Assembly (NCBI GenBank): GCA_002269645.1
Contig: NIVC01000939.1
Location: 186,001-250,000, forward strand
Direction of reading: 5' to 3'
DNA: 64,000 nucleotides
Source: Macrostomum lignano
Lineage: Eukaryota
Part shown: one piece after another, positions 1-64,000 of the stretch
Numbering within the stretch: the stretch's first letter is position 1
Layout: each line of letters starts with the position of its first letter
Translations under genes and position numbers: made by a program
Notes under the pieces: model-generated
Told to the model about the DNA's origin: nothing
Databases searched by the model: none
What the model saw: the letters and a program-made list of their open reading frames with translations, nothing else

Positions 1-167
1 GTAAGGTATATTGGATGGCATATCATCATCAACGGAGCCTAAAAATAGATAAACTCTACCTTATTGGCAGTGTTAGGAACCCTAATATTGCATAAAAGGC
101 AGCCCTATTGCAGCGCATGGCTTAAGTACGCCAGACGCCTACACAACCTGCGCCACGCTGTGAAATG

Positions 168-277
168 ACTTACCTATGAAAGAAACTCTAAAGCAAAATT
201 AACGCAGTTTTGGGTAAACGGCAGGAGTAACTATGACTGTCTTATCAAGCCTAAATGCCTCGGCATCTAATTAGTAC
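168..277 (+). repeat. Dispersed repeat copy 1 containing a ~65-bp 28S rRNA-like segment (212-275)
   Basis: GGGTAAACGGCAGGAGTAACTATGACTGTCTTA...AAATGCCTCGGCATCTAATTAGT closely matches the conserved eukaryotic LSU sequence GGGTAAACGGCGGGAGTAACTATGACTCTCTTAAGGTAGCCAAATGCCTCGTCATCTAATTAGT. The flanks are not rRNA-like. Confidence 0.75.
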
Positions 278-1655
278 CGCGCCGCGCCGTACTAATCGCC
301 GCGCGCCGTACGCGCCGCGCCGCGCCGTATTAGATCCGCGCCGGACGCCGTCCGCCAAAATGCCCATGCGCTGCAATCAGGAAAGGCAGTTTACATATAG
401 ATAGGTTTGGCCTTGACCCCGCCTGAAATTCTTTAAACTTGCACCATTCAATCAGAAATTTTCCTATGATAGTATATCTATGTGTCTTGGCTTAAAAATT
501 GCTCAATGTTAAAGGGAATAAATATAAAAAAAACATGCTTTTTTGCAAAGGCCAAGCAGACTTTTTGACTTTAAATACATTGCAAGAATGCTAGATACAA
601 AACTGATTAGCTGAATTCTAATGCTACTAAAAATTGTATCATAATTATATATAATATCTATAGAAAAAAGAATAAGCTTGATTAGATAGAAACCATGGCA
701 ACAGAACCAAAACTGTTGACAATTTTCTAAAGATAAAAATATTAAGAAATTGATTTTCTTATTTAACAGTTCTTGAATCCAAGACATCTATGTTGTCTCA
801 AATCTAGAATTGTTGCATACTCTGTCTCCCCCTCTTTAAACCCTTTTCCCTAATGTCTAAAACTAGTATAGATTGTTATATTCAAAGATACCAACCCCTG
901 CAACAAATTAGACCAAATTTAGCATGGTTAACTATATAAGCAAATTAATTAAAAATATTAAAAAAATGAAAACAATTTAAATTTTGTTTTGCAAACCTCT
1001 TTTCTAAAGTTATGTATTAGTCAATCAAATTTTGAAATATCATTTTGTTATATCAACATAGTATATCAAGATTAATGAGCATTAATTTGAATGCTAGAAT
1101 TTTTTGTATCATTAGATATGTTTAATTGATTTCATCATTTTGAATATACTTTATGAAGCAATTAATGAGAGGACTAAATTAGAAAAATAGGAAAACTTAC
1201 AAAATTCTCTTGTAAAATATCTATAACTTTTGGCTTTTTATGTCTGCTTATAATATCCATGAATATAAATTAAATAATATATATTTAAATTAAGATTTTT
1301 AACATTTATAGGCTTTCAAAATATCACTAAAGTTCCTACTATGGGTTTGTATGATAATTTAGAGGAAATTAGATAATCTTTCAGTTTTAGTCTATTAATA
1401 CCATAGTTAGGATGGATTAAAGTAATTATTTGCTATTGCTCTGTGTGTACTATCTATATGCCAGAACTTTAGGGTCCTACATTTTTGTGTGCAAAACAAG
1501 ACACATTAAAACAATAATACAGGCATGGTTAGTAGAATAAGTAGTATTTGCTAATAATGGCTTGTATGGTTCTTAATTGTAGTAAAAAGTCAATGGGCTA
1601 ATTACATTTAATTTGTATGCAATACCCAAGTTTCCCATTCAACAACTTGTTGTAG

Positions 1656-4600
1656 ACAAGTCCCAGCGCGAGACTGCGCTTAACTTCCTGCAAGATGCAG
1701 CCAACCAGAATCTGGTGAGTTAGAGTTATTGGTGTGTGCAGCTGTGTTAATTATCCTGCCATTAGCAGCTGGATAAAACCCGGTGGGCCTCCCTGTTCCA
1801 GGTGCAATTCTTACGCCAGCTGTCCGAGATCCTGCGCGATGTCAACAACACCACCTTCGTCAGGATGCAGGCCGGCCTGCAGCTCAAGAACCAGCTGTAC
1901 TCCAAGAATAGCTCAGTCAGGATGCAGCTGGGCCAGCGGTGGCTCACCATTCCGGAGGCTGACAGGAGCTACATTAAAGAGAACGTAAGCTGTCATTCTT
2001 TACCTCTGTTTGAGTTATCCTGTTTGTCCATTGTCCTGTTTGATTGGGGCACACCAGCTCAGTGGTAAACCCATGAGGAATTTTTCGTGCGATTCGCACA
2101 CAGAGTGTACATGCCCGGCTATTAGAAAGTCAGGACTGTACAGCATGAGTGAGCGTGTACATCCTGAGTGAGCGTGTACATCCTGAGTGAGCGTGTACAT
2201 CCTGAGGGAGCGTGTACATCCTGAGTGAGCGTGTACAGCATGAGTGAGCGTGTACAGCATGAGTGAGCGTGTACATCCTGAGTGAGCGTGTACATCCTGA
2301 GTGAGCGTGTACAGCATGAGTGAGCGTGTACAGCATGAGTGCCGTGCCTGCTTACACTATTGTCGCGTTTGCATGCGCTCAGGAGCCAGCGGAATGGCAG
2401 AATCGCCTCAGCGCTGGACCTGGAAGTCACCTTGGCGCTGAAGTCACCTGTAAAAGATTTTCTAAGAAACGAAAAGCCGAGTATATGATGTGTAAAATGT
2501 AAAAAGCCTGTTTCATCTGCCATGTTGCTATGACATGTAAATTAAAATGCAATTGCGCGTCGCGTCTGAGGGCTGTGTGAGTTTTGTGCATAAACTGCCA
2601 GCGATGTAAGCTAAGCATATTTGATTGTGGTTAGAACGCAACTAAATAGGCTTACGTCACCCCTTCAGTGGAGCCCCAAATTGAACCTTGACCCGCCCCC
2701 CCGCAGTGCCTGCTCACCCTGGGCACGGAGGTGCAGAGCTCCGCCGCCCAGGCGGTGGCCTACATCGCCGTGATCGAGCTGCCAGCCGGGCAGTGGGCCA
2801 ACCTCATGCAGGTGCTGGTTGCTAACGTTGTGGACCAGGCCAGCACTCCGCTGAAGAAGCAGGCCACTCTACAGGCCATTGGCTACATCTGCCAGGATAT
2901 TGTGAGTTGTTTATCATGTTTTTATGCTTGCTGACATTTTTGCTACTTCAAGTTCGTCATCATTTTTAGGTAATTTAAATTTGTCAATTACATGTATGCT
3001 AGATTGGAAATCATATCATTATTCTCTAATATTGTTTTTCTACAACATATTTATCGAATATCATAATTCTCGAGTGTCATGATCTCGAATGTCATAATCA
3101 TACATGCGCAACCCCCCCCCCCTGATTTACACTTGCCGTGCGACTTAATTTTTGACCAAAAATGCAACTTACCTGTGAAAGAAACCCTAGAGCAAAAATT
3201 AACGCAATTGTAGGTAATTGGCAGGAGTAACTATAATTGTCTTATTAAGGCTGAATGCCTCGTCATCTAATTAGTACTACGCCAGTCGGCCATGTGTTGC
3301 GCATGTATGGTCATAATTCTTATAAGTATCACAATTCTCTATTATTTAATTTTTCGAATGTCATAATTGTGAAGTTTCATGCCAGGTAAGTCACCATTTG
3401 TTATTGAACTGCAGTCTACATCAGATTCCACCTGCTAAACGCCGCCCACCTCCCTCTGCCTCCCCGCCCCCCGCTCGCCGCCCTGCACTCGTCAAGATGG
3501 TAAGCTGCGGCTCTGTTAGGATTCTCCCTCTCCTTGACCTTTGTTATCACAATATTGACATTTTATTTGCTTTCGATGGCTTGCAGTTTCAATAATTGAT
3601 GCATTTACCTGTCAATCACTGCGTGCTTGCTGGCCAGTTGACCAACTGCCAGCTGTAGTTTGGTAGCAGCTATAACAGTTAATCTCTAATCCCCAATTAT
3701 GGCTATCCGACTTAAATCCTTTGATCTCATTGCCGGCTGCAGTTTGCCTAATCTGACTGAATTGGCTTGCGATTTGTTTATTAATTGTCATAATTCGGTT
3801 GCGTAGTGATCCGATATCTGCTGATATTTATTTCTACTGCATACTCTGGCTCATTAAATCGGCCAGCTTATTCCAATATTAATCCATTATGTTGTCAACG
3901 GTCTTAGAAATTGTCTCATTAGACTAGTTTTTCATACTGTTTATTTAGCAATTTTATACAGCTATTTTTTGCATTGCCTTGCTGTTGTGCCTACCTGTCT
4001 GCTGCATCTACCTGTCTGGGTGTGTCTGCCTGTCCACCTTAATTTAGACTGTGTACCCGATGGGAATCCCCCGATCCTCCTCATTGGAATCCCCAAGATC
4101 CTATCCTCCCATGAGAATCTCCCCGATCCTCCCCATGGGAATCCCCCCCCGATGCTCCTCATGGGAATTCCCCCGATCCTCCCCATGGGAATCCCCCCCG
4201 ATGCTCCTCATGGGAATCCCCCCGATCCTCCCCATGGGAATCCCCCGATCCTCCCCCATGGGAATCCCCCGATCCTCCTCATTGGAATCCCCAAGATCCT
4301 ATCCTCCCATGGAATCGCCCCTTAACAGATCCCACATGTGATCGACCCCTCCAACAGATCTTCCACATGGAATCGAATCCACCAGTATCCCAGCTCCATC
4401 AAGCCGCCCCCGCACCCCCAGGACCCGAACTTCCTGTCGGCGCAGAGCAACGAAATCCTCACGGCCATCGTGAACGGCATGAAGAAGGAGGAGCAGAACA
4501 GCAACGTGCGGCTGGCGGCTACGCAGGCCCTGCTCAACAGCCTGGAGTTCACCAAGCAGAACTTCGACATTGACGCGGAGCGGCACTACATCATGCAGGT

Positions 4601-7600
4601 GGTGTGCGAGGCCACCCAGTGCGCCGAGACCGGCATCAAAGTGGCCGCCCTGCAGTGCCTGGTCAAGATTATGAATCTGTATTATCAGTACATGGAGACC
4701 TATATGAACCAGGCCTTGTTTGCCGTGAGTACATTGGCTGCAATTATCTTAGCCGTATTCTTCTACTTATAGTAAGTAGTACAGTAAAATGTCATTTTGC
4801 AATCGGAGACTTAAAGAAGTGCCCCAGCCACCCGAGCAGTGCATCTGCGGCGCATGAAACCTGTCTCCTATATTAAAGCCATTTTGCTGCTTCTGCAGGC
4901 TGAGAACAACGGGGTTTTCCGCTGAGACTCTCATTTGTTATTCCCCGCTACTCTGACCTGCTACACGTTTTATTGTATTCATGTTTTATCTTTAAATTGC
5001 TAACATTTGCTTATCACATGGACTCTAAAAATCTGTCATTTTTAATTTTTAATTCAAGCTCCAGTCTTAATTGAATATCCAGGGTCCAGTCCCAATTGAA
5101 TATCCAGGGTCCAGTCCCAATTGAATATCCAGGGTCCAGTCCCAATTGAATATCCAGGGTCCAGTCCCAATTGAATATCCAGGGTCCAGTCCCAATTGAA
5201 TATCCAGGGTCCAGTCCCAATTGAATACCCAGGGTCCAGTCCCAATTGAATATCCAGGGTCCAGTCCCAATTGAATATCCAGGGTCCAGTCCCAATTGAA
5301 TACCCAGGGTCCAGTCTCAATTGAATATCCAGGGTCCAGTCCCAATTGACTATCCAGGGTCCAGTCCCAATTGAATACCCAGGGTCCAGTCCCAATTGAC
5401 TATCCAGGGTCCAGTTTCAATTGAATATCCAGGGTCCAGTCCCAATTGAATACCCAGGGTCCAGTCCCAATTGAATATCCAGGGTCCAGTCCCAATTAAA
5501 CATCCAGGGTCCAAACCAATCGCTAAATCCCCCGCACCTCAGATCACCTACGAGGCGATGAAGAGCGAGGTGGAAGAGGTGGCCCTGCAGGGCATCGAGT
5601 TCTGGTCCACCGTGTGCGAGGAGGAGATCGACCTGGCCATCGACGAGCAGGAGAGCGAGGAGAAGGGCCTGCCGCCCACCGTCAGCAGCAAGCACTACGC
5701 CCGCGGCGCCCTGCCCTACCTGGTGCCCATTCTCACCGCCACCCTCACCAGGCAGGAGGAGCAGGACGACGAGGACGACTGGGGCCCGTGCAAGGCGGCC
5801 ACGGTCTGCCTCATGCTGCTGGCCCAGTGCGCCGGCGATGCCATCGTGGGCGCCGTGTTGCCCTTCGTCAACGACCACATCCGGTCCGAGAACTGGCGCT
5901 TCCGGTGCGTGGCCTCCAGATGATCCTTGTGGACTAGGGATAATCCCTGTGTTCTAGTGGGTATTCAGTGTGGTGTTGGGTTAATCCATGTTGGCGGGGC
6001 ATGGGGATAATCCATGTGGGTTGGGGATTGTTAGCGGGGCATGGGGATAATCCATGTGGTTTGGGGATTGTTGGTGGGGCATGGGGATAATCCATGTGGG
6101 TTGGGGATTGTTGGCGGGTCATGGGGATAATCCATGTGGGTTGGGGATTGTTGGTGGGGCATGGGGATAATCCATGTGGGTTGGGGATTGTTAGCAGGAC
6201 ATGGGGATAATCCATGTGGGTTGGGGATTGTTGGCGGGTCATGGGGATAATCCATGTGGGTTGGGGATTGTTAGCAGGACATGGGGATAATCCATGTGGG
6301 TTGGGGATTGTTAGCAGGACATGGGGATAATCCATGTGGGTTGGGGATTGTTAGCAGGACATGGGGATAATCCATGTGGGTTGGGGATTGTTAGCAGGAC
6401 ATGGGGATAATCCATGTGGGTTGGGGATTGTTAGCGGGGCATGGGGATAATCCATGTGGGTTGGGGATTGTTAGCGGGGCATGGGGATAATCCATGTTTG
6501 CTTTGGATTCTTAGAGCTCTCCACGCCGACACCACTATTTTACAGCGACGCCGCCGTGATGTCGTTCGGGTGCATCCTGGAGGGCCCGGACCCCGACAAC
6601 CTGCGCAGCCTGGTTGAGAACGCCCTGCCCGTCATCATCGAGCTGCTGCGCGATCCGTCAAATGTTGTCCGCGACACCTCGGCCTGGACCATCGGCCGCG
6701 TGCTGGACACCCTGCCTGGCCTGGTGGTGCAGGAGAAGTTCCTCAACCCGCTGCTGCACGGCCTGGTGGAGGGCCTCGGGGCCGAGCCGCAGGTCGCTGC
6801 CAACGTCTGCTGGGCCTTCAGCAGCCTCGCCTCCGCCGCCTACGACCAGGCAGTCAGCCAGGTGAGGCGGCGCTGCTTGACTGAACCTCATTGTTTGCCA
6901 CAATTCTCCCCCTGAATCTTACTGTTTGCCACAATTCTCCCCCTGAATCTCACTTTTGCCACAATTCTCCCCCTGAATCTCACTTTTGCCACAATTCTCC
7001 CCCTGAGTCTCACTTTTGCCACAATTCTCCCCCCTGAATCTCACAGTTTGCCACAAACGCAACCTGAATCTCACTGTTTGCCACAAACGCCACCTGAATC
7101 TCACTGTTTGCCACAAACGCCACCTGAATCTCACTGTTTGCCACAAACGCCACCTGAATCTCACTGTTTGCCACAAACGCCACCTGAATCTCACCACCAG
7201 GCCGGCACGTCGGACAGCCGCAGCGCCCAGGTGGAGACCTACTGCCTGAGCGGCTTCTTCGAGCCGATCGTCGGCAAGCTGCTGGAGACAACGGACCGGC
7301 AGGAGGCAGGGCAGCACAACCTGCGCAACGCGGCCTACCACGCGCTGATGGAGATGCTGAAGCACTCGCCCAGGGACTGCTACGCCACCCTGCAGAAAAC
7401 CACGCTTATTGTGATGCAGCGGCTCAAGAGCATTCAGGCAAGGCCAGCGAACATGATTAGCCCAGTGGCGGATCTAGAGTTTCATTTTGGGGGGGGGGGG
7501 CGGTCCAAGTTTGGGGCGCCAACACGAGTGTAAGGGGCGCCAATTTTTAAGCTAGGGGGCGCAAAAAAGGCGTTTGGGGGCAAATAATCAAGTTTAGGGG

Positions 7601-10600
7601 GCGCAAATTTAGGTTTTTGGGAGGCGCAATATGTTCGGTCAAGCTCCCCCCCCTAAATCCGCCCCTGAGTATGCTGTGTTGCCCGTTGCAAACGTTATTG
7701 TGCCAGCAGTCGCTAAAGAGTCATTGCAAACTCACCACTGACTCTAGCGACTCTGGTACGACTCGTGTGACTTTCCAACTACTCAAACGACTGGTAATGT
7801 GATGGAGATGCGACTGTTGAGTCAGGGGCGCATCAACATGTGCTGAACTTTCTACTAACTCAAGTAGAATAAATAGAGTTGTTCATTAAGTGCCGCAGAT
7901 GCGCTTTAGACACAATTCAGTGATTCTACGGCGACTCTGGCTCGCCTCAGATACGACTCCACGGCCCCAGAGTCATTACAATAGTATCGCGCTAGAGTCA
8001 CTTGCGTCGCCATGACGACTTTTTGGCTCTTTTTACCGTGACATCTCGACTCTGGGCGAAGGACTCTGAAAGGAATCTGATTCTGAAAGGACTCTGGGCG
8101 AAGCAGGTGACCCTGGCAAATTTCTTGGCCTAGTTACCGTTTGCATCGGGTTGACTGGGTTCTGGGGAAAACAAATTCGCCGCGCTAAAAGTCCCAAACT
8201 GAGTCTGTTAGTCTGTTAGTCTGTTAGATTAAAATCGACTTGCATGTCGGAGTTCGTCTACTGATACGAGGTGAGTAGCAAGTATAGAGCGTGGCGCAAA
8301 AATCTTGCATGGCGGACAAAAAATTCTGTTCAGTCTAGCTAATGCTTGAAATTGGAATCTATATTAGGACAGAAATCGGTCCTGGCAGTGTCAACCGGGT
8401 TCGACTCCACTTTTGGCACACGGATAAACTTATTCAGCTTGAACCCAATCACCAACTACTTCAAGTAGCCAATCCAGTAGCAGCTATAAATATCATTGAA
8501 TTGTGCTTTTTCTCCAACCATCCGTATAGGACGTGGCCGACAAGCTGCAGACCTCGCATGACCGGGCCCAGCTGAACGAGCTGCAGAGCATGCTGTGCGC
8601 CACCCTGCAGTCCGTGCTGCACAAGATCGACCGCAACGATGCGCCCAACATTGCCGACGCTGTCATGGAGCTGCTGCTCCGGATGCTCACCCAGCAGCAG
8701 GTGCAGCAGCACCAGCCCGCCGACGATGAGGCTGAGCAGCAGAGCGGCGTGCAGGAGGACGCCCTGCTGGCCATGGCCGCCCTGGTGGACTGCCTTGGCG
8801 AGGACTTCATCAAGTACATGGAGGTCTTCAAGCCGGTGCTGCTCTCCTGCCTGCGCTCCGTTACTGAAACCCAGGTAGACAATTCAGCTCCCGTTTCTTG
8901 TGGCTTGCTGGCCAGTCAGCTGTGGAACTGCCAGGCTCCCAGATCCTCAGTTGCTGGGCCACCAGCCTCCCAGATCCTCAGTTGCTGGGCCAGCCTCCCA
9001 GATCCTCAGTTGCTAGGCCAGCCTCCCAGATCCTCAGTTGCTAGGCCAGTCTCCCAGATCCTCAGTTGCTGGGCCAGCCTCCCAGATCCTTAGTTGCTGG
9101 GCCAGCCTCCCAGATCCTCAGTTGCTGGACCACCAGCCTCCCAGATCCTCAGTTGCTGGGCCAGCCTCCCAGATCCTTAGTTGCTGGGCCACCAGCCTCC
9201 CAGATCCTCAGTTGCTGGGCCAGCCTCCCAGATCCTTAGTTGCTGGGCCAGCCTCCCAGATCCTCAGTTGCTGGGCCACCAGCATCCCATATCCTCAGTT
9301 GCTAGGCCAGCCTCCCATATCCTCAGTTGCTGGGCCAGCCTCCCAGATCCTTAGTTGCTGGGCCAGCCTCCCAGATCCTCAGTTTCTGGGCCACCAGCCT
9401 CCCAGATCCTCAGTTGCTGGGCCAGCCTCCCAGATCCTCAGTTGCTGGGCCAGCCTCCCAGATCCTCAGGTGCTGGGCCACCAGCCTCCCAGATCCTCAA
9501 TTGCTAGGCCAGTCTCCCAGATCCTCAGTTGCTAGGCCAGTCTCCCAGATCCTCAGTTGCTAGGCCAGTCTCCCAGATCCTCAGTTGCTAGGCCAGCCTC
9601 CCATATCCTCAGTTGCTGGGCCAGCCTCCCAGATCCTTAGTTGCTGGGCCAGCCTCCCAGATCCTTAGTTGCTGTGCCAGCCTCCCAGATCCTCAGTTGC
9701 GGGGCCACCAGCATCCCATATCCTCAGTTGCTAGGCCAGCCTCCCATATCCTCAGTTGCTGGGCCAGCCTTCCATATCCTCAGTTGCTAGGCCAGCCTCC
9801 CATATCCTCAGTTGCTGGGCCACCAGCCTCCCATATCCTCAGTTGCTAGGCCAGCCTCCCATATCCTCAGTTGCTAGGCCAGCCTCCCATATCCTCAGTT
9901 GCTGGGCCAGCCTCCCAGATCCTTAGTTGCTAGGCCAGCCTCCCATATCCTCAGTTGCTGGGCCAGCCTCCCAGATCCTCAGTTGCTGGGCCAGCCTCCT
10001 AAATCCTCATTTACTAGTCAATCTGAGTCACTTATTCGTGGATTAATGCTCTAAAGCTTAGTCCTGTAACGCATCTTTCGGGGGGGCGTAGCCTAGTTGT
10101 CTAGCGTGGCATTCTGGTGTGCCATCGTCCCAGGCTCGATTCCAAGTGCAGTCATTAATTTGGGGCTAAATTTGAATCCCAAGGCACAATAAAGTGTACA
10201 TACCTAACGACAAATAAAGTTACGGCCGCTGTACACCCATGTGAGTGTGTGCCTGTGCGTATCCGCGCACTTGTGTGCCTGCTCAGGGGAGTCGGCAGAA
10301 TAGGCAGTAATGCCTCTTGTCGGCTGTGTCCTGTGTGACAAAGTCGCTTAAAGAACGCACCTCCCGTCGCTGCCAGATCTGCATGAACGCAGTCGGCCTG
10401 CTTGGCGACCTCTGCCGCGCCCTCGGCGAGCGCATCGCTCCCTACACTGACGAGATCTTCGTCATCCTGGTGGAGCTGCTCAGCTCGCAGGCCGTCGACC
10501 AGAGCGTGAAGCCCAGCGTGATCAGCGCCTTCTCCGACTTCTCCCTGGCTCTGGGCCCGGGCTTCTTCAAGTTCCTGGAGATCGTCATCAACACCCTGCA

Positions 10601-11909
10601 GCAGGCCAGCCAGGCCCAGGTGGACGTGAGCAACCCGGACCAGGTGGACTACCTGAACGAGCTGCGCGAGGCCTGCCTGGAGGCCTACACCGGCATTGTG
10701 CAGGGCCTGAAGGGCAACGGGCCGACTCCGCACACTCAGGAGCTGCGCTCCATCCAGCCGGCTGTGCAGCCCATGCTGCACTTCATTGCCATGGTTGCTC
10801 GCGACCCCGTCTCCACTGACGAGGTGCTCGGCTGCGCCTGCGGCCTGCTGGGGTGAGACTTGAGCTGTTGAGAAATTTTCTGTTGGATAGAGGGGCTCTG
10901 TTCTGTCAGTTTCCTGACCTATATCTGGATCTCAGTAGATAAGCTAATATTGCCAGTAGATATTGCTCAGATTGTCAGTAGATAAGCTCATATTGCCAGT
11001 AGATAAGCTCAGATTGTCAGTAGATAAGCTCAGATTGCCAGTAGATAAGCTCAGATTGTCAGTAGATAATCTCAGAGGCACATTGTCAATAGATAAGCTG
11101 AGATTGTCAGTAGGTAAGCTCAGATTGTCAGTAGATAAGCTCAGATTGTCAGTAGATAAGCTGAGATTATCAGTAGGTAAGCTCAGATCGTCAGTAGATA
11201 AGCTCAGATTGTCAGTAGATAAGCTCAGATTGTCAGTAGATAAGCTGAGATTATCAGTAGGTAAGCTCAGATCGTCAGTAGATAAGCTCAGATTGCCAGT
11301 AGATAAGCTCAGATTGCCAGTAGATAAGCTCAGATTGCCAGTAGATAAGCTGAGATTGTCAGTAGATAAGCTCAGATTGCCAGTAGATAAGCTCAGATTG
11401 TCAGTAGATAATCTCAGAGGCACATTGTCAGTAGATAAGCTCAGATTGTGAGTAGATAAGCTCAGATTGCCAGTAGATAAGCTCAGATTGTCAGTAGATA
11501 ATCTCAGAGGCACATTGTCAGTAGATAAGCTTTTATTGTCAGTAGGTAAGCTCATATTGCCAGTAGATAAGCTCATATTGCCAGTAGATAAGCTCAGATT
11601 GCCAGTAGATAAGCTCAGATTGTCAGTAGGTAAGCTCAGCTTGTTTACACAGATAAGCTTGATTACACAGAAGATAAGCTGGTTTACTTTGCAACTCAGC
11701 GGCTGGTCTCAGTGAGCCTCAACTCCCCTGTCCGCCATCGCAGTGACCTGGTGACCGCCTACGGCGCCGACCTGCTGCCCGCCGTCAGCGACGACGTTTT
11801 CAGCGCCATGCTGCAGAAGTGCCGCCGCAGCAAGGTGTCAAAGGCGAAGACCCTGGCCGTGTGGACCACCAAGGAGATTCGCAAGCTGAAGAACCTGCAG
11901 ACGGCCTGA
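1656..11909 (+). CDS. KPNB1: Importin subunit beta-1 (karyopherin beta 1), spliced; 5' coding exon lies upstream of the window
   Basis: Exons read by hand: 1656-1714, 1802-1984, 2707-2901, 4422-4724, 5543-5904, 6546-6861, 7201-7437, 8530-8874, 10377-10852, 11744-11909 (TGA); all phases compatible. Recognisable motifs: [18 protein letters not shown]|[41 protein letters not shown], acidic loop [31 protein letters not shown]-terminal [18 protein letters not shown]. The first visible exon is phase 1 and the window begins with GTAAGG, plausibly the intron-1 donor. Confidence 0.96.
2136..2340. repeat. 19-bp minisatellite (TGAGTGAGCGTGTACATCC / ...ACAGCA) in a KPNB1 intron
   Basis: About 10 visible tandem copies. 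Confidence 0.9.
3168..3277 (+). repeat. Dispersed repeat copy 2 with the 28S rRNA-like segment
   Basis: Aligns with 168-277 over both the non-rRNA leader (ACTTACCT.TGAAAGAAAC.CTA.AGCAAAA.TTAACGCA) and the rRNA-like part. Confidence 0.7.
4060..4320. repeat. ~23-25-bp C-rich minisatellite (CCCCGATCCTCCTCATGGGAAT) in a KPNB1 intron
   Basis: Degenerate tandem copies. Confidence 0.85.
5058..5515. repeat. 25-bp minisatellite (GAATATCCAGGGTCCAGTCCCAATT) in a KPNB1 intron
   Basis: About 18 copies, decaying into the acceptor at 5542. Confidence 0.95.
5985..6496. repeat. 40-bp minisatellite (ATGGGGATAATCCATGTGGGTTGGGGATTGTTAGCAGGAC) in a KPNB1 intron
   Basis: About 13 copies. Confidence 0.95.
6893..7194. 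repeat. ~30-bp minisatellite (TTGCCACAAACGCCACCTGAATCTCACTGT) in a KPNB1 intron
   Basis: About 10 copies in two sub-types; the last copy runs directly into the 3' splice site (TCTCACCACCAG, 7200). Confidence 0.95.
7463..7667. mobile_element. Small MITE-like element with 15-bp terminal inverted repeats
   Basis: Left end CAGTGGCGGATCTAG; right end CTAAATCCGCCCCTG (reverse complement CAGGGGCGGATTTAG); internal GGGGCGC subrepeats; no clear target-site duplication. Confidence 0.6.
8930..10010. repeat. 28-bp minisatellite (GCTGGGCCAGCCTCCCAGATCCTCAGTT) in a KPNB1 intron
   Basis: About 35-38 copies with variants; the same family recurs at 63360-64000. Confidence 0.95.
10082..10353 (+). mobile_element. 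tRNA-derived SINE-like element, copy 1
   Basis: Head GGGGGCGTAGCCTAGTTG (A-box-like) and GGCTCGATTCC (B-box-like); the body aligns with 47583-47930 through GTCGCTTAAAG. Confidence 0.7.
10933..11640. repeat. 21-bp minisatellite (CAGTAGATAAGCTCAGATTGT) in the last KPNB1 intron
   Basis: About 33 copies. Confidence 0.95.
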
Positions 11910-11918
11910 GCGCAGTTC

Positions 11919-11924
11919 AATAAA
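11919..11924 (+). terminator. Candidate polyadenylation signal AATAAA of KPNB1
   Basis: AATAAA 9 nt after the stop codon; a second AATAAA occurs near 12448. Which one is used is unknown. Confidence 0.4.
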
Positions 11925-12552
11925 AGTTCCTTTCGCACCCGACTTCAGTTAGCAGTGACTGCTCAGTCCAAGCCTTCCCGCTCGCGTCAGCCCCGTCTCC
12001 ACCCCGCTGCTCAGTTATGCACCCGTTTAGCTGCTCTACAGTCTGAAAGCTTCCATTCACTGTTTCTGTCCCTGTCTGTGTCTGGTCTGCCTGTCCGTCT
12101 GTCTGCATTTATTACTGACTCAATTAGCGGCCCGTAGCCCCGCTGCCTGCCTGCCTGTGTGCCACCGTTCATCGCTCCGCCGCCCCCGCCTTTGCCGGCC
12201 AAGCACATTTTCTCTCTCTGAAAATGCCCCATCTACTGGGTTTATTTTTATTTTCCGAGTTTGCGTCTTCGTTATTTTCTCGGTTTTTAGTACCCCGTTA
12301 TTATTATATTATTAGTATACATTGTTAGAAATCAGAAATAATTTTTCAATTCTGTTCTCTACTTCGAATCGAATCCAATTTGTCCTGAGCCGTCAGCACC
12401 GAATCCAGCTCGAATTTGCTGCCCCCTTGGTCTCTGCAAAAACTGAATAATAAATATAATTGCCTCCGCTTCTAATCAATAACAAATATTTCAGCGCGTA
12501 TTTTGCTACAAAAATTAAATTAACATCTCGTCATTCCCTAATTGAACTCCAG

Positions 12553-13350
12553 CTGCCTTGTGCGTATCTGTTCTTTGCCTGCGTCTCTTTCAGCTTCATA
12601 GCAGAACTGCTGCCTTGTGCGTGTCTGTTCTTTGCCTGCGTCTCTTTCAGCTTCATAGCAGAACTGCTGCCTTGTGCGTGTCTGTTCTTTGCCTGCGTCT
12701 CTTTCAGCTTCATAGCAGAACTGCTGCCTTGTGCGTATCTGTTCTTTGCCTGCGTCTCTTTCAGCTTCATAGCAGAACTGCTGCCTTGTGCGTGTCTGTT
12801 CTTTGCCTGCGTCTCTTTCAGCTTCATAGCAGAACTGCTGCCTTGTGCGTGTCTGTTCTTTGCCTGCGTCTCTTTCAGCTTCATAGCAGAACTGCTGCCT
12901 TGTGCGTGTCTGTTCTTTGCCTGCGTCTCTTTCAGCTTCATAGCAGAACTGCTGCCTTGTGCGTATCTGTTCTTTGCCTGCGTCTCTTTCAGCTTCATAG
13001 CAGAACTGCTGCCTTGTGCGTGTCTGTTCTTTGCCTGCGTCTCTTTCAGCTTCATAGCAGAACTGCTGCCTTGTGCGTGTCTGTTCTTTGCCTGCGTCTC
13101 TTTCAGCTTCATAGCAGAACTGCTGCCTTGTGCGTGTCTGTTCTTTGCCTGCGTCTCTTTCAGCTTCATAGCAGAACTGCTGCCTTGTGCGTGTCTGTTC
13201 TTTGCCTGCGTCTCTTTCAGCTTCATAGCAGAACTGCTGCCTTGTGCGTGTCTGTTCTTTGCCTGCGTCTCTTTCAGCTTCATAGCAGAACTGCTGCCTT
13301 GTGCGTGTCTGTTCTTTGCCTGCGTCTCTTTCAGCTTCATAGCAGAACTG
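12553..13350. repeat. 57-bp tandem repeat
   Basis: 14 near-identical copies of GCCTTGTGCGTGTCTGTTCTTTGCCTGCGTCTCTTTCAGCTTCATAGCAGAACTGCT; the unit is divisible by 3, which explains the spurious ORFs. Confidence 0.97.
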
Positions 13351-13474
13351 CTTCAATTTTCCTGCTTTTCAACTTCGAGTCTTTTAATAAGCAACTCTGC
13401 CCATTTCGCTGATTCCTGAGCACACTTGAGTTTTCGATGTTATGAAATTTCGAGTTTGTGAACCCCCCCCCCCT

Positions 13475-16400
13475 GTGTGTGTCGTATATGTCTGTGTGTG
13501 TTGTGCATGTCTGTGTGTGTTGTGCATGTCTGTGTGTGTTGTGCATGTCTGTGTGTGTTGTGCATGTCTGTGTGTGTTGTGCATGTCTGTGTGTGTTGTG
13601 CGTGTCTGTGTGTGTTGTGCATGTCTGTGTGTGTTGTGCGTGTCTGTGTGTGTTGTGCATGTCTGTGTGTGTTGTGCGTGTCTGTGTGTGTTGTGCGTGT
13701 CTGTGTGTGTTGTGCATGTCTGTGTGTGTTGTGCGTGTCTGTGTGTGTTGTGCATGTCTGTGTGTGTTGTGCATGTCTGTGTGTGTTTTGCATGTCTGTG
13801 TGTGTTGTGCATGTCTGTGTGTGTTGTGCGTGTCTGTGTGTGTTGTGCATGTCTGTGTGTGTTGTGCGTGTCTGTGTGTGTTGTGCATGTCTGTGTGTGT
13901 TGTGCATGTCTGTGTGTGTTGTGCATGTCTGTGTGTGTTTGTGTGTTGTGCATGTCTGTGTGTGTTTGTGTGTTGTGCGTGTCTGTGTGTGTTTTGTGTT
14001 GTGCGTGTCTGTGTGTGTGTGTGTTGTGCATGTCTGTGTGTGTTGTGCGTGTCTGTGTGTGTTGTGCATGTCTGTGTGTGTTTGTGTGTTGTGCGTGTCT
14101 GTGTGTGTTTTGTGTTGTGCGTGTCTGTGTGTGTGTGTGTTTTGCATGTCTGTGTGTGTTTGTGTTGTGCGTGTCTGTGTGTGTGTGTGTTTTGCATGTC
14201 TGTGTGTGTTTGTGTTGTGCGTGTCTGTGTGTGTGTTTTGCATGTCTGTGTGTGTTTTGCATGTCTGTGTGTGTTGTGCATGTCTGTGTGTGTTTGTGTT
14301 GTGCATGTCTGTGTGTGTTTTGCATGTCTGTGTGTGTTGTGCATGTCTGTGTGTGTTTGTGTTGTGCATGTCTGTGTGTGTTGTGCGTGTCTGTGTGTGT
14401 TGTGCATGTCTGTGTGTGTTGTGCATGTCTGTGTGTGTTGTGCATGTCTGTGTGTGTTGTGCATGTCTGTGTGTGTTGTGCATGTCTGTGTGTGTTGTGC
14501 GTGTCTGTGTGTGTTGTGCATGTCTGTGTGTGTTGTGCATGTCTGTGTGTGTTGTGCATGTCTGTGTGTGTTTGTGTGTTGTGCATGTCTGTGTGTGTTT
14601 GTGTGTTGTGCGTGTCTGTGTGTGTTTTGTGTTGTGCGTGTCTGTGTGTGTTTGTGTGTTTTGCATGTCTGTGTGTGTTTTGCATGTCTGTGTGTGTTTT
14701 GCATGTCTGTGTGTGTTTTGCATGCCTGTGTGTGTTGTGCATGTCTGTGTGTGTTGTGCATGTCTGTGTGTGTTGTGCATGTCTGTGTGTGTTTGTGTGT
14801 TGTGCATGTCTGTGTGTGTTTGTGTGTTGTGCATGTCTGTGTGTGTTGTGCGTGTCTGTGTGTGTTGTGCATGTCTGTGTGTGTTGTGCATGTCTGTGTG
14901 TGTTTTGCATGTCTGTGTGTGTTGTGCATGTCTGTGTGTGTTGTGCGTGTCTGTGTGTGTTGTGCATGTCTGTGTGTGTTGTGCGTGTCTGTGTGTGTTG
15001 TGCATGTCTGTGTGTGTTGTGCATGTCTGTGTGTGTTGTGCATGTCTGTGTGTGTTTGTGTGTTGTGCATGTCTGTGTGTGTTTGTGTGTTGTGCGTGTC
15101 TGTGTGTGTTTTGTGTTGTGCGTGTCTGTGTGTGTGTGTTGTGCATGTCTGTGTGTGTTGTGCATGTCTGTGTGTGTTTGTGTGTTGTGCATGTCTGTGT
15201 GTGTTTGTGTGTTGTGCGTGTCTGTGTGTGTTTTGTGTTGTGCGTGTCTGTGTGTGTGTGTGTTTTGCATGTCTGTGTGTGTTTGTGTTGTGCGTGTCTG
15301 TGTGTGTGTGTGTTTTGCATGTCTGTGTGTGTTTGTGTTGTGCGTGTCTGTGTGTGTGTTTTGCATGTCTGTGTGTGTTTTGCATGTCTGTGTGTGTTTT
15401 GCATGTCTGTGTGTGTTGTGCATGTCTGTGTGTGTTTGTGTTGTGCATGTCTGTGTGTGTTTTGCATGTCTGTGTGTGTTGTGCATGTCTGTGTGTGTTT
15501 GTGTTGTGCATGTCTGTGTGTGTTGTGCGTGTCTGTGTGTGTTGTGCATGTCTGTGTGTGTTGTGCATGTCTGTGTGTGTTGTGCATGTCTGTGTGTGTT
15601 GTGCATGTCTGTGTGTGTTGTGCATGTCTGTGTGTGTTGTGCGTGTCTGTGTGTGTTGTGCATGTCTGTGTGTGTTGTGCATGTCTGTGTGTGTTGTGCA
15701 TGTCTGTGTGTGTTTGTGTGTTGTGCATGTCTGTGTGTGTTTGTGTGTTGTGCGTGTCTGTGTGTGTTTTGTGTTGTGCGTGTCTGTGTGTGTTTGTGTG
15801 TTTTGCATGTCTGTGTGTGTTTTGCATGTCTGTGTGTGTTTTGCATGTCTGTGTGTGTTTTGCATGCCTGTGTGTGTTGTGCATGTCTGTGTGTGTTGTG
15901 CATGTCTGTGTGTGTTGTGCATGTCTGTGTGTGTTTGTGTGTTGTGCATGTCTGTGTGTGTTTGTGTGTTGTGCATGTCTGTGTGTGTGTTTTGCATGTC
16001 TGTGTGTGTTTTGCATGTCTGTGTGTGTTTTTCATGTCTGTGTGTGTTGTGCATGTCTGTGTGTGTTGTGCATGTCTGTGTGTGTTGTGCATGTCTGTGT
16101 GTGTTTGTGTGTTGTGCATGTCTGTGTGTGTTTGTGTGTTGTGCATGTCTGTGTGTGTTGTGCATGTCTGTGTGTGTTTGTGTGTTGTGCATGTCTGTGT
16201 GTGTTTGTGTGTTGTGCGTGTCTGTGTGTGTTTGTGTTGTGCGTGTCTGTGTGTGTGTGTTTTTTGCATGTCTGTGTGTGTTGTGCATGTCTGTGTGTGT
16301 TTGTGTGTTGTGCGTGTCTGTGTGTGTGTGTTTTGCATGTCTGTGTGTGTTGTGCATGTCTGTGTGTGTTGTGCGTGTCTGTGTGTGTTTGTGTTGTGCA

Positions 16401-16825
16401 TGTCTGTGTGTGTTGTGCATGTCTGTGTGTGTTTTGCATGTCTGTGTGTGTTGTGCATGTCTGTGTGTTTGTGTGTTGTGCATGTCTGTGTGTGTTTGTG
16501 TGTTGTGCGTGTCTGTGTGTGTTTGTGTTGTGCGTGTCTGTGTGTGTGTGTGTTTTGCATGTCTGTGTGTGTTTTGCATGTCTGTGTGTGTTGTGCATGT
16601 CTGTGTGTGTTGTGCGTGTCTGTGTGTGTTGTGCATGTCTGTGTGTGTTGTGCGTGTCTGTGTGTGTTGTGCGTGTCTGTGTGTGTTGTGCATGTCTGTG
16701 TGTGTTGTGCATGTCTGTGTGTGTTTTGCATGTCTGTGTGTGTTGTGCATGTCTGTGTGTGTTTTGCATGTCTGTGTGTGTTGTGCATGTCTGTGTGTGT
16801 TGTGCGTGTCTGTGTGTGTGTGTCT
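13475..16825. repeat. (TG)-rich cryptic satellite, ~19-bp unit GTCTGTGTGTGTTGTGCAT
   Basis: 3.35 kb continuous array. Confidence 0.97.
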
Positions 16826-17593
16826 GAAGTCTGTGATAAGTCACTTCAACACTCAACCAGTCACTCCATGTGATTGAGCTAACAGTACTTAAGATGGGTT
16901 CTTATTTCGATATCGAAATTATATTAATAACGAGAGTGGGTCGTGGAGCAGTGCAGTTTTTTGGCGTGGTCCCACTGTGGTCTTCATAATCCAATGTTCA
17001 TCAGCAGCCTTTTCAAGCTTACTCAGTACAGTTACAGGTGCTTATGAAATCGCTTCGCATCCTTGAGCTATGCAAACCCAGTGCGCCTGGCGACAATACG
17101 AGCCACTTTCTTCCCTACGGAAGATCCCTCTGCAGGACGGACTCTCGGACCACCCTGCAGCCAAGTCAGGTTAAGTCAAGAGCTGTGCAGACTGTAGAGA
17201 GCAATGGAAATCAGTTACCAATAGCAACCGTCAATGTTGTTAAGACAATTAAGACAAGAAATACATTGGCTAAATGGAATGCAAAACAGAGCGGAAAGCA
17301 ATCTCGACTGATGGATACGCGGCGATTGGATAAAGCAGTCTTTTGTTGTCGCCAATCCGATTGGAACCGGGAAAATTGATTTTCCATTAGCGACAATCGT
17401 CAAGTCTCAGAGCTTTAATGAGCCCTCCGGCATCGGGAGGCGGGCTGAGGTGGCTGCAGTCTGAGCTGGACAGCTGGTTGCTAGGGGCGATTGAGCTCAA
17501 CAATGGGAGCAGGATAAATCTTACTGCATGCAGGATGTGTGCCACCTGCCTCATCCTGAGCTCTCGCATCTGCAATATCGCACTGCAGCCAGC

Positions 17594-18130
17594 ATGACAA
17601 CCAGCTTCATCGCTACTCCAGTCTCCGTTCTGCTCGCAGCGGCCTGCCTGGTCCACTGCGAGAGCCTGCCGAGCTCCTGGCACCGCCTGAGCAGCCCGCA
17701 GTGCCTGCCTGAGAATCTGGCAGTGCGGGTGGCCCAGACTCCGGCCAGCATCAGCGAGTGCCTCATCCTGGTCGCCCTGTTCTACGGCACCTCGAGCGGC
17801 CTGCAGGTGGCTCAGTTCGACTTGGACACTCGCCAGTGCTCACTCTTCCAATACACCGCAGTGTGCCACCTCATCGATGGACTCGCTGCTGCAGAGAGCT
17901 CGCAGTCCCGCCGCTGTGCCGCATTCGCTAATGACAGAGCTGTGGGCTTCATCACTTTGAGCAGGAAGCTGGTCGCCAAGCTGAGGGCCGCCTGGGTGAT
18001 GAGTGACGATGCCGACGCCAGCAGAAGCAACTTGGTGTGCGGCCAGACACAGCAATGGATTAGGAGGAGGGCGAAAAGTTGCCTTCAAAACATTTACCAT
18101 AGATTTCGAGTGTTGCGTCCTTCTACTTAA
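17594..18130 (+). CDS. Candidate secreted Cys-rich protein (PAN/apple-like spacing); 3' end uncertain
   Basis: ATG 17594, hydrophobic leader MTTSFIATPVSVLLAAACLVHCE, then C...SISECL...QFDLDTRQCSLF; GC-rich coding-like composition. The last ~20 codons overlap a repeat fragment shared with 20483-20532. Confidence 0.4.
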   Translation: MTTSFIATPVSVLLAAACLVHCESLPSSWHRLSSPQCLPENLAVRVAQTPASISECLILVALFYGTSSGLQVAQFDLDTRQCSLFQYTAVCHLIDGLAAAESSQSRRCAAFANDRAVGFITLSRKLVAKLRAAWVMSDDADASRSNLVCGQTQQWIRRRAKSCLQNIYHRFRVLRPST

Positions 18131-18454
18131 GTTGTCCTTGGAATGAGGACGCAAATTTTCAATTCTTAGAATCGCACCTGAGTTCCTGATAATTATTAGT
18201 CTGGGGATGACCTGAAGGTTCTGATGGCTGATTTGCATCATCAAAAAGCATTCAAATACAAATACTTTTATTTGCGTATGCTTTGTGGGATTTTAATATC
18301 GAAGGAGTGTCGACACCGGGGGGGGGGGGAAGGAGGGACATGTCCCCCCAGTAAGAGCTGTGGGGGACATGCCAATGCTTTGTCCCCGCACTCCACCTTG
18401 TTGACCTGCTTTGAAAATCATTAATTTTGCTTCAGGGCGACAAGAGATGGTGCC

Positions 18455-18662
18455 TGCGGCGCTGAAATGAGTTTCTGCAGCGCTAAAACGAGTGCATGCG
18501 GCGCTAAAATGAGTGCCTGTGGCGCTAAAATGAGTTTCTGCAGCGCTAAAATGAGTGCATGCGGCGCTAAAATGAGTGCCTGCGGCGCTAAAATGAGTGC
18601 CTGTGGCGCTAAAATGAGTTTCTGCAGCGCTAAAATGAGTGCCTGCGGCGCTAAAATGAGCG
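18455..18662. repeat. 21-bp minisatellite (GCGGCGCTAAAATGAGTGCCT)
   Basis: About 10 copies. Confidence 0.9.
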
Positions 18663-20561
18663 CTGTCTCGCTGCTCTCTCGCTGCCTTTTTCATAACTCT
18701 TGGACCTGCTGCTCGTCACATCTTCACTGCCTTGGGGCCGACCATCTGACAGGAGTGGGAGGCCAGGGCGCTCAGTGACTGCAAACTTCAGCATGATTAA
18801 ACACGGGGATTGGCACATAGTTAATATTTATGTACATCGATGTAGATTATTTTGTAGCTACTGCTGTTTTATGCTGTTTTACCATTTATTAACCTTCATG
18901 CAATTAATTGATATGATGAAACTTGTTATTATAGCCTCCCTGTATTCCCTGTAAATGTGCTCTTCTGTAGCACTGTGCCAATTCTTTGCTAATTGAACTG
19001 ACTAATTTGTGGCATGTTTTAGGACTCTGTCAGCACCTTATTTTAAACTCGGAAAACCCATCATCATTATTATCTGAAAAAAATCTTCAAATTCTTAAAA
19101 AAATGTTATAATCTTAAATGGCTCATATCGATTCTTTTTATTCGTTAATAGCACTTGCACTCAAAACGCATATTCGCAAATATAAACACATTTTATACTT
19201 AACTTTATAAAATCAGCTTGAAGCTGTTTCGGATTGAAAAATCTCTTTAGCATTTTGATCTTCTTTCGTTTCTCGCTAAAATTTAGTGACAACTGCAGCT
19301 CGCTCGAGTATTAACGAAAGCAAGTATAAAACACTCATCCTAGCTTATTTATTATTAAATAATGAACAACGAACTCTAATTTTAATTCAAAGAATTTTAC
19401 TGGAACAATGCAATAAATAATTGTGCGAATGTGCTCCCATCATTTTAATATTCCATAACGGTAGAACCACCAAGAGGGGGAATTCCTCCTGGCTCCCTTG
19501 ACAATTTTTTGCTGCGCCGGAACGGGCAACGTAAATGAATGCACGAAATTGAAGAACACGCGCTGACTTTTTGTTGCGCACCTTCTCAATCAAGAATCAA
19601 GTCGTCAGCCCTCCGGACCGTCGAGATATTCGACGGTTCTGCCAGAAGGTCGGATTTTTTCCCATAAGCGCCAGTGTATTCAGCCCTGCGCCTCACGCCT
19701 CAGTGCAGCCTCGCCAAGCCTCCGAATTTCATCAGCACGTCGACTACATGCGTCTGCATCAACTTTGACTTCGTTGGTCACTGGCCTTCACCCAGGCGGA
19801 GCTTCTGGACCTTCAACAGGTGGCACCATGTGACTACTAGTATAAAACACCCTGGTTGAATTTCTCGAGTTTCGCTGATCAAGCCTCGACAGCGGGCAAA
19901 CTTCAAGCCAGTTTTGATATTTTTATATTTAATTATCAAAAGTACATTCAATGAGATTGAATCGGTAAATCCAAAACTTGGAGTGCCGACCAGCGAGAGA
20001 GGGGAAGGAGCACAAGACCAATAAATCGAGTGGGGAGGTGAGCACTCACGGAGGCAGACAATAGAGAGGGCAACTGGGATTAAAACAACTCGATCGATTT
20101 TTCATGTTAAGTCGGTCTGTCACTTGAAAAAACGTTTAAAATAATTACAGAACAATTTAACATGAAAAATCGATTAATGCGTCGTTAGAGCAGCATGTGA
20201 GGCACAAAATAGTGTGATTAGGACTTTCTCTGACACTCTTTGGAGACCCAATCACTGTTTTAGTGTTGAAAATCGTGAAATTTCCTATCTCCATAGTGTA
20301 TTTTTCCGGTGAAACCTGCCTTTAAAACTATTTCTGAACAAAAAGCTTTATGAATATCGATAGAGCAATAAGAAAGGCACAACATATCAAAAAATGAACC
20401 CTGGATCTGCCTCCCATCAAAAGCAATAACAATTTTTGTGCTGAAAAAATTAAAACCTCCTATCTCTGTAGTGTATTTTTAAGCGAAAAGTTGCCTTCAA
20501 AACATTTACCATAGATTTCGAGTGTAGCGTCCTGTATATATGTTACTTGAGTAGTCCTTGC

Positions 20562-23500
20562 CTATTCCAGCAGTGTTTGGATCTTCTCCAGCCAAGAGCC
20601 CCGGTGCGCTATCAGGTCCCGCTCGCTCACTTTGAAACGGCGCTTGGTCGACTCATCGGACAGGTTTTTGGTCGCTTCTTCCAGCAGATGCACGCGCACT
20701 TCCTCCTCTGGCTTGCGGTCCGCACTCACCTCCGGCTGGGGTTGCACTTTTGCAGACAACTTCTTGGCGGCTGTGTTTAGCCTGAGCGAGGCAAGCTGGG
20801 CCATGTTGATGACGAGCTCCAGCATCTCCGTCAGGGTGATGACCGATACTCCGATCCACAGGCCTGCACAGGTGCAATGAAGTGATGAAACCAATGTTGA
20901 AACCAATAAATCGCAGGGCATATCTTTACAACTAACCACTACGAATATTAAAAGGTGTCGATTCCGGTAGCAGCAGAATGCATGGATGTACTTAACAATG
21001 TTTTACGTCATTGAAATTTCTCAGCGCCTGAAAACCGACGTGAAATTTAGATTTTATTTATTTTAGGGGTCGATAGAGTTGCGCAATAGTTTGCTTTTTG
21101 ACTACGCGGGGGTGTTGTAGCTCGTAGCTGGCGTTTTGGTACTTTGCTTTACGCCACTTTCTGTTGGTGGATGCACTAACCCCTACCTCCCAGGCGCCAC
21201 GTCGGTGCCACTTCCAGCAGGTAGCAATAGTTGAGCTCGGCTGTCATTCTATTAGCTTAGTTATTCCTTTGGAGGAGAGCTAACCTCCCCTGGTCCTACT
21301 CTGTGCACGCTAATTTTCGCAAAATCCAATTGACTGCAACTCACCGAGAATGCCGCCAAAGTCGGAGAACAGATTCCGCAGCGGGTAGGCGAACGACTCG
21401 GTGAAGACGCTGGCCTTGGTGGACGCTGGATATACGTCCAGCACGCTGATGAAGTCCCTGGACGATGCCAGGTTTTTAGCGGTCAGGTTGACCACGGCTT
21501 GGCTGAGCGAAGCGTAGGTAAAGTTTTGCAATACCTCCAATCTTAGTGTTCGCAGGCCAGTGCCCCTGACCCGGGCGAGGATTTTGCTTGTGTAGCTCTT
21601 CAGGATTTCAATGGCTAAGGGCACGTCCTTTGGCCAGGAGGTCAGGGTGGTGACGGTTTTGTATTGCGTGTTGCCGCAGCGGATTGGGCACTTGTCGACT
21701 CGAACGCCATCTGTTTTCTGCCTGCTCTCGACTCGGTGATAGCAGTCAACCAGCTTCTTGGTGTTGTTGAACCAGTGCCAGTGATTCAGAACGTAGTCTG
21801 CGAGCGGCTCAATCCACGAATTATTGAGCTTAATGACGTATTCGGTCATGTTGAACTTGTTCAGACGGTGTTCTTGGTACTTTAGCAAATACTGTGAATA
21901 GAATTGTCGCGTGAGTTGCAATGGTTAGATCAGGGACAACCAGAAAAGTTTATAGCTGTCCCTGGGTTAAAAAAAAGAAAAGCAAATCGCTGCGTACGGC
22001 TGTTCAGTGATCAGGCCAAGGACTGAGGGCCGGTCGCCACATATCCTCAACTACCCGAGCTAATGCTAGCTGGTAAACCCCTTTACAGCTGGGTGAACTG
22101 AAACAATTTGCAGAGTTCCGAGTGGGTCAAGAATCGAACCCCCGACCTTTCAATCGTGAGTCCCGACGCTCTGACCACTAGGCTACAATTCCCCATAAAT
22201 TCAAGCATGGTTCCTGAGAACGTTAATAGCTATCAAGATCTGAGCAAGGTGTAAAGCAGCAAGTGAGAGCAGCTCGCTTTAACTTCGATGACGGGTAGCT
22301 AACAAACTAACGGTAGCAGTGGCTAACGACGCCATGACCATCAATAGCGTTAGTTTTTTAGGCTAGTGACAGCTAATTGACTACCTGCAACCGTTGTCAC
22401 TGCCACTGACACTTATCACTTGCTACTGTTGCATTCATCATTTTCTCGCTAAAAACCTGCTAAGAATTTGCCTCCTTCCTGATAAATATCGCCAGTACAT
22501 CTGATTGCAGTCTGGTCAACGAGCAGGCGAGGGGGACCTATATAGGGTGTCACCGAGCTTTCGGCCCTCAGGAAGCTGCGACACCAAAAACTTCCCAAGG
22601 GCTCATCGCTAGCGACATTTACATGTTGTAGGTGGGACGAAAGCACTACTATAGCGACTGGACTGTCATGGCTGGTGCTGGCAGTGGCTCATGGTGCAGT
22701 GGCTAACAGCTATTGATCTAGAATCAATTGGAAATTGTTGCTGAATACGACTGCGATGGCTTTTGCCGGCAGCCGCTGCTGTACCTCTTCCGGCAGGTCG
22801 TGACACATTTTTGTGCCATCCATGAGGTCGCTGGGCAGGGCCAGATTAGCGCTGAGGCAGCCGCACGTCTCCTTGAACTCCTCCTGCTTGAGCCGCGTTA
22901 CGCAGTCCTCGGTGGTGCTGAAGAAGCTCTGGTTCTCCCAGTTTCCAGGCCACGAGTAGTCCATCGTGTAGGTGATGTTCGGCAGCTCATCGCTGCACGG
23001 CGAGCCTTTGCGGCTGACTTTGGTGACGGTCTCGGCCTTCACTTGTACGGAGGTCTTCTGGCCATAAGGTGCGTTGAATCCCATGTTCAAGTCTGGCTTG
23101 AACCCTGCCGGTGCGTGTTTTGGAAAGATTTTTTCTCACCTGAAATCTTTCGAAATCTTGTTTTTCTCTGCACTCTGAGGGGAGAGTACTCGTAGGCTGA
23201 GGGGAGCGCACGGACACTCTGCACTCTGAGGGATGAGTAGGCTGGGAGCACACGGACACCTGAGAACTGATACCGCATGCTCGTAATCTTTCTTCATAAG
23301 TTTTTCTTTTCATGAACTCAGATTTTGACTCTGCATTGCTCATACGAGCGTAGTCTTGAATCTGTGCATATTTGCAAACTAGATGCTGTTACTGCATGAG
23401 GATCTGAGCAAGCAGCTCCTCACCGGCCTGATGGAGCACCACCCGAAAGCCGGGCACGTAGTCAACTTGCTGTTCGTAAGTGAGATAAGCATCTCCTCTC

Positions 23501-24717
23501 AGGTGAAGAACCAGGTAGAGCCCCTTGCCTTCGCCCACCTCGATGACTGTGTGATTCGACGGGTTGAAGGAAAAGCACCACCACCTGGAATGGAATTCGA
23601 TCGAAGCTCATTTGATCCCCAATTTCTGTCCAATATTAAAGAAGTCCAATGCGGCAAGCATTTTGCAAGTACCTGTCCTCATCTTTATACACGGTGAAGT
23701 TCTCAAAGGTGCAGTCCTCATTCTTGTACCTGCAGTAGATCACGGATTCGTAGGCCTGGGCGAACAGGTGACCGCGGTACACCATTGCTCGTATCGAGTT
23801 TTTTCCGTCCGGGTAAAACTCCACCGGATTCTTTGGCATTGAGGCGTTCCAGTCGGTCCGGTTGAGCAGAGAGAACAGGTAGGGAGAGCCTTCCATCATG
23901 GAAACCAAGCATTTATTCCACCCTGAGAGACAGGTGCAACGTACGTGTGTTACAAAAATTAAATGTGACATCAAAGAGAAGCATTTCCTCTGTGGTTCCT
24001 GTGGTCCCTCGGGCTCTTGAGTGGTGTTGCATTTTGACTTGAGACAATCGGACCGAGGCCCAATATGCTTGCTCTTGTGTTGATCTCATTCAGACCCCCT
24101 CAGCGACGCGCGGCAGAGCAGCTCAGCGGTAAACGCGCCACGACCCCTGGTTTGGTTCCGTGTGCGGCCATGCGCATTCATTTCGGGCTTGTGAACAAAA
24201 TATCGGCCGGGGCCAACCCCAAGCCGCGAACTGACGATTAGAAAGTCAAGACCGCTGTACACCCTGTGTGAGCGTGTGAATGAGTTGCGTGCCTGCGTAC
24301 AGTATTGGCACCTTTGTACATGCATGTGCTCCGGAGTCAGCAGAAAGTTGTGCTCTCTTCTCGAGTACCTGGAACAGAGTGGTTGCTGACTACAGCTGAG
24401 CACGCGTAGGCGAACATGTTGGTCGGGCAGATGGTCACAGCGGGGAACTCGAAGTTTGCACCGTCTCTGGAGAACTCGGTGCTCACTGGGTAGCTCAGGT
24501 ACCGCTGGATGAGCTCTGCAAGGTGCAGGGAGAAGCCGACGCAGGCGCCCAGGATGGCCAGGGCCCAGATGAAGCGGCGAAGCTGGGAGCCCTGCGTCAG
24601 GCGCACCAGACCGTGCGCGGTGGTCTGCTGGGCGAAGGCGACGAATGCCTTCTCGCGAAGCTGCCACATCAGGGAGCCGCCTGTCGGGGATTCCGTCTCC
24701 GAGTCACCCGATGTCAT
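20562..24717 (-). CDS. DEG/ENaC (amiloride-sensitive sodium channel / ASIC-FaNaC superfamily) subunit, ~642 aa
   Basis: Exons (minus strand) 24717-24369, 23922-23673, 23584-23424, 23104-22785, 21891-21345, 20863-20562, total 1929 nt in frame. Motifs: pre-TM1 TTAHG, TM1, FPAVTICPTN, CFSFNP, GLYLVL, GFRVVLHQ, Cys-rich thumb, TM2 SDFGGILGLWIGVSVITLTE. Confidence 0.92.
21969..22194 (-). mobile_element. tRNA(Val-like)-derived SINE-like element in a channel-gene intron
   Basis: The minus strand reads GGGGAATTGTAGCCTAGTGGTCAGAGCG...CTCACGA...GGGTTCGATTCTTG (A box, CAC anticodon-like loop, B box), then a non-tRNA body (CACCCAGCTGTAAA) and a T-rich end. Confidence 0.7.
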
Positions 24718-24954
24718 CCTTGGCCACCAAGGATGACAAACAGAGTGAAGGCCAGGTAATTTTGAGCAGAATTAGGCTTAGAAGCGCTGACAAGAGCCAA
24801 TTTAGCTTCTGATTTACATGTACGAAGTTATCTCTAAGTTGCAATCGACAAAAGCTGGGAGCCAATGAGAAAGTCACTGAATATCCCAGAGCGCAACTTT
24901 AATTGCAGACTGGCGTCAGACAGTGTCTGAAGAGCGGCTTATGAAATAAACTCT

Positions 24955-25190
24955 GCTGTGAGTGCTTGTGGGAGTGCTTGTGGGAGTGCTTGTGGAAGTG
25001 CTTGTGGGAGTGCTTGTGGAAGCGCTTGTGGGAGTGCTTGTGGGAGTGCTTGTGGGAGTGCTTGTGGAAGTGCTTGTGGGAGTGCTTGTGGGAGTGCTTG
25101 TGGGAGTGCTTGTGGGAGTGCTTGTGGGAGTGCTTGTGGGAGTGCTTGTTGGAGTGCTTGTTGGAGTGCTAGTGGGAATGCTAGTAATTA
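24955..25190. repeat. 12-bp minisatellite (GGGAGTGCTTGT)
   Basis: About 19 copies upstream of the channel gene. Confidence 0.95.
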
Positions 25191-26287
25191 GTTCAGCCAT
25201 TTTCAAGGAGATTATCAAGATATGACTGCATGCTGAATGATGGTTATCGCAGGAGCACCTGTGCAGCTACCTGGCTGACAAAAACTGATAAGATCAGATG
25301 ATAATTATTGATAGAACCGCCTCCCCATTTACTTTGTTTGAAAAAACTGCTTGTATAAAAAGCAATTAACGAGCACTTGGTCTTGACAACCCGCAACTGG
25401 CTAACTGGATGGAATCAATTATAAGCTTCTTTATAAAGCTAATATGAAGCCTCAGTTGCATTTTGGCTTGCGCCATGTCTTTGATGAATTTTGCTAGAAT
25501 TTCAATTAAGTCTGGACCATCTTCATGAGTTATTCGGTAAATTTATTTATCCTCTTCAGTAAGGTTTTTAAATTCGAAACTTTATCCCGAGATTTCCTGT
25601 TCAAATTTATCACGGGAAGCAACTATAAAATTTCCAAATGCACTTAAGTGAACTTCGCTTTCTAACTTCTACATGGCACTTTTGGCAGATTTTCAAATTC
25701 CAAAGTGCGCGTCACCTCGGGACGATTTTGGCCACAGACGGTCTGAATTGAATTTCATCTGTTTCAATGGAATGAAACTTCGTTTAAATTGAATCTCCGC
25801 AAGCGCTGGGGCTTCTTTAAGTGTTTGAATTGAAGTCCTGCTTGTTTCAAACAAGAATTGTTCAAACTAGGAGGTAAAATGGAGTAATAAAGGCAGTCTG
25901 CCCAGCCCTGACTTCCAGCTAATCAACATTTTGGCTGACTTGTAGAACTGCTTCGGGTAAATCAAGCGCAGCATCGGTGGGGTGGGTGAGCGGTTGGAGA
26001 TCATGCAACCCCCGGAGCCAGCAATCATCCATCATTTTCAAGGATCCACCTTCCTAATTTTAGGAGGCAGTTTTCCGAAAAAATACACTGCGGAGATAGA
26101 AAGTTTTCATTTTTCAGCACAAAAATTGTTATTGCTTTCGATAGGAGGCAGACCCAATGTTCATATTATGCTTATATGTTTTGTTTTGCATATACATGTA
26201 TGCTTTGATATGTTCTGCCTCTCTTATAGCTCTAGTGCAATTCATAAAGCGTTTCTATACTATACTAATTTTCTTATTCTACGAGTA

Positions 26288-29200
26288 TGTGGAGTGAGCT
26301 ATCTAGGGTATACAGTATCAGTGGAGTGAGCTATCTAGGGTATACAGTATCAGTGGAGTGAGCTATCTAGGGTATACAGTATCAGTGGAGTGAGCTATTT
26401 AGGGTATACAGTATCAGTGGAGTGAGCTATTTAGGGTATACAGTATCAGTGGAGTGAGCTATTTAGGGTATACAGTATCAGTGGAGTGAGCTATTTAGGG
26501 TATACAGTATCAGTGGAGTGAGCTATTTAGGGTATACAGTATCAGTGGAGTGAGCTATTTAGGGTATACAGTATCAGTGGAGTGAGCTATTTAGGGTATA
26601 CAGTATCAGTGGAGTGAGCTATTTAGGGTATACAGTATCAGTGGAGTGAGCTATTTAGGGTATACAGTATCAGTGGAGTGAGCTATTTAGGGTATACAGT
26701 ATCAGTGGAGTGAGCTATTTAGGGTATACAGTATCAGTGGAGTGAGCTATTTAGGGTATACAGTATCAGTGGAGTGAGCTATTTAGGGTATACAGTATCA
26801 GTGGAGTGAGCTATTTAGGGTATACAGTATCAGTGGAGTGAGCTATTTAGGGTATACAGTATCAGTGGAGTGAGCTATTTAGGGTATACAGTATCAGTGG
26901 AGTGAGCTATTTAGGGTATACAGTATCAGTGGAGTGAGCTATTTAGGGTATACAGTATCAGTGGAGTGAGCTATTTAGGGTATACAGTATCAGTGGAGTG
27001 AGCTATTTAGGGTATACAGTATCAGTGGAGTGAGCTATTTAGGGTATACAGTATCAGTGGAGTGAGCTATTTAGGGTATACAGTATCAGTGGAGTGAGCT
27101 ATTTAGGGTATACAGTATCAGTGGAGTGAGCTATTTAGGGTATACAGTATCAGTGGAGTGAGCTATTTAGGGTATACAGTATCAGTGGAGTGAGCTATTT
27201 AGGGTATACAGTATCAGTGGAGTGAGCTATTTAGGGTATACAGTATCAGTGGAGTGAGCTATTTAGGGTATACAGTATCAGTGGAGTGAGCTATTTAGGG
27301 TATACAGTATCAGTGGAGTGAGCTATTTAGGGTATACAGTATCAGTGGAGTGAGCTATTTAGGGTATACAGTATCAGTGGAGTGAGCTATTTAGGGTATA
27401 CAGTATCTGTGGAGTGAGCTATTTAGGGTATACAGTATCAGTGGAGTGAGCTATTTAGGGTATACAGTATCAGTGGAGTGAGCTATTTAGGGTATACAGT
27501 ATCAGTGGAGTGAGCTATTTAGGGTATACAGTATCAGTGGAGTGAGCTATTTAGGGTATACAGTATCAGTGGAGTGAGCTATTTAGGGTATACAGTATCT
27601 GTGGAGTGAGCTATTTAGGGTATACAGTATCAGTGGAGTGAGCTATTTAGGGTATACAGTATCTGTGGAGTGAGCTATTTAGGGTATACAGTATCAGTGG
27701 AGTGAGCTATTTAGGGTATACAGTATCAGTGGAGTGAGCTATTTAGGGTATACAGTATCAGTGGAGTGAGCTATTTAGGGTATACAGTATCTGTGGAGTG
27801 AGCTATTTAGGGTATACAGTATCAGTGGAGTGAGCTATTTAGGGTATACAGTATCTGTGGAGTGAGCTATTTAGGGTATACAGTATCAGTGGAGTGAGCT
27901 ATTTAGGGTATACAGTATCAGTGGAGTGAGCTATTTAGGGTATACAGTATCTGTGGAGTGAGCTATTTAGGGTATACAGTATCAGTGGAGTGAGCTATTT
28001 AGGGTATACAGTATCAGTGGAGTGAGCTATTTAGGGTATACAGTATCAGTGGAGTGAGCTATTTAGGGTATACAGTATCTGTGGAGTGAGCTATTTAGGG
28101 TATACAGTATCAGTGGAGTGAGCTATTTAGGGTATACAGTATCAGTGGAGTGAGCTATTTAGGGTATACAGTATCAGTGGAGTGAGCTATTTAGGGTATA
28201 CAGTATCAGTGGAGTGAGCTATTTAGGGTATACAGTATCTGTGGAGTGAGCTATTTAGGGTATACAGTATCTGTGGAGTGAGCTATTTAGGGTATACAGT
28301 ATCAGTGGAGTGAGCTATTTAGGGTATACAGTATCAGTGGAGTGAGCTATTTAGGGTATACAGTATCAGTGGAGTGAGCTATTTAGGGTATACAGTATCA
28401 GTGGAGTGAGCTATTTAGGGTATACAGTATCTGTGGAGTGAGCTATTTAGGGTATACAGTATCAGTGGAGTGAGCTATTTAGGGTATACAGTATCTGTGG
28501 AGTGAGCTATTTAGGGTATACAGTATCAGTGGAGTGAGCTATTTAGGGTATACAGTATCAGTGGAGTGAGCTATTTAGGGTATACAGTATCAGTGGAGTG
28601 AGCTATTTAGGGTATACAGTATCAGTGGAGTGAGCTATTTAGGGTATACAGTATCAGTGGAGTGAGCTATTTAGGGTATACAGTATCAGTGGAGTGAGCT
28701 ATTTAGGGTATACAGTATCAGTGGAGTGAGCTATTTAGGGTATACAGTATCAGTGGAGTGAGCTATTTAGGGTATACAGTATCAGTGGAGTGAGCTATTT
28801 AGGGTATACAGTATCAGTGGAGTGAGCTATTTAGGGTATACAGTATCTGTGGAGTGAGCTATTTAGGGTATACAGTATCAGTGGAGTGAGCTATTTAGGG
28901 TATACAGTATCAGTGGAGTGAGCTATTTAGGGTATACAGTATCAGTGGAGTGAGCTATTTAGGGTATACAGTATCTGTGGAGTGAGCTATTTAGGGTATA
29001 CAGTATCAGTGGAGTGAGCTATTTAGGGTATACAGTATCAGTGGAGTGAGCTATCTAGGGTATACAGTATCAGTGGAGTGAGCTATTTAGGGTATACAGT
29101 ATCAGTGGAGTGAGTCATCTAGGGTATACAGTATCTGTGGAGTGAGTCATCTAGGGTATACAGTATCAGTGGAGTGAGTCATCTAGGGTATACAGTATCT

Positions 29201-29572
29201 GTGGAGTGAGCCATCTAGGGTATACAGTATCTGTGGAGTGAGTCATCTAGGGTATACAGTATCTGTGGAGTGAGCCATCTAGGGTATACAGTATCTGTGG
29301 AGTGAGTCATCTAGGGTATACAGTATCTGTGGAGTGAGTCATCTAGGGTATACAGTATCAGTGGAGTGAGCCATCAGTGGAGTGAGTCATCTAGGGTATA
29401 CAGTATCTGTGGAGTGAGCCATCTGGGGTATACAGTATCTGTGGAGTGAGCCATCTAGGGTATACAGTATCTGTGGAGTGAGTCATCTAGGGTATACAGT
29501 ATCTGTGGAGTGAGTCATCTAGGGTATACAGTATCAGTGGAGTGAGCCATCTAGGGTATACAGTATCAGTGG
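26288..29572. repeat. 32-bp satellite (GTGGAGTGAGCTATTTAGGGTATACAGTATCA), one TTAGGG per unit
   Basis: About 100 copies; CTAGGG variants at both edges. Confidence 0.97.
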
Positions 29573-29887
29573 TATTCGCTAGAACTTTCTTTATTACTTC
29601 CGCTTGAAAACACACGTGCCTCGAACGTGCTTCATTTGCAAGTCGGAAATCCGGAAGTTGAAATATCGCCAATGTTTTGGGCTAAACATTGAAAACTCCC
29701 AATCTTATAGCGAGTGCTGATTCTGTCTGCAGTGACGAGATGACAAACGGAAGAAACTTGCAGACTTCGCAATGGTTGAGAAAACAATTTATTGGCTGTG
29801 AAAAGACGGTTACAGACGTTGACAATGGTGCACATGCAGCAAGTGTTGAGAGTCTGTTTTCATTGTCCCATCTCCTGAAGGGCTGCT

Positions 29888-32682
29888 TCAGCGGTGCAAC
29901 TTGGCGGCCTGCTGCCTTTTCGCTGGCGGCGTCATGATGTACACAATCTGCGAGGCCTTGCTGTACAGCTGGTCGAGGTCCTCCTCGCGCATCAGCTCCT
30001 CGATGCGCGGCGACTGGGTGCCCTCGTAGCGGCCAGCGGGCGCGGCCGACTCCGCTGCTCGGTGCTCGCCCGCGGTGGCGGCTGCCGAAGTGGCCTGGGC
30101 TTCCTCGGTGGCCGGCTCGGACTCTGCGAGCTGGAATGGAGCAGGCGGGCACTGAGTTGACACCCCCGAGATTAAAAAGACTCATCAGAAATTGTAAATC
30201 ATTTCCACCAGCTTGAAACCTTGCGATTTCGTTGTTTCGAATCTGCCAGCCCTAGTGGCGCCAAAACAAGGGACGACAGCCCTAGTGGCGCCAAAACAAG
30301 GGACGACAGCCCTAGTGGCGCCAAAACAAGGGACGACAGCCCTAGTGGCGCCAAAACAAGGGACGACAGCCCTAGTGGCGCCAAAACAAGGGACGACAGC
30401 CCTAGTGGCGCCAAAACAAGGGACGACAGCCCTAGTGGCGCCAAAACAAGGGACGACAGCCCTAGTGGCACCAAAACAAGGGATGACAGCCTTAGTGGCG
30501 CCAAAACATGGGACGGCAGCCCTAGTGTCTCCAAAACATGGGACGACAGCCCTAGGGACACCAGCTCTAGTGACATCAACCCAAGTGGCGCCAACCCTAG
30601 TGACACCAGCCCTAGTGGCGCCAGCCCTAGTGGCGCCAGCCCTAGTGGCGCCAGCCCTAGTGGCGCCAACCCTAGTGGCGCCAGCCCTAGTGGCGCCAAC
30701 CCTAGTGGCGCCAACCCTAAAGGCGCCAGCCCTCGTGACACCAGCCCTAGTGGCGCCAGCCCTAGTGGCGCCAACCCTAGTGGCGCCAACCCTAGAGGCG
30801 CAAGCCCTCGTTACACCAGCCCTAGTGGCGCCAACCCTAGTGGCGCCAACCCTAGAGGCGCAAGCCCTCGTTACGCCAGCCCTAGTGGCGCCAACCCTAG
30901 TGGCGCCAGCCCTAGTGGCGCCAGCCCTAGTGGCGCCAGCCCTAGTGGCGCCAACCCTAGTGGCGCCAACCCTAGAGGCGCCAGCCCTCGTGACACCAGC
31001 CCTAGTGGCGCCAGCCCTAGTGGCGCCAACCCTAGTGGCGCCAACCCTAGAGGCGCAAGCCCTCGTTACACCAGCCCTAGTGGCGCCAACCCTAGTGGCG
31101 CCAACCCTAGAGGCGCAAGCCCTCGTTACGCCAGCCCTAGTGGCGCCAACCCTAGTGGCGCCAGCCCTAGTGGCGCCAGCCCTAGTGGCGCCAGCCCTAG
31201 TGGCGCCAACCCTAGTGGCGCCAACCCTAGAGGCGCCAGCCCTCGTGACACCAGCCCTAGTGGCGCCAGCCCTAGTGGCGCCAACCCTAGTGGCGCCAAC
31301 CCTAGAGGCGCAAGCCCTCGTTACACCAGCCCTAGTGGCGCCAACCCTAGTGGCCCCCAACGCCTAGTGGCGTCAAATCGGGCAAAGAGCGTTGGCAAAT
31401 GAGCTGCACGCAAACTGCAAGACAGTCCGACGCCTCACCTTCTGAGTCTCCGCCGGCTCCGAGTGCGGCTGCCGCCCGGCTTCGTCCGCCTTCCGCTTTT
31501 TCTCCTCTTCGTACTCAGCCAGCTGAGGGCGGCAGGGTTGGTGGGTGCATTTATGCTTTGAGCCGATTCATGGACAGCTAATGTGAGAGGAAAGCTGCAT
31601 GAGTTGCACTGGCCGCTTGCAGGACATTTTCAGCTTTCCGAAACTGCAGCTAAACTTTGCTGTCCACTCGGAATGGATTATTGAAATTCAGGTGCCAATC
31701 ACGTATGGCTTGGTATCTGCATGCCGCACTGAACATCTGCTGTGCAGGTGTTCTTGAGACTTTCCTGAACTGAGCCACAAATTAAAAGAAAGGATTCGTT
31801 GCGGAGCCTCACCGTCTTGTACGGATTCGGCGGCCAGAACTCCTTCCATTCGGCGTCCCGGCCGCGGCGGCCCTCGCCGGCTGCAGCTGCGCCTTTGGCC
31901 TCGCCCGGCTCGATGACGCCATCCAGCACCAGCTTGCGGACCCGGCGGGACTCAGCCTCGGCCAGGCGGCGCTCCTTCTGCTGCTGCATCATCTTGATGG
32001 GGTTTTGTTGGAGCACTGGTCAGTAATTGAGTCTGATTGGGGTCTATATTCATCTGGTGGAAGGTCAAGTGACCAGTGGATGGTCGAGTCACCTAGTGGA
32101 TGGTCGAGTGACCTAGTGGATGGTCGAGTGACCTAGTGGATGGTCGAGTGACCTAGTGGATGAACAAGTGACCTAGTGGATGGTCGAGTGACCTAGTGGA
32201 TGGTCGAGTCACCTAGTGGATGAACAAGTGACCAGTGGATGGTCGAGTCACCTAGTGGATGGTCGAGTCACCTAGTGGATGGTCGAGTGACCTAGTGGAT
32301 GGTCGAGTGACCTAGTGGATGAACAAGTGACCTAGTGGATGGTCGAGTGACCTAGTGGATGGTCGAGTCACCTAGTGGATGGTCAAGTGACCTAGTGGAT
32401 GGTCGAGTGACCTAGTGGATGTTCGAGTGACCTGGTGGATGGTCTAGTGGACCTGATTGAAGGTGTATAGAGATCAGAATACCGATATCTCTGACGTGAC
32501 GTTTTCATGAACATGAAAGAGAAGCTGTACTCGGACAGACTCAAACAGGCAAGAAAACCGCTCACTCTTTGCTTATCTTCCAGCTTCTGCTGCAGCTCCT
32601 GCGCGAAACGCTTGTCGGTGATTTTGGGCTCTCGATCGCCCATCACCTGATCGTAGCGCCTTTGCCTGGGAATGGCTGGCAT
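29888..32682 (-). CDS. Uncharacterised spliced protein (charged, partly coiled-coil-like)
   Basis: Coding-like blocks 32682-32566, 32015-31813 and 30130-29888 (stop). The last two join in phase 0 (YKT|LAES) with GTGAGG/TTCCAG sites. The first junction does not phase (see findings). No family recognised. Confidence 0.55.
30248..31365. repeat. 15/30-bp minisatellite (AGCCCTAGTGGCGCC; 30-mer variant with AAAACAAGGGACGAC) in an intron of the orphan gene
   Basis: Compound array; open frames arise because the unit is a multiple of 3. Confidence 0.95.
32065..32450. repeat. 20-bp minisatellite (GTGACCTAGTGGATGGTCGA)
   Basis: About 19 copies. Confidence 0.93.
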
Positions 32683-33177
32683 GCTTGGCCCTAGCGGAGA
32701 CAGCGAGAGCTGCTCAAGTTGAAGAGTTTACCGGCCGTGTGGGTCAGCTCAGTTTTCAACCCTCCTCCATTTTTTAAATATCTTGCGCAGCGGAGAAATT
32801 CTCAGCATTCAAAGTAAGAAATTTAGAGGCTACTACTTGACCACAAGAACAATATGGGCCAGGAGAGGGACTTAGCGACTCGCCTGTCAGCTCGGAGCGG
32901 GCTTCGCAGTGTGAAAGACCGTTCCAGCTGAGTGCCCCGAGTGCTGCGCGTTGACCCAGGCGATCCGCGTGTGTCAACAATTAAGAGGGCGGGGGCTCCG
33001 CTCCATCCAGCGATAAAAAGGCTGCTTAAGGCAATCAAGAAAGCGCTGAGGCTTCACTGAGCTGCAGGGGCACGACTGTGGCGCCGGTCCAGACTTTTGT
33101 TTATCTTAGTGAGTTTTTTCACATCAACTCGACTGAACTTGCACGCGAGGAGCAAGAGTTTTGCTGAAGGCTAAGAA

Positions 33178-36100
33178 AGGGGATGTCAACTTAAGGCTCT
33201 GGAATGGAGCCCGAAGTTCAGCTCCGGCCCAAACCGACTGAAATCGATAACTTGTCGGCCCAGACGACTAGAATCGCCGAGACATCCCATCCGGCTCCCT
33301 TCCTTGGGGTCCCAGGGGATAAAGGGGATAAAATGGGGATCCACTGATACGGTTTGTGCCTCTCGTTAACACATTTGTCCTGCTTAATGGCAGCAAAGCA
33401 GCACATAGCGGAACATAGTGGCACAGCGGATGTCTCTGCGATTCTAGTCGTCTGGGCCGACAAGTTATCGATTGCAGTCGGTTTGGGCCGGAGCTGAACT
33501 TCGGGCTCCATTCCAGAGCCTTAAGTTGACATGAGATCCCCATTTTATCCCCTTTATCCCCTGGGACCCCAAGGAAGGGAGCCGGATGGGATGTCTCGGC
33601 GATTCTAGTCGTCTGGGCCGACAAGTTATCGATTGCAGTCGGTTTGGGCCGGAGCTGAACTTCGGGCTCTATTCCAGAGCCTTAAGTTGACATGAGATCC
33701 CCATTTTATCCCCTTTATCCCCTGGGACCCCAAGGAAGGGAGCCGGATGGGATGTCTCGGCGATTCTAGTCGTCTGGGCCGACAAGTTATCGATTGCAGT
33801 CGGTTTGGGCCGGAGCTGAACTTCGGGCTCCATTCCAGAGCCTTAAGTTGACATGAGATCCCCATTTTATCCCCTTTATCCCCTGGGACCCCAAGGAAGG
33901 GAGCCGGATGGGATGTCTCGGCGATTCTAGTCGTCTGGGCCGACAAGTTATCGATTGCAGTCGGTTTGGGCCGGAGCTGAACTTCGGGCTCTATTCCAGA
34001 GCCTTAAGTTGACATGAGATCCCCATTTTATCCCCTTTATCCCCTGGGACCCCAAGGAAGGGAGCCGGATGGGATGTCTCGGCGATTCTAGTCGTCTGGG
34101 CCGACAAGTTATCGATTGCAGTCGGTTTGGGCCGGAGCTGAACTTCGGGCTCCATTCCAGAGCCTTAAGTTGACATGAGATCCCCATTTTATCCCCTTTA
34201 TCCCCTGGGACCCCAAGGAAGGGAGCCGGATGGGATGTCTCGGCGATTCTAGTCGTCTGGGCCGACAAGTTATCGATTGCAGTCGGTTTGGGCCGGAGCT
34301 GAACTTCGGGCTCCATTCCAGAGCCTTAAGTTGACATGAGATCCCCATTTTATCCCCTTTATCCCCTGGGACCCCAAGGAAGGGAGCCGGATGGGATGTC
34401 TCGGCGATTCTAGTCGTCTGGGCCGACAAGTTATCGATTGCAGTCGGTTTGGTCCGGAGCTGAACTTCGGGCTCCATTCCAGAGCCTTAAGTTGACATGA
34501 GATCCCCATTTTATCCCCTTTATCCCCTGGGACCCCAAGGAAGGGAGCCGGATGGGATGTCTCGGCGATTCTAGTCGTCTGGGCCGACAAGTTATCGATT
34601 GCAGTCGGTTTGGGCCGGAGCTGAACTTCGGGCTCCATTCCAGAGCCTTAAGTTGACATGAGATCCCCATTTTATCCCCTTTATCCCCTGGGACCCCAAG
34701 GAAGGGAGCCGGATGGGATGTCTCGGCGATTCTAGTCGTCTGGGCCGACAAGTTATCGATTGCAGTCGGTTTGGGCCGGAGCTGAACTTCGGGCTCCATT
34801 CCAGAGCCTTAAGTTGACATGAGATCCCCATTTTATCCCCTTTATCCCCTGGGACCCCAAGGAAGGGAGCCGGATGGGATGTCTCGGCGATTCTAGTCGT
34901 CTGGGCCGACAAGTTATCGATTGCAGTCGGTTTGGGCCGGAGCTGAACTTCGGGCTCCATTCCAGAGCCTTAAGTTGACATGAGATCCCCATTTTATCCC
35001 CTTTATCCCCTGGGACCCCAAGGAAGGGAGCCGGATGGGATGTCTCGGCGATTCTAGTCGTCTGGGCCGACAAGTTATCGATTGCAGTCGGTTTGGGCCG
35101 GAGCTGAACTTCGGGCTCCATTCCAGAGCCTTAAGTTGACATGAGATCCCCATTTTATCCCCTTTATCCCCTGGGACCCCAAGGAAGGGAGCCGGATGGG
35201 ATGTCTCGGCGATTCTAGTCGTCTGGGCCGACAAGTTATCGATTGCAGTCGGTTTGGGCCGGAGCTGAACTTCGGGCTCCATTCCAGAGCCTTAAGTTGA
35301 CATGAGATCCCCATTTTATCCCCTTTATCCCCTGGGACCCCAAGGAAGGGAGCCGGATGGGATGTCTCGGCGATTCTAGTCGTCTGGGCCGACAAGTTAT
35401 CGATTGCAGTCGGTTTGGGCCGGAGCTGAACTTCGGGCTCCATTCCAGAGCCTTAAGTTGACATGAGATCCCCATTTTATCCCCTTTATCCCCTGGGACC
35501 CCAAGGAAGGGAGCCGGATGGGATGTCTCGGCGATTCTAGTCGTCTGGGCCGACAAGTTATCGATTGCAGTCGGTTTGGGCCGGAGCTGAACTTCGGGCT
35601 CCATTCCAGAGCCTTAAGTTGACATGAGATCCCCATTTTATCCCCTTTATCCCCTGGGACCCCAAGGAAGGGAGCCGGATGGGATGTCTCGGCGATTCTA
35701 GTCGTCTGGGCCGACAAGTTATCGATTGCAGTCGGTTTGGGCCGGAGCTGAACTTCGGGCTCCATTCCAGAGCCTTAAGTTGACATGAGATCCCCATTTT
35801 ATCCCCTTTATCCCCTGGGACCCCAAGGAAGGGAGCCGGATGGGATGTCTCGGCGATTCTAGTCGTCTGGGCCGACAAGTTATCGATTGCAGTCGGTTTG
35901 GGCCGGAGCTGAACTTCGGGCTCCATTCCAGAGCCTTAAGTTGACATGAGATCCCCATTTTATCCCCTTTATCCCCTGGGACCCCAAGGAAGGGAGCCGG
36001 ATGGGATGTCTCGGCGATTCTAGTCGTCTGGGCCGACAAGTTATCGATTGCAGTCGGTTTGGGCCGGAGCTGAACTTCGGGCTCCATTCCAGAGCCTTAA

Positions 36101-39100
36101 GTTGACATGAGATCCCCATTTTATCCCCTTTATCCCCTGGGACCCCAAGGAAGGGAGCCGGATGGGATGTCTCGGCGATTCTAGTCGTCTGGGCCGACAA
36201 GTTATCGATTGCAGTCGGTTTGGGCCGGAGCTGAACTTCGGGCTCCATTCCAGAGCCTTAAGTTGACATGAGATCCCCATTTTATCCCCTTTATCCCCTG
36301 GGACCCCAAGGAAGGGAGCCGGATGGGATGTCTCGGCGATTCTAGTCGTCTGGGCCGACAAGTTATCGATTGCAGTCGGTTTGGGCCGGAGCTGAACTTC
36401 GGGCTCCATTCCAGAGCCTTAAGTTGACATGAGATCCCCATTTTATCCCCTTTATCCCCTGGGACCCCAAGGAAGGGAGCCGGATGGGATGTCTCGGCGA
36501 TTCTAGTCGTCTGGGCCGACAAGTTATCGATTGCAGTCGGTTTGGGCCGGAGCTGAACTTCGGGCTCCATTCCAGAGCCTTAAGTTGACATGAGATCCCC
36601 ATTTTATCCCCTTTATCCCCTGGGACCCCAAGGAAGGGAGCCGGATGGGATGTCTCGGCGATTCTAGTCGTCTGGGCCGACAAGTTATCGATTGCAGTCG
36701 GTTTGGGCCGGAGCTGAACTTCGGGCTCCATTCCAGAGCCTTAAGTTGACATGAGATCCCCATTTTATCCCCTTTATCCCCTGGGACCCCAAGGAAGGGA
36801 GCCGGATGGGATGTCTCGGCGATTCTAGTCGTCTGGGCCGACAAGTTATCGATTGCAGTCGGTTTGGGCCGGAGCTGAACTTCGGGCTCCATTCCAGAGC
36901 CTTAAGTTGACATGAGATCCCCATTTTATCCCCTTTATCCCCTGGGACCCCAAGGAAGGGAGCCGGATGGGATGTCTCGGCGATTCTAGTCGTCTGGGCC
37001 GACAAGTTATCGATTGCAGTCGGTTTGGGCCGGAGCTGAACTTCGGGCTCCATTCCAGAGCCTTAAGTTGACATGAGATCCCCATTTTATCCCCTTTATC
37101 CCCTGGGACCCCAAGGAAGGGAGCCGGATGGGATGTCTCGGCGATTCTAGTCGTCTGGGCCGACAAGTTATCGATTGCAGTCGGTTTGGGCCGGAGCTGA
37201 ACTTCGGGCTCCATTCCAGAGCCTTAAGTTGACATGAGATCCCCATTTTATCCCCTTTATCCCCTGGGACCCCAAGGAAGGGAGCCGGATGGGATGTCTC
37301 GGCGATTCTAGTCGTCTGGGCCGACAAGTTATCGATTGCAGTCGGTTTGGGCCGGAGCTGAACTTCGGGCTCCATTCCAGAGCCTTAAGTTGACATGAGA
37401 TCCCCATTTTATCCCCTTTATCCCCTGGGACCCCAAGGAAGGGAGCCGGATGGGATGTCTCGGCGATTCTAGTCGTCTGGGCCGACAAGTTATCGATTGC
37501 AGTCGGTTTGGGCCGGAGCTGAACTTCGGGCTCCATTCCAGAGCCTTAAGTTGACATGAGATCCCCATTTTATCCCCTTTATCCCCTGGGACCCCAAGGA
37601 AGGGAGCCGGATGGGATGTCTCGGCGATTCTAGTCGTCTGGGCCGACAAGTTATCGATTGCAGTCGGTTTGGGCCGGAGCTGAACTTCGGGCTCCATTCC
37701 AGAGCCTTAAGTTGACATGAGATCCCCATTTTATCCCCTTTATCCCCTGGGACCCCAAGGAAGGGAGCCGGATGGGATGTCTCGGCGATTCTAGTCGTCT
37801 GGGCCGACAAGTTATCGATTGCAGTCGGTTTGGGCCGGAGCTGAACTTCGGGCTCCATTCCAGAGCCTTAAGTTGACATGAGATCCCCATTTTATCCCCT
37901 TTATCCCCTGGGACCCCAAGGAAGGGAGCCGGATGGGATGTCTCGGCGATTCTAGTCGTCTGGGCCGACAAGTTATCGATTGCAGTCGGTTTGGGCCGGA
38001 GCTGAACTTCGGGCTCCATTCCAGAGCCTTAAGTTGACATGAGATCCCCATTTTATCCCCTTTATCCCCTGGGACCCCAAGGAAGGGAGCCGGATGGGAT
38101 GTCTCGGCGATTCTAGTCGTCTGGGCCGACAAGTTATCGATTGCAGTCGGTTTGGGCCGGAGCTGAACTTCGGGCTCCATTCCAGAGCCTTAAGTTGACA
38201 TGAGATCCCCATTTTATCCCCTTTATCCCCTGGGACCCCAAGGAAGGGAGCCGGATGGGATGTCTCGGCGATTCTAGTCGTCTGGGCCGACAAGTTATCG
38301 ATTGCAGTCGGTTTGGGCCGGAGCTGAACTTCGGGCTCCATTCCAGAGCCTTAAGTTGACATGAGATCCCCATTTTATCCCCTTTATCCCCTGGGACCCC
38401 AAGGAAGGGAGCCGGATGGGATGTCTCGGCGATTCTAGTCGTCTGGGCCGACAAGTTATCGATTGCAGTCGGTTTGGGCCGGAGCTGAACTTCGGGCTCC
38501 ATTCCAGAGCCTTAAGTTGACATGAGATCCCCATTTTATCCCCTTTATCCCCTGGGACCCCAAGGAAGGGAGCCGGATGGGATGTCTCGGCGATTCTAGT
38601 CGTCTGGGCCGACAAGTTATCGATTGCAGTCGGTTTGGGCCGGAGCTGAACTTCGGGCTCCATTCCAGAGCCTTAAGTTGACATGAGATCCCCATTTTAT
38701 CCCCTTTATCCCCTGGGACCCCAAGGAAGGGAGCCGGATGGGATGTCTCGGCGATTCTAGTCGTCTGGGCCGACAAGTTATCGATTGCAGTCGGTTTGGG
38801 CCGGAGCTGAACTTCGGGCTCCATTCCAGAGCCTTAAGTTGACATGAGATCCCCATTTTATCCCCTTTATCCCCTGGGACCCCAAGGAAGGGAGCCGGAT
38901 GGGATGTCTCGGCGATTCTAGTCGTCTGGGCCGACAAGTTATCGATTGCAGTCGGTTTGGGCCGGAGCTGAACTTCGGGCTCCATTCCAGAGCCTTAAGT
39001 TGACATGAGATCCCCATTTTATCCCCTTTATCCCCTGGGACCCCAAGGAAGGGAGCCGGATGGGATGTCTCGGCGATTCTAGTCGTCTGGGCCGACAAGT

Positions 39101-42100
39101 TATCGATTGCAGTCGGTTTGGGCCGGAGCTGAACTTCGGGCTCCATTCCAGAGCCTTAAGTTGACATGAGATCCCCATTTTATCCCCTTTATCCCCTGGG
39201 ACCCCAAGGAAGGGAGCCGGATGGGATGTCTCGGCGATTCTAGTCGTCTGGGCCGACAAGTTATCGATTGCAGTCGGTTTGGGCCGGAGCTGAACTTCGG
39301 GCTCCATTCCAGAGCCTTAAGTTGACATGAGATCCCCATTTTATCCCCTTTATCCCCTGGGACCCCAAGGAAGGGAGCCGGATGGGATGTCTCGGCGATT
39401 CTAGTCGTCTGGGCCGACAAGTTATCGATTGCAGTCGGTTTGGGCCGGAGCTGAACTTCGGGCTCCATTCCAGAGCCTTAAGTTGACATGAGATCCCCAT
39501 TTTATCCCCTTTATCCCCTGGGACCCCAAGGAAGGGAGCCGGATGGGATGTCTCGGCGATTCTAGTCGTCTGGGCCGACAAGTTATCGATTGCAGTCGGT
39601 TTGGGCCGGAGCTGAACTTCGGGCTCCATTCCAGAGCCTTAAGTTGACATGAGATCCCCATTTTATCCCCTTTATCCCCTGGGACCCCAAGGAAGGGAGC
39701 CGGATGGGATGTCTCGGCGATTCTAGTCGTCTGGGCCGACAAGTTATCGATTGCAGTCGGTTTGGGCCGGAGCTGAACTTCGGGCTCCATTCCAGAGCCT
39801 TAAGTTGACATGAGATCCCCATTTTATCCCCTTTATCCCCTGGGACCCCAAGGAAGGGAGCCGGATGGGATGTCTCGGCGATTCTAGTCGTCTGGGCCGA
39901 CAAGTTATCGATTGCAGTCGGTTTGGGCCGGAGCTGAACTTCGGGCTCCATTCCAGAGCCTTAAGTTGACATGAGATCCCCATTTTATCCCCTTTATCCC
40001 CTGGGACCCCAAGGAAGGGAGCCGGATGGGATGTCTCGGCGATTCTAGTCGTCTGGGCCGACAAGTTATCGATTGCAGTCGGTTTGGGCCGGAGCTGAAC
40101 TTCGGGCTCCATTCCAGAGCCTTAAGTTGACATGAGATCCCCATTTTATCCCCTTTATCCCCTGGGACCCCAAGGAAGGGAGCCGGATGGGATGTCTCGG
40201 CGATTCTAGTCGTCTGGGCCGACAAGTTATCGATTGCAGTCGGTTTGGGCCGGAGCTGAACTTCGGGCTCCATTCCAGAGCCTTAAGTTGACATGAGATC
40301 CCCATTTTATCCCCTTTATCCCCTGGGACCCCAAGGAAGGGAGCCGGATGGGATGTCTCGGCGATTCTAGTCGTCTGGGCCGACAAGTTATCGATTGCAG
40401 TCGGTTTGGGCCGGAGCTGAACTTCGGGCTCCATTCCAGAGCCTTAAGTTGACATGAGATCCCCATTTTATCCCCTTTATCCCCTGGGACCCCAAGGAAG
40501 GGAGCCGGATGGGATGTCTCGGCGATTCTAGTCGTCTGGGCCGACAAGTTATCGATTGCAGTCGGTTTGGGCCGGAGCTGAACTTCGGGCTCCATTCCAG
40601 AGCCTTAAGTTGACATGAGATCCCCATTTTATCCCCTTTATCCCCTGGGACCCCAAGGAAGGGAGCCGGATGGGATGTCTCGGCGATTCTAGTCGTCTGG
40701 GCCGACAAGTTATCGATTGCAGTCGGTTTGGGCCGGAGCTGAACTTCGGGCTCCATTCCAGAGCCTTAAGTTGACATGAGATCCCCATTTTATCCCCTTT
40801 ATCCCCTGGGACCCCAAGGAAGGGAGCCGGATGGGATGTCTCGGCGATTCTAGTCGTCTGGGCCGACAAGTTATCGATTGCAGTCGGTTTGGGCCGGAGC
40901 TGAACTTCGGGCTCCATTCCAGAGCCTTAAGTTGACATGAGATCCCCATTTTATCCCCTTTATCCCCTGGGACCCCAAGGAAGGGAGCCGGATGGGATGT
41001 CTCGGCGATTCTAGTCGTCTGGGCCGACAAGTTATCGATTGCAGTCGGTTTGGGCCGGAGCTGAACTTCGGGCTCCATTCCAGAGCCTTAAGTTGACATG
41101 AGATCCCCATTTTATCCCCTTTATCCCCTGGGACCCCAAGGAAGGGAGCCGGATGGGATGTCTCGGCGATTCTAGTCGTCTGGGCCGACAAGTTATCGAT
41201 TGCAGTCGGTTTGGGCCGGAGCTGAACTTCGGGCTCCATTCCAGAGCCTTAAGTTGACATGAGATCCCCATTTTATCCCCTTTATCCCCTGGGACCCCAA
41301 GGAAGGGAGCCGGATGGGATGTCTCGGCGATTCTAGTCGTCTGGGCCGACAAGTTATCGATTGCAGTCGGTTTGGGCCGGAGCTGAACTTCGGGCTCCAT
41401 TCCAGAGCCTTAAGTTGACATGAGATCCCCATTTTATCCCCTTTATCCCCTGGGACCCCAAGGAAGGGAGCCGGATGGGATGTCTCGGCGATTCTAGTCG
41501 TCTGGGCCGACAAGTTATCGATTGCAGTCGGTTTGGGCCGGAGCTGAACTTCGGGCTCCATTCCAGAGCCTTAAGTTGACATGAGATCCCCATTTTATCC
41601 CCTTTATCCCCTGGGACCCCAAGGAAGGGAGCCGGATGGGATGTCTCGGCGATTCTAGTCGTCTGGGCCGACAAGTTATCGATTGCAGTCGGTTTGGGCC
41701 GGAGCTGAACTTCGGGCTCCATTCCAGAGCCTTAAGTTGACATGAGATCCCCATTTTATCCCCTTTATCCCCTGGGACCCCAAGGAAGGGAGCCGGATGG
41801 GATGTCTCGGCGATTCTAGTCGTCTGGGCCGACAAGTTATCGATTGCAGTCGGTTTGGCCGGAGCTGAACTTCGGGCTCCATTCCAGAGCCTTAAGTTGA
41901 CATGAGATCCCCATTTTATCCCCTTTATCCCCTGGGACCCCAAGGAAGGGAGCCGGATGGGATGTCTCGGCGATTCTAGTCGTCTGGGCCGACAAGTTAT
42001 CGATTGCAGTCGGTTTGGGCCGGAGCTGAACTTCGGGCTCCATTCCAGAGCCTTAAGTTGACATGAGATCCCCATTTTATCCCCTTTATCCCCTGGGACC

Positions 42101-45100
42101 CCAAGGAAGGGAGCCGGATGGGATGTCTCGGCGATTCTAGTCGTCTGGGCCGACAAGTTATCGATTGCAGTCGGTTTGGGCCGGAGCTGAACTTCGGGCT
42201 CCATTCCAGAGCCTTAAGTTGACATGAGATCCCCATTTTATCCCCTTTATCCCCTGGGACCCCAAGGAAGGGAGCCGGATGGGATGTCTCGGCGATTCTA
42301 GTCGTCTGGGCCGACAAGTTATCGATTGCAGTCGGTTTGGGCCGGAGCTGAACTTCGGGCTCCATTCCAGAGCCTTAAGTTGACATGAGATCCCCATTTT
42401 ATCCCCTTTATCCCCTGGGACCCCAAGGAAGGGAGCCGGATGGGATGTCTCGGCGATTCTAGTCGTCTGGGCCGACAAGTTATCGATTGCAGTCGGTTTG
42501 GGCCGGAGCTGAACTTCGGGCTCCATTCCAGAGCCTTAAGTTGACATGAGATCCCCATTTTATCCCCTTTATCCCCTGGGACCCCAAGGAAGGGAGCCGG
42601 ATGGGATGTCTCGGCGATTCTAGTCGTCTGGGCCGACAAGTTATCGATTGCAGTCGGTTTGGGCCGGAGCTGAACTTCGGGCTCCATTCCAGAGCCTTAA
42701 GTTGACATGAGATCCCCATTTTATCCCCTTTATCCCCTGGGACCCCAAGGAAGGGAGCCGGATGGGATGTCTCGGCGATTCTAGTCGTCTGGGCCGACAA
42801 GTTATCGATTGCAGTCGGTTTGGGCCGGAGCTGAACTTCGGGCTCCATTCCAGAGCCTTAAGTTGACATGAGATCCCCATTTTATCCCCTTTATCCCCTG
42901 GGACCCCAAGGAAGGGAGCCGGATGGGATGTCTCGGCGATTCTAGTCGTCTGGGCCGACAAGTTATCGATTGCAGTCGGTTTGGGCCGGAGCTGAACTTC
43001 GGGCTCCATTCCAGAGCCTTAAGTTGACATGAGATCCCCATTTTATCCCCTTTATCCCCTGGGACCCCAAGGAAGGGAGCCGGATGGGATGTCTCGGCGA
43101 TTCTAGTCGTCTGGGCCGACAAGTTATCGATTGCAGTCGGTTTGGGCCGGAGCTGAACTTCGGGCTCCATTCCAGAGCCTTAAGTTGACATGAGATCCCC
43201 ATTTTATCCCCTTTATCCCCTGGGACCCCAAGGAAGGGAGCCGGATGGGATGTCTCGGCGATTCTAGTCGTCTGGGCCGACAAGTTATCGATTGCAGTCG
43301 GTTTGGGCCGGAGCTGAACTTCGGGCTCCATTCCAGAGCCTTAAGTTGACATGAGATCCCCATTTTATCCCCTTTATCCCCTGGGACCCCAAGGAAGGGA
43401 GCCGGATGGGATGTCTCGGCGATTCTAGTCGTCTGGGCCGACAAGTTATCGATTGCAGTCGGTTTGGGCCGGAGCTGAACTTCGGGCTCCATTCCAGAGC
43501 CTTAAGTTGACATGAGATCCCCATTTTATCCCCTTTATCCCCTGGGACCCCAAGGAAGGGAGCCGGATGGGATGTCTCGGCGATTCTAGTCGTCTGGGCC
43601 GACAAGTTATCGATTGCAGTCGGTTTGGGCCGGAGCTGAACTTCGGGCTCCATTCCAGAGCCTTAAGTTGACATGAGATCCCCATTTTATCCCCTTTATC
43701 CCCTGGGACCCCAAGGAAGGGAGCCGGATGGGATGTCTCGGCGATTCTAGTCGTCTGGGCCGACAAGTTATCGATTGCAGTCGGTTTGGTCCGGAGCTGA
43801 ACTTCGGGCTCCATTCCAGAGCCTTAAGTTGACATGAGATCCCCATTTTATCCCCTTTATCCCCTGGGACCCCAAGGAAGGGAGCCGGATGGGATGTCTC
43901 GGCGATTCTAGTCGTCTGGGCCGACAAGTTATCGATTGCAGTCGGTTTGGGCCGGAGCTGAACTTCGGGCTCCATTCCAGAGCCTTAAGTTGACATGAGA
44001 TCCCCATTTTATCCCCTTTATCCCCTGGGACCCCAAGGAAGGGAGCCGGATGGGATGTCTCGGCGATTCTAGTCGTCTGGGCCGACAAGTTATCGATTGC
44101 AGTCGGTTTGGGCCGGAGCTGAACTTCGGGCTCCATTCCAGAGCCTTAAGTTGACATGAGATCCCCATTTTATCCCCTTTATCCCCTGGGACCCCAAGGA
44201 AGGGAGCCGGATGGGATGTCTCGGCGATTCTAGTCGTCTGGGCCGACAAGTTATCGATTGCAGTCGGTTTGGTCCGGAGCTGAACTTCGGGCTCCATTCC
44301 AGAGCCTTAAGTTGACATGAGATCCCCATTTTATCCCCTTTATCCCCTGGGACCCCAAGGAAGGGAGCCGGATGGGATGTCTCGGCGATTCTAGTCGTCT
44401 GGGCCGACAAGTTATCGATTGCAGTCGGTTTGGGCCGGAGCTGAACTTCGGGCTCCATTCCAGAGCCTTAAGTTGACATGAGATCCCCATTTTATCCCCT
44501 TTATCCCCTGGGACCCCAAGGAAGGGAGCCGGATGGGATGTCTCGGCGATTCTAGTCGTCTGGGCCGACAAGTTATCGATTGCAGTCGGTTTGGGCCGGA
44601 GCTGAACTTCGGGCTCCATTCCAGAGCCTTAAGTTGACATGAGATCCCCATTTTATCCCCTTTATCCCCTGGGACCCCAAGGAAGGGAGCCGGATGGGAT
44701 GTCTCGGCGATTCTAGTCGTCTGGGCCGACAAGTTATCGATTGCAGTCGGTTTGGGCCGGAGCTGAACTTCGGGCTCCATTCCAGAGCCTTAAGTTGACA
44801 TGAGATCCCCATTTTATCCCCTTTATCCCCTGGGACCCCAAGGAAGGGAGCCGGATGGGATGTCTCGGCGATTCTAGTCGTCTGGGCCGACAAGTTATCG
44901 ATTGCAGTCGGTTTGGGCCGGAGCTGAACTTCGGGCTCCATTCCAGAGCCTTAAGTTGACATGAGATCCCCATTTTATCCCCTTTATCCCCTGGGACCCC
45001 AAGGAAGGGAGCCGGATGGGATGTCTCGGCGATTCTAGTCGTCTGGGCCGACAAGTTATCGATTGCAGTCGGTTTGGGCCGGAGCTGAACTTCGGGCTCC

Positions 45101-45772
45101 ATTCCAGAGCCTTAAGTTGACATGAGATCCCCATTTTATCCCCTTTATCCCCTGGGACCCCAAGGAAGGGAGCCGGATGGGATGTCTCGGCGATTCTAGT
45201 CGTCTGGGCCGACAAGTTATCGATTGCAGTCGGTTTGGGCCGGAGCTGAACTTCGGGCTCCATTCCAGAGCCTTAAGTTGACATGAGATCCCCATTTTAT
45301 CCCCTTTATCCCCTGGGACCCCAAGGAAGGGAGCCGGATGGGATGTCTCGGCGATTCTAGTCGTCTGGGCCGACAAGTTATCGATTGCAGTCGGTTTGGG
45401 CCGGAGCTGAACTTCGGGCTCCATTCCAGAGCCTTAAGTTGACATGAGATCCCCATTTTATCCCCTTTATCCCCTGGGACCCCAAGGAAGGGAGCCGGAT
45501 GGGATGTCTCGGCGATTCTAGTCGTCTGGGCCGACAAGTTATCGATTGCAGTCGGTTTGGGCCGGAGCTGAACTTCGGGCTCCATTCCAGAGCCTTAAGT
45601 TGACATGAGATCCCCATTTTATCCCCTTTATCCCCTGGGACCCCAAGGAAGGGAGCCGGATGGGATGTCTCGGCGATTCTAGTCGTCTGGGCCGACAAGT
45701 TATCGATTGCAGTCGGTTTGGGCCGGAGCTGAACTCCGGGCTCCATTCCAGAGCCTTAAGTTGACGTCCCCT
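33178..45772. mobile_element. Foldback/MITE-like element whose right arm is expanded into a satellite
   Basis: The left terminus AGGGGATGTCAACTTAAGGCTCTGG and right terminus CCAGAGCCTTAAGTTGACGTCCCCT are inverted repeats; the left arm 33178-33341 is an inverted monomer; unique spacer 33342-33427. No clear target-site duplication. Confidence 0.75.
33428..45765. repeat. 161-bp satellite array, ~76 copies
   Basis: 161-bp period throughout (also visible as 161-bp-spaced identical ORFs); only a handful of variants seen. Confidence 0.99.
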
Positions 45773-47582
45773 TAGGGTGTCTTATAATCAAAGCTCAAAG
45801 TCTGTGCCCGAATGTTTAACTCGACTCAACTTCTCATGCATGACACCTAACGTAAATGCCTAGATGTACCTTTGCTGCTTGAGCATATGGATAAAGACTG
45901 TAGATAGCAAAGCCGCGATGAGGCAAGCGACCATTCCGCTGACCCCTGAGCGGATGCGTACTACGCGAGTACGCGCTTACACATGGTGTACATGCAGCAG
46001 CCTTGACTTTCTCGTTGCAGGAATGCTTTTGCTTGGCCCTTCTACGTCTTGTTAAGAATCGCCCAAGCCTTAGGCAAAATTTTGTGAACGAGCGCCCAGG
46101 TAATGTGGGCCTCGCAAGAATTCAAACCCGCTGGTGACTTTGGCCTTGGGGGGGGGGGTCGGACTCTGGCCTGCTCAGCCCCACAAGCTGCTTGAAAAAA
46201 GAATTGGTATTCTTGAAAATTACTTAGTAATCGCACCGAGGATCCCAGTGAAAGTAATGTTTGAAAGCAAACTACTTTAACGCATAACGTTTAATACAAA
46301 TTAAGCATAATTTTATTATCAGTACGTATAGGATAGGGGCCGCGGGTGATGTAAATATATGACCCTGATTTGGAAACTGACATATGTGGGTTACGCAGCC
46401 AATTGGCGATCTTATGCAGCAGCCAGCGATCAGTTCCGCTGTTCAAAAAAATATCGAAAAATTCTGCGGCCTAAGCTTAAGATCAGGTTTAATCTGTATT
46501 AGACAACTGTTGTGACCGATAGGATGCACTAATTGTGCAGGAAAGCCAATTAACGTATGTTTTTCGCAGATGGCTACATCATAGCCGGGCAAAAGCTTTC
46601 TATTTGAAAATGAGGCGAGGCTGGTATTACAGCAAGTGGACGTCGGCAACGCGGGAATTTAGGACATAGAATACGAGCTTCAATAGAACGCATAGGAACG
46701 CTTGGGCTTGAACACATACTAAATTACAACATCAGCTGCTGAAATCATTCTTTGTAGACCCATATGAATAAAATAATGGGTTGCAAGGAAAGCTTTCAAA
46801 CATATCATCTGTGAGTTCAATGACCTAAGTTCATGTCAGGGTATAAGCTAGAAGTAGGAGATGCCGAATCAAAAGACTGTGTAGTATCGGCAATAATAAT
46901 AATCTGCGAGTTTTTCAATTCGTAGCAAGATAACTAACCAACTGCATGCATTTTCTAGCGCTTTTTGAAGAAAATATTTTTGGAGAAGTTTTGCTTGTGA
47001 GAAGAAGGTAACCTTATGGTGACTTATGATTATGAAGAAAAATCCGGTTGTTTTAAGCGGGCATTTTAATTTCGAAACCAATTATAGCCAAATTGTATTT
47101 TTAAAAGTGAATGTAAAAAGTTTAAACAAAAAGAAATCAATAAAGAAACGAATCGACTTATACATTGAAACTATATAAGTTTATATGTGATGAGTATACA
47201 TTTTAAAAAGTAAATCTAGACTTTTAATCAGCTCGATTTGTAGATTTTAGCATTTTGTACTTCTTTCAAAAGAATAATTTTATGTCATCCTGGGACCGAT
47301 CCCTCCGTGGGAATTTCTGGTGGGAACTGTCAGATTTTTCTGTTACGATCGTATTCAATATATTATATTCAATAAAAATTCATCATTATATTACCAGTGA
47401 ATACATTTTCAAAATTCAGGTTGTTTTTCTTTTTTTTCGAATTGTGACTATAAAGTCTGTACAGAATAGTACAAGTAATGCACATAATTGTGCCTTTTAT
47501 TTTAGGAGCTAGGAGGCGTATAAACGCGGGAAACTTGACATTACCGCGCCGCTTAGTGTGTTAGCCAGTGCCCAGTGGCTCA

Positions 47583-47930
47583 GGGGGGCCGTAGCCCAGC
47601 GGTCTAGCGCAGGCTCTGGTGTGCCAGCGACCAAGGCTCGATTCCAAGTGCAGTCACATTAATTTGGGGCTGAATTGGAATCTCGGCTTGGCTCTGCTCA
47701 TGCAATTAACGGCCTTGAGAGCCAACCCCCAAGGCACAGTGAAGTGTACATGCCTAATGATAAAATAAAGTTAGGGCCGCTGTACACTCCTGTGTGAGTG
47801 TGTGCCTGTGTACATATCTGCGCGCTTATAGCCTATACTAGCTATAGGCCTATGCCTGCTCAGGCCTCAGGGGAGTCAGTGGAGTGGGCAGTAATGCCTC
47901 TCGCCGGTTGTATGTTGATGTCGCTTAAAG
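47583..47930 (+). mobile_element. tRNA-derived SINE-like element, copy 2
   Basis: GGGGGGCCGTAGCCCAGCGGTCTAGCG...GGCTCGATTCCAAGTGCAGTC; colinear with 10082-10353 apart from two insertions. Confidence 0.7.
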
Positions 47931-49921
47931 TGTGCCAGGGTGCACACAACCCCCCTGCCTCTAATAATAAATAGCCAGTAGCTTAGATAGGAGTCCGTGA
48001 GCCTGGGCAAATTGGGGTAAGGCCTAGGCCTATTACAATTTCATGTAGCCCCCCCCCCCCTATTCAAATTTGAACAAGTCAAGATTTCATACTTGTGCAA
48101 TTAAAATAAAAAGCAATCAATAATGTGGCAGTGAAATTGTTTTCAATAATTATATCTAGGCCTATTCTAGGTTCAGGCATGCCATGCGAGGGGTGGGGCA
48201 ATGGTAGAGGGCCTAGGCCCTAACACCAGGGCAAAATCTGATTTTTTGGATAGAGAAGCCAAATGGCAAAACAAAAAATATAGACATAGACCAAATGATC
48301 TGATATAATTTCATTGAAATTTTGGGAAGGCAATGCTTGCAGCTCTCTAAACAATTAAATTATTAGGCAGGCAATTACCTAACTGGCCATCTTGCCCTCA
48401 TGATTTCTGGCTCTTTTGCATCTGCCTAGGTTATTAAACCTATAGTAGGGATTAGTTAGCCTTTTAAAGCCAAATTAATAGCCTAGCCAAATTTTTCAAG
48501 GGCTCACAGGCTAATAACATAAGTGAAAAACCTTATTTGCATGATGTCACTGATGTCAGTCTAAACCAATAGTTTTTTGTTTGTTTCATTTGTTTCTGTT
48601 TTTTCTGGGCTTTAAACACAATGGGAATAAGAAATATAAAAGAAAAACAAAAGATAAAAAGGTAAAATGAAAGGCACATGACCAAAATGGCCAGATACCA
48701 AGATAGCCACAGCTCTATATCTAAATAGATAATAAGCCTAGTTCTATATATTTCATTCATTTCCTATTGGTAGTAATTAGGGAAATAGATGCTATAAGAT
48801 ATTATATTGGAATTGTTGGCTATCCTGCAGAATTGTTTGTTAAATTCACTGTATGTATATTTTTTAACTATTGATATGAAACTTTCCAAAAATGAATGTT
48901 TTCATTATGCCAACATTTTAGAAATGTTTAGAAGTGTCCATATTTGTTAGTTCAAAGGCTGGACCTAGATGAACCTCTTGAGGTGGCATAATCTATGTTA
49001 GGGTAGAAGGTTGTTCACTAGCCATTTTTAAGTGAAAAGCACTTTATTTGCAGTATTTGTAGCTTAGCAGCGCCCCTCTCCTTAAAGCCCCAGAGTTCAT
49101 AACTAATTTTGGTCATAGACATAATTTTTGCCAGTGACATCAGTGCATAAATTCAAAATTGCATAGGCCTAATTGTTAATAGTTGTTGAATTTTGGAAAA
49201 ATCTAGAAAAAACCAAGAAATTGCCAAGAAACCAAGAATTTAAATTACAACCCTCACAAATAGAATTTTAATACTGAAACACTTCTAAAATGTTAGCATA
49301 ATGAAAGTATTCATTTTTGGCAAGTTTCATGTCAATAGATAAAAAATGTACATACAGTGAATTTAACAGACCATTCTGCAGGATAGCCAAATTGTTAATG
49401 TATTTTATTATAATCATTCCCTTTGGCTTTAGCTTTTATTGTAGCCTGACCTATACTATATATAGATATTTATTCATTACATAAAGCAAGTAGCCTAGCA
49501 CAAAATAAATACACTTTTGCATATTTATCCCAATTTTTACATAGAATTACAAGTAGCAATGGTATTATTCAGTAAATAACAAAAATCAAATATAAGGATT
49601 GCTGTATTAGGCATTTAAAAAGAAGGATGAAAACGGTTGATAATAATTATAGATAAGAAAGGTATTCTACTTTGCTTAACTTCTTGAAGCTTTTATAGTA
49701 TAAAATATTGACTTTAATGACTTGCATATACTAAATGGGGCCAAATTGGTAAAAGTAATTAAAGAAAAAGTGCAATTCACTTGATATATAGAAATTATGA
49801 TAGTGTAGGGCAAGCTGATACCTTATCAGAGTGATTTTGATGCTTACAGACATTTGTAAATTATAGTATGAGTAACCCTGCTCTATCCCACAGCTCACAG
49901 CTGCTCAGCTCACAGCTACTC

Positions 49922-52900
49922 ATGTCTCAGAGCAGCGCCAACTCCAGACAGCCACAGGGCCCAGGCGGCGCTGGTGACGGCCAGAGGCGGCCAGCTGGGG
50001 ACCGCGTTGCAATTGGCAGTGGCCGGGACGTGAACGAGCTGGTTGCCAAGCTGCTGCAGATTCGGGATTATCAGCGACAGGTGCGAATTTTCTCGCTTTT
50101 TGTGGCCTGTTGAACTTTCTTTGCTGGGGTTCAAGTCACTGCTAGTGTGAGTCTGCATAGTGAGTCACTGCTAGTGTGAGAATCTGCATAGTGAGTCACT
50201 GCTAGTGTGAGAATCTGCATAGTGAGTCACTGCTAGTGTGAGAATCTACATAATGAGTCACTGCTAGTGTGAGAGTGCATAGTGAGTCACTGCAAGTGTG
50301 ACAGTATGCATAGTGAGTCACTGCTAGTGTGAGAATCTACATAATGAGTCACTGCTAGTGTGAGAGTGCATAGTGAGTCACTGCTAGTGTGACAGTATGC
50401 ATAGTGAGTCACTGCTAGTGTGAGAATCTACATAATGAGTCACTGCTAGTGTGAGAGTCTGCATAGTGAGTCACTGCTAGTGTGAGAATCTGCATAATGA
50501 GTCACTGCTAGTGTGAGAGTCTGCATAATGAATCACTGCTAGTGTGAGTCTGCATAGTGAGTCACTGCTAGTGTGAGTCTGCATAATGAGTCACTGCTAG
50601 TGTGAGAGTCTGCATAATGAGTCACTGCTAGTGTGAGAATCTGCATAGTGAGTCACTGCTAGTGTGAGAATCTGCATAATGAGTCACTGCTAGTGTGAGA
50701 GTCTGCATAATGAATCACTGCTAGTGTGAGTCTGCATAGTGAGTCACTGCTAGTGTGAGAGTCTGCATAATGAGTCACTGCTAGTGTGAGAGTCTGCATA
50801 ATGAGTCACTGCTAGTGTGAGAGTCTGCATAATGAGTCACTGCTAGTGTGAGAATCTGCATAGTGAGTCACTGCTAGTGTGAGTCTGCATAGTGAGTCAC
50901 TGCTAGTGTGAGAATCTGCATAATGAGTCACTGCTAGTGTGAGAATCTGCATAATGAGTCACTGCTAGTGTGAGAGTCTGCATAGTGAGTCACTGCTAGT
51001 GTGAGAATCTGCATAATGAGTCACTGCTAGTGTGAGAGTCTGCATAGTGAGTCACTGCTAGTGTGAGTCTGCATAATGAGTCACTGCTAGTGTGAGAGTC
51101 TGCATGATGAATCACTGCCGGTGTGAGAGTCTGCATAATGAATCACTATCTGTGTGTGAGCCTACTAAAATTTCTATTTTTATTGATGCCGCCTGGAACT
51201 TTAGACAAACGTTGACTACCCTACTTTAGGTAGCGAAAATAAATGTTGCGAATCGCTTTTAAACCACGCCATCGAGTCAAGCCGCAGCCAAAGCAGATTT
51301 TTTAGCTCTCTTTTAGTTTTTTTTCACTACTCTACTGACAGTAGCAGCAGTAGAAATTTGTTAGATAAAAATTGCTAACTTAAATAAGTAAATTTAAACA
51401 TTTTCTAACTATCCTACTTAAAATGGCAATAAAAATATATTTGCTTCTAAATTTATTTTAAGTCGCAACGCGAGACAATGAAACTTTCTCTGCCCCACAG
51501 GCCCAGGCCCTGCGCCGTTCCGTTGGCGGCGAACAGGGTAGGAATCTGGACAGCCTGATGCAGCAGCTGGCCGCCCAGGAGGAGGAGTACATCAGCCTGC
51601 TAGGCCGTCTGCTTCCAGGCAGCGGCGACGTGCCGGAGGCCGCCATGGCAGCGCCGCCCGCCTCTGGCGCCGAAGACGACGGCGACGATGATGATGACGA
51701 ATTTGATGGCGAAGGCGAGGAGACCGGCGGCTCCGAAGCACCGGTTGACGAGAGCGTCGAGCGAGAGCTGGCGGCGCTGCGGTCCGAGCAGGAGCGGATG
51801 CGGAAACTGCTGGCCGAGCGGCAGGCCTTGCAGGTCTGGCCCGGTCTGGGCTATAACTCATTGAGATCATGAAAGCTCCCCTGTTGCCTGGAAACCCCCC
51901 CCCCCCCATGTAATCAGGAAGGCTTTTCTGAACTAAAAAAAGGGTCTGAAAAGTATTTCTGAGGTTTACGAGCCTCTTGAAGTCTGGGGGACCTTTTTAA
52001 GGTCATGAAAGCTTTCCTAAACACTTTTTCTGAGTCCAGGAAACCCTCGTGATAGGTCAGTGACCTCAACAAGAGGTCAGTGAGTCCCAAAGCTGAGGTC
52101 AGTGACACCCAAACCTGAGGTCAGTGACACCCAAACCTGAGGTCAGTGACACCCAAACCTGAGGTCAGTGACACCAGCCTGAGGTCAGTGACTCCCAGAC
52201 CTGAGGTCAGTGACACCAGCCTGAGGTCGGTGACAACAGCCTGAGGTCGGTGACAACAGCCTGAGGTCGGTGACAACAGCCTGAGGTCAGTGACATTAGC
52301 CTGAGGTCAGTGACACCAGCCTGAGGTCAGTGACACCAGCCTGAGGTCAGTGACTCCCAAACCTGAGGTCAGTGACACCAGCCTGAGGTCGGTGACAACA
52401 GCCTGAGGTCAGTGACATTAGCCTGAGGTCAGTGACACCAGCCTGAGGTCAGTGACATTAGCCTGAGGTCAGTGACACCAGCCTGAGGTCAGTGATATTA
52501 GCCTGAGGTCAGTGACACCGGCCTGAGGTCAGTGACACCAGCCTGAGGTCAGTGACATTAGCCTGAGGTCAGTGATACCAGTGTCAGGTCGGTGATAACT
52601 ATTGTTGATCAGGCTTAAGCTAAGGGCATCTTCCTTAGTTTCAGAACCACGCCACTCCCTGTTGCTGTGCCCGTAGTCCGACGCTCAGGAGGCGCTGAGC
52701 AGCCGCCGGCGCGAGCTGGACGAACTCCGCGAGCAGCGGGACAACCTGCGCGACATGCTGCTGCGCCAGGAGCGGCTGCGGGCCAAGCAGGGCCAGGCGG
52801 TGGCCGCCATGCAGGGCGAACAGGCGGAGCAGCGGCGCCAGCTGCATCTGGCCAGGCAGCGCGAGACGATGCGCGCCGAGGCCGGCGCCAAGCTGGCCGG

Positions 52901-55900
52901 CCGGCTGGCCGCTGCTGCCGAAGCCGAGGACGACGAGGAAGAGGAGGATGACGACCAGCCGCCTCCGCCGCCGCCGCCGATGCGCGAGGACTCGGAGCTG
53001 GAGGAGCGCGAAACTGTGACATCGGCGGCCGCTTCGTCCACCGCTGGCGCCTCGGCGGACCCGGAGGCGCGGCTGGCGCGCCGCCTGACTGACCTGGAGG
53101 CCAAGAAGGCGCGTCTGGACGCGGCGCTTGGCGAACTGAGCGCCCTCAGGGCCGCCGGGGTGGAGGCGTCGACCACCAGCACGGAGCAACAGGTGGGAAT
53201 CACCTTGACAGTGTATGCACAGGCTGTAGTAGTCCTGCTGTTTCTGTAGCACAGGCTGTAGTAATCCTGCTGTTTCTGTAGCACAGGCTGTAGTAATCCT
53301 GCTGTTTCTGTAGCACAGGCTGTAGTAATCCTGCTGTTTCTGTAGCACAGGCTGTAGTAATCCTGCTGTTTCTGTAGCACAGGCTGTGGTAGTCCTGCTG
53401 TTTCTGTAGCACAGGCTGTAGTAGTCCTGCTGTTTCTGTAGCAGGTTTTATTCGATTATGCCTTTAAATGAAAGATGTATGCAGAAATACGAAGTAGTTC
53501 CGGGGATTGTAATTTAGCGCGTTTAAAACCTGCGGAAGGTTCGACCACAGCATTAAGCATTTAACGGTTTACTAGACTCAAACCTTCCGCCATCTTTGCT
53601 GCCGCAGGCGCTCGCCAGCTCCCAGCGAGCCAGCAACACCGCCGGCGAGGCCGCCAACCTCCTTGGCGCCATGGACGCCCGCGCCCAGCTGGAGAAGCTG
53701 CGCTCCGTGCGGGACCGCCTCAGCGGCATCCGGCAGCTGGTGTCCTACTATCAGGAAGCGGCCGACTTCATTCACGGCCAGGGTGGTCAGTCCTTGGATT
53801 TATGATTTCTGACCTCTATCTGATCCCAACTCTCACTGACAAAAAATAAAATCTCACTGAAAGATCCCCAATCTCTGACAGATCCCAGTCTCACCGGCCC
53901 GGATCCCAGTCTCACCGGTCCGAATCCCAGTCTCACCGGCCCGGATCCCAGTCTCACCGGTCCGAATCCCAGTCTCACCGGTCCGAATCCCAGTCTCACC
54001 GGCCCGGATCCCAGTCTCACCGGTCCGAATCCCAGTCTCACCGGCCCGGATACCAGTCTCACCGGCCCGGATCCCAGTCTCACCGGCCCAGATCCCAGTC
54101 TCACCGGCCCGGATCCCAGTCTCAACGTCCACGATCCCAGTCTCACCGGCCCGGATCCCTAAAACTTCCCTAAAACTTAGCTGTGCCGTCTCGAGCTCTC
54201 TCAAATCCAAATCTCATCGGTCCGCAGACTCTGATGCCGCGTCCGATCGAGAAGGCGCAGCGGCAGCCGCGGCTGCCAAATCGTCGCTGCCGGCGGCCCC
54301 GGCCTCGGCCACGTCGGGCCGCAGTTCCACCAGCGCCACGATGTCGCATCAGGAGGATCGGGCGCGTCGCCGATTGTTGAACTACGGCAGCAGCCTGGAT
54401 GGCGATGACGGCTCTGAAAGGGGCGCCGCTCCCGCTGCTGCCGCTGCTGCTGCCTCATCTGGAGGCTTCAAAGGCGGCGGTGCGTCCGCCTCCTCCGAGG
54501 CCGACAGCGGGCAGTGGGCGGATGCGGACCCGCTGACCCAGCAGCGGGCGCTGCAGCTGCGGGACGCCAAGGCCAAGCTGGCCAGGCTGCAGTCCCTGCT
54601 GGAGGGCGTCTCCTCCCTTGGCGGCATGGAGGCCCCGGCCGACCTGCCGGAGCAGCAGCTGTACGACCTGGCCGTGCTGGAGCAGTCCCAGGAGCTGCGC
54701 CAGCTCATGGAAGAGCGGGAGCGCCTGTCGGAGCTGCAGGGCCAGCTGGAGCAGCTGCAGAGCCGCCTGCGCGACGCCGAAGCCGTCGAGGCGGCCGAGA
54801 AAGCCAGGGCTGGTGGCGGTGGCGGGGCTGTCCGGTCGGCTGGCGGAGTTCGGGTTGCCGAAATCCGCGAGGTCGGCGACGAAGACGACGACGACGAAGA
54901 GGAGATCGAAGACGATGACGATGACGGCGGACAGGCCTCTCGCAGGGCTGCCGAGCCCGCGACCGTCGGCGGCGCCGGCGTCACCTTCCAGGAGCCGGTG
55001 GCCACCACCTCGCTGCTCACCAACGAGACCGTCTACGGCCGGATGCGCACCGAGAAGCTGCTCCGCGAGGAGCTGCGTGGCGGCCGGCGCGGCATCGGCG
55101 GGGACCCGACAGCCGCCACCACCGCCTCGGCCGCGGCCACCTGGGGCGGCTCCACTTCGGCCTCCAACTTTGAGGACACGGCCGACGCCGAGGAGGAAGA
55201 GGAGGACATCGACGATGACGACGACGACAACGACGATGAAGAGGAAGAGGAGGAGGCTGCAAACGCGCGTCGGCGCCGGCGCCAGCAACGCCGTCCGGAC
55301 CCGTTTGGCGGTGTGGGCTCAGCCACGCAGGTGCTGCTGTGCCTGCAGCAGTGCTGCTCCATGCTGGCTGCCCAGCAGCAGGAGATGAGCCGCCTGTCTC
55401 AGCAGGTCAGCGGTCTGGCGGCTTTCAACTCCCCGCATGCCGGAATGCCGCCGCCGCCGCCGCCTCCACCACCGCCACCGCCCTGCTGGTACTGGCAGCC
55501 TCCCAGCTGTCCACACCAGCAGTGCCACAGGCAGCAGCAGCAGCAGCCCACAGCGACAGCAGCCGCCGGCTCGCAGACCGAGTCGCTGCCCCGTCTGGAC
55601 CTCGGGTCGCTCCGCTCGCCCCGCACTTTGCCCTACGCCGATGAGCGGCAGCAGGAGCTCCGGGGCCGCCGGACTCCTCCGCTGGGCCGCGGCGGCGTCT
55701 CCTCGGGCATCGCGGGCACCGGGCCCGTGCCGTACGACGAGGAGGACGCGGACGAGGAGGAAGAGATCGACGAAGAAGAGGAGGCTGCCGCTGCTGCTGC
55801 GGGCGGCTCTGGTGTCGGCGGCCGCGGCGGCTTTGAGAGCCTGAGGGAGAGCATCTACTCGGAGGTGGCGGCGCTGATCTCACAAAACGAGGCTCGGCCC

Positions 55901-58900
55901 CACTACCTGGTTGAGCTGTTCCGCGAGCTGCAGCTGCTGTCAACTGACTTTCTGCGCCAGCGAGCCCTGCTGGCCCTGCAGGAGCTGGTCAACAGGCACC
56001 TGAGCAGGTGCGGTATGCTTTGCCATCATTTCTTCTTTTAAGTTAACCGCCTGTTCTTATTCCGATTACTGTGGGTTTGACGATTCAAAGAGCCTAGCCG
56101 GAAATGAGCATCAGCCTAGTCATCCATTAACATTGGGGGTTCGTACTAACTCAGAATGCATAGCAACTAACTCAGAATGCATAGCAACTAACTCAGAATG
56201 CATAGCAACTAACTCAGAATGCATAGCAACTAACTCAGAATGCATAGCTACTAACTCAGAATGCATAGCAACTAACTCAGAATGCATAGCAACTAACTCA
56301 GAATGCATAGCAACTAACTCAGAATGCATAGCAACTAACTCAGAATGCATAGCAACTAACTCAGAATGCATAGCTACTAACTCAGAATGCATAGCAACTA
56401 ACTCAGAATGCATAGCAACTAACTCAGAATGCATAGCAACAAACTCAGAATGCATAGCAACTAACTCAGAATGCATAGCAACTAACTCAGAATGCATAGC
56501 AACTAACTCAGAATGCATAGCAACTAACTCAGAATGCATAGCAACTAACTCAGAATGCATAGCAACTAACTCAGAATGTATAGCAAATAACTCAGGATGC
56601 ATAGAAACTCAGAATGCATAGCAACTAACTCAGAATGCATAGCAACTAACTCAGAATGTATAGCAAATAACTCAGGATGCATAGAAACTAACTCAGGATG
56701 CATAGCAACTAACCCAGGATGCATAGCAACTAACTCAGGATGCATAGCAACTAACCCAGGATGCGTAGCAACTAACTCAGGATGCATAGCAACTAACCCA
56801 GGATGCGTAGCAACTAACTCAGGATGCATAGCAACTAACCCAGGATGCGTAGCAACTAACTCAGGATGCATAGCAACTAACTCTGAATACATAGCAAATA
56901 ACTCAAACCATAGCAACCAACTCAGACCATGGCAACCAACTCAAGCCATAGCAACCAACTCAGACCATGGCAACCAACTCAAACCATAGCAACCAACTCA
57001 GACCATAGCAACCAACTTAGACCATAGCAGCCGATTCAGAGGTGCGTAGTATCAAGAGCATAGCAACCAGATCTAGTCACTACGTTCCCTTTACCCCAAG
57101 ACAGGCAGGTGAGCTCGGTCGGCAGCGCAGCCGGTGGCAGCCGTCGCCAGCCGCCGTGGCTCCGCGACACCGGCGCTTCCGCTGCGGCAGGCGGCGCCGG
57201 CTTCGAACAGACGCCCTCGGAGAGTTACGCCACCACCACGGCGACTTCCAACACTGCGGCGGGTGTTGGCGACGAAGACGCGGTGAGGCTAGCGGCGGCC
57301 CGCGCCCTGGCGCGGCGGCTGGCTGGCGGCGGCGCGGCCGACTACGCAGAGCCCGTGGCCTACTACGATGCCAGCAGCTCCGTGTCCACCACGCCTAGCG
57401 CTGCGGCCGCGGCCAGCGGTGGCACCCTGTTTGCCAGGGACTCCCTGGGCGACACCGTAGTGCACCTGGACAGGTGAGGGATTTGGAATTAGGAGTTTAG
57501 AAGACGAGGGTTTCGGGATTTCGTTACGGAGTTTTGCAGGTGGGGGTAAGGGATTCGGGATCTCATTAGGGAGTTATGCAGGTGAGGGATCTGGGGTTTC
57601 ATTAGGGAGTTTTGCTGGTGAGGGATCTGGGGTTTCATTAGAGAGTTTTGCAGGTGAGGGATCTGGGTTTCATTAGGGAGTTTTGCTGGTGAGGGATCTG
57701 GGATCTCATTAGGGAGTTATGCAGGTGAGGGATCTGGGGTTTCATTAGGGAGTTTTGCTGGTGAGGGATCTGGGGTTTCATTAAGGAGTTTTGCTGGTGA
57801 GGGATCTGGGGTTTCATTAGGGAGTTTTGCTGGTGAGGGATCTGGGGTTTCATTAGGGAGTTTTGCTGGTGAGGGATCTGGGGTTTCATTAGGAAGTTTT
57901 GCAGGTGAGGGATCTGGGATTTCGTTAGGGAGTTTTGCTGGTGAGGGATCTGGGATTTCATTAGGGAGTTTTGCTGGTGAGGGATCTGGGGTTTCATTAG
58001 AGAGTTTTGCAGGTGAGGGATCTGGGTTTCATTAGGGAGTTTTGCTGGTGAGGGATCTGGGATCTCATTAGGGAGTTATGCAGGTGAGGGATCTGGGGTT
58101 TCATTAGGGAGTTTTGCTGGTGAGGGATCTGGGGTTTCATTAAGGAGTTTTGCTGGTGAGGGATCTGGGGTTTCATTAGGGAGTTTTGCTGGTGAGGGAT
58201 CTGGGGTTTCATTAGGGAGTTTTGCTGGTGAGGGATCTGGGGTTTCATTAGGGAGTTTTGCAGGTGAGGGATATGGGATTTCATTAGGGAGTTTTGCTGG
58301 TGAGGGATCTGGGATTTCATTAGGGAGTTTTGCAGGTGAGGGATCTGGGACTTTATTAGGGAGTTTTGCTGGTGAGGGATCTGGGATTTCATTAGGGAGT
58401 TTGCTGGTGAGGGATCTGGGACTTTATTAGGGAGTTTGGAAAGTGGGGTGCGTGATTTAGGGGTTTCACAGATCAAGAGATTTTGGATTTAGAGTTCAGC
58501 CGGTGAGCGATTTGGATTTTGAAAGACCTGTGCACGCTGCCTATGGGGCTGACCCTCATGTTCGAGAAACCCAAATTAACGTGGCCGGGCCGCAAAATCG
58601 AACCCGGGACTTTGGTGCAGGAGTCGGAATTGCTATCGACTAGATCCTATGTTTAACACTGCCAGCCTATGTCTGAATCAAATCTCCCGCAGAGCCATGC
58701 AAATCCTGCGTGAGCGGCGCCAGCAGCAGCCGCCGCCTCCGCCGGTGCCGCCACGCCAGCCGCTGCTCGACAGTCGCCGCCTTGACGCGCAGATCAAAGC
58801 GGTGGTGCACCACCTCATCCCGCTGGTTAAGGCGCACGCGCACGAGACCGCCACTCCGCAGTTCCTCACCTGGCTGCGCGACCTGGCACTGCGCCGGGTT

Positions 58901-60720
58901 CGCCTCATCATGGCAGCCCAGCAGTCAGCTGCCGCGGCCACGATGGCGCGGTCGGCTGACTCCGACGACGAGTTTGAGCGGCTGTTCTCTCGGCAGCTTA
59001 CCAGCCTGGTGACCGACGCCCTGGCCAAGTGAGTCTGTCTGATTTCCCTGATTGTTCCAGAATAGCCTGCAGTTCTCTGATTGGTCCAGATAGAGCCTGC
59101 AGTTCTCTGATTGGTCCAGAATAGCCTGCAGTTCTCTGATTGGTCTAGAATAGCCTGCAGTTCTCCGATTTGTCCAGAGTAGCCTGCTATTCTCTGATTT
59201 GTCCAGAATAGCCTGCTGTTCTCTGATTGGTCCAGAATAGCCTGCTGTTCTCTGATTGGTCCAGAATAGCCTGCTGTTCTCTGATTGGTCCAGAATAGCC
59301 TGCTGTTCTCTGATTGGTCCAGAATAGCCTGCTGTTCTCTGATTGGTTCAGAATAGCCTGCTGTTCTCTGATTGGTCCAGAATAGCCTGATGTTCTCTGA
59401 TTTGTCCAGAATAGCCTGTTATTCTCTGATTGGTACAAATAGCCTGCTGTTCTCTGATTGGTCCAGAATAGCCTGTTATTCTCTGATTGGTCCAGAATAG
59501 CCTGCTGTTCTCTGATTGGTCCAGAATAGCCTGCTATTCTCTGATTGGTCCAGAATAGCCTGCTGTTCTCAGATTGGTCCAGAATAGCCTGCTGTTCTCT
59601 GATTTGTCCAGAATAGCCTGTTATTCTCTGATTGGTCCAGAATAGCCTGCTGTTCTCTGATTGGTCCAGAATAGCTGCTGTTCTCTGATTGGTCCAGAAT
59701 AGCCTGCTGTTCTCTGATTGGTCCAGAATAGCCTGCTGTTCTCTGATTGGTCCAGACCCAAAACCCATCGGTTCCCCTTTGTCTTTCAGATACCAGGGCC
59801 GCCGTCTCACAGACTGCCTGGAAGACCTGCTGGTGGACCTCAGCGAGACCCTGTTCAACGAACTGGCCTTCCACCGCCTGATCGCCAGTCTGGACGAGGC
59901 CAACCGGCAGGGTGTCGATGGCAGCGGCGTCGACTACGTAGCGGAAGAGACTGGCGATGACGAGGAGGAGGAGGAGGAGGAGGAAGAGGAAGACTATGAT
60001 GAAGAGGAGGAAGTTGATGAAGAGGAGGCTGAGGATCAGCAGGACGAGGAGGCTGAAGGCGGCAACGTCGGCGTGGCGGTACAGCTGGCGGCCAGCGAGA
60101 CACGCGAGATGACACTGATCGGCTCCGAAGAGGAGGAGGTCGAGGGCGGCTCCGTGGCCGCGGCCGGTGACGACAGCGACGGTGGTGGAGAGGATACGGA
60201 AGGGGTGAGGAGGACAAAGACTGGCCTGGGATACATCACAATGCACTTAAAATCTCTTGCTCCGCGATATTAGTAACTTGCTGGAACAATTATCCCGCTA
60301 AGAACTTTGACTGTCAATTACTACTACAAGTAGGCATTGGCGGGTGTTGGCATCAAATAAGTATCCCCCCCCCCGATTCGCCGCCAGCTCACCGCGGTGG
60401 CCGCGGTCATCGACGCCGAGGAGAAGGACGCGCAGCGGCCTAGCGAGAAGCGGCCTCAGGTCCAGGCTGCTCAGGCAGTCGAGGCTGAGACTGGCGACGG
60501 CGGCAGCGGCAGCGGCGATGGCGGAGAGTCGCCACCAGCTGCCGACTTGCGCTCCGAGATGCTGGAGACGCTGGTCGGGCCCGAGAACGCGGCTGGCCTA
60601 GTTGGCTCGGCCGCGGCCGACGCCGACCAGTACGAGGTGTCCTCGGCTGATGGCAAGAGCAACAACGGCTTCGTCACGGTCACGCTGAAGGACGCCACGG
60701 CTGAGGAGACTGAGTCCTGA
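49922..60720 (+). CDS. PCM1: Pericentriolar material 1 (centriolar satellite scaffold), ~1470 aa
   Basis: Exons 49922 (or 49868)-50080, 51501-51833, 52677-53192, 53608-53782/53785, 54228-56007, 57105-57473, 58693-59028, 59790-60204, 60388-60720; all phases compatible. PCM1 motifs: LLQIRDY; [46 protein letters not shown]; [11 protein letters not shown]; [28 protein letters not shown]. Confidence 0.92.
50135..51150. repeat. 29-31-bp minisatellite (GAGTCACTGCTAGTGTGAGAATCTGCATAGT) in PCM1 intron 1
   Basis: About 33 copies. Confidence 0.95.
52060..52590. repeat. 20-bp minisatellite (CTGAGGTCAGTGACACCAGC) in PCM1 intron 2
   Basis: About 25 copies. Confidence 0.95.
53218..53442. repeat. 32-bp minisatellite (CACAGGCTGTAGTAATCCTGCTGTTTCTGTAG) in PCM1 intron 3
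   Basis: 7 copies. Confidence 0.95.
53880..54158. repeat. 21-bp minisatellite (GGATCCCAGTCTCACCGGCCC) in PCM1 intron 4
   Basis: About 13 copies. Confidence 0.95.
56143..57030. repeat. 21-bp minisatellite (AACTAACTCAGAATGCATAGC) in PCM1 intron 5
   Basis: About 40 copies with a gradient of variants. Confidence 0.95.
57470..58440. repeat. 36-bp minisatellite (GTGAGGGATCTGGGGTTTCATTAGGGAGTTTTGCWG) in PCM1 intron 6
   Basis: About 26 copies starting at the donor site itself. Confidence 0.95.
58520..58645 (-). mobile_element. Degenerate tRNA-like SINE head fragment
   Basis: Minus strand GGGTTCGATT B-box followed by TTAATTTGGG, a motif also seen after the B-box of the 10082/47583 family. Confidence 0.35.
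59040..59755. repeat. 29-bp minisatellite (AATAGCCTGCTGTTCTCTGATTGGTCCAG) in PCM1 intron 7
   Basis: About 24 copies. Confidence 0.95.
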
Positions 60721-60799
60721 TTGGCTGCGCCCTGGCTTTGTTCTGATTGGCTGGCTTTTGACTTGACTACATTCTAAATTGTGTGATTCTGGTTGGCTA

Positions 60800-61465
60800 G
60801 ACTTGATTTTGATTGGCTAGGCTTGATTCAGATTGGATAGGCTTGATTCTGATTGGATAGGCTTGATTCTGATTGGATAGGCTTGATTCTGATTGGCTAG
60901 GCTTGATTCTGATTGACTAGGCTTGATTCTGATTGGCTTAATCTTGATTGTGATTGGCTAGGCTTGGTTCTGATTGGCTAGGCTTGATTCTGATTGGCTA
61001 GGCTTGATTCTGATTGACTAGGCTTGATTCTGATTGGCTTAATCTTGATTGTGATTGGCTAGGCTTGGTTCTGATTGGCTAGGCTTGATTCTGATTGGCT
61101 TAATCTTGATTGTGATTGGCTAGGCTTGGTTCTGATTGGCTAGGCTTGGTTCTGATTGGCTAGGCTTGATTCTGATCAGCTTAATCTTGATTCTGATTGG
61201 CTAGGCTTGGTTCTGATTGGCTTAATCTTGATTCTGATTGGCTAGGCTTGGTTCTGATTGGCTAGGCTTGATTCTGCTCGGCTATGCTTGATCCTGATTG
61301 GCTAGGCTTGGTTCTGATTGGCTAGGCTTGATTTTGATTGGCTGTGCTTGATTTTGATTGGCTGTGCTTGATTCTGATTGGCTGTGCTTGATTTTGATTG
61401 GCTGTGCTTGATTCTGATTGGCTGTGCTTGATTTTGATTGGCTGTGCTTGATTCTGATTGGCTAG
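60800..61465. repeat. 20-bp minisatellite (GATTCTGATTGGCTAGGCTT) just 3' of the PCM1 stop
   Basis: About 33 copies. Confidence 0.95.
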
Positions 61466-62464
61466 GCTTTAGAATATAATTCTTAAGATAGAATCAACTC
61501 ATTTTAGTATAGTGAATGAATGAATCGGCAGGTTTGAAATTTTTTTGATTGGTTTATTGCTGAGTCTCAATTTTGATTGGCTGACGCGGTGTTTAGATAT
61601 TTAATATAGTCTTTTCTATTTTTAACCGCTAATTACCTAGTGCTGTGCCAGCTCCCGTGACCCTGAGCCCGCTTTCTAACAATCTGTTTTATTCCTTAAT
61701 GCCGTGACTCACTTTGTCCACCCGTACTAATTTGGCAAACTGTTTCGCTCTTCAGTTCATTTAGTTAATGATTGCTTAGTTTGCTTCTACAGCCTTTTGC
61801 TGTCTTTTTCTGTTTTTTTGCTATCCGTTTTTCTCACTACTGGCTCGCACTGGTCTTTTTCTACTAGTAGCAGTGTGTTGCGACTGCCGCTGCATATCAA
61901 CGTAGCACCTAGATGCGCAGGCCGTTGAACTAATATATTTAATCGCCTCGTATCCATATTTACTAATCATCACTGCTCCCTATTTTGATGGAGCAAATTT
62001 ATCCAGTGCACATTGTTGCACCTCGTTTTTTGTAATTAAAAAATTGTTAATTTTACTCCGTCCGATGGCCCTGGATTGTCTGTCACCTGCTTGACCACCT
62101 GTGACAGGGCCAGTCAGTTTTTTTCAATGTCTTTTTTTATGTATTCGAGCATTCCTTTGCGGTTCTCGAGTTTGTGACTACATAATCAATCACATGCCCT
62201 GCTAGTTAAACCCTGATCCGTGCCTTTTGTTCTCTAAACAGTTTGTTAATTTTTTATTGCTCTCATTTTTCAGTTTGCAGTCGGCGTAACCCCCGTTTAG
62301 CTGTGCTGCACCTCTCCTTTTTTGTACTGTCTGCAATTCAACTTGTATACACTATTATAAATGCATGACGTACTTTCCTTCACTAAATGTAGCTGTGATG
62401 CCTTTCCGTAATGAAACTTAAATTAAAAATTCCACACCAGCCTTAGTGGCAGAGAGAAATCATG

Positions 62465-62955
62465 AACCCTACCCCTATTACATACGGCCCAACAAAACCC
62501 CTACACCCTAGTGTACACACGGCCCAACAAAACCCCTACACCCTAGTGTACACACGGCCCAACAAAACCCCTACCCCCTAGTGTACACACGGCCCAACAA
62601 AACCCCTACCCCCCTAGTGTACACACGGCCCAACAAAACCCCTACACCCTAGTGTACACACGGCCCAACAAAACCCCTACCCCCCTAGTGTACACACGGC
62701 CCAACAAAGCCCCTACCCCCTAGTGTACACACGGCCCAACAAAACCCCTACCCCCTAGTGTACACACGGCCCAACAAAACCCCTACCCCCTATTACATAC
62801 GGCCCAACAAAACTCCTAAACCCCTACCCCCTAGTGTACACACGGCCCAACAAAACCCCTACCCCCTAGTGTACACACGGCCCAACAAAACCCCTACCCC
62901 CTAGTGTACACACGGCCCAACAAAACCCCTACCCCCTAGTGTACACACGGCCCCA
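62465..62955. repeat. ~35-bp minisatellite (CACACGGCCCAACAAAACCCCTACCCCCTAGTGTA)
   Basis: About 14 copies. Confidence 0.93.
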
Positions 62956-63359
62956 CAAAAACCTCATTGCAATGTACATGTAAAAAAGTTTCTAAGCGCA
63001 GTCACATCAAATGAGTTTCTTCGAAAGCAGCGTGCTTATATCTGAAAGATTATTCAATGCTGAAATGCTAACTGGTCCTTCTGCTTCACTATACTCACCC
63101 TTATTCAATAGCACTGTCCGCCACTCTGCCCTACAATTAAAATTCCAAGTGCACTTGCACTGCTGAACCGCTGACATTTCTGTAAGTTTTTAATTAGCTT
63201 AGCATTCTGTTAAATGCACCGTCTTAATTGTCTCCCCTCAATGCGTCAAGCTGGCTAAAACAAAAATAAATACGCTTTTCTCGTGTTTGATTTTATCCGA
63301 CTCTGACTTTCTGATTTCTGAACCATTTTGGGGTCCATTTTCTGCTAAGGCCTGTAGAT

Positions 63360-64000
63360 CCTTAGGCTGGGCCACTACTCTCCCTGATCCTCAGTTTCTG
63401 GGCCAGCCTTCCAAATCCTCAGTTGCTGGGCCACCCTTCCAAATCCTCAGTTGCTGGGCCACCCTTCCAAATCCTCAGTTGCTGGGCCACCCTTCCAAAT
63501 CCTCAGTTGCTGGGCCACCCTTCCAAATCCTCAGTTGCTGGGCCACCCTTCCAAATCCTCAGTTGCTGGGCCAGCCTTCCAAATCCTCAGTTGCTGGGCC
63601 ACCCTTCCAAATCCTCAGTTGCTGGGCCACCCTTCCAAATCCTCAGTTGCTATGCCACTACTCTCCCTGATCCTCAGTTGCTGGGCCAGCCTTCCAAATC
63701 CTCAGTTGCTGGGCCACTACTCTCCCAGATCCTCAGCTGCTGGGCCACTACTCTCCCAGATCCTCAGTTGCTGGGCCACTACTCTCCCAGATCCTCAGTT
63801 GCTGGGCCACTACTCTCCCTGATCCTCAGTTGCTGGGCCAGCCTTCCAAATCCTCAGTTGCTGGGCCACTGCCTTCCCAGCTCCTCAGTTGCTGGGCCAC
63901 TACTCTCCCTGATCCTCAGTTGCTGGGCCACTGCTCTCCCAGATCCTCAGTTGCTGGGCCACTGCTCTCCCAGATCCTCAGTTGCTGGGCCACTGCTCTC
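63360..64000. repeat. 28-33-bp minisatellite (GCTGGGCCACCCTTCCAAATCCTCAGTT), same family as 8930-10010; runs off the window
   Basis: Shared core ATCCTCAGTTGCTGGGCCA, same orientation. Confidence 0.93.

What the first reader, a model, noticed from the sequence alone, without database searches (positions are those of the whole stretch)
33178..45772. A 12-kb satellite apparently born inside a foldback/MITE: one arm amplified ~76-fold while the opposite arm survives as a single inverted monomer
Seen: the whole block is bounded by inverted termini (AGGGGATGTCAACTTAAGG... / ...CCTTAAGTTGACGTCCCCT). The left ~164 bp is the exact reverse complement of the satellite monomer, followed by an 87-bp unique spacer, a partial unit at 33428, ~76 tandem 161-bp units and the intact right terminus. 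Known: satellites can derive from MITEs/Helitrons, and 150-180 bp monomers match nucleosome spacing. Inference: an ancestral element of roughly 360 bp (arm-spacer-arm) had one arm amplified in place, so parent element and offspring satellite are both preserved. The terminal arm can also fold back on any unit (palindrome/hairpin potential).
Basis: partly seen in the sequence, partly recalled or inferred. Interest (0 to 1): 0.8.

Follow-up and report, generated by a model that had tools for sequence, protein, structure and literature searches.

The report
Young satellite grown from an inverted repeat
A 12.3-kb run of 76 almost identical 161-bp repeats sits next to a single flipped copy of the same unit, which shows that one arm of a small inverted-repeat element was multiplied on the spot; this is a clear example of a route to satellite DNA that has already been described.

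Summary
A 161-bp array runs from 33428 to 45773: 76 full periods plus a last piece of 111 nt, 99.9% identical to its consensus. It is preceded by an 86-bp unique spacer (33342-33427) and one inverted unit (33177-33341). The block ends in inverted termini AAGGGGAYGTCAACTTAAGG.

The inverted copy covers 159 of the 161 nt of a unit, with 158/159 identical. It runs exactly from one unit joint to the next. Only the 2-nt "GA" of the joint GTTGACAT-GA-GATCCCC is missing from it. This match in phase argues that the single copy is parent-like and that the array grew from an arm. It argues against the copy being a stray fragment of an older array.

The array is young. It has sharp borders and no decayed units elsewhere in the window, and seven of its eight variant units lie near its edges.

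The "MITE/foldback transposon" label is not established. There is no target-site duplication of 2-11 bp, although a real MITE 3 kb away has one. No other copy exists in the window. No searchable collection or paper holds the sequence.

The host is an unidentified animal. Amplification of transposon inverted-repeat units into satellites is already described (Tetris/TIR-220, Xstir, miDNA4), so this is a new member of a known kind.

The parts
33177..33341 (-). Left arm: a single inverted copy of the repeat unit. It consists of 6 outer terminal bases (AAGGGG) plus 159 nt that match a unit from joint to joint.
   Evidence: 33183-33341 is 159 nt and 99% complementary to array units; the reverse complement differs from the consensus at one base (GATTTCAG against GATTGCAG); the outer end of the inverted repeat is at 33177.
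33342..33427 (.). Unique 86-nt spacer, which forms the loop of the potential hairpin.
   Evidence: single occurrence in the window; no similarity to the unit or the flanks beyond shuffled controls (score 17 against 15.4 +/- 2.2); no weak matches elsewhere in the window.
33428..33532 (+). Truncated first array unit (105 nt, GGATGTCTC...GTTGACAT). It lacks the inner 54 nt that the left copy and all later units have.
   Evidence: pair I4: arms 33183-33287 and 33428-33532, 105 nt, 98%, 140 nt apart..
33533..33534 (+). First instance of the 2-nt 'GA' at the unit joint (GTTGACAT-GA-GATCCCC). These are the only bases of the 161-nt unit that are absent from the left copy. The joint recurs every 161 nt.
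   Evidence: Read directly and from the consensus. pair I2 shows that homology with the left copy restarts at 33535.
33428..45773 (+). 161-bp tandem array: 76 full periods plus a terminal piece of 111 nt. The central units 8-64 are identical apart from one 1-nt deletion.
   Evidence: TRF score 24620. (register and variants); seven of the eight variant units lie within the outer 13 units at either end, P = 0.0017.
45754..45773 (-). Right terminus ...CCTTAAGTTGACGTCCCCTT, the inverted counterpart of 33177-33196. It differs by one base (G against A, at a CpG).

Best explanation
This is a young, locally born satellite-like array. It was made by head-to-tail amplification of one arm of a short inverted-repeat element of foldback or MITE type, roughly 0.36-0.42 kb long. 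That element was most likely a relic of a non-autonomous DNA transposon.

Shown:
- The structure is arm, spacer, array.
- The single left copy is exactly one unit from joint to joint.
- The two outer termini are the same sequence.

Inferred:
1. The first head-to-tail joint was made by a non-homologous event at the boundaries of the hairpin-forming arm. This could have been a template switch, or end joining of an excised or circularised arm. It left the joint GTTGACAT-GA-GATCCCC with 2 untemplated or slipped bases.
2. If the ancestor had 111-nt arms (362 bp in all), then copying the 159-nt left segment onto the inner side of the right arm gives spacer, 105-nt partial unit, GA, full unit, terminus. 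That is the arrangement now seen at the spacer border. Alternatively the arms were 165 nt each, and a later deletion removed the inner 54 nt of the first unit.
3. Once 1.65 direct copies existed, unequal sister-chromatid exchange, replication slippage, or rolling-circle copying followed by reintegration expanded and homogenised the array. This left the few variants at its edges.

No coding or RNA function is indicated. The main consequence is structural: a 12-kb array that any unit of which can pair with the inverted arm.

The confidence of 0.4 is for the full statement, including a transposon-derived parent. In-place amplification of an arm, whatever the parent was, I put at about 0.7.
For: - Array and inverted copy.
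- The left copy covers unit positions from directly after the joint 'GA' to directly before it, 159 of 161 nt. The expected chance of such phase agreement for a random fragment is about 5/161.
- The outer 6 nt AAGGGG occur only at the two termini, and the inverted repeat stops there.
- The spacer is unrelated to the unit.
- There are no decayed units elsewhere in the window, so the borders are sharp and the array is young.
- Seven of the eight variant units lie near the edges, P = 0.0017. This is the pattern expected from homogenisation by unequal exchange.
- A strong hairpin is predicted: -243.7 kcal/mol, z = -32.
- There is no Rfam, tRNA or Pfam signal in the unit. A period of 161 is not a multiple of 3, and the ORFs in the array are only 122 aa.
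- The genome carries MITEs: 48816-49390 has 114-nt inverted repeats and a target-site duplication.
- The process has precedent: Tetris/TIR-220 arrays of up to 66 copies inside a foldback element (PMC4079207), and Xstir and miDNA4 (review PMC12628747).
Against: - There is no target-site duplication of 2-11 bp at any symmetric boundary, although the arms are 99% alike and a neighbouring MITE keeps its duplication.
- There is no second copy of terminus, spacer or unit in 64 kb, and none in public collections or papers. Mobility is therefore unproven.
- The inner borders are asymmetric, so either an asymmetric ancestor or an extra deletion is needed.
- The near-perfect identity of the units could be partly a product of assembly polishing.
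Confidence: 0.4

Rival explanations
1. The in-place amplification happened as described, but the parent inverted repeat was never mobile. It arose as a local inverted duplication through a fold-back template switch during replication or repair. That event copied about 111-165 nt of unique DNA in reverse orientation 86-140 nt away, and one copy then amplified.
For: There is no target-site duplication at all. The sequence is unique in the window and in every searchable resource. The joints carry short untemplated bases, as is typical of template switching or end joining. The region is exceptionally prone to local duplication, with 50% of the window in tandem arrays.
Against: The size and shape match MITE or foldback elements: long arms, a short loop, and both ends identical up to the last base. 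Absence of a duplication can also result from recombination between two copies, from families that make none, or from one mutation in a 2-bp duplication (the right flank reads TA, the left AA). No microhomology is visible at the outer ends.
Confidence: 0.3
2. The satellite array came first, and the left copy is a secondary inverted duplication of the array's last unit together with its terminus.
For: The left copy carries the same outer bases as the right end of the array. It is as close to the consensus as the array's own edge units.
Against: The inner end of the left copy falls within 2 nt of the unit joint, which has about a 3% chance for a random breakpoint. The joint base is A, as in the left terminus, not G as in the right terminus. 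No older units are found anywhere in the window. The copy would have had to land exactly 12 kb away at the other border of the array.
Confidence: 0.08
3. This is a classical foldback element whose two arms both carried tandem arrays, as in Drosophila FB or Tetris. The left array later collapsed to a single unit.
For: Foldback elements have arms built of tandem repeats whose copy number varies between arms and between alleles (PMC4079207).
Against: The inner borders are not mirror images: the left arm ends with the inner 54 nt, while the right side starts with the outer 105 nt. A collapse to exactly one joint-to-joint unit with no joint sequence retained is unlikely. There is no 8-10 bp duplication.
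Confidence: 0.05
4. This is an assembly artefact: a chimeric join of reads in opposite orientation at the array border, and/or a copy number and unit identity produced by collapse and consensus polishing.
For: Units 8-64 are identical apart from one 1-nt deletion in a G run. Three further variants hit the same G run, which is a pattern long-read errors can give. The window offers no way to check read support.
Against: The inverted copy is separated from the array by 86 nt of unique sequence. It also carries private substitutions (T for G in the unit, A for G in the terminus). A chimeric fold-back read would instead give a perfect palindrome without a spacer. Both outer junctions with unique flanks are clean.
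Confidence: 0.07

Closest known systems
Tetris foldback transposon and its TIR-220 satellite, Drosophila virilis (PMC4079207)
   Same: Both are non-coding inverted-repeat elements in which repeats of about 160-220 bp that belong to the inverted arms were amplified in place. The resulting arrays are kb-sized and homogeneous, up to 66 copies there and 76 here. In both cases the element remains recognisable around the array.
   Different: Tetris has three-domain arms of up to 1.7 kb, with an outer unique domain of up to 866 bp. It carries tandem repeats in both arms, has 8-10 bp target-site duplications, and has many genomic copies. Here the whole arm is the repeat unit, only 6 outer bases are not part of it, only one arm is repeated, no duplication exists, and copy number in the genome is unknown.
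Xstir MITE / tandem-array composites and the miDNA4 Tc1/mariner MITE with internal satellite, Xenopus (as summarised in PMC12628747)
   Same: These are MITE-sized parents that exist as a single element, as a composite of element plus array, and as arrays. The mechanisms proposed for them involve stem-loops and short microhomologies during replication or repair.
   Different: In those cases the repeated unit comes from internal sequence or from a captured repeat, and family membership rests on many dispersed copies. Here the unit is the terminal arm itself, and only one locus can be examined.
Helentron/HINE ('pearl') elements carrying satellite-like arrays in oysters (PMC7492417)
   Same: Monomers are of about 160-170 bp inside a non-autonomous element. 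There is no target-site duplication. The present element lies between T and T when read on the minus strand, which fits the TT insertion preference.
   Different: HINEs have unique left and right flanking segments with 11-12 bp subterminal inverted repeats, a microsatellite and a 3' palindrome. Their arrays are central and short: up to about 5 units on average, 29 at most. None of those parts is present here.
Tandem arrays of truncated Helitrons made by rolling-circle replication in plants (Xiong et al. 2016, as summarised in PMC12628747)
   Same: Many copies of one end of an element are followed by a single copy of the true terminus.
   Different: There are no Helitron termini (5' TC, 3' CTRR with hairpin) here. 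The locus has an inverted arm, which Helitrons lack.

Membership tests
MITE / non-autonomous TIR DNA transposon | Terminal inverted repeats at both ends | tested here: met
   AAGGGGAYGTCAACTTAAGG is present at 33177 and, inverted, at 45773. The arms match over 111 nt (terminus to terminus) or 165 nt (left copy against a full unit).
MITE / non-autonomous TIR DNA transposon | Target-site duplication flanking the termini | tested here: not met
   No direct repeat of 2-11 bp is found at any symmetric boundary from -3 to +8 nt. The control MITE at 48816-49390 gives ATTG/AATTGT in the same test.
MITE / non-autonomous TIR DNA transposon | Multiple dispersed copies in the genome | not testable with these tools
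   The source genome is not available. There is no second copy in the 64-kb window. Metagenome and prokaryote collections give nothing or chance 21-23-nt matches.
MITE / non-autonomous TIR DNA transposon | Small size and no coding capacity | tested here: inconclusive
   No domain or RNA family is detected. The reconstructed unexpanded form of 362-416 bp is an inference, not an observed copy.
Foldback elements (Drosophila FB, Tetris) | Long inverted arms composed of tandem subrepeats in both arms | tested here: not met
   The right side holds 76.6 units and the left side exactly one unit, with no joint sequence in it.
Foldback elements (Drosophila FB, Tetris) | Target-site duplication of 8-10 bp (Tetris, PMC4079207) | tested here: not met
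Foldback elements (Drosophila FB, Tetris) | A middle domain between the arms, and the ability of a single strand to fold back | tested here: met
   The spacer is 86 nt. The predicted DNA hairpin has -243.7 kcal/mol, z = -32.
Helentron-derived HINE elements | Subterminal inverted repeats of 11-12 bp, a 3' palindrome, a microsatellite, and unique flanking segments around a central array (PMC7492417) | tested here: not met
   The array runs to within 8 nt of the right end. No unique right segment, microsatellite or terminal palindrome is present.
Helentron-derived HINE elements | Insertion at TT without a target-site duplication | tested here: inconclusive
   No duplication is present. On the minus strand the flanks read ...CCCT | element | TCTT..., which is compatible, but it is a chance event of about 1 in 16 and the end bases are ambiguous.
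Satellite DNA in the classical sense | Head-to-tail monomers of about 150-180 bp in a long homogeneous array | tested here: met
   161 bp, 76.6 copies, 99.9% identity to the consensus.
Satellite DNA in the classical sense | High genomic abundance, with a heterochromatic or centromeric location | not testable with these tools
   Only one locus of 12.3 kb is visible, lying between an ASC/ENaC-type gene and a PCM1-like exon.

The most novel reading that the evidence does not exclude
The locus may be a frozen record of a specific, structure-guided way of starting a satellite. In a hairpin-forming element of 362 bp, the 159-nt left segment, bounded by the base of the stem and a point in the loop, would have been copied once onto the inner side of the opposite 111-nt arm. 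The copying would have been by an inter-strand template switch or by way of a small circle. That single event creates 1.65 direct copies, and unequal exchange then expands them. On this reading, parent, first joint (GA filler), partial first unit and product are all still present. Inverted repeats would then be general seeds of satellites whether or not they are transposons. This genome, with half of the window in tandem arrays, might use the route often.
Probability: 0.2. Interest if true: 0.55.

Novelty: new member of a known kind. Interest (0 to 1): 0.3.

Why it matters
Most links between satellites and transposons are inferred from consensus sequences of old, scattered copies. Here the presumed parent unit, the novel head-to-tail joint, the truncated first unit and a very young array lie together at one locus. 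If population or sister-species alleles exist, the order of events can be read directly: a 1.65-copy intermediate would point to the asymmetric-ancestor route, and a full first unit to the deletion route.

The locus is also a 12-kb array facing an inverted copy. It is therefore a potential hairpin or cruciform, a fragile site, or a source of double-stranded RNA, and it lies between two genes.

Conceptually it adds an example to a known process rather than a new process.

Tried and rejected
- **Other copies through protein tools.** I looked for other copies through predicted proteins. An exact look-up of the 122-aa array ORF found nothing. A homology search with a 118-aa ORF spanning unit, spacer and arm also found nothing.
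- **Public DNA scans.** The terminus 23-mer gave 0 hits in metagenomes. A 20-mer from the unit gave 4 metagenome hits that extend only 21-23 nt, so they are chance matches, and 0 hits in prokaryote genomes.
- **Full-text searches.** Searches of papers for six unit strings and six terminus strings returned nothing relevant; the terminus hits were unrelated sequences such as PCR primers.
- **Host identification and an independent assembly.** I tried both through the PCM1-like exon. The best public identity is 78-80% over 58 aa (Lampetra planeri, Saccoglossus and unnamed contigs). The exact ORF is not on record. No upstream PCM1 exons are detectable in the window.
- **RNA or SINE origin of the unit.** No Rfam hit appears even at E <= 1, and no tRNA is found.
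- **Spacer as a decayed unit or a copy of the flanks.** Rejected; scores are at the level of shuffled controls.
- **Extension of the inverted repeat into the flanks.** Rejected.
- **Transposase or other transposon protein nearby.** None is found in ORFs of the flanks.
- **Resemblance of the terminus to hAT-type termini (CAGGGGTGTC...).** This is recalled from memory only and I could not test it. The 8-bp duplication expected for hAT is absent.
- **Shared GGGGAT/ATCCCC motifs with two neighbouring minisatellites.** I judged these not significant.
Full report
**1. What is there**

Tandem Repeats Finder reports a single array at 33428-45765 with period 161, 76.6 copies, 99% matches and no indels. 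I anchored on the motif GGATGTCTC and found 77 occurrences, spaced 161 nt apart 75 times and 160 nt once. The consensus unit is GGATGTCTC...GTTGACAT (105 nt), then GA, then GATCCCC...GGAGCCGGATG (54 nt).

Only eight units differ from the consensus, each by one change:
- unit 1: G10T
- units 2 and 4: C82T
- units 7, 65 and 68: G60T
- unit 53: a 1-nt deletion in the G run at positions 58-60
- unit 77: T74C

That is about 99.9% identity over 12.3 kb. Seven of the eight variant units lie within the outer 13 units at either end (hypergeometric P = 0.0017).

Immediately to the left lie an 86-nt spacer (33342-33427) and one inverted copy. Positions 33183-33341 are 159 nt long and 99% complementary to units at 33535-33693 and 33696-33854. 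The first array unit pairs with the inverted copy over only 105 nt (33428-33532), with 140 nt between the arms.

The block ends with AAGGGGATGTCAACTTAAGG at 33177 and the complement of AAGGGGACGTCAACTTAAGG at 45773. These are the only two matches in the window at up to 3 mismatches. A local alignment of the flanks shows that the inverted repeat stops exactly there.

The copy is 158/159 identical rather than exact. The spacer is 86 nt. The block spans 33177-45773.

**2. Anatomy that bears on origin**

The left copy, read as its reverse complement, runs from GATCCCC, the first base after the joint dinucleotide GA, to GTTGACAT, the last base before it. It is thus one unit from joint to joint, and only the GA is missing.

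Beyond GTTGACAT the left copy continues CCCCTT, as does the right terminus (GTTGACGTCCCCTT). Inside the array the continuation is GAGATCCCC. The two outer ends are therefore the same sequence, and the internal joint is a new junction.

If the left copy were a random inverted excerpt of an existing array, its inner end would fall within 2 nt of a joint only about 5 times in 161. This favours the direction arm to array.

It disfavours two rivals. One is an inverted duplication of the array's end. The other is a foldback element whose left array collapsed. The second is disfavoured further because the inner borders are not mirror images: the left arm ends with the inner 54 nt next to the spacer, while the right side begins with the outer 105 nt.

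Other relevant facts:
- The spacer is unrelated to the unit and to the flanks (best local score 17, against 15.4 +/- 2.2 for shuffles).
- Sensitive searches (blastn with word size 7, and nhmmer) find no decayed unit anywhere else in the window. The array therefore has sharp borders and no halo of old copies.
- The outer 105 nt of the unit keep CpG at the expected frequency (observed/expected 1.05).

**3. Two reconstructions of the parent**

(A) Symmetric arms of 165 nt with a spacer of at least 86 nt, at least 416 bp in all. The right arm was duplicated head to tail. A later deletion removed the inner 54 nt of the first unit and perhaps part of the spacer.

The 159-nt left segment was copied once, in inverted orientation, onto the inner side of the right arm. 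This could have been an inter-strand template switch, or a circularised copy that recombined with the right arm. The outcome is spacer, 105-nt unit, GA, full unit, terminus, which is the present border structure with no further event needed.

In either case the joint carries 2 bases not found in the parent, a signature of end joining or template switching rather than of homologous exchange. Expansion from two copies to 76 by unequal exchange, slippage or rolling-circle copying is inferred from the homogenised centre and the variable edges.

These steps are inference. Only the structure is shown.

**4. Is the parent a transposon?**

For:
- The shape fits: long arms, a short loop, and identical ends.
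- A single strand can form a strong hairpin (-243.7 kcal/mol, z = -32).
- The genome does hold MITEs. The element at 48816-49390 has 114-nt inverted repeats at 91% and a clear target-site duplication, ATTG or AATTGT depending on where the end is placed.

Against:
- The same scan finds no duplication of 2-11 bp at any symmetric boundary of the 161-bp block.
- No other copy of terminus, spacer or unit exists in the window.
- No transposase-like ORF lies nearby.

Every route to other copies failed:
- exact and homology protein look-ups of ORFs across the unit and spacer
- pattern scans of metagenome and prokaryote collections, which gave none or 21-23-nt chance matches
- full-text searches for the sequences

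Mobility is therefore untested. I put about 0.4 on a transposon-derived parent and 0.3 on a non-mobile local inverted duplication. In-place amplification of an arm is common to both.

**5. Context**

Half of the window is tandem repeat: 28 arrays, or 31% of the bases without the 161-bp array.

The host is an animal:
- The ORF at 54341-56041 (70% G+C) matches the PCM1 C-terminal family at E = 3e-29.
- Exons of an ASC/DEG/ENaC channel lie on the minus strand at 21310-21921 and 22710-23090.

The best public identity for the PCM1 domain is only 78-80% (Lampetra planeri, Saccoglossus and unnamed contigs). CpG is not depleted in the non-repetitive DNA (observed/expected 0.86). The species is thus not represented in the collections and is probably not a heavily methylated vertebrate. 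The array lies between the two genes. No PCM1 exons are detectable upstream of 54341, so I cannot say whether it is intronic.

**6. Comparison with what is known**

The closest case is Tetris of Drosophila virilis. It is a non-coding foldback element whose inverted arms contain 220-bp repeats that were amplified inside the element into arrays of up to 66 copies (PMC4079207). It differs in having a large unique outer domain, repeats in both arms, 8-10 bp duplications and many copies.

Xstir and miDNA4 of Xenopus are MITEs that exist as a single element, as a composite of element plus array, and as arrays. The mechanisms proposed for them involve stem-loops and microhomology (review PMC12628747).

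Oyster HINE/Helentron elements carry 160-170-bp arrays and make no duplication. They also have unique flanking segments, 11-12-bp subterminal repeats, a microsatellite and a 3' palindrome (PMC7492417), none of which is present here.

The present locus works like these systems, but it fails or cannot be given the defining tests for membership in any of them.

**7. Verdict**

This is a real, clean and young example of a satellite-like array grown from one arm of a small inverted repeat, with the parent-like copy preserved. The process is already described, so it is a new member of a known kind. Interest is modest. It would rise if intermediate alleles or dispersed unexpanded copies were found in the source genome.

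An assembly artefact cannot be excluded without reads. It is made unlikely by the unique spacer and by the private substitutions of the inverted copy.

Noticed in passing
window 1-64000: About 50% of the window is tandem repeat: 28 arrays, mostly minisatellites with units of 12-57 bp, or 31% of the bases without the 161-bp array. The largest others are 13473-16819 (19 bp x 178, extreme G/T strand skew) and 26289-29572 (32 bp x about 100).
   Followed up: partly
window 48816-49390: A MITE-like element of 575 bp with 114-nt terminal inverted repeats (91%) and a target-site duplication (ATTG, or AATTGT if the ends are placed one base further in). It is unrelated in sequence to the 161-bp element. 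I used it as an internal control for the duplication test.
   Followed up: yes
window 8930-10009 and 63356-63993: The same 28-bp minisatellite family (GCCAGCCTCCCAGATCCTCAGTTGCTGG) occurs twice in direct orientation 53 kb apart, at about 84% identity. This suggests a dispersed, possibly element-borne, minisatellite.
   Followed up: no
window 20324-20593 and 25992-26272: Two inverted copies of a dispersed repeat of about 270 bp, roughly 84% alike and with a 36-nt indel. The right copy ends just before the 32-bp array that starts at 26289.
   Followed up: partly
window 54341-56041 (+): An uninterrupted 566-codon ORF with 70% G+C matches the PCM1 C-terminal family (E = 3e-29) and is rich in Ala, Gly, Glu, Asp and Pro runs. 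The best public identity is only 78-80% over the 58-aa conserved core, so the species or paralogue is not in the collections.
   Followed up: partly
window 21310-21921 and 22710-23090 (-): Two exons of an amiloride-sensitive sodium channel (ASC/DEG/ENaC) gene on the minus strand, covering Pfam PF00858 profile positions 355-439 and 244-336.
   Followed up: no
window, non-tandem 32 kb: The CpG observed/expected ratio is 0.86, and 0.91 in the AT-rich right flank. The genome is therefore not CpG-depleted in the way typical vertebrate DNA is.
   Followed up: no
window 34453, 41857-41859, 43790, 44273 (unit positions 58-60): Four of the eight variant units are altered in the same GGG run: three G-to-T changes and one 1-nt deletion. 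This could be recurrent mutation, block duplication within the array, or homopolymer error from long reads.
   Followed up: no
window 163-277 / 3160-3277; 10080-10178 / 47583-47682; 18071-18121 / 20483-20533: Three further pairs of short dispersed direct repeats, 85-98% identical. They are probably fragments of interspersed elements.
   Followed up: no
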